A DNA stretch of 64,000 nt from a virus (Duplodnaviria; Caudoviricetes), in IMG/VR virus record IMGVR_UViG_3300028591_000168, positions 15,563-79,562 of that record, one strand, 5' to 3'. Shown piece by piece: positions 1 through 64,000 of this stretch (position 1 is its first letter; every line of letters begins with the position of its first letter). The notes below the pieces were generated by a model. The model had not been told where the DNA came from. It did no database searches and saw only the letters and a list, made by a program, of their open reading frames with translations. The position numbers were made by a program, and so were the translations under genes.

Positions 1-262
1 CAGCGTCTTTTTTCACGATCCACTCGTTTCTGAAAGCCGCTTCGCTCAGAACTTGGCAAACCTCGTTGATAACGAAATTGTCTTTTTTGCCGACAATCGC
101 TGTTACGAGATCCGTGATCTGGAACGGTGCCAATACAGTGAGATCGACGTCATAGGCGACGACTTTGACGCTGCCGTCGTTGACGACTACATTGCCGTAG
201 CGGGAGATAACTTTCAAGACTCCCGCAATTCTTTTCGCATTGTTCAAATCGTACATCTTCAT
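1..262 (-). CDS. hypothetical protein, truncated by window edge (missing from ORF track)
   Basis: ATG at 262 behind AAAAGGGG RBS. Frame MKMYDLNNAKRIAGVLKVISRYGNVVV... stays open to base 1. Preceded by the same leader motif as neighbouring minus-strand genes. Confidence 0.75.
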   Translation of the reverse strand, partial: MKMYDLNNAKRIAGVLKVISRYGNVVVNDGSVKVVAYDVDLTVLAPFQITDLVTAIVGKKDNFVINEVCQVLSEAAFRNEWIVKKDA

Positions 263-296
263 TTTTAATATCCCCTTTTTAGTTAAACTTGTTGAT

Positions 297-316
297 AACG
301 GCATCTATGTAAACAC
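297..316 (-). promoter_or_regulatory. conserved leader motif GTGTTTACATA(G/A)A(T)GCCGTT, copy 1
   Basis: Near-identical copies at 297, 1124, 4559 and 7262 (variant at 13151). The first four lie about 30-40 nt upstream of a minus-strand start codon. Confidence 0.65.
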
Positions 317-340
317 GACAAGGCGTGATAAAACAGTATT

Positions 341-410
341 TTGTTCCTTCTGCTGTTTATGGGGGCTTAGGACCCTTTCTTCTGATATCAAAAGAAGCCG
401 CATTAAACAA
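341..410 (-). ncRNA. twister ribozyme (type P1) #1
   Basis: Minus strand UUGUUUAAUGCGGC-[hairpin]-AGGGUCCUAAGCCCC-AUAAACA-GCAGAAGGAACAA matches the twister layout of env22: UAA cleavage loop, P4 with loop UCCUAAGC, T1 pairing CCU/AGG. Confidence 0.9.
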
Positions 411-435
411 AAAAGGGGGAAAGAATCCCCCCTTA
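411..435 (-). terminator. intrinsic terminator abutting twister #1
   Basis: Minus strand AAGGGGGA-ttctt-TCCCCCTT followed by a T-tract, just downstream of the stop at 446. Confidence 0.7.
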
Positions 436-445
436 TCTTGTTTTG

Positions 446-1090
446 TTATCTTGTCCTGTAGAACAATTCCACAAGGTTGTCAGCCTCGTAGAACGTCCAA
501 GACAAGTTGTGATAGTCTATGTCTGCAATTGCTACGGTCTTGCTGCGGTTCATAAAGTGGACCTTAATGTTAAAACCGTAGCTGTTCTCGAAAGAGAAGT
601 CGGCGAGCATACCGCCGTAGCAGCACATCACGTTAACTGTGATATCACTGTTGACTTCGACGTAAGCCCACGACAAGATATTGTCAATGAGTACCCCTAT
701 GTCGTATTCGTCGCACGATACTTCGGGGTCTGTCTCGAATACCTTTGCGTACAAACCACCCTGGCGTGCACCGTGGCAAAAGAGAAAATACTCGTTGTCA
801 GCAGTAACGCCGAGCAGCCAGCCGCTGCCTTGGGGCACGCCGCCGTAGCATTGTTCTTCGTACACAACGCGTTTCAGCTGCACGTTATGAACTGCGAAGT
901 TACCGCCGTGGCGCAAGTACCACGATATGAAATCGCAGACGCTTTGTTTCTGTTCGCTATCCGATTTCCACCAAGCGTCAAGGCTGAACGCAAGGTGGTC
1001 TTTGATATCGATCGTGCACGGGTTCAGAACCGGTGTATAGGTGTTAGCCTGCTCGATAGTGCCTTCTACTTCTGTGATTTCCCATTTCAT
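446..1090 (-). CDS. hypothetical protein (214 aa)
   Basis: ORF 446..1177. Start reassigned to ATG 1090 (MKWEITEVEG) behind GGGAGG and the leader motif. Confidence 0.8.
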   Translation of the reverse strand: MKWEITEVEGTIEQANTYTPVLNPCTIDIKDHLAFSLDAWWKSDSEQKQSVCDFISWYLRHGGNFAVHNVQLKRVVYEEQCYGGVPQGSGWLLGVTADNEYFLFCHGARQGGLYAKVFETDPEVSCDEYDIGVLIDNILSWAYVEVNSDITVNVMCCYGGMLADFSFENSYGFNIKVHFMNRSKTVAIADIDYHNLSWTFYEADNLVELFYRTR

Positions 1091-1123
1091 AGTAAAAACC
1101 TCCCAAAATAATAAAGTGTTAGT

Positions 1124-1143
1124 AACGGCATCTATGTAAACAC
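1124..1143 (-). promoter_or_regulatory. conserved leader motif, copy 2
   Basis: GTGTTTACATAGATGCCGTT upstream of the gene starting at 1090. Confidence 0.65.
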
Positions 1144-1181
1144 ACCATAACAGCACCAACGGCTTTGGCGGTGTCATAGTG

Positions 1182-1210
1182 TTGACAAAGAAAAAACCCT
1201 ATGATATCAT
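1182..1210 (+). promoter_or_regulatory. sigma70/sigmaA-type promoter pointing antisense to the minus-strand genes
   Basis: TTGACA-17 bp-TATCAT; nearly the same sequence as the promoter at 4620. Confidence 0.55.
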
Positions 1211-1251
1211 AAAGATACTATTCTTAATAGCATTCCTCATAAAAAGATAGG

Positions 1252-1279
1252 GGAGCAGTTTAACGTCATGCTCAGGACG
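1252..1279 (-). ncRNA. repeated H-type pseudoknot-like motif CGTCCTGAGCATGACGTTAAACTGCTCC, copy 1
   Basis: Five copies (1252, 1845, 2511, 3194, 5434). Stems are CGTC/GACG and GAGCA/TGCTC. Confidence 0.6.
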
Positions 1280-1298
1280 GATATCAACATTTTGTGGG

Positions 1299-1823
1299 CT
1301 AAAACACGGCAGTTAATCCAAGCACCTGTATTGCCTCAGGATGTTCGGATGATTTCAACTCTTGAATTGCAAGAGCAACAAATGATCTTATCGCAAATTG
1401 AGTTTTTACGTTATAGATCATGTTTTCCTCTACTTTCTGCAAAAGAGCGGGAGGTCGTGTACGATATAGTTCGAAGTATCGTGCTTCAATCTCATGCGGA
1501 GCAAAGAGGTCAAAGCTGGCTTGCAAACCATATCGCACAAATTGTTTTCTTACGGAAGACAAAAGTTGTAGCTGCCATAAAGTCTCTTTTTGTTGAACTA
1601 CGTGCCAAAATTCGTGGGCTATTACGGCTTCTATACCGTTTAACGCAACATTTGCAAGGTTAACAACAATAGTTGTTCCTATAAAACGTCCACGATATTT
1701 TTTATCTGGCAAGCTCTCACAAGAAAGAGAAATATTAGGAACATGATATTTCTGTTGTAATTGTAACAGGTATATCCTTCCTAACGTTTGGCAATACAGC
1801 CACTTAAGTATGATCACAGGCAT
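1299..1823 (-). CDS. HExxH zinc metallopeptidase-like protein (ImmA/IrrE-like zincin), paralog 1
   Basis: AHEFWHVVQ and HEIEARYFE motifs. Start moved to ATG 1823 behind AGGAGG. Confidence 0.7.
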   Translation of the reverse strand: MPVIILKWLYCQTLGRIYLLQLQQKYHVPNISLSCESLPDKKYRGRFIGTTIVVNLANVALNGIEAVIAHEFWHVVQQKETLWQLQLLSSVRKQFVRYGLQASFDLFAPHEIEARYFELYRTRPPALLQKVEENMIYNVKTQFAIRSFVALAIQELKSSEHPEAIQVLGLTAVF

Positions 1824-1844
1824 TCCTCCTAAAAAAAGATAAAA

Positions 1845-1871
1845 GAGCAGTTTAACGTCATACTCAGGACG
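1845..1871 (-). ncRNA. pseudoknot-like motif, copy 2
   Basis: CGTCCTGAGTATGACGTTAAACTGCTCT, then TATCTTTTT and the RBS of the gene at 1823. Confidence 0.6.
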
Positions 1872-1981
1872 TGAGACAATAATGTTTGAATATGACATAC
1901 CACTATCAGAACCGGAACGTTGCAGTATTGCGAGAATTCCTAAGAATCTTTCTATTCGCACAGCGTTTTATGGTCCTGATA

Positions 1982-2485
1982 TCAGCAGTCATACATTTGA
2001 CGGACAAGAGACACCAAACCTTCAGTGCCCTTTTTTGCGTATTCCCTCCGAAGATCAGACGCAGATAGCCTTGAGAAGTAATGGTCCGTGTATACGGTGC
2101 CATAACTTTCTCCGAAAGCTCGTGCATCTAGCTCGAGAAGAGAATACCGGTATACAAGGTATCCTTGAGTTGTCGGCTCGTGGTCACAGTATTCACGACA
2201 TTGGCTCAAGTAGAAGTCGTGAATTGCTTGGAGCCGACTGTCAGACTTTGCTTCTTTCTCTCTTAGCAAGTGACAGTACTCATGGCACAACGCTTGAATA
2301 CCGTAAGCCATGTCAGGAATGTTGTTCAAATCCATTATGATCAAGTTAGGACTCTGAACTGCTGACACAGCTTTTGCAAAGTCGCCGTCAAAAAACACTC
2401 TAACTTTGAGAAGATATCTGTTCTCAAGCTCTTGTTGGGCCATCTTACAGATATCTTTAAAGTTGGAATGTAAAGTTTTTACCAT
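1982..2485 (-). CDS. HExxH zinc metallopeptidase-like protein, paralog 2
   Basis: CHEYCHLL and LELDARAFGE motifs. GGAGGTG RBS before ATG 2485. Confidence 0.7.
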   Translation of the reverse strand: MVKTLHSNFKDICKMAQQELENRYLLKVRVFFDGDFAKAVSAVQSPNLIIMDLNNIPDMAYGIQALCHEYCHLLREKEAKSDSRLQAIHDFYLSQCREYCDHEPTTQGYLVYRYSLLELDARAFGESYGTVYTDHYFSRLSASDLRREYAKKGTEGLVSLVRQMYDC

Positions 2486-2510
2486 AGGCAACACCTCCAC
2501 AAAAGATAAA

Positions 2511-2538
2511 GGAGCAGTTTATTGTCATGCTCAGGACA
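2511..2538 (-). ncRNA. pseudoknot-like motif, copy 3
   Basis: TGTCCTGAGCATGACAATAAACTGCTCC. Compensatory change from CGTC/GACG to TGTC/GACA. Confidence 0.65.
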
Positions 2539-2548
2539 CGTCAAGAAG

Positions 2549-3166
2549 TTACCAGTGTAATCCAAGCCTATCTATCTGAGATTGAGAAATCTCGTCATGG
2601 TAGTCTTGGTTTATCTTCTTCCGAATATCTTCCAGTTCATCCGGTGCTAGCGGTTCTTCGGCCAGCCACGACAGAAGAACTGAAAAGCATGTGCATATCC
2701 CTTGAGTCTGAAGAAGGTGCTTGTACTCTTGTACCCGTTCTTCGACCGATAGGGGTTTCGGAAGATTTGTGGCCATATCCCGTGTTTCAGATTCGAAGTG
2801 ACGAGCTCCGATTTCTACAGGATTTAGCCAGTAAAGGAGATAGGCGATACCTTCAGTATGGTCACCGAGATAAGACATAAATTCTTGTGACCTTTGCATA
2901 GCTTCAGGTATTGTTTTCCATTGTACAGCGTGCCAGAATTCATGACGTGCTTTGCTGATTACCTGTTCCTTACTAACAAAGTTTTTGTAGTAAAGAACTA
3001 TAGTGTTATCATCATGTCTGTAAAGTCCACGTCTAAAACTTGCAAGATAGTTTAGCTCCAACTTAACGTCATAGCTATATCGTGAGTTTAACATGGTTAC
3101 AGTTTTTGTCGCTGCATTTTTGAAAACAGATTGTTCTATTCCCCTTACTTTCGGCATTAACGCCAT
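2549..3166 (-). CDS. HExxH zinc metallopeptidase-like protein, paralog 3
   Basis: RHEFWHAVQW and NPVEIGARHFE motifs. GAGGTG RBS. Confidence 0.7.
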   Translation of the reverse strand: MALMPKVRGIEQSVFKNAATKTVTMLNSRYSYDVKLELNYLASFRRGLYRHDDNTIVLYYKNFVSKEQVISKARHEFWHAVQWKTIPEAMQRSQEFMSYLGDHTEGIAYLLYWLNPVEIGARHFESETRDMATNLPKPLSVEERVQEYKHLLQTQGICTCFSVLLSWLAEEPLAPDELEDIRKKINQDYHDEISQSQIDRLGLHW

Positions 3167-3193
3167 AGGCATCACCTCTGATAAAAAGATAAA

Positions 3194-3221
3194 GGAGTAG
3201 TTTAACGTCATGCTCAGGACG
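3194..3221 (-). ncRNA. pseudoknot-like motif, copy 4
   Basis: CGTCCTGAGCATGACGTTAAACTACTCC between the genes ending at 3229 and starting at 3166. Confidence 0.6.
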
Positions 3222-3228
3222 CAAGAAG

Positions 3229-3978
3229 TTATCGTGAATGACGCTGAACGAATAGCGACAGAAACAGAGAGATATCGTCGATACCGTTACTGCGCAATGT
3301 TTCCTGCAGTGCCGATACCGACGCTTTCAGTGTTTCAGAAAGTTTATCTCTTGTCTGTCCCGACGTCTTGGTGGTTGCACCTGTCGGGCTGCAGAGTCGC
3401 TGATACTCTGCTAACAGACTTTCCTGTCGATTGTTCAGCTCGTAACCGGGATATTGCTGCAGTAGAGCAACAGCTAGAAGAGGATGTGATATCAACTCTT
3501 CAAGTGGACACGGACTTCCTGTTAACCAAGGATCAACAGCGGCATCTGTTAGAATCCCTGTCAGTTCAAAGACACGCGCTTCAATCTCTAGTGGATTCAA
3601 CAGCGTGTTATGAACTGCCAATAGGAAGCGTCCAGCTCCCGGTTTTTGACGTATTCGCCGATATAACACCTTGTTTAGCAAGAAACGACGAACGTGCACT
3701 GCCTCGTGACGAATATCGTTTTTGGCAGTTAGTCTCTTGCCAGGTGTATACCGACGAATTAGGACACGAAATTGTTCGTAGTCAAACGCAGCCAGAAGCT
3801 GCAGTTCGTCCTGATCTTCAAGAATGTCTTCGATATCTGGTAGTTGAGCAAACTCTACCTTCGTTGATATCAAAGCCTCCTGAAGCCAAGCTTGACATTG
3901 AACAATGTACGCGTTACGCTTGTCTTCGTCTAGAAAACGACGAAGACTACGATAAACTTCTTGATCGGTTAGTGCCAT
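3229..3978 (-). CDS. HExxH zinc metallopeptidase-like protein, paralog 4
   Basis: RHEAVHV and NPLEIEARVFE motifs. Start MALTDQ behind AAGGAAAGG. Confidence 0.7.
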   Translation of the reverse strand: MALTDQEVYRSLRRFLDEDKRNAYIVQCQAWLQEALISTKVEFAQLPDIEDILEDQDELQLLAAFDYEQFRVLIRRYTPGKRLTAKNDIRHEAVHVRRFLLNKVLYRRIRQKPGAGRFLLAVHNTLLNPLEIEARVFELTGILTDAAVDPWLTGSPCPLEELISHPLLAVALLQQYPGYELNNRQESLLAEYQRLCSPTGATTKTSGQTRDKLSETLKASVSALQETLRSNGIDDISLFLSLFVQRHSR

Positions 3979-4006
3979 AGGCATCATCCTTTCCTTGTAA
4001 AGGAGA

Positions 4007-4528
4007 TTAGTAGACCGGAGACTCGACCTCCTTGTAAGGAACGCCGAGTTTGTCGGCAATAGCCTTGACATACCTCCTTTCTGTTGTCGTTGCGCTGGCG
4101 TTGCACCAGCAACCGACTATTTTGAAGTCACGGCACCACGCTTCATGATACCGACCGTCGTCGTACGGCGCGACGCTGGTTTTGTCGACGATCAAGCTGC
4201 TGCGCAGCCAACTGTTCGTATAGTCGAACAGTCGACCGCCGACAGCTGACGCTGCGTCCACGTAGCTCTCGATATCTTCGTTTGCGATTAGGGTGATATC
4301 TCCCTTGACGAAGACACCGAAGCTGCCGATCTCCTCACCGGGCAAGGAGCAGCAGATATCCCTGCCGGCTTTGGCAACTTTGAGCAACCTTGAGAACGTG
4401 TCGACTATGCTGGCGCCCAGCGCCTTAGCACTGAACGCCTTCAAGCCATGCGCAAGCGTGATACCCTGCAGTGCTGTGCAAGGTTTGACACTTGTCAGAA
4501 ATGTTTCGAACTTCTTGTTAATCTTCAT
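4007..4528 (-). CDS. hypothetical protein; stand-alone copy of the left-arm HGLxAF domain
   Basis: 173-aa ORF with AGGAGG RBS. HGLKAF...GSFGV...YHEAW aligns by eye with the proteins at 7223, 11610 and 13004. Confidence 0.75.
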   Translation of the reverse strand: MKINKKFETFLTSVKPCTALQGITLAHGLKAFSAKALGASIVDTFSRLLKVAKAGRDICCSLPGEEIGSFGVFVKGDITLIANEDIESYVDAASAVGGRLFDYTNSWLRSSLIVDKTSVAPYDDGRYHEAWCRDFKIVGCWCNASATTTERRYVKAIADKLGVPYKEVESPVY

Positions 4529-4558
4529 AGTGAATTCCTCCTAAAACAAAGTGTTAAT

Positions 4559-4577
4559 AACGGCTTTATGTAAACAC
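4559..4577 (-). promoter_or_regulatory. conserved leader motif, copy 3
   Basis: GTGTTTACATAAAGCCGTT upstream of the gene starting at 4528. Confidence 0.65.
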
Positions 4578-4619
4578 TGTGATATCAACAACGGCTTTGA
4601 AGATATCTCAGTGGAATTG

Positions 4620-4648
4620 TTGACAAAGAAAAAGCCTTATGGTATAAT
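4620..4648 (+). promoter_or_regulatory. consensus sigmaA promoter, convergent with peptide gene 4754..4864
   Basis: Perfect TTGACA-17-TATAAT. Inverted repeat AGCCTTAT/ATAAGGCT overlaps the -10. Confidence 0.8.
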
Positions 4649-4753
4649 AAGGCTAAAGTTGAACAGCAAGATTCTCTCTAGTCTTATCTTGCTACAGCTG
4701 TTGTACTCTTAGGTAGCTGAAAGTATAGGCAAAAATATCGTATGTATGGTAAG

Positions 4754-4864
4754 TTAACTGCCAAGCAACATTTTGGTAAGACAATCTGCGAAGTAGTACA
4801 GAATGTCAAACCAGACATCGATGGCGTTGATAACTGTGGCAATGTCTACCATTAACTTCCACAC
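4754..4864 (-). CDS. 36-aa hydrophobic peptide A (type I toxin-like)
   Basis: AGAAAGGAGG RBS then GTG; MWKLMVDIATVINAIDVWFDILYYFADCLTKMLLGS. A paralog at 5144..5254 conserves the frame. Confidence 0.75.
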   Translation of the reverse strand: MWKLMVDIATVINAIDVWFDILYYFADCLTKMLLGS

Positions 4865-5143
4865 AACGAACAGCCTCCTTTCTGACAAGCTAAGAGAACA
4901 ATCTCTCTTGTTACAGCAAGAGACCCTGCACAAAGCATTAGTAAGCATCTTAGCAATAAGGTGCTTACTATCGCTTTGTACAAAGGAATGTTTGCTAATG
5001 TCTTGTGCAAAAAGGTTTAACGGGGCTTCAGAGTGTTCCGAAGCCCCGAACAGCAAGCAGGATTATCTGTATCTTATCCTGCCAAACCAAGGTACTCTTA
5101 AAAAGCTCAAGGTATAGTAAGATTATCTGACGTATAATGAAAG

Positions 5144-5254
5144 TTAATTGCCAAGTAACATTTTGGTAAGACAATCTGCAATGGCATACAGAATGTCAAA
5201 CCAAGTCGTAATGGCGTTGGTAAGAGTTGCTGCTTCGATTATCAACTTCCACAT
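5144..5254 (-). CDS. 36-aa hydrophobic peptide B, paralog of A (not in ORF track)
   Basis: GGAAGGAGG RBS then ATG; MWKLIIEAATLTNAITTWFDILYAIADCLTKMLLGN. Confidence 0.75.
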   Translation of the reverse strand: MWKLIIEAATLTNAITTWFDILYAIADCLTKMLLGN

Positions 5255-5388
5255 ACGAAAGAACCTCCTTCCCCTTACTTTTGTTAAGAGTATCAATCTC
5301 TCACACTGTCACTGTGAGACCCTGCACAAGGCATTAGCAAACATTCTGCCAAGAAAGTGCTTGATAGCGGTTTGTACAAAAAAAACAC

Positions 5389-5415
5389 AAAAGCCCTCCA
5401 AAACAGAGGGCTTTT
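5389..5415 (-). terminator. intrinsic terminator after the 585-aa gene
   Basis: AAAAGCCCTC-N7-GAGGGCTTTT followed by GTGTTTTTTTT on the minus strand. Confidence 0.7.
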
Positions 5416-5433
5416 AGTGTCTGAAAAGGAGGA

Positions 5434-5462
5434 GGAGCAGTTTAACGTCATGTGTTCAGGAC
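5434..5462 (-). ncRNA. pseudoknot-like motif, copy 5 (divergent)
   Basis: GTCCTGAACACATGACGTTAAACTGCTCC immediately after the stop at 5466. Confidence 0.5.
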
Positions 5463-5465
5463 AAA

Positions 5466-7223
5466 TCAGAATGGCACATCGTCGAGGTCAATAGGCTCGC
5501 CACCCCAATCGTCGTCGTCTGTGTCATAGGAGGATATATCGTCCTTTTCGCCACTGTTCTCGCCACTGTAATGTTGTTGCCTGTTCTTGTGCCACACCTG
5601 TCTTTCTTGTGACTTGGCTTGTTGCATCCAAATACCCAAAGGCGTGTACCAGCACAAGGACGCCTCCTCGTCTTCAGGACTAAGAGGTATCTCAATGCCG
5701 AACATATCAAGCATCGAGTCGTAGTCAAACTTAATACTGCAGCGAAGTTTGTCGAAGAATTGCTTGACGTCTTCCCCCTGTTGCTCCCTGCAGAATCCTG
5801 CGGCGTACAGATACCACAGGAATTCGTAAGTGTCACTGCAGCAAAAATATCCTTTGTCCACAATGTCACTTACGAATTTATTAACGGGGGTCCACCTATT
5901 TTTCTCGGCGTCAACAACGTAGCATTGCTTGTCAAGAAATTCAGCGAACTCCCATATGTTTATAACAAAATGGGGGTGCTCTACTGCAAACTGTCTTTCG
6001 ATCCAAAATGCAGTAATTTTATGTTTGTCAAAGCAAACGAATGACTCCGTGTACTTGTCGTCGTCTGCTTTATTTCTTTTGACAGCCTTTTTGAAGGCTT
6101 TTAAGGTTTTGCACCCTGAGCTTTCGTCAAAGGCGTGTGCTACCCTGTCTTCAAATTGAACTGAAGAACTGACGTCGTGTGAGAATGACGCCTTAATAAC
6201 AGGGTATTTTAACACAATGCCGAAGCCGCCTAAAAACTTATTGCGCTCTGTTGCACAAATTTGGGCGTTTGTCGGCAGATTGTTCAGCTCTTCTAACCGA
6301 GTATACAATCCGCCCAACGACCTGTCGCACTGGTTAAATGCCCACAGCCCGTGATTAACAATAATTCTGTCACGACGCCCGTCAAGGCCGGAACCTATTT
6401 CTTCCGTCCTGCAGAGCTCACACTTCTCGTCCCTGATTATGCTCTTGGTGACGTAGAAGCGGTCTTCTGTCGTGGTTAACGTATACACCGTCTTAACAGG
6501 CCTTGTTAAAGACGGTGTCTCCGCATTCCACGGAGCTTTGGTTTTGCGACCGCAAATGGGACATACAACTTCTTCTTTTAAGAAGCCGTAATCTTCTAAG
6601 TCTTGATCGTCGCAGGTGCACTTCCATTGCCACTTATAATAACCATTGGAGACGTTGCTTATTGCACGCAACAGTTCTTCTTGGGTGAACCGTATATCGT
6701 GTGTTTCCATAACTGGCAGTGACACGCCGTAGTTTAGCGCGATTTCGCACTGCCACGCTGACGTCACCCCGTTAACCGTTTCAGGAGGATAGCTTTTTAC
6801 CAGGGTGGCGTTCTTTGTTAACCACTCAAGATCCTCCGCCGTCTTGACATAAAAATGCCACGGCGTGGTGCCTTTTGCGGTATAGCAATACACCACAGCC
6901 GGCAGATCGTCTGCCATTGCCATGAACCTGTTGTCCCTTTCAGGCACAGGCCATTTATCGTGCTTACTGCACACGGCAAGCTCTTCGTTGAGAGCAGTTT
7001 CGTATGCCGCCAGCGCGGCCTTGACAGCTTTGCGCGCCTTTCTTGCAAGGCGAGCTGCGGCGCGAGCCTTTTCTGCGGCACGACGAGCCGCCTTTTTAGC
7101 TTCGACAGCACGACGTTTTTCAGCCTTTTTGGCCTCAGCGGCGCACATTGTCACAAACTCGTCGATAGTGACTTTCTTAGCTGCCAGCGCAGCTTGAATT
7201 TTGGACTTCAGATTAATCAACAT
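5466..7223 (-). CDS. hypothetical protein (585 aa): Ala/Lys-rich N-terminus, Zn-ribbon motifs, HGLxAF domain, acidic C-tail
   Basis: Long ORF with AAGGAGGG RBS. CPICG and CELC motifs. Shares domains with the protein at 8899..11610. Confidence 0.85.
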   Translation of the reverse strand: MLINLKSKIQAALAAKKVTIDEFVTMCAAEAKKAEKRRAVEAKKAARRAAEKARAAARLARKARKAVKAALAAYETALNEELAVCSKHDKWPVPERDNRFMAMADDLPAVVYCYTAKGTTPWHFYVKTAEDLEWLTKNATLVKSYPPETVNGVTSAWQCEIALNYGVSLPVMETHDIRFTQEELLRAISNVSNGYYKWQWKCTCDDQDLEDYGFLKEEVVCPICGRKTKAPWNAETPSLTRPVKTVYTLTTTEDRFYVTKSIIRDEKCELCRTEEIGSGLDGRRDRIIVNHGLWAFNQCDRSLGGLYTRLEELNNLPTNAQICATERNKFLGGFGIVLKYPVIKASFSHDVSSSVQFEDRVAHAFDESSGCKTLKAFKKAVKRNKADDDKYTESFVCFDKHKITAFWIERQFAVEHPHFVINIWEFAEFLDKQCYVVDAEKNRWTPVNKFVSDIVDKGYFCCSDTYEFLWYLYAAGFCREQQGEDVKQFFDKLRCSIKFDYDSMLDMFGIEIPLSPEDEEASLCWYTPLGIWMQQAKSQERQVWHKNRQQHYSGENSGEKDDISSYDTDDDDWGGEPIDLDDVPF

Positions 7224-7261
7224 GATAAGCCCTCCTTAGAGCTATGGACAAAAAAGTTAAC

Positions 7262-7280
7262 AACGGCTTTATGTAAACAC
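7262..7280 (-). promoter_or_regulatory. conserved leader motif, copy 4
   Basis: GTGTTTACATAAAGCCGTT between twister #2 and the start at 7223. Confidence 0.65.
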
Positions 7281-7316
7281 AACTGTCGTTATTAACGCGA
7301 CAGTGTGGTTGAACAG

Positions 7317-7380
7317 TTTTTCCCGTCTGCGTTTACAGAGGCTTCGGACTCTTAACCGTTAGGTTAGCCGCATTAGAAAA
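7317..7380 (-). ncRNA. twister ribozyme #2
   Basis: UUUUCUAAUGCGGC-UAAC..GUUA-AGAGUCCGAAGCCUCU-GUAAAC-GCAGACGGGAAAA. T1 is CCG/CGG (compensatory). Confidence 0.9.
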
Positions 7381-7386
7381 TAGATC

Positions 7387-7415
7387 TTGACATTTGTGAT
7401 ATCAAGATCTATAAT
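7387..7415 (+). promoter_or_regulatory. consensus sigmaA promoter, antisense to peptide C
   Basis: TTGACA-17-TATAAT inside an 11-bp inverted repeat (7380..7412). Confidence 0.8.
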
Positions 7416-7489
7416 GTCAGATAAGTTCTGACAAACTTCTGCGATTATTACGTTCTCGAGAAAGAAACAGAAAGGCATGCTAGCCAGAA

Positions 7490-7615
7490 TTAACCGAAAA
7501 CTGCGTGAGCTATTGCGTAAGCAATAACACTTTCGACAATTCTAGATATCTTAACCTCAGACAAAGTTTTTTGCACAAACTTGCCTAAAGTTTTAAGAAT
7601 CTTTTTAGCTTTCAT
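7490..7615 (-). CDS. 41-aa basic-N/hydrophobic-C peptide C (type I toxin-like; not in ORF track)
   Basis: MKAKKILKTLGKFVQKTLSEVKISRIVESVIAYAIAHAVFG. Similar to peptide D (IxExVIAxxIxHxxxG). RBS weaker (AAGGAAG). Confidence 0.65.
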   Translation of the reverse strand: MKAKKILKTLGKFVQKTLSEVKISRIVESVIAYAIAHAVFG

Positions 7616-7642
7616 GCCGTTTTTCCACTTCCTTTCATTAAA

Positions 7643-7690
7643 CAATGTCAGTTATTGTCGTGAGGAATAACTGACATTGTTTCTTGTTTT
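7643..7690 (+). terminator. hairpin/terminator closing the antisense RNA of cassette 1
   Basis: CAATGTCAGTTATT/AATAACTGACATTG perfect stem followed by TTTCTTGTTTT. Confidence 0.6.
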
Positions 7691-7745
7691 CTCTCTGCGT
7701 TAGGGGCTTGAGACCCTCTGCTCTAAGAGTAGGCCGCATTAGAAG
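7687..7745 (-). ncRNA. twister ribozyme #3
   Basis: CUUCUAAUGCGGC-[P3]-AGGGUCUCAAGCCCCU-AAC-GCAGAGAGAAAA. T1 is CUC/GAG. Confidence 0.9.
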
Positions 7746-7752
7746 ATAAGCC

Positions 7753-7781
7753 TTGACATAAAAGACGTCAAAGCTTATAAT
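7753..7781 (+). promoter_or_regulatory. consensus sigmaA promoter, antisense to peptide D
   Basis: TTGACA-17-TATAAT followed by TGTCA-N9-TGACA. Confidence 0.8.
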
Positions 7782-7844
7782 GTCACGTAAGTCCTGACAT
7801 TTCAGACTTCAAAGATTGGTTTCGCTTTCTTTGATAAGCGTTTT

Positions 7845-7960
7845 ACTGTTGAGTCACATTGACAGTAACGAAACAACGCCGTTTCCGTACCCTTGACCCT
7901 GGGCACTCTTATCAATTGTTTGTGCTGTAATCACAAACTTACCAAGAGAGAAACGGAACA
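7845..7960 (+). ncRNA. unnamed structured RNA, copy 1
   Basis: Homologous to 8445..8560 with compensatory stems: CCGTTTC/GAAACGG vs CTACTTC/GAAGTAG, and CTCTT/AAGAG vs TCCTT/AAGGA. Confidence 0.55.
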
Positions 7961-7981
7961 GGTATGACTAAGATAAGTTCA

Positions 7982-14828: not shown

Positions 14829-15230
14829 ATGGGCATACCGTTTTCTGGAACAGCTAGTTTTCTAAAGAGATGGACTGACGCTTACGGTAAAGGCATAAGT
14901 AGAGATGACCTGCTCAGCTTTGGTCAAAAGATCTACAGCAATGACGCTATCGAAAAGATAGGAGAGAACGGGTTACCTGCCGGTAACTTGTTTCAGAGTA
15001 CGTTCCTTGAGCTTGACAGAAGAATAGCTAACAGTCCTAAACTGTTGGCAAAATTGGGTACTGAGGTAACAAATGCTGAAGGTAAAAAATACACCCAGCT
15101 TGGAGGTATGGCAAGGGCCAAAAGCTTGTTCTATAACGCTTACGGTTCTGACGCCGGTGAGCTGTCTTACGCAAGGGTAGGGGTAGCAGGCATAGCAGGA
15201 TCTTACCTGGCTTATAAGGTATTGTCATAA
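14829..15230 (+). CDS. putative virion protein with C-terminal hydrophobic segment
   Basis: AAGGAG RBS; ends YARVGVAGIAGSYLAYKVLS. Confidence 0.7.
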   Translation: MGIPFSGTASFLKRWTDAYGKGISRDDLLSFGQKIYSNDAIEKIGENGLPAGNLFQSTFLELDRRIANSPKLLAKLGTEVTNAEGKKYTQLGGMARAKSLFYNAYGSDAGELSYARVGVAGIAGSYLAYKVLS

Positions 15231-15262
15231 AATGTAGCGATATCGAAAGGAGGCGACACCTT

Positions 15263-15760
15263 GTGGGAACAGTTAAAGACTTTATGACTACGGTCAATCA
15301 CTTTGCTACGGCTTACCTTGACGGTACTAAAGATTTTCAAATGCAACGGGGAAAGCCCATAATCCTTCTTGAAGGCAACAAGGCAATTAACGCGTTTAGT
15401 GCCGGTAACCTTTTTGACAGTGTGCGTTTTGCTCTTGACCAAAGATTCTATAACACGGCAAAGGATAAGGGAGGAAAGATCTCTTATCGAGACAATTACT
15501 CTTTGTTGGAAAAAGCAGGAGCACAAAGAATAGTACAAGAAGGCGGCAAACAGACTGACGGCACTGTTAAGAACAATAAACCCTTAAGCCAGTGGAATAT
15601 TAGTGACAAGGAAAGGTTACAGTCTCTAATGTATGATCGTGACGGTAACTTTGCTTACGCAAGAATGGCTACGGCAGGCGTAGTATCAGGCGCGCTTGGT
15701 TTACACTTCTTGTCTGACTTTACAACTATGCGACACGCTGTAGGAGTACCTTATATCTGA
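15263..15760 (+). CDS. putative virion protein with C-terminal hydrophobic segment
   Basis: AAGGAGG RBS; YARMATAGVVSGALGLHFLS resembles the previous gene. Confidence 0.7.
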   Translation: MGTVKDFMTTVNHFATAYLDGTKDFQMQRGKPIILLEGNKAINAFSAGNLFDSVRFALDQRFYNTAKDKGGKISYRDNYSLLEKAGAQRIVQEGGKQTDGTVKNNKPLSQWNISDKERLQSLMYDRDGNFAYARMATAGVVSGALGLHFLSDFTTMRHAVGVPYI

Positions 15761-15801
15761 GAACAAAAGTGTGTAAAACAAGAAAGGGTGGTGATATCGT
15801 T

Positions 15802-16242
15802 ATGTTTCAGACAGCGTGGAATTTTGTCAAACACGGAGGAAAGACTGTCAGCCAGCTTACCAGAAGTGCAGTTAGCGGTCGTACACACACGTTGATATCA
15901 GACAAGGTAGGAGAAGATTACGCTAAGGATCTTGTTGCGTCAGGAGTGCCCCAGTATCAGGTTGCTGACGCTATTAACGCACAAGAAGGATTGTTGGCTC
16001 TTTACAAGAAGGCAGGTACGCCTGTTAACGCCGGTGACAACATAGGAGCTACCGGTCTTGACGCGATAAAGAGCCATTACTACAAACTACAAAGCGGTAC
16101 TACCAAGGATAACGCTGTCTTTACCTTCGACGACAGCAAAGCATTTTATGACGGGACTGCGGTAGCTGCCGCTACAGCTGCTGCTATTGTAGGTTTTAAG
16201 GCTGTTCAAACAGGAGTTTCGTTATTAACGGGTGACTACTAA
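15802..16242 (+). CDS. putative virion protein with C-terminal Ala-rich hydrophobic segment
   Basis: Ends TAVAAATAAAIVGFKAVQTGVSLLTGDY. Confidence 0.7.
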   Translation: MFQTAWNFVKHGGKTVSQLTRSAVSGRTHTLISDKVGEDYAKDLVASGVPQYQVADAINAQEGLLALYKKAGTPVNAGDNIGATGLDAIKSHYYKLQSGTTKDNAVFTFDDSKAFYDGTAVAAATAAAIVGFKAVQTGVSLLTGDY

Positions 16243-16309
16243 CAGTGGTTACCAACAATAACCGGTAAAAATGTTGATATCAGCTGATATCACAAGGAGG
16301 TGATCGACA

Positions 16310-16858
16310 ATGCCTGTTTGGTCACAGGTTATAGGAAAAGGTTTAACGGGAGCTTTAAAGGTAGGATTAGGTTTTGGAATACAAGCAGGTAAGATGGGAT
16401 GGAAGAGTGCCGCTGCTGTAGGAGAAGGCATTATGGGCACCAGCAAAAGGATAGGAGAAGGTTTTGTCGATGCCAGCAAAAAGGTAGGTGGCGTCTTAGC
16501 AGAACCCTTTGCGACACCTGAAGCCAGAAGACAAACAGGTATTAACGCTGCCGAGACTATCCGTGACGTAGGTAACGCTTTTGTTCGAGAAAATGCCAAA
16601 GGCCATATGGAGCTGACCGGCAGAGGCCTTGGTATTATCGGAGCTATAACGGTAGCCGACAAGCTTCGAGATTCTTACTATGACACGAAGACAGAGAACC
16701 TTGGTATTGTTGATCGGCAACCGGTTAGAGCTACACCTGACTATCGACCCCGACAGTACGAGATGCATCCGCCAAAGAGGATAACTGCTGACAGTGGCGG
16801 TGCTACCGGCGACCTTGTGTTTGCACTGCACAACCTTAGGAACCAAGGTCTTTACTAA
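16310..16858 (+). CDS. hypothetical Gly-rich protein (putative virion)
   Basis: AAGGAGGTG RBS; 182 aa. Confidence 0.75.
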   Translation: MPVWSQVIGKGLTGALKVGLGFGIQAGKMGWKSAAAVGEGIMGTSKRIGEGFVDASKKVGGVLAEPFATPEARRQTGINAAETIRDVGNAFVRENAKGHMELTGRGLGIIGAITVADKLRDSYYDTKTENLGIVDRQPVRATPDYRPRQYEMHPPKRITADSGGATGDLVFALHNLRNQGLY

Positions 16859-16898
16859 CGGTTGATATCAGCTGATATCACGAGGAGGTGATCTTACT

Positions 16899-17339
16899 AT
16901 GTCAACCAGTAGTAGTTTAGGAAAGGTAATCTGGAACGCGGTTTCTAATCACGGTGTTAATATCGGGTTGACAACTTACTTTGGTATCGACGCTTATCAG
17001 GAAGCCAGAAGAGAAGGATCGGGTTTCTTGGGCAGTGCTGCTGCAGCAGCTGAAAATATGGCTTTACCTATGGTTATGCCTGGTGGCTTACCCGGTTACT
17101 TTGCCTTTGAGCTTGCTACCAGTATGCCGAGTTTAGCTATCGACTTTTACAAGGCACAACGAGATTACCGAAGGAAGCTTGGTGTAGAACAACGACACAA
17201 GGCTTTTCAAAGCGCAAGCTTTCAAGATACCCAAATGACTTACACTATGCGACAGGCTGCTATGGCTATAGCACAGCGCAGTCGTTACAATACCCAAGCA
17301 GCAATGTTAGGACAAGAAGCACAGTATATGTTAAAGTAA
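16899..17339 (+). CDS. hypothetical protein (putative virion)
   Basis: AGGAGGTG RBS; 146 aa; ends TMRQAAMAIAQRSRYNTQAAMLGQEAQYMLK. Confidence 0.75.
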   Translation: MSTSSSLGKVIWNAVSNHGVNIGLTTYFGIDAYQEARREGSGFLGSAAAAAENMALPMVMPGGLPGYFAFELATSMPSLAIDFYKAQRDYRRKLGVEQRHKAFQSASFQDTQMTYTMRQAAMAIAQRSRYNTQAAMLGQEAQYMLK

Positions 17340-17352
17340 GGTGATATCAAAG

Positions 17353-19020
17353 ATGGCAGGTAGACTATCTACAGCAAAAAAGCTTATGAACTTTTTAACT
17401 AAAGATTTGCAAATGGATACCAAAGAAGCAAAAAATATTCTTGGACAATTAGGACAAAAAGATAAATTTTATGAAGGAGATAATGCGGAACGCTTTTTAA
17501 GTCACATAGAGGAAAAATTTAAAATAGCAAGAGACAACCCACAATTGGGTCATACTGATACTGATCCCATAATAAAGGACTTTTTGTCGGTAAATAATAT
17601 TGGACAAACGACTTGGGACAGAGGATACCGTACGGGAACTTTTACAGAGAACTGGAAGGATATGGGATTTGACCGGTATGATTATCATGATAGATATAAT
17701 CAAATTTATAATGATAATTTACGACAAGCAGTGAGAGGTAATTTTAATTACAGTAAATTAAACGATATTGAAAAACAGATGTCTACAGTAAGTCCAGAAA
17801 GTCTTGCTGAAAAAAATGGTTTTTCAATAAGTAAAGATGGCAAGTTAATACCAAAATCAGAAGAATTAAAAATAGAAAAACCAGAGGGAGCACTAACTCA
17901 AGAAGACATTGATCGTGTAAATAAAGAATTTCACCAGCGTAAAACACCAATAATGGCTTTTCAAAGAGAATATGAAAGACTGCGATTTGCTAAAGACATG
18001 GGCATGGACCCTAAATATCTCAGTCTTGAAAGTATGGACAGAGTTAAGGCAAACATACGAGAGAACTTGGATAAAGCATCTCAAGGTGGATCGGTTAACC
18101 AGATATTTCTTAATCAACTGGATAAAGATGGGGCGATACGGGCACGCCAAGCAGCTATAGACAATGCTAATAAAAATATTGCTGACAGTCAGAAGATTCT
18201 TGATGAGTATGAAAACCGTCTAAAAGAACAAGGTGCAAATTCTGATGTTATTCAAGAGTCCTTTGATACTTTTAATTATTTGGATCAACTAGCAAAGGTC
18301 ACAGATGAACAAATAGCAGCGCAGGCAGGTCAGACAGGTTCTGACGTAAAGAACGTGATAGAAACAATGAAAGCAGCCCGTACTTTTGCACAAAATCCAA
18401 CTGACGAAAAAGTAATAGCTGATTACGTAAAAACAATGCAAGATAAAGGATTAAAGGGTTATGATATAGAAAATCAGACACATATTGGGAAAGCTTACGC
18501 AGCACACGTACGTCTAAAGCAGGCTCAGGAAGATCTAGAAAAGATAGGATCAGGCAAAACCTTGCAAGAGACAGCGGCAGGATCTGCACAAGAAGCAGCC
18601 GTAGCTGACGCTGCTGCTGACTTCTCAGGCGTTTTGCCTACTTACGAACAAGCTATGGCTGGTAACGGAAAGGTTTCTCTTGATCGTGCTATGTTACGAG
18701 AAAGAATGAAAGGCGATCCGTCAAGCTGGGGCTTTGACGCTGCGGCTGAGCATCTTGCGAAAGAACAAGATACGTACCTTGGTAAAAGAATTGAAGAGAT
18801 TAAAAAGAGCAAGGCTTCTGACGCCGAAAAGAGAAAGATGTTTGATGACGCTATTGCTACCGTGCAAAAAAACGTAGCTGAAGGTCCCGGTATGTCTAAC
18901 TACTTCTTTGGTAATCAACTTCATACGGGGGCTGTAGGAGCGGCAGCTATCGTAGGAACCATGGGCGTAGCCTTTGGTGGCCGCAAGAGTAACGCTGAGC
19001 TTTACTCGTCACCATTCTAA
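17353..19020 (+). CDS. hypothetical helical protein with C-terminal hydrophobic segment
   Basis: About 555 aa; ends LHTGAVGAAAIVGTMGVAFGGRKSNAELYSSPF. The N-terminal half is more AT-rich. Confidence 0.8.
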   Translation: MAGRLSTAKKLMNFLTKDLQMDTKEAKNILGQLGQKDKFYEGDNAERFLSHIEEKFKIARDNPQLGHTDTDPIIKDFLSVNNIGQTTWDRGYRTGTFTENWKDMGFDRYDYHDRYNQIYNDNLRQAVRGNFNYSKLNDIEKQMSTVSPESLAEKNGFSISKDGKLIPKSEELKIEKPEGALTQEDIDRVNKEFHQRKTPIMAFQREYERLRFAKDMGMDPKYLSLESMDRVKANIRENLDKASQGGSVNQIFLNQLDKDGAIRARQAAIDNANKNIADSQKILDEYENRLKEQGANSDVIQESFDTFNYLDQLAKVTDEQIAAQAGQTGSDVKNVIETMKAARTFAQNPTDEKVIADYVKTMQDKGLKGYDIENQTHIGKAYAAHVRLKQAQEDLEKIGSGKTLQETAAGSAQEAAVADAAADFSGVLPTYEQAMAGNGKVSLDRAMLRERMKGDPSSWGFDAAAEHLAKEQDTYLGKRIEEIKKSKASDAEKRKMFDDAIATVQKNVAEGPGMSNYFFGNQLHTGAVGAAAIVGTMGVAFGGRKSNAELYSSPF

Positions 19021-19035
19021 GGTGGTGTAAACATT

Positions 19036-22000
19036 ATGGCGTTACCTTTAATAGAAAGATTGCTTAATGCCAGAGGAATTTCTGACACTACCGCTATCAA
19101 GAACTTTCTAAACCCCCATACCGCTTTCGAAAACCCCTTTATGATGAAAGATATGTACAGCGCAGTCAGCAGAATCGAAAGAGCTATCAAAAGTGGTGAG
19201 CGGATAACTGTTTTTGGTGATTACGACGTTGACGGGGTATCAGCTACTGCGATAATGTATCGTACCCTGTCAGATCTTGGAGCTGCTGTTGATACCTACA
19301 TTCCTAAGAGATCTGAAGGATACGGTCTTAACAGTAACGCTCTCAAAAGTCTTGCTGAAAAAGGTACTAACCTGTTAATAACGGTTGACACGGGTATCGG
19401 TAACGAGAAAGAGATCTCTGAGATCGCTGACAAGTTTGACGTTATCGTTACCGATCACCACCTGGTACCTGAGGGTGGTGTGCCGTCAGCCGTTGCTGTC
19501 CTTAATCCGCACCAAGCAAAAGATTACTATCCTAACAAAAATCTTAGTGGTGCAGGCGTTGCCTTCAAGCTTAGCCAAGCCTTGAGAAACAAGATAACAG
19601 GTGCTGATATCCAAAAGTCAGTTGAAAATCTTGAACTTGCAGCGTTAGCTACCGTTGCTGACGTTGTGCCTATGACAGGAGAGAACCGAAAGATCGTAGC
19701 TGACGGCTTAAAGGCTATCCAAGCGTCGCAAGATAAGGCAATCCAAGCACTGTTAAAAACGACAGATCTTGCACAAAAAAAACACCTTACTGCTGAAGAT
19801 ATCGGTTTTAAAATAGCACCCCGTATTAACGCTGCAGGCAGGGTAGAAGATCCCGGCATAGCGCTGTCCTTGTTCACTCTTGATCAACAAGAGAACAAAG
19901 CTGTCTTTCAAAAAATAGCTGATTCTTTGTCCGAGCTTAACAAGAAGAGAAAAGCTATAGAAGCTGATATCGTTCAAAGTGCAGAAAAACAGCTGTTACA
20001 ACTGCGACAACAAACAGGCGGTTATATCAGTTCCGTCATTGTTGAAAACAAAGGGTGGCACGAGGGCGTTGTAGGTCTTGCGGCAGCAAGGTTATCTGAA
20101 AGACACAAACTGCCGTCGATAGTGCTAACCAGCGAAGACGGCAAGATCTATCACGGATCTGCCCGCAGTGTACCGGGCTTTAACGTTATGGATGCGCTTA
20201 GGGAAACTGACAAGTTCTTGCTAAGGTATGGCGGTCACGAACAAGCAGCAGGTTTAGTCATAAAAGCAGAGAACCTTTCTGCCTTCAAGGCTGCGTTTGA
20301 TAACTTTGCAAGGGATAACTTTCCGTCTCTTGCTGCTCTTGAACTTGTAGACGCAGATCTGGATCCTGCAGAAATAACCTTAGCTGACGCTAAAGAACTT
20401 GAAAAGATGGGGCCTTTTGGTGTTAACAACGAAAGACCAATTTTTGGAGTCTCTGACGTTAGGGCCAGTGACGTTAGAACAAGCAGTGACGGTAAACACT
20501 TGTTTTTTAATATTGGCGATAAACGTGCTGTAGCTTTTGGTGCAGGTAACCTGGAAGACTTAGTTAGGGACAGCAACGTCGACGTTACCTTCTCTCTTGA
20601 TATCAACGAGTTTAGAGGAACAGAAAACGTTCAGCTTAACGTTAAAAGTGTAAGGCCTGTTGCCGGTAACTCTGTTAAGGCCTTGTCTGACACTGTTATC
20701 CAAGATATCTACAAGTTCTTGCAGACAAGAAGCAATGAACCTTTTAACGTTAGTACCTTGGCTGCTGACTTCAGTAAAAAAACAGGTGTGCAGATATCCG
20801 GGTATGACTTTGGTACAGCTACTAAGATCTTGGAAGAGTTAGGACTTTTTTCTGCTGTAGTTAATGACGGATCTGTTTTTACTGCAAGTCATAATGGTAA
20901 TATCAACTTTACCGGCTCACAAACTTACCGTAACCTTAAAGGTATCACCTTATCAGGGGCACCTGTTCGAGTTATTCCTGTCTCTGATCCTGTTGAAAAT
21001 GTAACACCTGTTACTCCTGCCCCTTCTGTATCACCTTCTTCCGGTACACCTACCGTTGCAGCGTCAGTAACACAAGATATCGTCGTATCACCACCACCTG
21101 TGGCAGAAGAAACGGCAGCAGCAGTTATTACAGAAAATGTAGCTGCGCCGGTAGATCTTGTAACGTTGCCTGAAGAAAACATTTCTGCTGAGACAGTTGT
21201 TAAGGAAACAGAAAAAGCCGGTATTGTCGTTGATACGCCAGATGCTCCACCTGTACCGGTACAAGAAGAGATATCTGCAGCAGTACAAAAGGATCTCAAG
21301 ATTACTCGTGATATCCCGGAAGTTTGGGACTCCGTTTCTGTTAACACTGCAGCTGACGTTGCTGCCCCTGTTAAACCTACGCTAGTATCTGTTGACCCTA
21401 AAATAGCTGACAGAGTTCGTAATATGAAACAGAAGTTAGCAGAGAGTAAAAAGCAAAACAGCACAAAGCCTAAACAAGAACGACAAAAAAGACAAACGGA
21501 TATCAAACCGACAAAGCCTGAAAAAAGAGAGCAGTGGTTTATTGACAGGATCAATGAACTTATAAAATATTTTCGTTATCCGTTACCCGCTAATGACGCA
21601 CCATTAGATGAAATTTTATTGAGCAAGATTAGAGACGAAAGTTTAAGAACACAGATAAGCTATCCTGATCCTGATCTTGTTGACGAGAAGACTTACATAC
21701 AAGAACTTATACGTCTTAAGGAAGAACAAGCCAGCAGAGATCTTGACGCCTTAAAAAAAATTATTAACGTTAAGACCGACGAACTTGGTAAAAAACTTGT
21801 TGATATCAGGCTTAACGAAATAGGAAGCGCTGCAGAAGAAGCTCTCAGAGAAAGTTACGAGAGTGGCAATATTGAGGCAGCAACTACGTTCTATGACGAA
21901 GATCTCGCAAAAGTCAGAATAAGAAAGAAATACGTAAAAGGTAAAGACGGACAAGAGTATCTGAGAGATACTTCAGCTGAAACTACTCTTAATGAGTGGT

Positions 22001-25000
22001 TACGGCAACTTTCTGACACAAAGTATCCCGGAGTAACGAAACAAGCTAAAGAACTGAGAGAACGTTATATCGCGCTTTCCGGAAAACAGGATTACAAACA
22101 ACCGGGATCTACTCTTCACAGAGAAACGATAGTCTTGCGAGAGAAGATAGGCAAAGAGATAGCAAAAAGAGCAGGCAAAGATATTGAAGACAAGGTCAAA
22201 GATCTGGCTTCCAAGGGCGGCTCTCTTCTTTATCGCAGAATAGCTGACAGGATTACAGCTTTAGATAATGACGTATTAACAGCAGAACAGCAAGGCATTA
22301 TCAACAGGTTAATGTTTAACTTTGAGACTGACGTAGACATTTTTGAGTCTTACCAACAGATTGCAAAAACTTTAGGATTAAAGGTTAAGTTTAAGAAAGA
22401 CCAGTCAGCTGTCGACAAAGTTAAGATTTATCGCAAAGAGTTAAGCGAAAGACTTGAAGAAATCAAAGGAAGACAAGATATCGACAAGATATCACTTGGT
22501 TACCTTGACCTGATATCAGCTAACAAAGATAAAGACGACGAAGGTTATAAGGCTGCCAAAAAGCAACTGATAGAAGCCAGGACAGACGGACTTTGGAATT
22601 CCAGGGTTAGAAACCTTGAAAATCCCAGCCAAGGTAAGCCTACCGAAAATCTTGCACTATGGTTAAGATATGCTGACGTTGCTATTGCAGATCAACAACA
22701 GAGACGAGCTGAGCTTTTAGATCCTAACATAAGCTTGGAACGTTTTAACGAGCTGTTAGAAGATCCCAAGTATAGACACGTAATGCCCAGGGTATCCTAC
22801 ACTAAAGACGGTAAACAAGCTACAAGAATGGCAGGTACGAGATTTAACAATAAGTTATATCGTGTTGGCATATCGGGATTAGCTGATATCGACCTTGATC
22901 GTCTTAAGACTGACGTTGCAGAAGTATTGGCTCCGTTCTACGACAGTATCAGAGAGAGTCATAACCGTATTATTGCAGCAAGAAGCTTAACCGAAAAAGG
23001 TTTGTCTGATCAGATTATATCGCTTCAAAATTCTTTAACTGTTACCCCTCCCAAGGAAGGCGACTACAGGCTTAAAAGACTTAAGGGAGTACAAAAACTT
23101 TATGATTACGTAACAAATGATCCTACCAAGGTAATCCAAGATAAAATTGAAGAAAAAGGCTATACCGCAGGTCTGCGTAAGGCCATTTACCTTGAAGAAA
23201 AACTAAAAATAGAAGCTGACATTTACGAAACTGATCCTAACGCAAAAATATTGCTTAGCAGAGATCTTAAGGGTGACGAAAGATTATCTGCACTCCGTGA
23301 TATCAGAACTCAAAAACAATGGGCTGCTGCTGATATCCCTATATTGTCTGAGGGACTTTCTGCTCCTAACTTTGTTGGTAAACAATCTCTTGAGAAACAA
23401 TGGCGTTGGTGGCAAACTGCTATTAATAACGTAAGACAACTTTCAAGCGAATCTTTTGAGGACGTTCAAGAACGTCTTCGTAATTTAGAATCTTCTGAAA
23501 GAAAAAACTACCTTAAGTCACTTCCAAAAGATTATATTGTTGAGGTTAAAGGCGCTGCTGCAGGAGACTCTTCTATCTTTTATAGGACTATCGCTGACAA
23601 GGAAATATTAGATGAGTTTGAAGAGAAACTAAATACTACAATAAAAACTTTATTTGAACAAGATCGACAGGGACTAATAGAACATTATAATAAAAGACTA
23701 GAAGATCTTGATACCAGACGTAAGATGCTTGAAGAAAAAGATGCCGCAGAAAAAACTAAGGAAGACACAGAAGAATTAGAGAAGATACTCACTACAGAAC
23801 AAAAACTACAGAAGAAACAAACTGCTCTGAGTGAAGCAGTTGATCCCGTTACCAGGATTGACGAAAAAGCTGCAATACAAGGTCAACGTATTTCTTGGAA
23901 ACAACAAAGTGCAGAAATTTTACAGTTACAACGTGATATCAGAGATATCATTCCGTCAATAAGCTTTAAGGATATCTTTGACGAAAGAGAAAAAGACACT
24001 AAAGTTGACAAAAAGACTAAGTATTCTAACAGAGTTATAGCGTTAAGAGAAATTCATGATGAGTTAAAAGCAGTACAACAAGAATCGTTTGATGATTTCC
24101 AAAAAAGAGTAGCAGACTTAGGATCTCTTCCTGCGTGGTTACCAAAACATAGTCTTATCAAGATAGGTAAAGAAGAAGGACAAAATGTTCGTTATTATCG
24201 TACTTTCGTTGACGAAGATACTCAACAGCTTGATAAAGAAATACAAGAGAATCTTAATACCATTAGAGAAACAGACGAACAAATACAAAAAATCTTTAAA
24301 GAACAAGCTAATAAGAAGTTAGAGTATCTGCAAAAACAGGAACAGCAATATCCTACACCTGACGGATCACAAAGAAAACAAGCTATAGAGAGATTAACTG
24401 ACAGATTAGAAAAACTTAAAGATCAATCTAATGCTGCTGACCAGATAGAAAAAATTGGTGGTTATAACGCAAGATATCAGGTAGCACAAAGAGAAGCTAC
24501 CAACTTGCCCACAAAGCTAAAAATTTTACAAGCAGATCCTAACTATCACTTTGACGAAGATTTTAAGTATGACACAGCTAATGAGGTTATTACTAACATT
24601 CAAAATGATACTAAGGCCCTTGCTGATATCAAAGGAAAATATGAAGGTTACGATAACGAATACTTGTCAAGGTTTAAGCCTATAAAAGAACAACTTGATT
24701 GGTGGCAAACCTTTGATCAAGAGTATCAATGGTTAACTACAGCTACACAAAAACAAGTTAGTGATAAACTCAACAGTTTTGACAGTGAAGAATTCAGAAA
24801 CTACAGAAGGTCACTTCCTGATAACTTTTTTGATACTTTCTTTGTTAAACAAGATAAAATATGGTACAGGATAGGCACTGACGTAAGTGAACAAGAAGCT
24901 GACGTCATGAGGAAACGACAAGAAGAATACAACAAAGATAAAAAGGAACGCGAGAAAGTTATTCTTAATACAGGGCAAAAACCTGTGCCTTCTGTTACTG

Positions 25001-25674
25001 CTCCTAACGTCTTTGGAATTGCTAACAGCAGCAGAATGGCTGACTCTTCCGTTATCGACAAAGTAACAGAAATGTCGAAGCTTACCGGACAAGCTTTTTC
25101 TGACAGTTATGATCAACTGCTGGTGACAGAACGAGAAGTATATGATCGTAACTTTGGTAAACCGATAAAAAGCAACGGTGTTTGGTACCAAAACATTTTT
25201 GTAATGCCAAATGACGCGTGGAAAGACTTTGAGGAACAAAACGGTCGTGCCATTCCGAGAGTAAGACCCGGTGTAGACAAACAAGAGTCTTATGACGTTG
25301 TTGCCGAACAGGAACTACAACAAAAGATAACTGCTGATATCAGAGAAAGATCTTGGAACTTTGTACCAAAAACCAGACCTGCGCTACCTGCACAGCAAAC
25401 GCCGTCTTCACCTTCTGTTACACCGGAGACAAAAGAGACAGCAGCTAAAACTGTAAGGCCAAAACCAGTTGCAGTAATCAAGGAACAGAAGAGTGCTATC
25501 GAGAAGGTATTACAAGAACTGAGATCACCTACTACTATGAAGTCGATGGGTATGATGGGATTAGCAGGCGCCTTTGCTCTTTGGAATATGGCAATGACAG
25601 GACCGTCAAGAGAAGCACAAGAACACAGAAGAAGAGTAGAAGAAGAGAGAAGAATGAGACAGTATGGTTATTAA
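19036..25674 (+). CDS. recJ: RecJ ssDNA exonuclease (DHH/DHHA1/OB) fused to about 1600 aa of low-complexity and helical repeat sequence
   Basis: DHH motifs GDYDVDG, TVDTG, TDHH, DVVPMTGENR, GSARS and GGHEQAAG all intact in the first ~540 aa. Single uninterrupted 2212-aa ORF. Confidence 0.88.
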   Translation: MALPLIERLLNARGISDTTAIKNFLNPHTAFENPFMMKDMYSAVSRIERAIKSGERITVFGDYDVDGVSATAIMYRTLSDLGAAVDTYIPKRSEGYGLNSNALKSLAEKGTNLLITVDTGIGNEKEISEIADKFDVIVTDHHLVPEGGVPSAVAVLNPHQAKDYYPNKNLSGAGVAFKLSQALRNKITGADIQKSVENLELAALATVADVVPMTGENRKIVADGLKAIQASQDKAIQALLKTTDLAQKKHLTAEDIGFKIAPRINAAGRVEDPGIALSLFTLDQQENKAVFQKIADSLSELNKKRKAIEADIVQSAEKQLLQLRQQTGGYISSVIVENKGWHEGVVGLAAARLSERHKLPSIVLTSEDGKIYHGSARSVPGFNVMDALRETDKFLLRYGGHEQAAGLVIKAENLSAFKAAFDNFARDNFPSLAALELVDADLDPAEITLADAKELEKMGPFGVNNERPIFGVSDVRASDVRTSSDGKHLFFNIGDKRAVAFGAGNLEDLVRDSNVDVTFSLDINEFRGTENVQLNVKSVRPVAGNSVKALSDTVIQDIYKFLQTRSNEPFNVSTLAADFSKKTGVQISGYDFGTATKILEELGLFSAVVNDGSVFTASHNGNINFTGSQTYRNLKGITLSGAPVRVIPVSDPVENVTPVTPAPSVSPSSGTPTVAASVTQDIVVSPPPVAEETAAAVITENVAAPVDLVTLPEENISAETVVKETEKAGIVVDTPDAPPVPVQEEISAAVQKDLKITRDIPEVWDSVSVNTAADVAAPVKPTLVSVDPKIADRVRNMKQKLAESKKQNSTKPKQERQKRQTDIKPTKPEKREQWFIDRINELIKYFRYPLPANDAPLDEILLSKIRDESLRTQISYPDPDLVDEKTYIQELIRLKEEQASRDLDALKKIINVKTDELGKKLVDIRLNEIGSAAEEALRESYESGNIEAATTFYDEDLAKVRIRKKYVKGKDGQEYLRDTSAETTLNEWLRQLSDTKYPGVTKQAKELRERYIALSGKQDYKQPGSTLHRETIVLREKIGKEIAKRAGKDIEDKVKDLASKGGSLLYRRIADRITALDNDVLTAEQQGIINRLMFNFETDVDIFESYQQIAKTLGLKVKFKKDQSAVDKVKIYRKELSERLEEIKGRQDIDKISLGYLDLISANKDKDDEGYKAAKKQLIEARTDGLWNSRVRNLENPSQGKPTENLALWLRYADVAIADQQQRRAELLDPNISLERFNELLEDPKYRHVMPRVSYTKDGKQATRMAGTRFNNKLYRVGISGLADIDLDRLKTDVAEVLAPFYDSIRESHNRIIAARSLTEKGLSDQIISLQNSLTVTPPKEGDYRLKRLKGVQKLYDYVTNDPTKVIQDKIEEKGYTAGLRKAIYLEEKLKIEADIYETDPNAKILLSRDLKGDERLSALRDIRTQKQWAAADIPILSEGLSAPNFVGKQSLEKQWRWWQTAINNVRQLSSESFEDVQERLRNLESSERKNYLKSLPKDYIVEVKGAAAGDSSIFYRTIADKEILDEFEEKLNTTIKTLFEQDRQGLIEHYNKRLEDLDTRRKMLEEKDAAEKTKEDTEELEKILTTEQKLQKKQTALSEAVDPVTRIDEKAAIQGQRISWKQQSAEILQLQRDIRDIIPSISFKDIFDEREKDTKVDKKTKYSNRVIALREIHDELKAVQQESFDDFQKRVADLGSLPAWLPKHSLIKIGKEEGQNVRYYRTFVDEDTQQLDKEIQENLNTIRETDEQIQKIFKEQANKKLEYLQKQEQQYPTPDGSQRKQAIERLTDRLEKLKDQSNAADQIEKIGGYNARYQVAQREATNLPTKLKILQADPNYHFDEDFKYDTANEVITNIQNDTKALADIKGKYEGYDNEYLSRFKPIKEQLDWWQTFDQEYQWLTTATQKQVSDKLNSFDSEEFRNYRRSLPDNFFDTFFVKQDKIWYRIGTDVSEQEADVMRKRQEEYNKDKKEREKVILNTGQKPVPSVTAPNVFGIANSSRMADSSVIDKVTEMSKLTGQAFSDSYDQLLVTEREVYDRNFGKPIKSNGVWYQNIFVMPNDAWKDFEEQNGRAIPRVRPGVDKQESYDVVAEQELQQKITADIRERSWNFVPKTRPALPAQQTPSSPSVTPETKETAAKTVRPKPVAVIKEQKSAIEKVLQELRSPTTMKSMGMMGLAGAFALWNMAMTGPSREAQEHRRRVEEERRMRQYGY

Positions 25675-25704
25675 CAAACAGTTACAAGGAGGAAATTATC
25701 GTGT

Positions 25705-26205
25705 ATGGCAACAAAAATGTCACCAGTAGAAGTTGAGAAAGTTAAGGCTATTTTAAAAGATCCCGTTCTTTGGGCTAAAGCTTTTGTTGTAGCCTTGAAT
25801 CCTGAAACCAAAAAGTACGGACCTTGGATAGCTCGTGACTACCAAGCAGAACTTCTCAGAAATCGTGATATCAGGAAAGCTTATCGTATGGGACGCAGGT
25901 TAGGAAAAACCGAAATAATGTGCATAGACGGTTTGTGGCAATGTTTTACCCATAAGAACTACCGTGTACTGTATGTTACCCCTTACGAAAACCAAGTTAA
26001 CTTGATCTTTATGAGAATGAGAGAGATCATTCACGAAAGTCCTATGATAAAAGCTGAAGTCGTTAAAATGAAGAACTCACCTTACACTATCGAGTTTGCT
26101 AACGGGTCTACGATTCTGGGCTTGACTACGGGCGCAAGCACAGGTCAGGCCGCAGCGTCAATTCGCGGCCAGCGAGCTGACTGGATTTTTTTGGACGAAT
26201 TGGAT
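25705..26205 (+). CDS. terL: terminase large subunit, exon 1 (spliced product about 601 aa)
   Basis: RDYQ adenine-binding motif, MGRRLGKT Walker A, IRGQRADWIFLDELD Walker B. Join 25705..26205, 26475..27104, 27391..28065 is in frame. Confidence 0.9.
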
Positions 26206-26474
26206 AAAAATTAAGAAAACTTTATAGTTCAAGTAAAACTCCGTTAAACGGTGAAAGACCCAAGGGGTTAACGCCGTACCAAGCTGTAGCGGTAACGTTA
26301 TAGTAGTGTCTAACGACTAGAAGTGAGACCTACGGGTCAATAAAATCTTCCACGAAAGCGGGGCAACTCTCTGATATCATATCGTCAAGAAGTTTTTATC
26401 AGAGCAGAAGAAATAGTCTGAACTCATAGGTAACTATGAGATAACGGAATAAAAAGTCCGTTGATAACAAAGTG
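26206..26474 (+). mobile_element. group I intron terL-I1 (269 nt, no ORF)
   Basis: 5' exon ends in U (GAT) and intron ends in G. R element UAACGACUAGAA, S element AAGAAAUAGUCUGA, IGS GUUCAA pairs with exon UUGGAU. Removal restores FLDELD|YMNSG. Confidence 0.88.
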
Positions 26475-27104
26475 TATATGAACAGTGGTGATTACGGTAC
26501 AGTGTCAGCAATAGCTAACGAGCGTCCTGATATTGGCATCACTGTATCATCAACACCTACAGGACGTCGCGAAATATTTTGGCGTGCTTGTACTGATTCT
26601 AGTTTTGGTTACACAGCTTGGCACATTGCAAGTCAACGATCTCCTTTGTGGACCGAGGACATGGATACACGAGCGCGTGCTGAGCTGACTCAACAAGAGT
26701 ACGAACACGAAGTTCTTGCAGAGTTTGGTACAGAAGAGTTAGGTGTCTTCAACAAGGAAGATATCGACAAGGCTGCAAGGCAGTTATGGTACACTTACGA
26801 ACTATTAAACAAAATGCAAGAGAGATCTATAGAAGGGCAACAACCGCCCTTATCTTTTGTATTTACAAGAGAAAACCCTGCACCGCAAAGCTTGCTTCGA
26901 ACTGTTGGGGTCGATTTTGACAAGTTTCAAGCAGGTTCTTCTATTATAGTTCTTGATTATGATATAAAAGTTAAGAAGTTTATAGTAATGAAGCGAATAG
27001 AGATACCACGTAGTGAGTATACTCTTGATAACGCTGTTAAGGCGATTATCAGTGTTAACGAAATTTATAATCCCCGTTGGATCTTTCTTGATCGTGGTTA
27101 CGGT
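26475..27104 (+). CDS. terL: terminase large subunit, exon 2
   Basis: SSTPTG motif III, EYLAEF-like EVLAEF, nuclease motifs VGVDFDK and FLDRGYG. Confidence 0.9.
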
Positions 27105-27390
27105 GAAAAAGTTTTGATATCAAGAATACGTCTGTGATATCAAAGTACGCCGCCTTACAAGACAGATATCTTACAGTAATAGTTTTGTAAGAGTATAACC
27201 GGACAAAAACGGTAAAAGCTGTGACGTGCTGATACCGTGGTAACTCATAAGTGAGTACCGTAACGCGTAGAAGGTGCAATAATCTTTCCAAGAGTGTCCG
27301 GCACAGCAGATATCTCTGTGAAAATGTACGCTGACCCTGTACGAAAGTGCAGGAAGCAAGGGATAAAAAGCCTTTGCGATAACACAAGTG
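27105..27390 (+). mobile_element. group I intron terL-I2 (286 nt, no ORF)
   Basis: Exon ends GGU and intron ends G. P7 GCGUA/UACGC. Removal restores DRGYG|DYQLERL. Confidence 0.85.
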
Positions 27391-28065
27391 GATTATCAAC
27401 TTGAAAGGTTACAAATTTACGGGGAACAACACCCTAACACGGGTTTAAAAAATAAGGTAATGGGTTTTCAACTTAGCCAGGTTATTAACGTACCTAATCC
27501 GGTTAAGAAAACTTTTTCTAAGGAACCGCTAAAACCTTTTATGGTTAATTCCTTAGTTAAGGCCTTTGAAGACGGCAAAATGATACTTTCACCATTTGAC
27601 GAAGTGTTGTCAAAGCAACTTATTGACTATTCTGTTGAAAGAGTAACTCAAAGTGGTAAACCTGTTTACACCAGTAAAAACGAACATTTTGTTGACGCAC
27701 TGGGGTTAGCTTACCTTGCTATGGTACTTAAGTTTCCTGAGGTAACCCAGTACATTAAGGAAATACAAAACACAAGTGTAATATCTACTGCTGTGTCACC
27801 TTTCTATGACAGAGTAGATCGTGATATCAGAAGCATTGAAACAGTTAGAGATCCTTGGGGTTCTAAAAATCGTCCTGTATCTCAGATAGGAAAAGGCCCC
27901 GGTGAAAGAGCAGGAGAATATCAACAGTGGGTTAAGGCGCCTGAAAGAATAACCGGAAAAGGTTATAATCTTAGAGTGTCTGCACCAAGGTCTTCTAGTA
28001 ATGGCAATTACGGCAGTGCGTTTTCAAGAAGTCCAAGGGGTACAGGTGGTCGCAGTTTATGGTAA
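27391..28065 (+). CDS. terL: terminase large subunit, exon 3
   Basis: Nuclease C-terminal motif NEHFVDALGLA. Confidence 0.88.
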   Translation, partial: DYQLERLQIYGEQHPNTGLKNKVMGFQLSQVINVPNPVKKTFSKEPLKPFMVNSLVKAFEDGKMILSPFDEVLSKQLIDYSVERVTQSGKPVYTSKNEHFVDALGLAYLAMVLKFPEVTQYIKEIQNTSVISTAVSPFYDRVDRDIRSIETVRDPWGSKNRPVSQIGKGPGERAGEYQQWVKAPERITGKGYNLRVSAPRSSSNGNYGSAFSRSPRGTGGRSLW

Positions 28066-28084
28066 GGAGGACTTAAAAGGTATT

Positions 28085-30772
28085 ATGGCAATAGACAAGA
28101 ACCGATATAATCTTTTATACAAGCCTGACCTTAGTCCTATTCGTGACTGGAGATCTGAGGCTGTTTTTGAACACCCTGATATCCCAATAGCTGAAACACC
28201 ACCTGAAACCGTTGATGACGTATTGCAAGATCTTAAGGATTTAGAAGAAGTAGCGGCAGGGTTGCCTGAAGGACTTGATCCGATATTAGAGATAACCCGA
28301 AAGCTTAGACAAAGAGCAGAGATCTTAAAAATAGAAGAAGAATTAGAGAAGCTTGTGGGTATTCCGGGTACGTTACCAAGCACCGGTTCTACCTTGTCTT
28401 CTCCTGGCACTTTACCGCCCTACTCAGGATCAGGAACTTCTGTTCCGGGCGGCGGTTTTATTCCTACAGGAGTAACTATTGTACCTGCAACACTACCCGG
28501 TATTGATACTCTCCCCGGTACTACCAGTACTCTTCCAGGTAGTACGGCCACTGTCCCCGGAATACCGGGCAGTCTGCCGGGAGGAAGTACAATTCCGGGA
28601 TATCCCGGTACACTTCCTGGCTCTGAGACTATCCCTGGTTATCCAGGCACTATACCCGGAAGTCCGGGTACGATACCGGGCTCACCAGGATCGTTACCCG
28701 GATCAAGTACAATTCCTGGATATCCAGGATCAGTTACAGGGGGCGGTACTTTACCCGGTGGTACAACAGATACTCTAACAGGAGTATCAACTACAGGAGG
28801 TTCTATTCCCGGTTTTACACCTGGATCTGATATCGGAATAAGTGTGATATCAGGCAGTGTTACAGGAGGCGGTACAGGTATACCGGGTGGCGGTAATCCT
28901 ACTATTATTCCTGTGCTGACTGATACTATACCGGATATTCCAGGAACAACAGGTTCAATACCGGGAGGCATTCCCGGAATATCGGGTGGTCTTGACTCCG
29001 TTAGCGTTATTATTCCTTCTGTTACGATAAGACCTGGTACTGTTGACGAAGAAGGATACGGTACAACACCTTACGTTACTATTAGAAGTGGTGATATCAA
29101 CAATTTTGACAAGGACACAATTCCGGCACCGGGTACCATTATTATTCCTGACGTTGAACAACAAGTGTTGTTAGATAACAGCAGTGAACCTGATACGTCG
29201 TGGATAAAAGATATGTCTTCAGTCTTTGTGCCAAAAACTGATATCACTATATCAGTACAAACACCAAAGAGTCTTGTTCAGGTAGCACACGAGTCATACA
29301 AGAGTGACCAACTTGATCTTCAAAAATTTTATCTTCAAAAAATGAGAATGGCATTGCAGAGATATTTTCACCATATTTTAGGATTAACTGTTGAACTTGG
29401 ACTTTCAGATCCTGATATGTTAACAAAAAAATATGACGGTAATAACGTAGTAGGAATCGGCATTAACAGTAATCACCTTCACGATACCATTATCAGGTCA
29501 CAGATTCAACGCTTACAAAAAGCAAGACTCTTCAAAAAGGTCGCTAACGCCGATCTAACGGTAACTCATATGCGTGCCTGGAATGTCGCTGCTAAGGCAA
29601 GAGAAAGATACTACACCGAAGCTTACGGTGACTCTGCTGAGTTTGTTGACTCTGAAGCCAATATGTTGTTACGACAAGCACGTGCTGACTATGACGCTGC
29701 CTACAAGTTATCACTGTACAATATGTACAAATACCTTGACGCGTCGGTTAAGCTGACAGAAGATATCTTGGATCATACTCTTGTTGAGGCTAAAGCTAAA
29801 GCTAAGCTTGTTAAAGAAGGCGTTGATATCTTCAAGACTGAAGAAGTAGAAACAAGCAGCAGCACTAACGCTGTTACCCGTATGCAACCCAAAACCAAGG
29901 AACAACAAGAAGCAGAAAATCAAGTTAGTAAGCAAGGTGACAGTAAGACTAACGTTAATCTCACACCTGACGAGATTGATAAAGCAAGAGGTATTGAAGA
30001 TCCTGACGAAGACTTCGATCTTGCACCAAGTGGCGGTCATTACTCTAAGAACGATATCCTTTACTTGTGTAATCTCGACGCCGGTATTTATAACAAAGAG
30101 ACACCTGTCGGCAGACAAGCTATCAAGAATGTTCTTAACCAGAGTGATAAGTATATGAAGGGTACTGACACGGCAACTAATAATGCTGCAACAACCGGTA
30201 ATACCACAGCAACCGGTAGTAGTATTACACCGTCACCCGTAACAGCGTCAACAGGAGCTATGCCTAACAGTGACATAGGTCTTAGTACTTCGCCCGTATC
30301 AACAACTGCTGCTGACACTATACCGTCGTCTACTGTAGGGCCAGAGTCACAAAAGAAAGTTGAGCAAGCTACTGGTACAGGTAACGGTGCTACAAGTGAA
30401 ACACCGCCAACAACCACTAGTAAAACTTCGCCTTATAAAAAGTTTCCCGCTAACTTTACACCTGATCTTTACGTCTTAAATACTGATTATGAAGACAAGA
30501 GTGCTCCTAAGAGTAATCTTTTAGCTAATACCGGTGGCTATTACGCATCAATTACTGCAACAGGTAATACTGTGAGTGCAAGAATTATTTCACCTTATGG
30601 CTTTGCAATATTATGGGCAAACCGTAAGGATATTAATAAAAAGAAACCTGAAATGTCTTTCGAAGATGGATGGAATTTAATTGAACGTAGTGAACATAAA
30701 GGTCACATTACTAAGGATATGTATAAAAAGGTGTATGATTACTTCGTAAGTTATAAACCTGATATCAAGTAG
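28085..30772 (+). CDS. hypothetical protein with long Pro/Gly/Thr-rich (T-I/L-PG) region
   Basis: ORF 28001..30772; ATG 28085 behind AAGGAGG. Low-complexity tract about 28370-29010. Confidence 0.8.
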   Translation: MAIDKNRYNLLYKPDLSPIRDWRSEAVFEHPDIPIAETPPETVDDVLQDLKDLEEVAAGLPEGLDPILEITRKLRQRAEILKIEEELEKLVGIPGTLPSTGSTLSSPGTLPPYSGSGTSVPGGGFIPTGVTIVPATLPGIDTLPGTTSTLPGSTATVPGIPGSLPGGSTIPGYPGTLPGSETIPGYPGTIPGSPGTIPGSPGSLPGSSTIPGYPGSVTGGGTLPGGTTDTLTGVSTTGGSIPGFTPGSDIGISVISGSVTGGGTGIPGGGNPTIIPVLTDTIPDIPGTTGSIPGGIPGISGGLDSVSVIIPSVTIRPGTVDEEGYGTTPYVTIRSGDINNFDKDTIPAPGTIIIPDVEQQVLLDNSSEPDTSWIKDMSSVFVPKTDITISVQTPKSLVQVAHESYKSDQLDLQKFYLQKMRMALQRYFHHILGLTVELGLSDPDMLTKKYDGNNVVGIGINSNHLHDTIIRSQIQRLQKARLFKKVANADLTVTHMRAWNVAAKARERYYTEAYGDSAEFVDSEANMLLRQARADYDAAYKLSLYNMYKYLDASVKLTEDILDHTLVEAKAKAKLVKEGVDIFKTEEVETSSSTNAVTRMQPKTKEQQEAENQVSKQGDSKTNVNLTPDEIDKARGIEDPDEDFDLAPSGGHYSKNDILYLCNLDAGIYNKETPVGRQAIKNVLNQSDKYMKGTDTATNNAATTGNTTATGSSITPSPVTASTGAMPNSDIGLSTSPVSTTAADTIPSSTVGPESQKKVEQATGTGNGATSETPPTTTSKTSPYKKFPANFTPDLYVLNTDYEDKSAPKSNLLANTGGYYASITATGNTVSARIISPYGFAILWANRKDINKKKPEMSFEDGWNLIERSEHKGHITKDMYKKVYDYFVSYKPDIK

Positions 30773-30785
30773 GGAGGAATTCCTT

Positions 30786-32885
30786 GTGGGTTTGTTAAGT
30801 TTCCTGTTAGGAAGAAAGACAGAGGAATCCTTGCAAATTCGCGAGGTTCCCGGCGGTAGCGGAAGCAGTGGCGGCAGCTCTAAGAGTGCCAGTATCCAGG
30901 TTAATCCCGGTAACCTTAAGCAGTTTTGGATAAAACCGGTAGGATTTTCAGGCGAAAATGACTCTAACGATTTTCAAGAACCTGAGTATGATCTTGCTGA
31001 GATCAAGGAAGCGTGCACTGCCGACTCTTACATAGCCATTATGATACAAAAGTACTCACAACTTATCTTTAAAGCGGGCTACTCTATAGTGTCAAACAAT
31101 CAAAATGCTGCAGAGTATGTCAGACAACGCTTACGCTTTATGTCTTTTGCAACCAAGGTACCCTTTGATATTTTAGTACAAGGGATAGCAGAAGATCTTG
31201 TTCGTTACTCTAACGCTTTCTTGGTTAAAAGTAGAGTTGAACAGTCACAACTTGGAGGTATCCAAGCTGTAGGTGTTTGGGATACTAAACCTGTAGGGGG
31301 TTACTTTAGAATCGATCCTACTACTATAAAGATCAAGAGAGATAAAAACGGTACCGTTAAGAACTATCAACAAGAAGTAGGCAGTAATACCAAGAATTTT
31401 AAGGATCTTGACGTTATCCACTTTTATATAGATAAGGATGGTAACGCAGCTTTTGGTTTACCAAGACTGGTACCCGTTTTAGAAGACGTTAAAATGCTTC
31501 GTAAGATAGAAGGCAGTTCTTTGTCACAGATCTACCGTTACGCCAATCCCATAACCCAAGTTAAGATAGGCCTTGAGCAGCCTGAAGGATGGGCTACCGA
31601 ACAAGAGATAAAAGATGCACAAAAAGAGATAGAGAAATACAACAATGACGGCGTCTTGATAACTAACGAACGTACTCAAATTATTTCTGTAGGCGCTGAT
31701 GGTGAAGCCCTTGATATTACGAAGTATATGGAATACTTCGAGAAAAGAGTATTCTCTGTCCTTAACGTTAGTGCAAGTATGATGGGGCGTGGCGGTGCCA
31801 AGCAAGACGCTGACTCGATGGAAGAACAAGAACACGACACTGTTAAGTTCTTTCAAAGACAAATTGCTACCTTTATTGAACAACAAATGTTCGTTGAAAT
31901 GTTACAAGAAGGCGGCTTTGATCCGATAGGCAACGCTGACGACATTGTACGCTTTAAGTTTGAAGAAGTTAACCTTGAAACAAGGATTAAGAAAGAAACT
32001 CACGCCCTTAATCTCTTCCAAGGTAACCTTATACCGTTTGACGAGGCACGCTTCAGAATAGGTAAGGACGCAGAAATAGATACAAATATGTTGCACATGA
32101 GTATGATAGTGACGCCGCATGATCTTGCTGTAGCACAAGCTAAAGGAGCTGCTACAGGTAGCAGCAGTTCAGGTACTACAAGCCAAAGAACTACAGCTGC
32201 TAAGGTACAACCTTCTAATCAACACGGTACTACGAGTATGAAGGTCAAAGAATCTCTTGATATCACAGAAAATATGTCAGATAAAACCAAGAAAAATCGT
32301 GCTGACTTTAGACAATCTTTTGAAAAGGTTTATAAAACTTGGCAAGCAGCGCGTAATGATATAGTCGAGAACAATGAAAGACCAAGTATTATCTTACCTA
32401 TAGCAAGAGATTCTATCATAAAAGAGTTTAAAAACAAAGCTGCTGTAGAAATGTCTTTAGGTATACAGCGTGCACTTCGTGATATCAAACAACCTGTAGA
32501 CAGTTTGAGACAAATACCTTCTACTCTTATCGATGACAAAATTACAAGGGTAGTAACAGGCGTCTTTAAGGATATCAGCAAAAGGTTAAAACGTCTTGGT
32601 AACGATGCTACCATGGCAGATAAACGTGCAATTTTTGACGTTTGTGATTACCGTGTAAGGTTCTTGTCTGTTCACGTTATACCCAAGGCTTACTGGTATG
32701 GTTACGTTAAGACTTGTCAACAGTTAAAGATACCTGAAGTATTTGTGCACTTTAACGGATCCAAGGATCAAGAAGAGTACAAAGATATCATAAAGACTAA
32801 CAAGTTTAGCCTTGACGATATTCCTGCTTTTCACGCTTACTGTTCATGCAAGATAGGATTAGAACAAGAAAAGGGGGTGACATAG
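30786..32885 (+). CDS. portal protein with C-terminal head-morphogenesis (gp7/Mu F-like) remnant
   Basis: Portal-type segment GGYFRIDP...DVIHF...AFGLPRLVPVLED. Lies between terL and the protease. Ends IPAFHAYCSC, resembling HPNCRC. Confidence 0.75.
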   Translation: MGLLSFLLGRKTEESLQIREVPGGSGSSGGSSKSASIQVNPGNLKQFWIKPVGFSGENDSNDFQEPEYDLAEIKEACTADSYIAIMIQKYSQLIFKAGYSIVSNNQNAAEYVRQRLRFMSFATKVPFDILVQGIAEDLVRYSNAFLVKSRVEQSQLGGIQAVGVWDTKPVGGYFRIDPTTIKIKRDKNGTVKNYQQEVGSNTKNFKDLDVIHFYIDKDGNAAFGLPRLVPVLEDVKMLRKIEGSSLSQIYRYANPITQVKIGLEQPEGWATEQEIKDAQKEIEKYNNDGVLITNERTQIISVGADGEALDITKYMEYFEKRVFSVLNVSASMMGRGGAKQDADSMEEQEHDTVKFFQRQIATFIEQQMFVEMLQEGGFDPIGNADDIVRFKFEEVNLETRIKKETHALNLFQGNLIPFDEARFRIGKDAEIDTNMLHMSMIVTPHDLAVAQAKGAATGSSSSGTTSQRTTAAKVQPSNQHGTTSMKVKESLDITENMSDKTKKNRADFRQSFEKVYKTWQAARNDIVENNERPSIILPIARDSIIKEFKNKAAVEMSLGIQRALRDIKQPVDSLRQIPSTLIDDKITRVVTGVFKDISKRLKRLGNDATMADKRAIFDVCDYRVRFLSVHVIPKAYWYGYVKTCQQLKIPEVFVHFNGSKDQEEYKDIIKTNKFSLDDIPAFHAYCSCKIGLEQEKGVT

Positions 32886-32886
32886 C

Positions 32887-34227
32887 TTGGCTATAATCTT
32901 GTACGAGACTTTAGATGGTAACTTTCAGTTTTCCAACACAGATGACTCTGTTTCTGATATCAACATTTCTGAAGCTGCAGTAGAACAAAACATAGATCCT
33001 AACTCTCTTATGGTTGACGTTGAAGCCATTCACGCAATGCCACATTATACTCGTAACTATACCCGTTACACAGAAAAATGTCTCAAGAACAGTATTCCGG
33101 GATGGACAAAGCCTTACAATAAACCGCTTATAACGCACCATAACGAGAAAAACGGTGATATCATAGGAAGAGTTATAGGCGCAAGTTATAAAACTAACGA
33201 TACTTTTTCCAAAACACCTGCTCTTGTTCTGACAGTTAATATACCCGGTGAAAAGGATAAGGCTGATATCAAAAACGGTATTAACCAAACTGTGTCAATA
33301 GGTGTTATCGCTGACGACGTTCGTTGTTCTATCTGCGGTAAACCTGTTGAACTCGACAGTGATGGTTCTGTAATATCTTGTGAGCACCAAAAAGGACATA
33401 TTTACGGTAAAGAAACTGCTTTTTGGGATATCCACTCAATGCAGCCCAAAGAAGTTTCTTACGTTATAGTACCAAGTGATATCTTTGCAGGTAATGTCAG
33501 AAGCTATCCTGCTACAAAGAGTAAGCCTTCTGTTAGTGAAAGTTACGAAAAAGAAGGGATGATAGAAAGTATGGATATCAAAGAAATGGAAGAAAAGCTT
33601 AAGACTGCGGAAGAAAAAGCCGTTAACTTTGAAACAAGCTTTAAAGCTGTTTCTGCTACCAAAGATAACCTTGAACAACAGGTTAAAGAAGCTGCAGATA
33701 AAAACAACAGCTTACAAGAACAGGTTAACAAGTTGATATCAGAAAAAGACGATCTTAAAAAGAAGGTAGAACTTCTTGAGGCAGACAAAATCTCGTTACA
33801 AACGAAGGTATCAGATTTTGATATCAGCAAGAAAGACCTTGAAGAAAAATTGTCTGAAGAACAGAAAATGAGAGAAGAACTTGAAACAGAACTTGCCAGC
33901 GTAAAGATATCTCTTAAGGAAAGCTTGATCGATAACCTTCAAGTATTAAGAAGTGTAGGCGGCAAGGTTGCTCTTGACGAGTCATTGCTTCGTAACAGAG
34001 AAGAGTCGTCTATCCGTGACTCTATAGCTGATCTTAAGCTTGAACTTAAGGAAAAAACTAACGAAGCTCCTAAGACTCCAGGTACCGTTGAAAATCCCGG
34101 TCTTGTAGAAGAAGCAAAGGATTCTACAAGCATTTCTCTTAAGGAACAAAAAGGAGACGGCGGTATATCTGATCTTAGGGCAGGCCTTGAAACTATCTTC
34201 ATGGCAGTGGCCGGTTCTCGTAAGTAA
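32887..34227 (+). CDS. prohead protease with C-terminal coiled-coil scaffold
   Basis: KPLITHHN...IIGRV, TVSIG, CSICG...CEH, EVSYVIVPSD, then a long EK-rich coiled coil. Lies upstream of the capsid genes. Confidence 0.8.
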   Translation: MAIILYETLDGNFQFSNTDDSVSDINISEAAVEQNIDPNSLMVDVEAIHAMPHYTRNYTRYTEKCLKNSIPGWTKPYNKPLITHHNEKNGDIIGRVIGASYKTNDTFSKTPALVLTVNIPGEKDKADIKNGINQTVSIGVIADDVRCSICGKPVELDSDGSVISCEHQKGHIYGKETAFWDIHSMQPKEVSYVIVPSDIFAGNVRSYPATKSKPSVSESYEKEGMIESMDIKEMEEKLKTAEEKAVNFETSFKAVSATKDNLEQQVKEAADKNNSLQEQVNKLISEKDDLKKKVELLEADKISLQTKVSDFDISKKDLEEKLSEEQKMREELETELASVKISLKESLIDNLQVLRSVGGKVALDESLLRNREESSIRDSIADLKLELKEKTNEAPKTPGTVENPGLVEEAKDSTSISLKEQKGDGGISDLRAGLETIFMAVAGSRK

Positions 34228-34244
34228 AAGGAGTTGAAACTAGA

Positions 34245-34473
34245 ATGGCTTTATATCCTAACGAGTTTAACACTCAGGAGACGTTACAACCCGGTGCACG
34301 AGGTGAGGTATTTCGCAATACCGGCATTCCGGGGCACCGCAGAGACGAAGATAGAGTTAACCGTACTCAAATTCGTTTAAACATATCAGCTCATGACGTT
34401 CCTAACGTTAAGTATGAATTTGATTACAGACTGCCTGTACTCTTCAGATACGGTTGGGCCGTAGGTTTTAACC
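34245..34473 (+). CDS. capsid-associated (decoration-like) protein, exon 1 (spliced product about 559 aa)
   Basis: AAAGGAG RBS. Join with 36718..38168 restores GFN-Q-IVIPKGRIVA in frame. Confidence 0.8.
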
Positions 34474-36717
34474 GTGCGGCGTGAAAATTGTAATGTCAAG
34501 TAAGGACTGTGAACCCCTAATAATCACAGAATTTCCTGCTAATGAGACTGCGGCAGGCTAAGGAAGTAATTCCATAGTCTGAAGCCCGCTAAAGTCGTGC
34601 AAAAACTTCTTCCCGATTACAGAAGTGAGTTAGTGCGGTTAGGGAACGTTATATGGCTACGATAAGAAATGTATGGTCTTAAGCGTCGAAGCCTGAGTCA
34701 AGGAAATCGGATTCTAAAATGCCTTGATATCGCAAATGTTTTGCACAGAAGGTTCCAAATGATATGGTTGAGTCAAATGGAATAGCAACAGTGAGAAATC
34801 ACGGGGTTGTTGCTTACGAAAGTTCTTCTACGGCGCATAGTACAAGCCTAAGTAACGTTATATACCTAGACATTATAAAACACGCGAGGCCCAAGCACTC
34901 TTAATGAGTGACTGAACTGGTAAAGTTCTTAAGTACCAAGAACCTAAGGGGAAGTTGAAATTCTTGGGCGTCAGAGCTGCCATAGTAGCTGTGATACTGT
35001 AGAAATACAGTGGAGCCAAGGGCAGCAGTCGACTAGAAAATTTATGCCAGATAAGTTCCTGAAATGGGGGCAGTAAGTATGGCAAGTTTATATAGTAAGT
35101 GCTTAGCTGAAGATAATATACGGCAAGCTATTAAGACGGTGTTAAGTCACGAAGGCAGCAAAACACCTGGACCAGACGGTATCAATAAGGATAACATTGG
35201 GAACAATGTTATTAAAGAAATTAAGTTAAGGCTTCGGAGATATAAAAAGGTCAGCAGCAAACAAGTGCAAATTCCTAAAAAGAGTGGAAAAACAAGAACA
35301 CTTACAGTCTGCAATCTGTATGATAGGATAGCACAGCAAGCTGTATACCAGATTATTGAACCGATAGTTGATACCAAAATGTCTAAGAACAGCTATGGAT
35401 TTCGCAAAGGTTTACAAGCAAAAATGGCTGTTGCAAAGGTAGCTAACGTATTTCATGCAAGTAAGCATAATTATACTATAGAACTTGATTTCAAAAGTTG
35501 TTTTGACAATATTCCACTTGAAAAAGCAATAGGAGAACTTGCTAAACTTGGAGTTAAAGATCCTAAGTTGTTAGCAACGATAAAACACTTAATGTATATT
35601 TCAAGGGAATATAAAGGGATAGGACTTGGACAGGGAACTATCCTTGGCCCAATACTTGCGAATTGTTTCTTAAACAAGTTAGATCTTTGGATAGAAGAAA
35701 ATATGGACTTAGGGGTAATAACCCACAGAAAAAGAGATTTTGAGCTTCATAAAGAAAATTACACTGAATGGCTAAAATCACGCGGTAGAAAACCCCAAGG
35801 TAAATATTTAAGGTATGCAGACGATACGTTAATTATTGTTCACAGTAGAAATGAACAATTAGCCGTATCAGAGGCAGTAAGCCGTTTCATTGAAAAAGAA
35901 CTAAAAATCGGCATTAATCAAGAAAAGAGCAAGCTTGGGTACAACACGGTAAACTTCTTAGGGTTCACCATTAAAAAGAATATAAGAGAAAAAGAGTATA
36001 TAGGGTTATACATAGACGAAGCCAATGAAAAAGAAATAAAAGAAGTAGTTAAGAGTCACAACTTTGTAAGCTTTGAAGAAGTTTGGAGATTCAAGAAATG
36101 GCTTGTAGGTATCCTTAACTATTACGATATTGCAAACAATATCGGAAGTATTTTGCGATATATAACAAAAAGGTTACTTAACCGAGCTAGGAAGATAGGA
36201 AACCTTCAAAGAGAAGAAGGTACGACAAAGTATACCTGGACTCATAAAGAACGTAGCATAGTGTTGGACATCTATGAAATCAGAAAAAACACTAAGCTTT
36301 CCTATAAGGAATATATCTATGAATCAAAATGGTTAAATACCAGGGAACTACTTCAAGTTTGGGAGTATAGTGACTCAAAGCTTTGGCACATATATGCTTA
36401 TCCGTTGTTTACTAAACAACGAGGCAAGGATCCTATAACAGGCAAAGACCTTAAGCTGGGCGACATTGATATCCATCATATAAAACCTAGAAGACAACAA
36501 GGTCAGAATGCATTAGACAATCTTATAATGGTGAGTACAGCAACACACAAGTTAATTCACAACAGTGAAGAAACGCAATCTAAGAAGTTACAATGGTACA
36601 GAAAACAACTTGATAGAAAGTACTAGTCGATAGAGAGCCGGGTGCGGTGAAAGCTGCACGCCCGGTTCGGAGGAGGGGAAAAGGTAGAGATTGTATCAAA
36701 ACCTTACCTATTCCTAT
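34474..36717 (+). mobile_element. group II intron (2244 nt) with RT/maturase/HNH ORF
   Basis: Starts GTGCG. Domain V GAGCCGGGTGCGGTGAAAGCTGCACGCCCGGTTCGGAGGAGGGG at about 36636. Ends CCTAT. Removal restores the host frame. Confidence 0.92.
35064..36626 (+). CDS. ltrA: group II intron reverse transcriptase/maturase with HNH endonuclease
   Basis: TPGPDG, LYDRIAQQ, SYGFR, LDFKSCFD, QGTILGPILAN, YADD, FLGF; C-terminal HHIKP...DNL...H. True start may be 35079. Confidence 0.92.
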   Translation: MGAVSMASLYSKCLAEDNIRQAIKTVLSHEGSKTPGPDGINKDNIGNNVIKEIKLRLRRYKKVSSKQVQIPKKSGKTRTLTVCNLYDRIAQQAVYQIIEPIVDTKMSKNSYGFRKGLQAKMAVAKVANVFHASKHNYTIELDFKSCFDNIPLEKAIGELAKLGVKDPKLLATIKHLMYISREYKGIGLGQGTILGPILANCFLNKLDLWIEENMDLGVITHRKRDFELHKENYTEWLKSRGRKPQGKYLRYADDTLIIVHSRNEQLAVSEAVSRFIEKELKIGINQEKSKLGYNTVNFLGFTIKKNIREKEYIGLYIDEANEKEIKEVVKSHNFVSFEEVWRFKKWLVGILNYYDIANNIGSILRYITKRLLNRARKIGNLQREEGTTKYTWTHKERSIVLDIYEIRKNTKLSYKEYIYESKWLNTRELLQVWEYSDSKLWHIYAYPLFTKQRGKDPITGKDLKLGDIDIHHIKPRRQQGQNALDNLIMVSTATHKLIHNSEETQSKKLQWYRKQLDRKY

Positions 36718-38168
36718 AAATTGTTATCCCTAAAGGCCGCATTGTTGCTTGTGATCCTTATATGGATATCGTTAACTTTGAAAGCAAAAAGTTGTTCAAT
36801 ACAATGACTCTCGCCAACGGTGGTGTGCCTGTACGTCTTCGTGAGGTATCTGACGTTTATCCTACTTGGGGCAAAGAAGCTACTGATATCGTTAAGCCTA
36901 CGTCACAAGGTAACGCAGTGCAAAATGCACAAAAAGAATGGACGCCGCTTGCGGGAATGGCTGCTGCTTACGAAAAAGATGTTTACCGTCCTTTTAAGAG
37001 TAAAACCAGTGCAGAAGAACAACTTGACGCAGCAGGTTATGAAGTTAACAAAGAAAATGGTCGTATTCAAGACAAGACTACGAAGACTGAAGTAGTTAAT
37101 GTGCGTCCCGGTAATATCCCACTCGGTATGCTTGAACGTAATGAATATACCCGTGACGAAGATGCTTTTAACGGTATTATGCCCGGACCTATCCTTACTG
37201 ATCCTATAGTTGAGCTTCCTTGGTTCGCGTATAAGGATAAAGCTGAAGAAAACTTCTGGGGTTCTGCTTACGGTAATCTCTTTATTGGTGCACAAGTTAA
37301 GAGTGACGAAAACGGTCGCGTAACTGTGTCGCCGTTATCTTTCCCTGACAAAGTTAAGGAAATGGAAGTTTTTGAATACGAAATGGAACGCCAGCAAGTT
37401 ATCGGACAGGTTTACGGTGTTAATCACGAAATCGTTCCTGAAGGCGCTGCACGTTGGGCAATGTGGGCACTCGAAGATCGTCTTAACTATGAAGGCTTTA
37501 ATCCTGCTCTTTACTCTAAGAATAATCGCCGTGGTGAAGACAGTGTTAACAGTACTGCTTACTTCTCAACAGGGCGTTATCCCGGATATCCTTACGACAA
37601 GAATTACCTTAATCACGATCTTCATATGTTGGCTTCTACAGGGCGTGGTGACGTCTTTGATCCGCGTATGAACTTTGAGTATCGTTATTCTGATATGGGT
37701 ATCCCCGGCTTAACTGACGGCTTTAACGCTGTAGAACGTGACGTTACGGATCAACTTGCCGGCCGTATTCATTGGGCAGGAGAAGGCAAAGAATATGTAC
37801 CCATGTACTTCCGTACTATCGATATGGGACAGTTTATCACGCCCGGAAGCCTTGAAATTTCTATTGACGGCGCAGCATGGGCACCCCTTAAACCCGGTGC
37901 CAAGATCGCTGTTAATAACACTAATGACATTCTTGAAGCTAAATATGTTTCTGAACTTCAAGGTATTTTTGTTCTTGAAGTTATTGCTGATCTTGACACC
38001 GCAAAGAGTGTCTTTACAACGAAAAAAACTATAGACGGCAAAGAAGTTGACGTTGATAAAGCTGTTGAAGTTAAGGTTCAGTATAAACGTCGTGGTGAAG
38101 CCGGCGTTCCTACCTTTATGGATTGGGACGGAATTTGCGGCTCAGTCTTTATTCTGTTCCAGAAATAA
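36718..38168 (+). CDS. capsid-associated protein, exon 2
   Basis: In frame with ORF 36762..38168; immediately upstream of the major capsid gene. Confidence 0.8.
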
Positions 38169-38188
38169 GGTAAAGGAGGACTTTGATA

Positions 38189-39466
38189 ATGGGAATCTAT
38201 ACAGCAGAAGCTTTAAAGCAAGTCATAAGTTTACGAGAACAAGCTGAAGAACAGCAAAGAGCTTATGACAAAGGTGAAAGTAAAACAAAGCCGTCCGTAC
38301 AGCCTAAAACTTTTGATATGATGGAAAAGATGGTTCGTAACGTTAACGGCGACTTTTCTAAAGGACGTGTCAGTGTTAAAGAAACTATTATGTCTACAGA
38401 CACCGTCACTCTTATTCCGCGTGTTATCGAAGGACAACTTCGTGAGGCTGCAGAACCCGAGTATCTTGCTACTCGTTTTATGAACGTTATTAACGTTGAG
38501 GGCGGTAACGGATCAACAGTTTACGTTGTTCCTATTGTTGGTGAAGTCACAGCACACGAAGTTGCTGAAGATGGACGTTATCAAGAGGACAGCGTTGAGT
38601 TCTCGACTCTTGAAAACGCACAACTCGAAGTGCGAGTTAAAAAGATTGGTCTTAAGATCCGCATTACGGAAGAAGCGATATCGGACAGCTCTTGGGATGT
38701 TCTCGGTATTAATATCCGCAAAATGGGGACAGCAATGGCTCGCTATAAGGAAGAGTGGTGTTTTAACAGCTTTTCCGATCATGGTACCGTTATCTTTGAT
38801 AACGATCTTCGTGCACAAATGCCTGAAGTAGGTACTACAGGTCGTGCACAAGACGGTTCTTATAATGATACAATGACCATTGAAGACTTTTTGGATCTTG
38901 TTCTTGCTATGATGGCCAATGATATGAATCCTACTGATATCATAATGCATCCGCTTGCATGGGTTATTTTTGCACGCAACAGTATGATCGGTAATGGTCT
39001 TACCTACGGTGCTTTTGGTGCACAGCAAGTTCACCCTTGGGGTGCAACACAAGGTACACCAGGATTTGCGGGATTGCAAGCTGACATGGGCCCACAGAAA
39101 CTTATTATGAGTCCCGATCAAGTACAAGGGCGTCTTCCTGTTCCTATCAGTGTCAGCTTTAGTCCTTTTGTTCGTTTTGATAAAGTTGCCAAGAAGTTTG
39201 ATATGTACTGCCTTGATCGTTCTTCTGTCGGTGTTATTATCCAGAAAGAAGCGTTAACTACAGATAACTGGTCCGATCCTGAACGTGATATCAGAATGTT
39301 AAAAGTTAAAGAACGCTATGGTGTAGGTATCTTAAATAACGGACGCGGTATTACCGTTGCTCGCAATATCGCTGTTGCACCTACTTATCCTGTACCTCCT
39401 ACGGTTAAGATTGATACCGGTTTGGTAGTTCAAGATGTAGGACAAGGTAACGTTGCTACACCCTGA
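38189..39466 (+). CDS. major capsid protein (HK97-type fold)
   Basis: IPRVIEGQLREAAEP, KIGLKIRITEEAISDSSWD, MARYKEE, KERYGVGILN patterns. AAGGAGG RBS, strong codon bias and canonical position. Confidence 0.88.
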   Translation: MGIYTAEALKQVISLREQAEEQQRAYDKGESKTKPSVQPKTFDMMEKMVRNVNGDFSKGRVSVKETIMSTDTVTLIPRVIEGQLREAAEPEYLATRFMNVINVEGGNGSTVYVVPIVGEVTAHEVAEDGRYQEDSVEFSTLENAQLEVRVKKIGLKIRITEEAISDSSWDVLGINIRKMGTAMARYKEEWCFNSFSDHGTVIFDNDLRAQMPEVGTTGRAQDGSYNDTMTIEDFLDLVLAMMANDMNPTDIIMHPLAWVIFARNSMIGNGLTYGAFGAQQVHPWGATQGTPGFAGLQADMGPQKLIMSPDQVQGRLPVPISVSFSPFVRFDKVAKKFDMYCLDRSSVGVIIQKEALTTDNWSDPERDIRMLKVKERYGVGILNNGRGITVARNIAVAPTYPVPPTVKIDTGLVVQDVGQGNVATP

Positions 39467-39481
39467 TTGTGATACTTAGCT

Positions 39482-39522
39482 GATAAGCGTAAATATGATA
39501 TCAACAATATTTACGCTTATCG
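39482..39522. terminator. hairpin after the capsid gene
   Basis: GATAAGCGTAAATAT/ATATTTACGCTTATC inverted repeat. No clear U-tract. Confidence 0.5.
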
Positions 39523-39543
39523 TTAAAAGGAGGATTAACTTTT

Positions 39544-40278
39544 GTGAAACAACCTATAGCGAGAATTAGGCTTAATCCGGGGCAAGGCGGTTTCTTTGAT
39601 CCTGTTACTCGTATTCACCTGACTCATGGTGATCCGGTTAAGGATATTTACGCAGGTATGAATACCGAAGGATTAAAGGCCGCTATTCGCAGCAAAAGAA
39701 TATCCTTGATATCAGGATCTCTTGGAGCCAGCGTAGCACCTTTTAAACTTATAAGACGACAAGACGGCAAAGTTGTAATAGTACCTAACAAAAGCATACC
39801 AGAACCTGTACAAGATACCGGAAACAAGAAGATCCAGCCTAAAAAGCAAAAGTCTGCTGCAGTTCAGTCAGTAACAGCAAAAAAGGCTGATCTTGCTACG
39901 ACCCCTAACGTTCTTCCACAACAAGAAGAACCTGTTGAACAGGAACTGTCTGTTGTACAAGAACCACCTACAGTTCAGAAACCTGTAGTATTGAAAATGT
40001 CAGAAACAACTAAAGAACAAGAGACAATAACAGTTCCTGAACCTGTTATTGTTGAGAAGCCTAAAGTTGATACCCCTGTAGCTGATAGCAAGCCTGTTGA
40101 TATCACAGTGACTGACAGCATATCTGTTAATGCCTTGCCGGAAACTTCTGACATAGCAGACAATGTTACTACCGATATCATTGAACAGGAAGAACCTGTA
40201 GTTACAGGTAATGACAGCCAAAGTAATAGTCCTTTTAGGCGCAACAAGAAGAACAAAAAAAGATATAACGATAACTAA
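39544..40278 (+). CDS. hypothetical protein: small N-terminal domain plus P/V/T/E-rich tail
   Basis: AAGGAGG RBS; 244 aa. Confidence 0.75.
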   Translation: MKQPIARIRLNPGQGGFFDPVTRIHLTHGDPVKDIYAGMNTEGLKAAIRSKRISLISGSLGASVAPFKLIRRQDGKVVIVPNKSIPEPVQDTGNKKIQPKKQKSAAVQSVTAKKADLATTPNVLPQQEEPVEQELSVVQEPPTVQKPVVLKMSETTKEQETITVPEPVIVEKPKVDTPVADSKPVDITVTDSISVNALPETSDIADNVTTDIIEQEEPVVTGNDSQSNSPFRRNKKNKKRYNDN

Positions 40279-40298
40279 GAGTAAGGCGGTGACCTTCT

Positions 40299-41129
40299 GT
40301 GGCTTATATCAAGTTTTGTATTATCGCCGTAGAAACCAGCCTTAAAGATCAAAGTATTTACGTTACCTTTAATAAAGAAATAGATACTGACACGATATCG
40401 TTACAAAATGTAATCTTAGCTGTTAACGACACGGTAACGGCGCCTGTAGCTAACTTTCAGATTGTTGTAAACGATGATCTTAAAACAGTTAAGCTTCTTT
40501 TAACAGATACGCCTGTTGTTAATCTGCCTTACATACTTGTTATAAGAGACACAGTTAAAGATCTTGAGGGCAATAATCTTGACAAAAGCTTGTTTAGAAA
40601 CGTTACCTTTAAAAGTAACGTTACAAGTGATATCACGGTTAACAATCCTGCCAACTTTGAGATTATAACCGATCAAACATTTTCCTGGGAAGAGACAGGA
40701 GATAACCCTGTTAACAGCTATAGATTACAAGTAAGTTCCGATACCGGATTTCATAACGTACAAGTAGATACTCTTATAAAAGATAAGCAGTCGATTACTC
40801 TCGGTGCTATGCTAAAACCGGGACAATACTTTTTTAGAATACGTGCTGAACAAGGTGAAGAATTTGGCTTGTGGAGTCAAACAAGGACTTTTCTTGTACA
40901 GCAAGCTGATGAGTATGAAGAGGAAGGTATCAACGATGAACAACAAGAGTTGAACAATAACGAAGAAACTGTTGTTGAAGATCTTGTTGGCGATATCAAA
41001 GACGATCGTATTGTTGTAGAAGAAAGACCTGTTAACGGTGTAACACCGTCGACGTCTTTTATGTTTTTACTATCAGAAGACATTAGCGATGAAGGCATAA
41101 CTGTATCAGTTATAAGGAGTGATTTCTAG
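40299..41129 (+). CDS. Ig-like/fibronectin type III domain virion protein
   Basis: IYVTFNKEID...YILVIRDTVKDLEGNNL (Ig-like) and FSWEE...YRLQVS...YFFRIRAE...GLWS (FN3-like). Confidence 0.7.
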   Translation: MAYIKFCIIAVETSLKDQSIYVTFNKEIDTDTISLQNVILAVNDTVTAPVANFQIVVNDDLKTVKLLLTDTPVVNLPYILVIRDTVKDLEGNNLDKSLFRNVTFKSNVTSDITVNNPANFEIITDQTFSWEETGDNPVNSYRLQVSSDTGFHNVQVDTLIKDKQSITLGAMLKPGQYFFRIRAEQGEEFGLWSQTRTFLVQQADEYEEEGINDEQQELNNNEETVVEDLVGDIKDDRIVVEERPVNGVTPSTSFMFLLSEDISDEGITVSVIRSDF

Positions 41130-41782
41130 TGGAAAGAGTTAACGCTACTTTCAGTGTTGACGGCAATATCTTAGAGATCATTCCTGACGAGATCAAGGAC
41201 AGTTCCAAGTATCTTATCAAGATATCAGGAGTTAAGAGTGTCGATGGTACAAAAACTTTATCTGTGCAAACTTTTACAGTTATAACAGCAGTCACACCCT
41301 ATTACTGTACTCTTGAAAGTCTTAAAGCCGTTACAGAAGGCTTTGGTGTGTCAGACGAACAGATGCTGCACTATATCAGAGCAGCAGGAGAATTTGCTGA
41401 CTTCATAGCGTCGTCCAGCAAAGTAACAGGCGCTACCTTGTTATTTTCTAAAGGTGAACTGACGAAGGTTAAAGCTACTCTTGACTGCCTTACTGCAAGT
41501 TTTGTAGGAGGCACCTTTGCAAGTACAGGAAAGCGCTGGAAGCTTGGTGAAGACGAACTTGAAGAAGCAGACAAAGCTTCTGCCTTTAAAAACTTGCTTG
41601 ACTGGTTAAGATGGCTGCTTCTTTACTGGATTGACGCTGTCAGAGGCTATATCAACCCCGGCAGAACACCGCCTAAGGCTACGCGTGCAGGTATTAACGC
41701 CGCAGATAACAGTGACGTTCAGCATATAACTGTTGACTCACTTATAGGTGACTTTACCCGTAACTTACCGCAATGGTCATAA
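41129..41782 (+). CDS. putative head-completion/adaptor protein
   Basis: N-terminal Ig-like strand pattern, then YCTLESLK (adaptor-like). Position after the capsid genes. Confidence 0.55.
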   Translation: MERVNATFSVDGNILEIIPDEIKDSSKYLIKISGVKSVDGTKTLSVQTFTVITAVTPYYCTLESLKAVTEGFGVSDEQMLHYIRAAGEFADFIASSSKVTGATLLFSKGELTKVKATLDCLTASFVGGTFASTGKRWKLGEDELEEADKASAFKNLLDWLRWLLLYWIDAVRGYINPGRTPPKATRAGINAADNSDVQHITVDSLIGDFTRNLPQWS

Positions 41783-41801
41783 CAGAAGGCGGTGATATCA
41801 A

Positions 41802-42266
41802 GTGCAGCCTATGGATCTTAAAATCCAGAGTGTTATCAAGATGTTCCATTATCCAATGTGGTTTATTCGTCTTAACAAAAAGATATCGTGCCCTTGTGTT
41901 AATCATACTACAAAACAAGCAAAACCAGGGTGTTCCATATGCTTGGGTACCGGTTATAAGATACGAGTTATTAGGGCTAACGGTGCAAGACAGTCTACAG
42001 AGACTATAGCAATGCGCGGTGAAGGCATAGGATTTTCTGAAAAAACTGGTGCAGATCGATTCTTTACGCTTGACAATCTTGAGCTTAAAGAAGGAGATAT
42101 CATAGTAGACGAAGACAGAGTAAGTATAGTGCAGTATTACCTTCCGGGTCGTACTAACGCAAGCCACCCTGTCTATTATCGTGCTATAGCGTCACCTATG
42201 AAGATGAACCTTGTCGCATTTAAAACTGCGTTTGCTGATCTGTTGAGGAGAAAAGGTTATGGCTAA
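41802..42266 (+). CDS. putative head-closure/neck protein
   Basis: CPC...CSICLGTG Cys motif of myophage neck proteins; position. Confidence 0.55.
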   Translation: MQPMDLKIQSVIKMFHYPMWFIRLNKKISCPCVNHTTKQAKPGCSICLGTGYKIRVIRANGARQSTETIAMRGEGIGFSEKTGADRFFTLDNLELKEGDIIVDEDRVSIVQYYLPGRTNASHPVYYRAIASPMKMNLVAFKTAFADLLRRKGYG

Positions 42267-43269
42267 CGTTAACGTTAACAAGCACAGCAATATGTTGATC
42301 ATAGGCAAGGGTGCTACTAATAAAGGTAGAAAACAAGTTGTTTACGCCGAGAAATACAGCAATGTTTTGAATACTTTTGGTGATTCTGAACTTACCAGAG
42401 CATTCTTGTTGGCAAAACAGATGGGCGCACCTTACGTCTTCCTGATGAACTGCAAACAACACTATGACTACCTTGATATCGTTACTTCTCTCAGATCAAG
42501 TGATTTTTCTTACATTGTTCCTACGTCGATCATTATATCAGATGAGTTTGATGATCCCGCTACAGAAAGACGAATATCTTACGTTGAATATTTGTTAGAA
42601 AAGATAGGCAATGTTAATGATTCTGTCTTTATTGTAACAGATCAGCATGCGTCACTTTATGAAGATGTTGACGCCTTTATCGAAGATATGAACAACAAGG
42701 CTGAAATCTTTAGAGTCAAGAGAAGATCACCTGCTGTAAGAGAAAATATCATTTTTGTAGCTAACAACCTTGTAAAACATCGTTTAGCTAACGTAGCTCT
42801 TGCAGCAGCATTGTGCAGTACCCCTGTTAATCGTTATCCTGAAGCTGATTTTGGCGAGGTTCACTTTTTGTTGGATCAATGGGAAGACATCGGTAACTGG
42901 GCTTACTTTCAAAGCCATACGTTAAAGAATACAAGTGTAGAAAATCTCCTTAACTTCGAACTCGCTGGTAATCCGCTCAAGATAGTTTTTATCTCTAGGA
43001 TAATCAAAATGATTAAACGCGAGCTTGACTTCTCTGAGTTTATAGGCAAACGTTACTCTGAGTATCAACGGTTAAGCGTAAGAAATAAGCTTGAGAGATA
43101 TCTTGACAGCCTAATGCAAAGTGTACTTTACGAATATGAAATCTTGGCGACGAAACCTTATAAGCACAAGGACGAACCATTATCAATAGATATTACTAAC
43201 GTTTTTGATATCTGGCCTGCTAACTGCTTGGAAAAGGTTACGATATCAAACAAAATAGAGGTATCTTAA
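42259..43269 (+). CDS. tail sheath-like/neck structural protein
   Basis: LIIGKG...FGDSELTRAFLLAKQMGA resembles a sheath N-terminus; position. Confidence 0.5.
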   Translation: MANVNVNKHSNMLIIGKGATNKGRKQVVYAEKYSNVLNTFGDSELTRAFLLAKQMGAPYVFLMNCKQHYDYLDIVTSLRSSDFSYIVPTSIIISDEFDDPATERRISYVEYLLEKIGNVNDSVFIVTDQHASLYEDVDAFIEDMNNKAEIFRVKRRSPAVRENIIFVANNLVKHRLANVALAAALCSTPVNRYPEADFGEVHFLLDQWEDIGNWAYFQSHTLKNTSVENLLNFELAGNPLKIVFISRIIKMIKRELDFSEFIGKRYSEYQRLSVRNKLERYLDSLMQSVLYEYEILATKPYKHKDEPLSIDITNVFDIWPANCLEKVTISNKIEVS

Positions 43270-43271
43270 AA

Positions 43272-43946
43272 ATGGCTAACATTAACTATAACAATCAACC
43301 GTTTTCTGTTGATACTTTTGAGACGTTATTGCAACAAAGAGAGGAACACTCAAAGATTCCTCTTAAAGTAACTGATATCAAACCGCAAGAACGACCAAGA
43401 CTGCAAGCAACTAAAAACGCTACGCTACATGATCTTATAGAAATGATATCAAAGATTATTACAAAAGCTACAAGAGAACGTAATATTATTTTTGAACCTG
43501 ACGAAGGTGTAAGACCCAAAGTCGATCAAAGCATACCTTTTAACGAAGCACGTGTTTACTACGAAGTGATATCACGAAGACCATGTCTTGAAATAAAACC
43601 AAGAGAAAGAGAAGAAGTTTATGAAGTCGATTCTTTTGGGAAAACAAGATCAGGAAGAGTATGGGGACAACGTTTTGAGTGCGTTATCCAGCTTCACATC
43701 TTCGCGGGTGACTACGAAACAGCGAACAAGACAATGGATCTTGTAGAAGATATCATGTTTAACTACGCGTCATACTTTAAGAAGAACGGTGTGGCAGAGA
43801 TTATCTTTATGGATCAGATTACAGATCATAACTACGATATCTATCGACAAGGATTGTCCATAAGAACGTTACGATATCGGGTATGGATAGAAAAGCTCTA
43901 CACCGTTTTTGACGCAGCAGAAATAGACGGTATTATTACTCTTTGA
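43272..43946 (+). CDS. putative tail completion/terminator protein
   Basis: Position just before the sheath; WGQRFECVIQLHIF...LRYRVWIEK beta-rich pattern. Confidence 0.5.
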   Translation: MANINYNNQPFSVDTFETLLQQREEHSKIPLKVTDIKPQERPRLQATKNATLHDLIEMISKIITKATRERNIIFEPDEGVRPKVDQSIPFNEARVYYEVISRRPCLEIKPREREEVYEVDSFGKTRSGRVWGQRFECVIQLHIFAGDYETANKTMDLVEDIMFNYASYFKKNGVAEIIFMDQITDHNYDIYRQGLSIRTLRYRVWIEKLYTVFDAAEIDGIITL

Positions 43947-43973
43947 AAATTTTTATAAAAGGAGGAGTAGGCT

Positions 43974-46900
43974 TTGAGTATCTTTGAAAACGAATACGAT
44001 CTTCCGGGCGTATATATGTACGTGTTGCCTGACTACTCGTATGGTTATGATACTTCCCTCTTTGGGTCTACGGATCCTGTTTTGATTATTGGTACTGCGT
44101 TTAACGGCCCTAATAATGGGCAACCTATCGAAATTTACTCTAAAGAACATGCAAGCTATGTTTACGGTAAGGTTTACGATAACGTTAAACAGGTAGAAAG
44201 TAATCTGGTAGCAGGTATCCATGACGCTTGGGATCGCGGATGTCGTACTATTTACGCTTGCCGTGTAGGCGGTATTGACATGTACAAAGATTTTAAGTTT
44301 AACATTGATGTACCTTATCGCTTACGAGTTATGTCCATGTTCCCCAGTAACGTAGAAAAAGAATGTTTTATGCGTTACGAAAACAAAGAGGGGCAAGAAA
44401 AAGTTATTATCTACAAACCTGCAGAACGTGCTACTGTTCTGCAACGTCGCCAAGGTATTGTCGAAGGTGACAATACAATGATTAAAACTACGATCGAAAT
44501 TAACGGTGACTATGGTCTTACAAAAGATACCCCCTTAATGGACTTCATTAATCTTATTAACGGACATGTTGACAATAACGTTATCAAACTTGGTATTGTT
44601 GATCTTAACGGCAAAGACGTAACGAACGATCTTAAAGTTCGTAGTATTGCTGTCGGCGCTCTTTTCCAAGGTATTTACTTCATTGGCAGAGAGCAGTCCC
44701 TTTGTCAAGAAGAAACCGAACTTAAGTTTAATATTATAGATTCTTACAAGGATTACGACAAAAACGGCAAACTTACTACCGTCGAAGGTAAGAAACCGTT
44801 TACGAGATATCAGGGGAATTACTATCGTACTCTCGAGATCAATACTGACGTTAGGACCCCGTATCCTATTTACGCTACACCCGGCACCATGCAAAAGATC
44901 ATGAAGGACGTTGGCATTACTGTTAACGTTAAAATAGGTCGTGAATGGGATTGGCTTGAAGTATATCGTTCTACCTTTAAGGCTTTTGAACCTGACAATA
45001 AAGATTACGAAGAAGTAGAACTTGGCGGCTTTGAACTCTACCAGCGTCTTGGTATGGGTTTTGCAAAAACCGCACAAGCACTCATTCGTAAAAACAGCAA
45101 GGGCGAAATCGTTATTCCGCCTCGTATTAGAGAAACACCGCCTGACAACGCCAATAACATTGTTCAGCTTGTCGATGGTTATTACTCTATTTTACAGGAT
45201 GTTCCTATCAAGTATCGTGTTTTGACCTGCACAACTGCAGAAGCGTCAACCAAGGGTAAGTTGCCCAAAGCTCAACAGTTTATCAGAACCGCACCTATTT
45301 CGCTTGAAGCCCTGCAAAGTATGATTACGATCACACCTAAGGTTAACGAAGAAGATCGTACAATCGCTCGCAGCTACAAGCTTAGGTTCAGAAATCTGCC
45401 CGAAACAAGTACTGCTAACATTAACGAAGTATATCGCTCTGAAGTTTACGACGTTATGTCTATCGTTGACGAAAGTACTCTTAAGGCTATGAAACCCGGT
45501 GACGTTCCTGCTGATACCTACTTCTTAAAGAGAGTTAAGAAGGAAGGTAAAGGTGAAAATGATATCGATGTCAGCGATTACACATACACCTTAGTAAGGG
45601 TCGGTACGACAATCGAAGAAATTGTGTCAGGTGGCATTCTTGCTCATAAAAAAATTATTGGTGTTACTCCTGCTCTTGATCTTACAAGAAATGCCGATAA
45701 CATTACTTTTAAAGATCAGGGTAACCAGTATTACTTCTTTGCTGCGCAAGGTATTCCTGAAACAGAGACCACTATATTCTCTGATCCCAAGTACAGTCTT
45801 GGTGACAAGGAAATTGGCGAGACTACTATTATCAAGTATACGTTTGTACCTCAGGTAGGTGCAGATCTGCTTGGTGATCCTGACGCTGAAGTTCCGCAAT
45901 ATCCGTTTAGAGTAGTTTACTACAACGACGACGGCGAAAAAGTTGAAAAGAATGCCAAGTTTATCTTGGGTTCTCAGCTTGATAACGTCTTTGTTTATCA
46001 GATAGGCGCAGAACAGACAGAGTATAACGAAGGTACAGCCAATCCGACAATTGATATGCCGTCTGCTACAAATCAACTGCAGCCTGTAGGTGACTACAAC
46101 GGTATGATGTCTGACGATCAAAACGTTCCTGTCGTTTACGCAGAAGATATGTTCTATCAGATTAATGACATTATTGTCAACAGTTCTACCTTTGTTGATA
46201 TCACTCTTGATGAATTCGTTGAAACCCTTAATGAACACGAAATCTTCAGCAAAATCTTTGAGATTTCGCTGACTAATCGTGGTGAAAGCTACAAGGACGA
46301 GCGCCTTATCGCGTCAATCTACTTCTGGCAACGCAGTGGTGAAGAAGGTACTTACCTTTACGATGAACAAGCTTTTGTTGACGCCCTTGAGGGGTTGCAA
46401 GATCCGGTTAACGCCTTTACTCTTGACAACAATCCTGTTGAGTGGACACAAGATCGTTCTATTGACTATGATTATAATGCTTACATTCCTTACACTACTA
46501 CTGATAACTTTGCCAGACAGCTTGCACAGCATTGTACTTACACCGAACTTAAGACAGGTTCTACCTGGGGCTTTATCGGTACAGGTCGTGTAGGTGCCGT
46601 TGACGTACAAAGCGTAGGACGTTCCGTTAACGAGATTCTTGCAAAAGACTTTTCTCTTTACGCTAAGAATGCAAGAGGCCGTAATATGATGGATAAAGAA
46701 AATATGCCTTATCCTATCGGACGCAATCTTTCTATTATCTTTACTCAGTACGAAGAACCTATTGACACCGAAGATTATACCTTTATCTCTAACGGTGCAG
46801 CAGGTTACGCAGGTATGGTTTCTACTTTGCCTTTGGATCAAAGTTCTACAAACCAACCATTTAACGTTGAGAAGCTTTCATTCTATCTTGCACGGCACCA

Positions 46901-47303
46901 GCTTGCTGCCCTTAACGCCAAAGGCGTTGTTGCTCTCAAACGCAGCTTTACTCTTGGTACCGTCGTTACAGACGGCACTACCATGGCACCCGTTGAAAGT
47001 GTCTTCCGCCGTCTCAGCGCAAGCCGCATAGTCGGTGCTATCGAAGAACTTATTCGTGCCGTAGCAGAACCTTACATAGGCAAACAAAACCATGACGCTA
47101 ACCGTAATAGTTTACACACAGCTATTAAAGGACAGCTTGATAAGCTCGTAGGTACTCTGCTTGAAGATTATCAATTCCAACTTATCGTTGATAGTAGAGC
47201 TGAAAGATATAATTACATAGATATAGAGTACGAACTCGTTCCTATTTACGAAATTCGTCAGATTCGTAACAGAATCTCTGTTAAAGAACGTCTTACTACG
47301 TAA
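43974..47303 (+). CDS. tail sheath protein (1109 aa)
   Basis: LPGVY N-terminus, LIIGTAFNGP, and sheath C-terminal pattern RRLSASRIV...IRAVAEPYIGK.N...R..L..AI...LDKL. Followed by the tube gene. Confidence 0.85.
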   Translation: MSIFENEYDLPGVYMYVLPDYSYGYDTSLFGSTDPVLIIGTAFNGPNNGQPIEIYSKEHASYVYGKVYDNVKQVESNLVAGIHDAWDRGCRTIYACRVGGIDMYKDFKFNIDVPYRLRVMSMFPSNVEKECFMRYENKEGQEKVIIYKPAERATVLQRRQGIVEGDNTMIKTTIEINGDYGLTKDTPLMDFINLINGHVDNNVIKLGIVDLNGKDVTNDLKVRSIAVGALFQGIYFIGREQSLCQEETELKFNIIDSYKDYDKNGKLTTVEGKKPFTRYQGNYYRTLEINTDVRTPYPIYATPGTMQKIMKDVGITVNVKIGREWDWLEVYRSTFKAFEPDNKDYEEVELGGFELYQRLGMGFAKTAQALIRKNSKGEIVIPPRIRETPPDNANNIVQLVDGYYSILQDVPIKYRVLTCTTAEASTKGKLPKAQQFIRTAPISLEALQSMITITPKVNEEDRTIARSYKLRFRNLPETSTANINEVYRSEVYDVMSIVDESTLKAMKPGDVPADTYFLKRVKKEGKGENDIDVSDYTYTLVRVGTTIEEIVSGGILAHKKIIGVTPALDLTRNADNITFKDQGNQYYFFAAQGIPETETTIFSDPKYSLGDKEIGETTIIKYTFVPQVGADLLGDPDAEVPQYPFRVVYYNDDGEKVEKNAKFILGSQLDNVFVYQIGAEQTEYNEGTANPTIDMPSATNQLQPVGDYNGMMSDDQNVPVVYAEDMFYQINDIIVNSSTFVDITLDEFVETLNEHEIFSKIFEISLTNRGESYKDERLIASIYFWQRSGEEGTYLYDEQAFVDALEGLQDPVNAFTLDNNPVEWTQDRSIDYDYNAYIPYTTTDNFARQLAQHCTYTELKTGSTWGFIGTGRVGAVDVQSVGRSVNEILAKDFSLYAKNARGRNMMDKENMPYPIGRNLSIIFTQYEEPIDTEDYTFISNGAAGYAGMVSTLPLDQSSTNQPFNVEKLSFYLARHQLAALNAKGVVALKRSFTLGTVVTDGTTMAPVESVFRRLSASRIVGAIEELIRAVAEPYIGKQNHDANRNSLHTAIKGQLDKLVGTLLEDYQFQLIVDSRAERYNYIDIEYELVPIYEIRQIRNRISVKERLTT

Positions 47304-47386
47304 CGTTACAATAGTGAAGAAGGAGGATAACTTAGCATGACATATTTTGCTTGGTTATCCTCCATATCCTTAAAGGAGTGAGAATA

Positions 47387-47446
47387 TTGGCAGGAACAGT
47401 TGCAAGTGAGTACACTAAGACTTACACGTCCTTTTCAGGCTGTGAT
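47387..47446 (+). CDS. tail tube protein, exon 1 of 5 (spliced product 226 aa)
   Basis: AAAGGAG RBS then TTG; MAGTVASEYTKTYTSFSGCD. Confidence 0.8.
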
Positions 47447-47770
47447 CGAAACCTGGTATAACTACAACGGAATATACCAAAACTGTGTCACATGATATCT
47501 GAACGATCTTTGGTAAGATATCTGGTAAGTGCGGAATTAAGCGGGAAACTCTCTATGTTTTACCAAATGGACACAAGAGACAACCCGAACCGAAGGCTCA
47601 AAGGACTGAGTCAGGGGCAACGCGTAGATCTTGCAATAACAGATCCAAGAGTCCGCACCGTGAAAAGATCTGTCAGGCTAAAAGATTGCCTGATATCACG
47701 AAGAGGTACGCTGAACTTACAGGTGACTGTAAGAAGACAAGGATAAAAAGCCTTGTCGATAACAACGTCG
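47447..47770 (+). mobile_element. group I intron tube-I1 (324 nt, no ORF)
   Basis: Exon ends GAU and intron ends G. R GGGGCAACGCGUAG, S AAGAGGUACGCUGA. Restores SGCD|IVCTFG. Confidence 0.85.
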
Positions 47771-47827
47771 ATAGTTTGTACATTTGGCAACGTGGTAATT
47801 GGCGAATTACAAGCCATAACGTACCAT
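47771..47827 (+). CDS. tail tube protein, exon 2 (57 nt)
   Basis: IVCTFGNVVIGELQAITYH. Confidence 0.8.
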
Positions 47828-48118
47828 AGAATTATATGTGGCATAATAGAGTGATCTATTATGATAAAACAGGGTGAACCTAGAAATCTAGGGTGTCCTT
47901 CTGATATCTTAATGATAGCGATATAGTAACTGATATCTTGCAGAAGGGCTAACAGGGGAAGCACTATGGTGTTATCCTGTGCCAAGCTTTCGTTAGAAAG
48001 AAGGTCAATCGACTATCCGTAAGGAGTAGGTGCAAGGTGAAATTCCTTGTTCCGAAGCGCCCTGCCCTTCTTATGAAGGTGATGATATAGTCAGAAATTC
48101 ATAATAAAATGAATTTTG
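47828..48118 (+). mobile_element. group I intron tube-I2 (291 nt, no ORF)
   Basis: Exon ends CAU, which pairs with GUGG. R UCAAUCGACUAUCC, S AUGAUAUAGUCAG; ends G. Restores ITYH|VQREKAP. Confidence 0.82.
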
Positions 48119-48141
48119 GTACAAAGAGAAAAAGCGCCGGT
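48119..48141 (+). CDS. tail tube protein, exon 3 (23 nt micro-exon)
   Basis: VQREKAP plus GT; the EKAP motif is shared with the paralog in 50132..53482. Confidence 0.75.
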
Positions 48142-49216
48142 TAACCCATAAAGTATGCCGGCCTAAAATCCTGCTTAAAACGGTGAAGGTTAACACTAAC
48201 GCCGTGGGTAAGATACAGATTGATCTTTATGAGATTTCGTGTTATAATCTGTATCAAAGCCTGTAGAGACTTGGCTACACGAAGCCTTAATGGTTTTCCA
48301 GATCCCCGTAGGGTTGATCATAAAGGAGAGTTTGAAAAGTGAATAATGATAATATGACACCAGAGTTCGCATGGTTCTTGGGATATCTTTTTTCTGATGG
48401 TTCTGTTAAAGATTCAAGTGGTGATGGTATCTTTAATTTTCTTTGTAAATACGATGATCGTGAGTTAATGTATAAAGTGAAAGAAATTTTACAATCTAAA
48501 AATACTGTTCACGAACATCCTGAATATAATAGACCACGTGCACAATTAAGAGTGTCAGATAAAAAAGAACTTTGGCAACAGTATCAAAATATAAAAACAG
48601 TAATTCCTGTTCAAGATATTAAAGGATATGAACGTCACTTTATTCGTGGTGCTTGGGATGGAGACGGTACATTATCAATACGTAAAAGATATGAGACTTT
48701 TCGCATGAGTTTTACTGATGATATCCCAGGAACAGCTCAATGGATTGCTGACCATTTAACTAACACTTTAGATCTTAATCACAAAGAAGCAAGATGGTCA
48801 CCACAAAATAACACTTACGAAATTCAATGGGAAGGAATTACAGCACGTTTAATTGCTTGGTACTTATATCATGGTAATATAAATCATTGTTCTTTAAGCA
48901 GAAAATTACAAAGATACAAGGATTTTATATTACATAACCAGGTATTTACTGAGCCTTGGCAAGAAATGTTATATTCTGTTAAGGGATATATTGACTTTTC
49001 CGGAGAAATAGCTTTTTCATTACCTGGATTGCAGACTCTAGAATGGTGTCAACGTTTACAAAAATTGTTACCATTTAATACTGTACCTGTGTTTCATAAT
49101 AAAGGTAAACGTAAATATTATCATTTATACATTCCACAACATACCATTAACACGCAGGACCTTAACTAAAAAGTTAAGTGAAGGCATAGTCCTTTAGTTA
49201 TGAAATATAACTAAAA
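48142..49216 (+). mobile_element. group I intron tube-I3 (about 1075 nt) with LAGLIDADG ORF; terminal nucleotide appears to be A
   Basis: P1 GCCGGU/GCCGGC. R CUGUAGAGACUUGG, S AAGGCAUAGUCC. Restores KAPV|YTMGS. Boundary uncertain by 1 nt, but both options end in A. Confidence 0.8.
48339..49169 (+). CDS. LAGLIDADG homing endonuclease (intron-encoded)
   Basis: Two motifs, FAWFLGYLFSDGSV and HFIRGAWDGDG. AAAGGAG RBS; AT-rich. Confidence 0.85.
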   Translation: MNNDNMTPEFAWFLGYLFSDGSVKDSSGDGIFNFLCKYDDRELMYKVKEILQSKNTVHEHPEYNRPRAQLRVSDKKELWQQYQNIKTVIPVQDIKGYERHFIRGAWDGDGTLSIRKRYETFRMSFTDDIPGTAQWIADHLTNTLDLNHKEARWSPQNNTYEIQWEGITARLIAWYLYHGNINHCSLSRKLQRYKDFILHNQVFTEPWQEMLYSVKGYIDFSGEIAFSLPGLQTLEWCQRLQKLLPFNTVPVFHNKGKRKYYHLYIPQHTINTQDLN

Positions 49217-49268
49217 ATATACCATGGGTTCAGCAGAACCCAGAAGCTTCTCAAGAGGCAAACGCGGT
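49217..49268 (+). CDS. tail tube protein, exon 4 (52 nt)
   Basis: (V)YTMGSAEPRSFSRGKRG. Confidence 0.8.
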
Positions 49269-49522
49269 GACTTTTAACGCCGCCTCATTCAGTAATGAAT
49301 GATGCTAACAACCTGTGAATTGCTGGAAAGCCTAAGGTTTTACGGAACTATGGTAATCAGCAGCCAAGCCTTGATATCAAGGAAGGTTCAACGACTATCC
49401 GACAGGAGTAGAACTTTTATAAAGTTCGAAGCGCAGGTCCCCTTTTTATAAGGGTGAAGATATAGTCTAGTCCCGCTACAAAAAAGTAGCGTTAAAGTAC
49501 TACGAAAGTAGGGGTATAAACG
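49269..49522 (+). mobile_element. group I intron tube-I4 (254 nt, no ORF)
   Basis: P1 GCGGU/GCCGC. P UGAAUUGCUGGAAA, Q AAUCAGCAGCC, R UUCAACGACUAUCC, S AAGAUAUAGUCUA; ends G. Restores GKRG|IAGTM. Confidence 0.9.
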
Positions 49523-50011
49523 ATTGCCGGTACAATGGTTTTTACGATCTTTGATCGTGACGCCTTACTTGATGGTTTACAGCAGCACGTTGTGGAACAG
49601 AAGAGTTTCCAACGCATAGGCGGTGACGCAATCTATCAGCTTGACAGAAAGACACCGCTTGCTATTGAAGAATGGGACAGTGCAATGACACAAATTGCTA
49701 CTAACGGTACAGCCGGCGTAGCAAGTGTTGACGCAGAACAAACTACAAGAAATATAGCGTCAATAGCTACACCTGTTTACGCAGACGAAATTCCTCCGTT
49801 TGATATTACAATTTCGTTTGCTAACGAGTATGGACAAAAAGCAGTTGTAGTTATTTACGGTGTTGAAATTCTTAACGAAGGATCAGGTTTCTCTATTGAT
49901 AACGTAACGTCAGAGAAAGCGTGTACCTTCGTAGCCCGTCGAGTCGACTATATGCGTCCCGTTGATCGTACTAATAATGACGCAGTTGTAATTACCGGTA
50001 AATCTTCGTAA
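49523..50011 (+). CDS. tail tube protein, exon 5
   Basis: IAGTMVFTIFDRDALL...DEIPPFDITISFANEYG...IYGVEILNEG. Confidence 0.85.
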   Translation: MAGTMVFTIFDRDALLDGLQQHVVEQKSFQRIGGDAIYQLDRKTPLAIEEWDSAMTQIATNGTAGVASVDAEQTTRNIASIATPVYADEIPPFDITISFANEYGQKAVVVIYGVEILNEGSGFSIDNVTSEKACTFVARRVDYMRPVDRTNNDAVVITGKSS

Positions 50012-50069
50012 GAAGAGTAGTACGACAATAACGAGACGTAAACTAGGGCTTTTACAGATTGTAGAATAA

Positions 50070-50116
50070 GGTAATAGGAAGATTGAGAAATTGTTCAATC
50101 TTCCTATTTTAGTTTT
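50070..50116 (+). terminator. intrinsic terminator after the tube gene
   Basis: ATAGGAAGATTGA/TCAATCTTCCTAT stem followed by TTTAGTTTTT. Confidence 0.7.
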
Positions 50117-50131
50117 TGGAGGTGATATCAC

Positions 50132-53100
50132 GTGTCGTTATATTCTAACGTAGAGATGGTCATTGCTGCACAAGTAAGAGACTATCTTGATCGAAAGTGT
50201 GACGCTTACTTTGGTACTATGATATCACAAGGTGAAGTTATAACAAGAAAACTGGGTCTTTACGAGGAACAAACATTTAGACTATTACTGTTGTACGAAG
50301 CTTACAAGCAGGTAAGAGTAAAAGATCTTGAGCTTCAAGAATGGGGGCGTGTACATTTATCAGATCTTGAAATTAATCATATTATGGTACTTGTCAGTAC
50401 TTGTCTTGATCTTTGGATAAAACGTTATAAGGTTTTTATCAAAGAACACTCTGATATCAAAGTAGAAGACAGTTTGGCACAAAAATCTAAGGTATTCCCT
50501 TGGGTATGGATGGATCTTAATACTTGGACCAGTGCGCAAGATATTATGACAAGCGCAGTAAGTTCTTTGTACGTAAAGTATAAGGGGCATTACCTGTACA
50601 GGTTTATGCTTGATGACGAGCTTTCTGAAAAACAAGCAATGTTTCCAGGAATTAAGTTTACTGCGATTCCTGATATCAAAGATGAGTTACTGAATATTAT
50701 AGGCGACAGCTTACCTGATAACGTTGATCCTGATATGTCTTCTATTTTTATCGAACACCTTCTTGATAACTTTTATGATATCAGTGATACTACTGTAGAT
50801 GACACCGCAATAAACAGCCAACACAAGGATATTGTTAAACAGAAACACCAAGATTTTATCGAGTATCTCGCACTTCAGGTATTCAGTGATAAAGGATATC
50901 TTTACGATAAGGAAAGAGAAAATGTTAATAAGGCTATAGCTGACGGTGAAGAACCTTCTGTTGATGACTTGGCAGCTTTCTTGCTGAGCAGAGCTGCAAC
51001 AGAGCCATATTACGATCTTAACCTAAAAGACAGTAACCAAGACAGCTATGACGAAGATGACGCCAAGGCCGTTACTGAACTTAACAAAAGTCTGGTTAAC
51101 AATACTGCAATACCGGCTTATTATACAGTGCTATCCCAAAGTAATAAGACGCCTTCTACTGATACTACAGGTTTTGCGTTTGGAAAGAAAATACCTAACG
51201 ATAGTGATATCAGTGGTATCTACAAAGACTTACTGATAATGATAAATGACTACCTAAAAGATCGTAACGCACAAGGATTATCTGTTTTAACCACTACTGA
51301 CGCTGCTGCTTGGTGTTCTTCCTTAACGGATCAAGGCAGTAAGGCTGCAGAAGATAAAGGTATTGACTTATCTTTTATCACACCAGTTATTAACGCTGCT
51401 TGTAATGATCTTATAACTCAGGTATTGCCGTGGATAGTGCCTGACAGTTCTGTTGACACAGGGCGTACGTCAAATTTTAAGAGATATTATCCTTCTTACT
51501 CTGCCAGTACAACTGAAGCTCAGAGATCTACTACGTTTACCAGATACTATCCTTACGATCAACAACAAAGCAGCAGTTCAACAGACAGAACAGCTGACTT
51601 TCAAAGATATTACCCTTCTTATCCTAATAGTACAGCAGTAGAAAGGACTACTGACTTCCAAAGATATTACCCTGACAGTTACCAAGAAACAGAGAGAATC
51701 TCTGGCTTTATAAGATATTATCCTGATAACTATAAGGACGCAGCAAGAACTACGGGGTTTATAAGATACTACCCCGACAATTATAAGGCAAGTGAGAGAG
51801 TCAGTAATTTTGAAAGATATTATCCCGACAATTACGAAGAAGCAGAACGTACTACCAAGTTTGAAAGATACTACCCCGGTAATCAGACGGAGACACAAAG
51901 GGTGTCAGATTTTCAAAGATACTACCCTGATAACGTTACTTACTCACAACGAATAACTAACTTTCAAAGATATTATCCTTCTTACCTTGATACTGTTGCA
52001 CAAAATAACGCACGCACTACTAACTTTCAAAGATATTACCCCGATAATCAGACTGAGACACCACGTACGTCTAACTTTAAGAGATATTATCCTGATAACC
52101 AGGGAGAGACGCCAAGAACTACTACGTTTAAAAGATATTATCCTGATAACACAGGAGAGACTGCACGTATAGGTGACTTCAAAAGGTACTATCCCAGCAA
52201 TTACGCTGAGAGTCCAAGAACGTCTAAGTTTGAAAGGTATTATCCTGACAATTACTGGGAGCGATATCGTACTGACGAGTTTGAAAGATATTACCCCGAT
52301 AATCAGACTGAGACTAAAAGGATAACAAGGCCGCAGACTAAGATATCAACTGCTGCACTTCCTGACAGTTACACTCTTAACGGTACTGTAGCAACAGAAC
52401 TGATGCCTACTTACCGTACTTTCTCAGGTCATGATATGGTAGTTATGGTAGAACTTCCTGTAACAAGTGCTACTACGATATCAAAGATAATAGGCGCCTT
52501 TCAGACTATAACTTACTCTATTCATAACGAAAAAGCACCTATCCGTGTTCTTGGTAATATGAATGCCAAACGTTACGTTTTTGGACCAAGGACTATAGCA
52601 GGGTCTCTTATCTTAACAGTTTTTGACCGTCACTGGCTTAAGGAACTTATGGGAACTTACACTAAGATTAAAAACGATAACGAACAGTATTTCTTGTCTG
52701 ACGAACTTCCCGCTATGAACTTTACGATATCGTGTGTTAACGAGTATGGTCATAATGCCAAACTTGCTATTTATGGTGTAACAATTGTTAACGAAGGACA
52801 GGTCATGTCCATTAACGATGTTTACACGGAAAATACCTATCAATTTTTTGCTACTAACGTTGAGTATCTTGACAGGGTACAGTCAACGTCTTTTGGTAAA
52901 GGAAAGACGTCAACTGTGGTTAGCAGAATTCCTTACTCTAAAGACAATATTTCTGCTGTACCTACCGATAACAGCGAGAATGTTGCGATTATAAGTCCGG
53001 ATACAACAACGCATACGACAGCTGGCAATGATCCTGTTCAAGATGTACCGTCTGTAGCGAAGCCTTACAATCCGTCACCTGCTGTTTGGGACAATAAGTA

Positions 53101-53482
53101 TGCTGATATCATAGGCCAGTACAACAATGATCACAATCAACACAAGGCAGAGGTTGCTCTTAGACAAGCAGCCGTTGACGAGGAACAAGAACGGCTTAGA
53201 AAATGGATGCAAGATGTTTATAATCCTGCGTGCGCAGTTCTGATCCAAAAATATCAGATAGCCAATATCAATGATATCAACGATCCTGCTGTCAAGAAAA
53301 GACTTGGTGAAAAGTATGAAGAGTTTAAGTCGGCCTATAACGCGTTTATAACAGCCAAGGATATTATGACACGAAAGATAAAAAGGGATGTCGATGACAA
53401 ACTTGCAACTAACCTTAAAGAGATCGGCATTGTAACTTTTAACTTTGAAAATGGTTCTAGCCTTGTTGGATATCTAAAGTGA
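50132..53482 (+). CDS. 1116-aa tail/baseplate protein with 16 RYYP repeats and a tail-tube-like domain
   Basis: TFSGHD...FQTITYSIHNEKAP...RTIAGSLILTVFDR...DELPAMNFTISCVNEYG aligns with the spliced tube protein. Confidence 0.8.
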   Translation: MSLYSNVEMVIAAQVRDYLDRKCDAYFGTMISQGEVITRKLGLYEEQTFRLLLLYEAYKQVRVKDLELQEWGRVHLSDLEINHIMVLVSTCLDLWIKRYKVFIKEHSDIKVEDSLAQKSKVFPWVWMDLNTWTSAQDIMTSAVSSLYVKYKGHYLYRFMLDDELSEKQAMFPGIKFTAIPDIKDELLNIIGDSLPDNVDPDMSSIFIEHLLDNFYDISDTTVDDTAINSQHKDIVKQKHQDFIEYLALQVFSDKGYLYDKERENVNKAIADGEEPSVDDLAAFLLSRAATEPYYDLNLKDSNQDSYDEDDAKAVTELNKSLVNNTAIPAYYTVLSQSNKTPSTDTTGFAFGKKIPNDSDISGIYKDLLIMINDYLKDRNAQGLSVLTTTDAAAWCSSLTDQGSKAAEDKGIDLSFITPVINAACNDLITQVLPWIVPDSSVDTGRTSNFKRYYPSYSASTTEAQRSTTFTRYYPYDQQQSSSSTDRTADFQRYYPSYPNSTAVERTTDFQRYYPDSYQETERISGFIRYYPDNYKDAARTTGFIRYYPDNYKASERVSNFERYYPDNYEEAERTTKFERYYPGNQTETQRVSDFQRYYPDNVTYSQRITNFQRYYPSYLDTVAQNNARTTNFQRYYPDNQTETPRTSNFKRYYPDNQGETPRTTTFKRYYPDNTGETARIGDFKRYYPSNYAESPRTSKFERYYPDNYWERYRTDEFERYYPDNQTETKRITRPQTKISTAALPDSYTLNGTVATELMPTYRTFSGHDMVVMVELPVTSATTISKIIGAFQTITYSIHNEKAPIRVLGNMNAKRYVFGPRTIAGSLILTVFDRHWLKELMGTYTKIKNDNEQYFLSDELPAMNFTISCVNEYGHNAKLAIYGVTIVNEGQVMSINDVYTENTYQFFATNVEYLDRVQSTSFGKGKTSTVVSRIPYSKDNISAVPTDNSENVAIISPDTTTHTTAGNDPVQDVPSVAKPYNPSPAVWDNKYADIIGQYNNDHNQHKAEVALRQAAVDEEQERLRKWMQDVYNPACAVLIQKYQIANINDINDPAVKKRLGEKYEEFKSAYNAFITAKDIMTRKIKRDVDDKLATNLKEIGIVTFNFENGSSLVGYLK
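51465..52325 (+). repeat. 16 coding tandem repeats, about 17 aa (51 bp): R-x-x-x-F-x-RYYP-D-N
   Basis: 16 RYYP units counted in the translation. Confidence 0.9.
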
Positions 53483-53494
53483 GGAGGTGTTTTT

Positions 53495-55255
53495 GTGATA
53501 AGACAGCCTATCTGTGTTATCAGAACGTTTAACGACAGTATGTTACTAAAGGTTAACGGTTTTGAAGAAGGTTTTTCTGTCATATGTTGGCAGAAAGAAA
53601 ACGTAGGTACACGATATCGTGCGCAGCTTGTACGGTCTACTGTTATTATCAGTAACTTGTCAGAAGGATCTTTCTTCTTCTACCTTGAAAATCCTGATAC
53701 TAAGGAAACAACGATAATACAACAAGTTTACGTCAGAAGAGAAACACCTTCTTTTATTGTTAACCGACTTTGGAACAGTGCAAAATTGGATAATACACCA
53801 TACAACATTTCTCTTAAAAGATCTTTGATATCAGCCTTAGAAGAAGATCCGACACAGTCATTGCTAACAATTCTGTATAACAAGTTTTGTGCTATTGTTG
53901 ATCTTGAAGACTTTGAAGAGAAAGTTTTTTACCGGCTTTGCGCACATCAAGAAGCTTACGAAAATCTGTTAAACGGTGCAGCCAATAATGACGGTGTAGG
54001 TTTTCCCAAACTTACCGTTTTGCCAAATCCTATTATTCAAGGTTCTGACAGTATTTCTGATATCAAGGTTTATAAGGTAGAAAAAAACAACAAGATTGCG
54101 ATATCACGCTGTTTGTTTGAAGACGGTATCGTAACTTTACCATTATCTTTAGGTCTGTTTGAGATTCACCTTGTAAAAGGTCCTTACCTTTTTAACGTTA
54201 TGTATCATTGTAACTTGTCAGATAACACTATGTCTTGGTTGTGGGAGGATTACCGAGATCGTAACCTTAACTACCTTGATCTTGTAGAAGACGATATCAC
54301 CTTATCTGCTAACCTTGAGGATTTTACAAAAGAAGAAGCCAAACAGTACAAGGAAGAACTTGGTATAACGCCTGCCAATCCTTTCATTCCGCGTATTAAG
54401 GTTGTAGAAGAAGATTATAGTCGTACTGTACAACTGCAGATATCAGGGATAGCCATAGCTAACGCGTCAACGCACACCTTCTTTGTAGCAGGACAAGATA
54501 TCGAGTTTTTGGCAGAAAATAACGTTATGAATGAGATTATTCCTTTGGTAGGAAAGAGCAATGTCGTTACCGTATCTTTTAATCCTGCAACAAGTTTGTT
54601 TGATACCAGCGCCTTGCTTTACGTTGCTGACGAGAACGGTAAAGCTGTGTCAAGAGTTACCCGTTGTCTGTTTGACAGTAACGTTGATACTAATCTTTCG
54701 TCTTACTACGAAAAGATAAGGGTATCAGAGATTAAAACTTACGGTAAGCATCTTGAAACTAACGTTACGGCTTCTTACCCTATTGCGCTGTCTTACGTAC
54801 AAGAAGTTATAGAAAGCGCACTTAACAATGAAGACGTTACTATAGATAACCTTGTGCCTTTCTTGTTAGAAAAGGCAGCGTTAGCACCTGGTGATATCAG
54901 CAAGGATCAACTGTGTATTGAGATTATGAAAGACTTTATAACTAACTCTTACTATAACGTTTCTTTCTTCTCAGGTAATGGCATTTCTTGGAATCCGATC
55001 ACTCATAAAGTAACGGGTGAACCTTCTGATACCGGATATCTGTTGTGTGTTATAGCTAACTTTGACGGGGTCAACGGTTACTCTCTACACTACGTGCACA
55101 GCTTTGCAGATCAAGCGTTAGAACTTTACCTTGAACAGAGAGGTTACTTCGTTGTTTTTGCGATATCAGACTATGACTACACAATGTCAGGATTCCTTTA
55201 CGCCAACACCGACAATAACTTCTTCAAAACTTATCTTCTTGCAGGAGGGAAGTGA
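53495..55255 (+). CDS. hypothetical structural protein (586 aa)
   Basis: GAGGAGGTG RBS; within the tail module. Confidence 0.75.
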   Translation: MIRQPICVIRTFNDSMLLKVNGFEEGFSVICWQKENVGTRYRAQLVRSTVIISNLSEGSFFFYLENPDTKETTIIQQVYVRRETPSFIVNRLWNSAKLDNTPYNISLKRSLISALEEDPTQSLLTILYNKFCAIVDLEDFEEKVFYRLCAHQEAYENLLNGAANNDGVGFPKLTVLPNPIIQGSDSISDIKVYKVEKNNKIAISRCLFEDGIVTLPLSLGLFEIHLVKGPYLFNVMYHCNLSDNTMSWLWEDYRDRNLNYLDLVEDDITLSANLEDFTKEEAKQYKEELGITPANPFIPRIKVVEEDYSRTVQLQISGIAIANASTHTFFVAGQDIEFLAENNVMNEIIPLVGKSNVVTVSFNPATSLFDTSALLYVADENGKAVSRVTRCLFDSNVDTNLSSYYEKIRVSEIKTYGKHLETNVTASYPIALSYVQEVIESALNNEDVTIDNLVPFLLEKAALAPGDISKDQLCIEIMKDFITNSYYNVSFFSGNGISWNPITHKVTGEPSDTGYLLCVIANFDGVNGYSLHYVHSFADQALELYLEQRGYFVVFAISDYDYTMSGFLYANTDNNFFKTYLLAGGK

Positions 55256-57297
55256 TATCTAATATGGCTACCAATACTGCAATTTATGACTCAGAGATAA
55301 AAATATGGCAAGACAGACTTGAAACAGCAAGGACAGTACAAGACGTTGAAACCGCAAAGAACAAGCTGATATCACTGTTTACGGATAAGTGGAAGTCAGT
55401 TACAAGCATTTTCGATCTTGACATTGAGATAGAAAGGCGTCTTTACAAGTACAAGAGCGGTGATACTAATGAGCATATTAATCCTACTACTTACGCGCGC
55501 TGGAAAAGTGTTCTGCAACAGTATGGTAAAAGTGATTACGCATTGTTTTACGCACGAAACCTTATCAGTGTGTCAGATCAGACCGCTGCTATCAGGGCAG
55601 CAAGAAATAAGAAAGATCAACTGCAAGGCAAGACTACTGGTGACACAATAGCGTCTTCTACGGTAACAGAGACAGAACACCCTGAAGAAGACACAACCGG
55701 TACAGTTACCCGGAGCAGTGACGGAACTTACCGACTGTTAACACCTGCAGAAATTATGGCAGCGGCACCAAAAGTTAATATTGATCTCAGTAGTGCTAAC
55801 GCTACAGCACAAAAGACAGATCCGCGTCTTTTGGACAAACGTCCTGCGTGGATTGATACTAATATCGAACAAGCAAGAACCAAAACAGTAGAAGGCCTGA
55901 TATCAAACTCTGCTTATATCAAGAGATACTTCTCAGTTATTGACGCTGAAGTTTACTTCGGCAACGAGTATGTAGAAGATATTCACGATATTAACTGGTC
56001 TGTACAACAACAGGTTATGCCTTTGTTTGGTTTTAACTCATACACTTATGACGAAGTAGCACGGGGTAACAGGATAATCGTAGGTTCCTTCACTATTAAC
56101 TTTACCAACCCTAACTACTTGTTCTCTATTCTTAAGGCAGCTGACAAGGCTAACACAGCTACGGTATCAGCTATGGCCAGCTATAGCGTGCCCAAGCTTG
56201 ATAAGAGTAAAGTTACTAACCGTACGTCAGCTTACGGTGCAAGAGAAGCAGGACACAATACTTGTCTTTGGCCACAAACCTTTGATATCGATATTATCTT
56301 TGGTGAAAAAAGTGAGGCAGGCGATCCCGTACACGTTATTATCTTAGGCGTAGCCTTACAAAATTGTCAAACTGTACTTTCAGCAAGTGCAGCAGGATCA
56401 CCACCTGCTGTTATGGAACAATATAGCTTTATAGCACAAGATATCAGAACAGTTGTAGTATCAGAGAATGACGCTACAGGATATGACTTTACTAACTTAG
56501 GCAAGAGTAAAAAGAGTAACAGTAGCACTGCCAACACAGAACAGGGTAATAGTGATACTACAGACACGAAACAGAGTAATAATGATACCACAGATAAAGA
56601 TCAAGCTAAGGTTACTAACGCTGACGAAGACGATGAACTTACTTACGAAGAAGAACTTGCTATTTCTGAGGCAGAACAAGAAGCCGAAGGCGAAAAGGAA
56701 AAAGCTGACTGGGAAGCTTATCAGAAAGAAAAAGCTAAGGAGGCCGCTAAAGATGCTGAAAAACAAAAAGCAGAAGATAAAGATGAAACAAAAGAACCTA
56801 CTAAAGGAGTGTTACTTGGAAAAACACAAAAGACAGATGCAGCAAACAGTCAATTGACAAAAGCTATTGCTGAAAAGGTAAGTGAGGCCAAAAGTAAAGT
56901 TGATTACGTTGATATTGGAAAAGAATCATATGGTTCAGGAGAAGAGCGGCTCTCAGTAATATTAACTGCTAGTGGATATGTAGGCAAACCTATATCAGAT
57001 CCTGATCTCTGTGTATTGTTAGCAAGACAAAAAACAAATTTAAGTGTAGGAGAACCATTATCTGATACTGAAAAAGATACTTTGGATAAAGCATTAGTTG
57101 AAGCTTTAAATAGGGGTGAATATTTTAAATTTAAGGAGGGTGAAGGTCAAAGTTTTGAGGAATATAAGAATGGCGTAGCATTTGTATATTATTATGAATA
57201 TAACGGAAAACTTAGAGAAGGCTCTTGGATATATACGGAAGATGAAATACAACAATTATTATTACGTACTAATTCACATATGAATAAATCGCTTTGA
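55252..57297 (+). CDS. tail/baseplate protein with tail-tube-like domain
   Basis: YFSVIDAEVYFG...INWSVQQQVMPLFGFNS...RGNRIIVGSFTINF is tube-like. Acidic linker, then an AT-rich C-terminal domain. Confidence 0.7.
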   Translation: MISNMATNTAIYDSEIKIWQDRLETARTVQDVETAKNKLISLFTDKWKSVTSIFDLDIEIERRLYKYKSGDTNEHINPTTYARWKSVLQQYGKSDYALFYARNLISVSDQTAAIRAARNKKDQLQGKTTGDTIASSTVTETEHPEEDTTGTVTRSSDGTYRLLTPAEIMAAAPKVNIDLSSANATAQKTDPRLLDKRPAWIDTNIEQARTKTVEGLISNSAYIKRYFSVIDAEVYFGNEYVEDIHDINWSVQQQVMPLFGFNSYTYDEVARGNRIIVGSFTINFTNPNYLFSILKAADKANTATVSAMASYSVPKLDKSKVTNRTSAYGAREAGHNTCLWPQTFDIDIIFGEKSEAGDPVHVIILGVALQNCQTVLSASAAGSPPAVMEQYSFIAQDIRTVVVSENDATGYDFTNLGKSKKSNSSTANTEQGNSDTTDTKQSNNDTTDKDQAKVTNADEDDELTYEEELAISEAEQEAEGEKEKADWEAYQKEKAKEAAKDAEKQKAEDKDETKEPTKGVLLGKTQKTDAANSQLTKAIAEKVSEAKSKVDYVDIGKESYGSGEERLSVILTASGYVGKPISDPDLCVLLARQKTNLSVGEPLSDTEKDTLDKALVEALNRGEYFKFKEGEGQSFEEYKNGVAFVYYYEYNGKLREGSWIYTEDEIQQLLLRTNSHMNKSL

Positions 57298-57346
57298 CAG
57301 ATCGTAATATACTGTTAGTAAAAGAAAACAAGGAGGCATTTTCTCA

Positions 57347-57922
57347 ATGGAAAATACTAACGTTAACATAATCACTGCAGAACAGGCGCCGGAACCAATG
57401 CCTGTAGAAGAAGAAGCAAAACCGATATCAAGAAAGAGAAATACTCGCAGCAAGGTACAACAACCAATGTCAGAAGCTGATATCAACAATCTTCAACAAG
57501 AAGATCTTGAGGCTAAGAAACTACAAGACTCGGTTAATAAGGTGGTAGGACAGATGAAACAAAAACTTGGTTTGCCTGAGGATATATCTTCTATTGTCAG
57601 CAAACAACAGATTGACGCTTGGAAGTTACAGTATGGTGACCTTTATCGTACTCACCTTAACAATCAAAGTTTTATTTGGCACAAGGTAAGGCGTAAAGAC
57701 TATGTTGAACTTATGACAGATCCTGAGATATCAGCTATTGAAAACCAAGAACTGCGTATCTTCTTCAGACAGGAAAAGATAACAAAGCAGTGTGTTCTTT
57801 ATCCTGACGCAGATACTCTTGAACGGTTGATCGAGAATAATGCAGGTATAGCAGGCAACATATCTGACGAGATAATGATGATTAGCGGCTTCAGACCTGT
57901 AAGTACAGAACAAATTGACTGA
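57347..57922 (+). CDS. putative tail assembly chaperone 1
   Basis: WKLQYGDLY...FIWHKVRRKDY; position before the tape-measure-like gene. Confidence 0.6.
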   Translation: MENTNVNIITAEQAPEPMPVEEEAKPISRKRNTRSKVQQPMSEADINNLQQEDLEAKKLQDSVNKVVGQMKQKLGLPEDISSIVSKQQIDAWKLQYGDLYRTHLNNQSFIWHKVRRKDYVELMTDPEISAIENQELRIFFRQEKITKQCVLYPDADTLERLIENNAGIAGNISDEIMMISGFRPVSTEQID

Positions 57923-57940
57923 TAAAGGAGCTGATATCTT

Positions 57941-58753
57941 GTGAACACAACTATCAGCACTGCACCCCCTGAGGTTGACCTGACCGATATCTTCTTTGAT
58001 CTTAAGGAAAAACACCGTAACGTCTTCATTCAACAGTTTGGCAGTCTAATCATTATCTATCGTTCAATAGGTCGCAAAGAGTACAGAACCATTGTTGACG
58101 ACAAAGTTATGAACGACTTTCAAAAGGAAAACGTTATCTGTGAGATTTGTACGCTTTACCCGCAGAAGCTTAACTTTAACGAGCTTGACGCCGGTATTCC
58201 TACCAAACTTGCTGATATGATAATCAGGAATTCTTTTCTTGACAGCATTGAGGCAAGAAGAGATCTTCTTGGTTACTACAGAGCACAAATGTATGATCTT
58301 GATAACCAGATATCGTGTTTGATCAATGAAGCTTTTCCCCAGTATGATATCGAAGATATTGAAGAATGGGACGTTGATAAAACTACCAAATACTTGTCAA
58401 GGGCTGAATGGAAACTTCATAATCTTAGGGGGCTTCAATTTGTAGAACCGGAGGGTGCTTTTGGTGGACAAGCAGAAACACAACAAATTGCAAGGGAAGA
58501 ACCGCGACAAAGACAAGAAAGTCGGCGCGTACAAGAAAACAATGACAGAAGGTCAGCTTCTGACGTTTCTATTCGGGGCCAAGACAAAGGAGCGTCTAAG
58601 CTCACCCCGGAAAAACTAAAAGAAATGGAAGAGTTTGCTAAAAAGTTCCCTGAACTTAACGTCTTTGAGGATAACGCACTTAAGGAGGGTATTAACGGTT
58701 TACGTGGTGAAGGCACGTTACCGCCTGCCCTTAAAACACCAAGTATGTGGTAA
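57941..58753 (+). CDS. putative tail assembly chaperone 2 (paralog of chaperone 1)
   Basis: LKEKHRNVF...IIYRSIGRKEY...C.LYP...DAGIPTKLADMI parallels the previous gene. Confidence 0.6.
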   Translation: MNTTISTAPPEVDLTDIFFDLKEKHRNVFIQQFGSLIIIYRSIGRKEYRTIVDDKVMNDFQKENVICEICTLYPQKLNFNELDAGIPTKLADMIIRNSFLDSIEARRDLLGYYRAQMYDLDNQISCLINEAFPQYDIEDIEEWDVDKTTKYLSRAEWKLHNLRGLQFVEPEGAFGGQAETQQIAREEPRQRQESRRVQENNDRRSASDVSIRGQDKGASKLTPEKLKEMEEFAKKFPELNVFEDNALKEGINGLRGEGTLPPALKTPSMW

Positions 58754-58788
58754 CTTTTGATATCAACACGAGAGGGTGATATCAAACA

Positions 58789-61759
58789 ATGATGGATAGA
58801 GCCTATTACCGTGCTAACGAGGAGGATGGTAATCCCGTATCTAACGCCTTAAAAGGTGTAGCTGTAGCAGGTGTTGCAGGTTTGGTTATGGCATACCAGC
58901 CATGGGGCAGAAAAGCTACACGTTTTTTAGGACGTGTTGTTGACACAACAAAAAGCACCTTGAAGAGTATGGAAAGCATAAGACAAGGTGCGAGTATAAG
59001 ACATTACACAAAAACTGACTTTAAAAAACTATATGACGAGATTAACACTAACTGGGCTGCGTCAGAAGCTGTTGTAGATCGTCTTGCTCTTAACAAAAAC
59101 AATAACGGATCTTTGGCAGCTTATATCAGGTCAGTAGAAATTACGGTAGCACAAGCAAGAGAGAGAGCTAAGGAAGTATGGGTTAGAGACTACCTGCAGC
59201 AAGATGCCGTTGACGAACTGCTGCAGCAGAACTTTGACCGCGCTACTACAGATAACGTTAAAAGCTTTCTTAGTAAGGCAGTACAGAACGCAACTAACTA
59301 CGCTCGCAATATGGAGATTGCAAGACAACACAAGCTTAAGGATGACGCCCTTGACTTTGCCGATCGTATGTCACAAAGGATTAAGCAACGCTACGATCAA
59401 GCTGTCGTAACAGGGACAGGACATGACGCTGATATCATAGAGAAGATTAAAACCAGTGTAGAAGGCGAACTAAGGAACAGCGCTTACAGTCTTGAAACAA
59501 TGGAACGTGCTCTCGGTACAGCAAGGAAACCTGACGTTGCTACCGAAGCGGTAGAAATTTTAAGCCACGCTCATAAGATGACTTGGAAGGAAGCCAAGGA
59601 TCTGGGTGCAACGTTACAAGATGATACTTTTATAACAGGAGGAAAAAGGATTTCGATCAAGGCTAAAATGCAAGATATCGAAGATTTTATTCTTGACAGA
59701 GGCGGCAATGACGCTTACGATCGTCTAATGCAGATCACTATTGACGAGAGTAATCTTTTTATGACCCATGACAAGAATCCTTTTTCTAAAGAAACAAGCG
59801 GAAATCTGTGGCTAAACTTTTTGGGCGCTGCCCGTAATACTTTACCCGGTAAACTTTTTAAAGTAGGCGACATTGATAACGCCCTTAAAATACCTGCTGT
59901 ACAGTTGATATCATTATCGGCAAGAGACGACGTATTCAGAGCAAAACTTAAAAAGATAGGGGAAGAAGATAAGTATCATTTCAGAATAGGTAAGGATATT
60001 TTTACACTTGACATTAACGCGCAACAAGGTGCACGAGTATCCTTTAATCAAGAACTTAATAACGGTGATATCAAGTTTGTGTCAGGACGTTACGGTTTCT
60101 ACCATACCCAGCTTGAGGCACTGGCAGGAAGAACAAAAATGGTTCCTGCAGGTAACGAATTGTTTAGAAAACTTGATATCTTTCAAGACAGAGAAGAGTA
60201 CACCGGGTCTGTTATAACAGACAAACTGTCAATGTTTATCGGTGAAAATCAGAGACAAAGACGTTTCGAAGAACAACTTGAAATGTCTTCTGAGTATAGA
60301 CAAAAATGGTCTAACGCTGTAGCTGACCTTCACCATTTTTCTCGTTTGTCTGCACCTGACTTTAGAACAGATCTTTCTGAGGAAACAAAAGATTTTGTTC
60401 TTGAGTATATGGAAACAGCCAAAAAGATATCAGAGCTTTTCAGGACAAATACTTATCACCCTATTAGAGGTATTATAGAAGAACTTATACAAAGTCCTGT
60501 TATTAACCCAAAAAGTAGAGAACTGTTTGAGTTATTGTTAAGAGATAATACAGAAGAAATGACAAAATACTTTATAGGCAGGGGTGCTCGTGGCCTTCTT
60601 AACGTTAGAACGTCGGCAGCTACTGTACCTGTTAATTACCTTAACAATGACTTACAAATTCTCATAAGAGGTACTGTCAATAATCCTGAGATTACACAAA
60701 ACAGAATAGATCTTGTTACTAACGAACTCAGACTTTCTTACGGTTCTGACTTCATAAACCTGTTCAGGACCCCAATGACTAACACTACCTATACCTATGG
60801 CGATATCATAAGACGTGAAATAGCCAAGGAAGCATTGCTGAGACAAGGTCTTGACACAAGCGTACCCGGTGAAGTTAAAGTTCACTACGATCAAATTAAC
60901 GAACTTTTACAGAGCGTTGATCTGTCAGAACGTAATGCTAAAGAGATAGACAAACTTGCACAATTCAGCATATGGCAACACTTTACGGGCGTTAACAAGA
61001 GACCCGCTGTAGATAACGCCATGTACTTGGATTATATGCAAAGGATGAACAGAACTGATGAGCTGTTGCGTGGTACAAGTGACGTTGCCAAAAAGTTCCA
61101 AGATACTTATCGTACCGTTATGGGTGACGAGATATCATGGCTTGAAGAAGAAGCAGCTGACGCAGTAGCAGGTGTAGAACAACTTGATGATTACGTTGTA
61201 GTCAACAGAGCTGCCGGTCCCCTTGATATCGTTAAAGGTCTTGCCAAGTCAATTTTGGAACGTGACACAAGCTTGATCAAGAAAGAGATATCTAACGTTA
61301 TAGGCGGTTTAACTGCAAATCGAGAGGATATGTCTCAAGCTAATCTGTGGACTTTTGTACCGTTCTTTACAATGAAACGCCTTTCTGACGAACTTAACAA
61401 AGTAGGCTTAGGTTTTTCGTCAGACAGTATGAAAAGTACAGGTGACTTGGCAGCAGCTTTTATGTTGAAAAGAGTATTGCCTATAGCAGTAGGCGCTACT
61501 TACCTTGACTGGTCTGACGACGTTACCAAAAGAGCTACAGGTACAGGTCTTTGGGAAGCTTTTACAAGTGGTGTCGCTAACGTTGACTTAGCAGGACGCA
61601 GGGTGATATCAAACCTGGGTCTTGACGAATGGCTTAAACAAACCAAGGCTGTTAATCCCATATGGCAGTACTGGGGTGACAAAGACGATTACCAAGGTTA
61701 CGAAGAAAGAAAGGAATATTACGAAGAAGGTTATGTTCCCGTAAGAAAAGCTGCTTGGT
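58789..61759 (+). CDS. tape-measure-like giant virion protein, exon 1
   Basis: Long helical ORF after the chaperones; continues after an intron. Confidence 0.7.
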
Positions 61760-62023
61760 CAGTTGGCCACGCTGCGTAGTAATACGCAGATGAAAAATCG
61801 CGGTATTAAGCTGGAAACCTGAAATGGTAATCAGAACCGAAGGCTAATTTCAGATTAGTCAGGGGCAACGCATAGCAAATGAAAAGATATAACTTTGCCA
61901 AGAGACCGCGACACGCTAATACCTTTAACGGATAAAGATATTAGCGTGAAAAGATATGCTGAACTCACAGAAACAGTAACTGTGAGAACTAAAGGATAAA
62001 AAGCCTTTAGGATAACAAAATTG
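61760..62023 (+). mobile_element. group I intron TMP-I1 (264 nt, no ORF)
   Basis: Exon ends UGGU, which pairs with GCCA. R GGGGCAACGCAUAG, S AAGAUAUGCUGA; ends G. Restores RKAAW|WTWGG. Confidence 0.85.
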
Positions 62024-64000
62024 GGACATGGGGCGGCATAGCCGAAGCCCGTGGCGGCGAAATTCAATACTGGGAACCTAACATTGTCAGACGTGCAAGT
62101 CACGCGTATAAGGATGCGTCACTGTACGGCAACAATATGTGGGACAAGTGGAGTCATAGTTTAATACCTACACCTACCAATCCGCTATCACCTTTGTTTG
62201 CTGTCCTTGATCCTTACTGGATGGAACGTGAACATAAGCAAGATCGTCCTTATCCGATATCAGGCCCAATGTTCACTGAAGGTACACCTTGGGGGGCTGT
62301 CCTTAATCCTACGATAGGGCGTCTTATCAAACCAGAAAGAGAAGAACACTCGTTAAGGTTAAGACACGGTATCGATATCGTTTCACTTTTACACAATGCT
62401 AACGTCTCTATCAGAGAACGTGCTCGTGACTTTACAAGTACACATTACTTGTCTATCAAGGGTAAAGAAGTTACCGCAGTAGACTTTAACGTTTGGAATG
62501 CACCTACTCCCGACACCAGTGTGATATCAGTACAAGCTACCAGTGGTGGTCTTGCTACAGTAAGATCAGGAACTTACGGTATTTACGGCAGTGGTGACAG
62601 GGGATACGGTATCGGATCAGCAGGCGGCAGTGCAATGGGATCTTACACTGCGCACGATCTTGGAAGAGCACTTGGCGGCGGCTACGATCAAAACGTAATA
62701 GCCGGCTTTAACGAACTTTCACAAGATCCCCAAGCTAACGCACACTTAATGGCGCACTCTGAACGTTACACTATTCCTGAGCTTGCAAGACAAGCCTTGT
62801 TTGGTACGTCAGATTACCTTGTAAGACACGGTGACGTTGTAGTTAACGAAGAAGGAAATCTCGGTATTTACCATAACAGACCTTTATCCAAAATTAAAGG
62901 TGACGAGTTTAACCCCTTAGAAAAAATCGCTATCAGCTCTGTAGTCAGCCCTGTAGCAAGAGAAGAAAAACAAACGATCCTTGAGATATCAAAACAGTTT
63001 GATCCTTATAATACTGTAGCTAAGATAAACAAGGGAATTATAGCTGCTGCAAGAGAACACGTAGACAGTCCTTACGCTGTTGACGATAACGAAGGATTTA
63101 CGAGCACAGAAAAGCTTGGATCTTTTAATCCAAGTATGTCTATGCAACTTCTTGAAGATCCTGAAGCAGTAGCAGATCTTATGGCACAAGGCAATGGTGC
63201 GTCGTTTGTTCGTAACGCAAGTACAAGTTTAAGGCTTATAGGCGGTATCTACGGTTACATGGGATCTGAAGCTGTAGGCTTTGGCGTCCATAACGAAAAA
63301 CAGATTGCCAATTCCTCTGATATGTATAACTTCACAAGGACATTTTGGGATCTTAATCTTGGTGGTTTTGGCGGTGCCGTCTCAGAAATAGGACGTCGTT
63401 TTATTCCTAACTATCAACGTTTAACTAAAGTTAACCCACTTATGAATAATATGCCTGACTGGTTACCGGAAAGGTTCAGATATGGAGACGCATTTTCCCT
63501 TATTCCGAAAGGTGAAATGAGATTACCCGGTGCAGGTTACGAAGAAGGTAACGAACTGCACCCTGACGCTTACGGAGTTTACGGATCTTTTGACCGTTTT
63601 AAGATTCTTGCTGATATCGCACCTCACAGTCCTGAGTATAGACTATGGCGTGAGATAGCAAAGAAGACGGTAACTGACCCTGAACTTCTGCGGGAAATGA
63701 AAGATATCCAAAAGCGTGCACAACAACAAGGTAAAAAGCACGATTTCTATCCTTACAAACTTGCAGGTGAAAACTTATCTCGCAGTAACTTCTTAATGTC
63801 TGCTTTTAACGCTAAAGATATCAACTATCAGAACGTTGTGATATCAGAAGTCCTTGGTAATGGTAAGTTCAGGTCAGGCGGCACTGTTTACAAAATGGCA
63901 GGCATTACCGTTAAAGGTAATGGTGAAGAAACAGCACAAGAAGTATTACAAAGATATCTTACACCGGGACAAGAAGTTACAATAGCTGTAGATACCAATA
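62024..64000 (+). CDS. tape-measure-like protein, exon 2 (runs off the window; absent from ORF track)
   Basis: Read codon by codon, the frame starting at 62026 has no stop to 64000 (W-TWGGIAEARGG...NPLMNNMPDWLPERFRYGD...). Confidence 0.85.

Follow-up and report, generated by a model that had tools for sequence, protein, structure and literature searches.

A probable phage tail tube gene divided into five exons by four predicted group I introns

We analysed a 64,000-nt stretch of DNA (the window; positions 15,563 to 79,562 of IMG/VR record IMGVR_UViG_3300028591_000168) from a virus of the Caudoviricetes; all features described here lie on its plus strand. A gene for a tail sheath protein of 1109 aa (43974..47303; phrog_16991 tail sheath, E 3.9e-51) is directly followed by a ribosome binding site and a start codon read from the sequence (47372..47389, with AAAGGAG at 47372-47378 and TTG at 47387), and this TTG aligns with the ATG of intact homologues beginning MAGTVATEY. 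From there, five exons encode a 226-aa protein: exon 1 (47387..47446, 60 nt, aa 1-20), exon 2 (47771..47827, 57 nt, aa 21-39), exon 3, which is a 23-nt micro-exon (48119..48141, aa 40-46 and two bases of codon 47), exon 4 (49217..49268, 52 nt, last base of codon 47 to aa 64) and exon 5 (49523..50011, 489 nt including the stop codon, aa 65-226). The four inserts that separate them are referred to as introns I1 to I4. Further downstream lie a terminator-like hairpin of 15 bp with a T tract (50073..50118) and an uninterrupted gene for a 1116-aa tube-fold paralogue (50132..53482; phrog_9206, E 8.6e-35), whose tube domain spans aa 749-919.

The exon boundaries follow from three short public contigs (L004, L078 and L079; sources JGI 3300024345, Logan SRR7634034 and JGI 3300037675), hereafter the joined contigs, which align to the window in five blocks at 100% identity with breaks at 47446/47771, 47827/48119, 48141/49217 and 49268/49523. 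The position of all four junctions is unambiguous to the base, the micro-exon forms an exact block in 3/3 contigs, and comparison with these contigs and with intact homologues indicates that excision of the four inserts is exact and restores the reading frame. The exon coordinates and the 226-aa product proposed in an initial annotation of this DNA were found to be exact to the base, since the three 100% identical contigs lack exactly these four inserts. The joined contigs are 1.1-5.6 kb long, match the window at 100% identity over 5.5 kb and end at 50064, 50064 and 50048, which is 9-25 nt before the terminator. They keep silent exon variants typical of intron-bearing alleles, reading TATAC beside the I3 site, whereas empty I3 sites in relatives read TACAC. 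The introns are kept in long DNA contigs, namely a 354,821-nt ENA contig and a contig from SRR8436538, with identical gene spacing. We infer that the joined contigs derive from RNA, in which case they would be natural evidence that a single late mRNA is spliced accurately four times. All of them (n=3) are of the all-exon form, and as they are assemblies, minor isoforms could escape detection. A neighbouring gene carries a group II intron; a search for its spliced form as a test of RNA origin did not find it. When JGI metagenome contigs were scanned for exact occurrences of the 23-nt exon, no match was returned, and no literature was found on the sample and run accessions of the joined contigs.

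As initially noted, ordinary gene calling sees the last exon alone: the ORF called in exon 5 covers only 49535-50011, and public DNA contigs report just this 158-aa ORF (P0268). The joined protein (P0001) is on record, the sheath gene and the joined tube gene occur on the same contigs, and uninterrupted homologues of 218 aa (P0004, P0007 and P0010) read across all four junctions. Searched against the phrog_9206 profile, the joined protein scores 181.7 bits compared with 85.3 bits for the last exon alone. The proposed relationship to the tube-like domain of the downstream paralogue was likewise borne out by an alignment with its residues 749-919 that spans every junction (BLASTP, E 2e-27, 31% identity). 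Gene calling thus appears to fail on intron-rich large phages to the extent that what is probably the main tube protein is publicly reported as a headless 158-aa ORF.

An AlphaFold model of the joined protein, built from a diverse alignment of 96 sequences, reached a pLDDT of 83.3 and was used instead of a model from 46 close homologues, which was too poor (pLDDT 47). Foldseek matched the model with probability 1.00 to the tubes of phage 812, PVC, AFP, HFTV1, diffocin and lambda (TM by target 0.6-0.69), the top match being the phage 812 tail tube (8q01_G, E 1.5e-8); the model additionally contains a helical insert at approximately aa 75-150. The structural check that had been suggested for the spliced product therefore returned a tube fold. 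A sequence-profile search of solved structures gave no match. Based on the modeled fold and its adjacency to the sheath gene, the gene very probably encodes the main tail tube protein of a large phage with a contractile tail. In phrog_9206 and in several GenBank records the family bears the label 'major head protein', a designation we rejected as it is contradicted by the tube fold and the position after the sheath gene. Such mislabelling of a tube family in PHROGs and GenBank is an annotation problem.

All four inserts are predicted from their sequence to be self-splicing group I introns. Their P1 helices of 6, 4, 6 and 5 bp (I1 to I4) each end in a U.G pair after the U of the 5' splice site, and core helices P3, P4, P6, P7 and P8, arranged in P3/P7 pseudoknot order, have covariation support in small samples for I1 and I3. 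I1 (47447..47770, 324 nt, no ORF, IA-like) forms its P1 between 47441-47446 and 47487-47492 and a 7-bp P10 between 47771-47777 and 47480-47486, and an in-frame stop follows after 4 codons. When the I1 core was aligned with 4 relatives, 89.3% of cells were paired compared with 31-44% in slid controls. Compensatory change was seen in 18 of 41 pairs of this class, with none of 500 shuffles as high, in a set of five sequences of which two are nearly identical and from which the helices were partly derived. P7 of the I1 class reads GCGUA/UACGC instead of GACUA/UAGUC, and neither I1 nor I3 matched Rfam RF00028 at E<=10. I2 (47828..48118, 291 nt, no ORF), which has a 3-bp P10, scored 34.6 bits against RF00028 in a local search (E 1.5e-6), below the gathering score of 50 bits, and I4 (49269..49522, 254 nt, no ORF) scored 87 bits (E 8e-21), above it. 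I2 and I4 are 66% similar over 131 nt. The terminal omega G is present in I1, I2 and I4 (G47770, G48118 and G49522). The initial assignment of separate P1, R and S elements to each intron stands, with the one exception that I3 has no terminal G.

In case of I3 (48142..49216, 1075 nt, IA-like), P1 is formed by 48136-48141 and 48157-48162, and a 4-bp P10 (49217-49220 x 48153-48156) pairs with the observed start of the 3' exon. The intron contains an ORF for a putative LAGLIDADG homing endonuclease of 276 aa (48339..49169; LAGLIDADG_3, PF14528, 32.7 bits with a cut-off of 22.5; phrog_4645 endonuclease, E 6.6e-18), the translation of which shows two LAGLIDADG-like stretches (LGYLFSDGS and RGAWDGDGT). 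A promoter-like site is found at 48220-48248 (TTGATC-17-TATAAT with TG, 10/12 matches). Helices P1, P3, P7.1, P7.2 and P8 covary with introns at the same site in L025, L041 and L032, all of which carry ORFs approximately 60% identical to that of I3. P1 covaries among the window, L025 and L041, P3 reads CCUGC/GCAGG, CUUGC/GCAAG or UUUGC/GCAAA, and both P3 and P8 are fully compensatory in this class of only 3-4 sequences.

The last base of I3 is A49216 and not G, as the junction at 48141/49217 is unambiguous; this detail had escaped the initial annotation. The same-site relatives in L025, L041 and L032 end in G after a tail of 6-8 nt; the 3' end of I3 consists of a hairpin (49193-49215) followed by the terminal A. 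The helix that binds guanosine, P7, does not differ from that of the relatives ending in G. Standard chemistry predicts poor exon ligation at a terminal A. A canonical G (G49202) is located 14 nt upstream of the intron end, and its use would lead to a frameshift. A pattern scan of IMG/VR for further 3' ends of the I3 class returned only the two already known. It seems to us evenly balanced whether I3 is a naturally occurring group I intron in which exon ligation takes place after an adenosine at the 3' end. An inverted duplication would then have placed the hairpin between P7 and the splice site, so that the ancestral-looking G49202 now lies inside it and, if used, would shift the frame by +14. 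How much tube protein is made could in that case depend on the choice between a canonical non-productive and a non-canonical productive site, perhaps with the I3 LAGLIDADG protein as a maturase. Should the joined contigs be RNA, I3 represents a natural test of how strict the requirement for a terminal G is.

Relatives at 80-99% identity carry different subsets of introns. L077 has an approximately 90% identical copy of I2 at the same site, L075 has a related copy at another site, copies of I4 with 96-98% identity are present at the same site in L076 and L077, and the I3 site is empty in L080, L076 and L077. Some relatives have intron-free alleles on long DNA contigs, one being P0007 on a contig of 334 kb. 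Insertions are densely clustered in the N-terminal 70 codons of the tube family, a hot-spot of at least ten sites in which no fewer than three ribozyme lineages occur; one of these lineages escapes the Rfam model. We are largely confident that the four introns of the window were acquired independently and belong to three unrelated ribozyme lineages (I1, the related I2 and I4, and I3). This hot-spot may help in examining how introns compete and how homing sites are chosen in a structural gene.

The reading we strongly favour is that of a tail tube gene with five exons and four mobile group I introns in an uncultured phage of approximately 355 kb, in line with the core of the initial annotation, which had described the same gene structure including the 23-nt exon. 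The late transcript of sheath and tube genes would run through all 2.6 kb up to the terminator at approximately 50073-50118. Each intron would fold and excise itself in the usual two steps, in which guanosine first attacks after the U of the P1 U.G pair and the freed exon end then attacks the 3' splice site, lined up by P10. Ribosomes running ahead would be halted by in-frame stops 2-8 codons inside each intron, and the product would be the 226-aa tube protein. The I3 endonuclease, if active, would spread I3 into intron-free alleles. The introns cluster in codons 20-65, the most conserved stretch of the gene, which forms the long strand pair of the model and, by analogy with solved tail tubes, probably the part lining the tube; this clustering would result from conserved DNA being a reliable homing target.

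It had initially been suggested that four introns and a 23-nt exon common to I2 and I3 could impose ordered splicing or exon skipping or gate tail assembly, which would time or limit tube supply. Exon skipping is documented around a 23-nt exon in orf142 of Staphylococcus phage Twort and in a Bastillevirinae gene (PMC10136302, PMC11878797), a skip from the 5' site of I2 to the 3' site of the related I4 would remove 75 nt in frame, and I3 offers a competing non-productive G site. However, although I2 P10 and I3 P1 do both use the 23-nt exon as claimed, they occupy non-overlapping ends of it (48119-48121 and 48136-48141), and there is thus no conflict that would force a splicing order. I2 and I3 also share no detectable similarity, and all three joined contigs hold 5/5 exons. 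Some or all of these introns are absent from close relatives, and none is therefore required to complete the life cycle. Control of tube supply by ordered splicing or exon skipping is therefore unlikely, and the introns look like selfish passengers and not like a control device.

We consider it quite improbable that the joined contigs represent DNA of an intron-free sibling, with the window copy mis-spliced at I3 (G49202, +14 frameshift) or stalled and that copy consequently defective or dependent on co-infection. The missing terminal G of I3 with its canonical alternative 14 nt upstream would fit such a scenario, as would the intron-free alleles of relatives, and the RNA origin of the joined contigs is something we infer. 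Yet a sibling would have to lack all four introns at once while being 100% identical over 5.5 kb, whereas the nearest relatives differ by 1-20% and show other silent bases at their empty sites. Moreover, the joined contigs are short and all end a little ahead of the terminator, the introns are present in the 354,821-nt contig of this very phage, and P10 of I3 matches the observed start of the 3' exon and not the sequence after G49202. Even though the window is a metagenome assembly, the probability that the inserts are assembly artefacts or insertions turning the gene into a pseudogene is negligible, as the independent ENA and Logan assemblies show the same gene spacing and every insert comes with a separate P1, P10 and core and restores the frame exactly. 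Inteins, frameshifting and recoding were rejected because the inserts have stops in all relevant frames, contain ribozyme pairings and, where missing, are missing as exact blocks.

The favoured reading, a tube gene split by mobile introns, can be placed next to several known systems. Uninterrupted genes of the same family are found in Bacillus phage 0305phi8-36 (ORF140), KLEB27-3 ('tail tube protein') and Moorella phage MTATph1 (39-51% identity over approximately 90% of the length), where tube-fold paralogues come next as in the window. The introns resemble phage introns of subgroup IA (T4 td/nrdB/sunY type; general description in PMC3984707) in several respects: additional hairpins separate P7 from P3', the 5' splice site has a U.G, stops occur in frame shortly after the intron begins, and a peripheral loop may house a homing endonuclease ORF. 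They differ in the P7 of the I1 class, which escapes RF00028, and in the 3' end of I3. Two to three group I introns per essential gene with small internal exons are also known from terminase and DNA polymerase genes of Bastillevirinae (PMC11878797) and from the intron-rich Jug phages of the gut, which average 18.5 introns per genome (PMC12880540), and splicing was confirmed from RNA reads in these cases (PMC11878797, PMC12880540). Unlike the tube gene, these are genes for DNA metabolism and packaging, and the introns of the former set were remarked to have colonised only such core genes (PMC11878797).

The closest parallel is Twort orf142. According to the passages of PMC10136302 and PMC11878797 that describe Landthaler & Shub 1999, this tail tube gene is interrupted by three self-splicing group I introns, has an internal exon of 23 nt and undergoes exon skipping, so that introns in structural genes are better known than the initial annotation had presented them. 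In both phages the tube gene directly follows the sheath gene and contains several IA-type group I introns and a 23-nt internal exon, and the tube of phage 812, a relative of Twort, is the best structural match to the protein described here. No sequence similarity was detected between the orf142 protein and the joined tube protein. The three Rfam matches in Twort (NC_007021 16606-17506) begin approximately 330 nt into the 142-codon gene (start 16272), near its 3' end, compared with codons 20-65 of 226 here, which rules out that the two 23-nt exons mark the same site. The introns flanking the small exon are near-identical in orf142, a similarity proposed to underlie its exon skipping, whereas I2 and I3 are unrelated. 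A further difference is that one intron of the window has a LAGLIDADG gene and ends in A. With four introns instead of three, the gene extends the known case of orf142; a multi-intron tube gene is in itself already known, and this addition to a known type is set apart by the terminal A of I3 in place of the expected G.

Within 47387-50011, five in-frame pieces of 60, 57, 23, 52 and 489 nt were read from the sequence. A homology search using the last exon as query retrieved P0001, a 226-aa protein whose sequence is exactly that predicted for the joined exons, together with uninterrupted 218-aa homologues that read through all four junctions. JGI contig Ga0255062_10002524 (L004, 5571 nt) carries an uninterrupted gene for P0001 and matches the window in five blocks of 100% identity with breaks at 47446/47771, 47827/48119, 48141/49217 and 49268/49523. 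The same joins, again at 100% identity, are found in Logan SRR7634034 (L078, 5189 nt) and JGI 3300037675 (L079, 1113 nt). None of the four junctions can be shifted by even one base, which fixes the intron limits at 47447-47770 (I1), 47828-48118 (I2), 48142-49216 (I3) and 49269-49522 (I4). The five exons proposed in the initial annotation are thus borne out by the sequence itself and by the blocks in the joined contigs.

The joined protein scored 181.7 bits against phrog_9206 compared with 85.3 bits when the last exon was used by itself, and matched no Pfam family. The AlphaFold comparison with tube folds called for in the initial annotation was carried out using a 96-sequence alignment taken from a library-wide search (2682 relatives). 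The resulting model had a pLDDT of 83.3 with an extra helical insert at ca. residues 75-150, and its best Foldseek matches were all tail tube proteins, with that of phage 812 first (8q01_G, E 1.5e-8), followed by PVC, AFP, HFTV1, diffocin and lambda tubes. The gene upstream encodes a 1109-aa tail sheath (phrog_16991, E 3.9e-51). Using tblastn, the family was also located in Bacillus jumbo phage 0305phi8-36 (ORF140) and its relatives, with one member annotated as "tail tube protein". "Major head protein" is the label used for the family in PHROGs (phrog_9206) and GenBank (NC_009760 ORF140, OR602862 and NC_041884). The predicted fold and gene order indicate a tail tube instead, and the phrog_9206 label is probably wrong. 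The alignment claimed with the next gene (50132-53482) also holds, as residues 749-919 of its product align with P0001 (31% identity, E 2e-27), and another tube-like domain, the third, is encoded by 55252-57297. Upstream of its tube-fold domain, the 1116-aa paralogue encoded by 50132-53482 carries about twenty tandem repeats (51400-52400, residues ca. 430-750) with a unit of ca. 20 residues containing (F/Y)xRYYP(D/S)N. A strong hairpin (47314-47372) separates the sheath stop from the tube ribosome binding site; its match to Rfam mir-7177 is weak (E 0.054, far below cut-off) and was dismissed as chance.

The Rfam group I model RF00028 matched I4 (87 bits) and, under the gathering score, I2 (34.6 bits, E 1.5e-6), with no match for I1 or I3. 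For I1 to I4, respectively, P1 comprises 6, 4, 6 and 5 bp, in each case ending in U·G, P10 comprises 7, 3, 4 and 0 bp, and an in-frame stop follows after 4, 8, 3 and 2 codons; the last base is G in I1, I2 and I4 and A in I3. Relatives of I1 occur elsewhere in the window (ca. 61774-62025) and in tube genes of other phages (L037, L036/L068, L072, L085). The group I-type core tested for the I1 class comprised P3, P4, P6, P7, P8 and P9.1, with a single hairpin placed between P7 and P3' and the P3/P7 pseudoknot order kept. In a five-sequence alignment 89.3% of cells were paired, compared with 31-44% when partners were slid. Compensatory changes were seen in 18 of 41 pairs (0 of 500 shuffles as high), the sample being small, five sequences from which the helices were partly derived. 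This class has GCGUA/UACGC at P7 in place of GACUA/UAGUC, a difference that probably accounts for the lack of an Rfam match to I1. I3 has relatives at the same site in L025, L041 and L032. Within this class P1 covaries (GCCGGU/GCCGGC, CACCGCU/GGCGGUG, CUCCGGU/GCCGGAG), P3 does so perfectly (CCUGC/GCAGG, CUUGC/GCAAG, UUUGC/GCAAA), and P8 is a 6-9 bp hairpin that differs in every sequence. Between P7.2 and P3', downstream of a promoter-like site (48220-48248), I3 holds a LAGLIDADG endonuclease ORF (48339-49169; Pfam 32.7 bits, cut-off 22.5). In pairwise comparison I2 and I4 (66% over 131 nt) were the sole related pair, so that three ribozyme lineages are present in one gene.

On indirect evidence, the joined contigs probably derive from RNA. 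This is favoured by 100% identity over 5.5 kb, intron-type silent bases included, and by the absence of all four introns together. It is further favoured by all three contigs being short and ending at 50048-50064, just ahead of a terminator hairpin (50073-50108), and by long DNA contigs of the exact phage retaining the introns with identical spacing. The exact phage is present on a 354,821-nt ENA contig and is therefore a very large phage. A terminal G is regarded as universal in group I introns, and the last base of I3 is A49216. Its relatives have a terminal G and a tail of 6-8 nt after the P7 3' strand. The I3 tail is 24 nt, comprising a hairpin with a G (49202) at an ancestral-looking distance and then the single A. 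P7 does not differ from that of the relatives, P10 supports the observed 3' splice site, and use of G49202 instead would lengthen the joined sequence by 14 nt and cause a frameshift. Either the terminal A is a genuine exception, or it indicates that the joined contigs did not arise by splicing of this I3; it is the single feature of this case that deserves experiment.

Relatives with 80-99% identity carry differing intron subsets. L080 has I1, I2 and I4 with an empty I3 site, L077 has I2, I4 and an extra intron in exon 5, L076 has I4 only, L075 has a single I2-like intron at a different site, and L072 and L085 have an I1-class intron one base away from the I3 site. Empty I3 sites read GT(T/C)TACAC and occupied ones TATAC, pairing with the guide sequence. 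The tube gene is split in 13 of 65 IMG/VR relatives. Insertion sites recorded to date are at residues 20, 39, 41, 41-43, 46+2, 47, 49+2, 60-61, 64 and 69-70, and truncated products suggest at least two more downstream. The extra L077 intron is I4-like (window position 49800/49802), and a LAGLIDADG ORF (L077 714-1469) lies outside any recognised intron between sheath gene and tube exon 1. For a 1380-nt intron at residues 41-43 (L023/L024/L034/L035) and a 260-nt intron (L036/L068), every boundary placement lacks a U ahead of the 5' splice site, a G at the intron end, or both. The protein-guided boundaries may be inaccurate, or non-canonical boundaries may be a repeated feature of the tube family. 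The 23-nt exon does serve both I2 P10 and I3 P1, as initially proposed; P10 uses its first three bases and P1 its last six, without overlap. Nothing points to gating by the introns: relatives live without them, and the assemblies contained just the isoform with all five exons.

Further introns and probable introns were noted elsewhere in the window. A probable I1-class intron at ca. 61774-62025 (approximate limits, ca. 66% similar to I1, not reported by RF00028) lies between ORFs 58789-61779 and 62137-63999+ and would interrupt a very large virion gene. The large terminase gene (25705-28065) is apparently broken into three or more parts (25705-26214, 26472-27137 and 27388-28065); one gap holds an Rfam group I intron (26182-26440, 55 bits) and the second insert resembles I1 in its 3' part (27309-27384). 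ORFs 32887-34227 and 36762-38168 are separated by a group II intron (34483-36717) that is matched by Rfam at D1-D4 and domain V and contains a reverse transcriptase ORF (35064-36626); a joined product of the two flanking ORFs was searched for and not found.

The closest known case is Twort orf142, later recognised as a tail tube gene, which contains three group I introns and a 23-nt exon and undergoes exon skipping (PMC10136302, PMC11878797). The Twort record places these introns (16606-17506) after the sheath gene, near the 3' end of the tube gene; the insertion sites are thus not those of the window gene, and the 23-nt exon in both is a coincidence. Phage genes with several introns, as well as gut phages rich in introns, have been described (PMC11878797, PMC12880540), and the four-intron tube gene is a real, well-supported further example of this kind.
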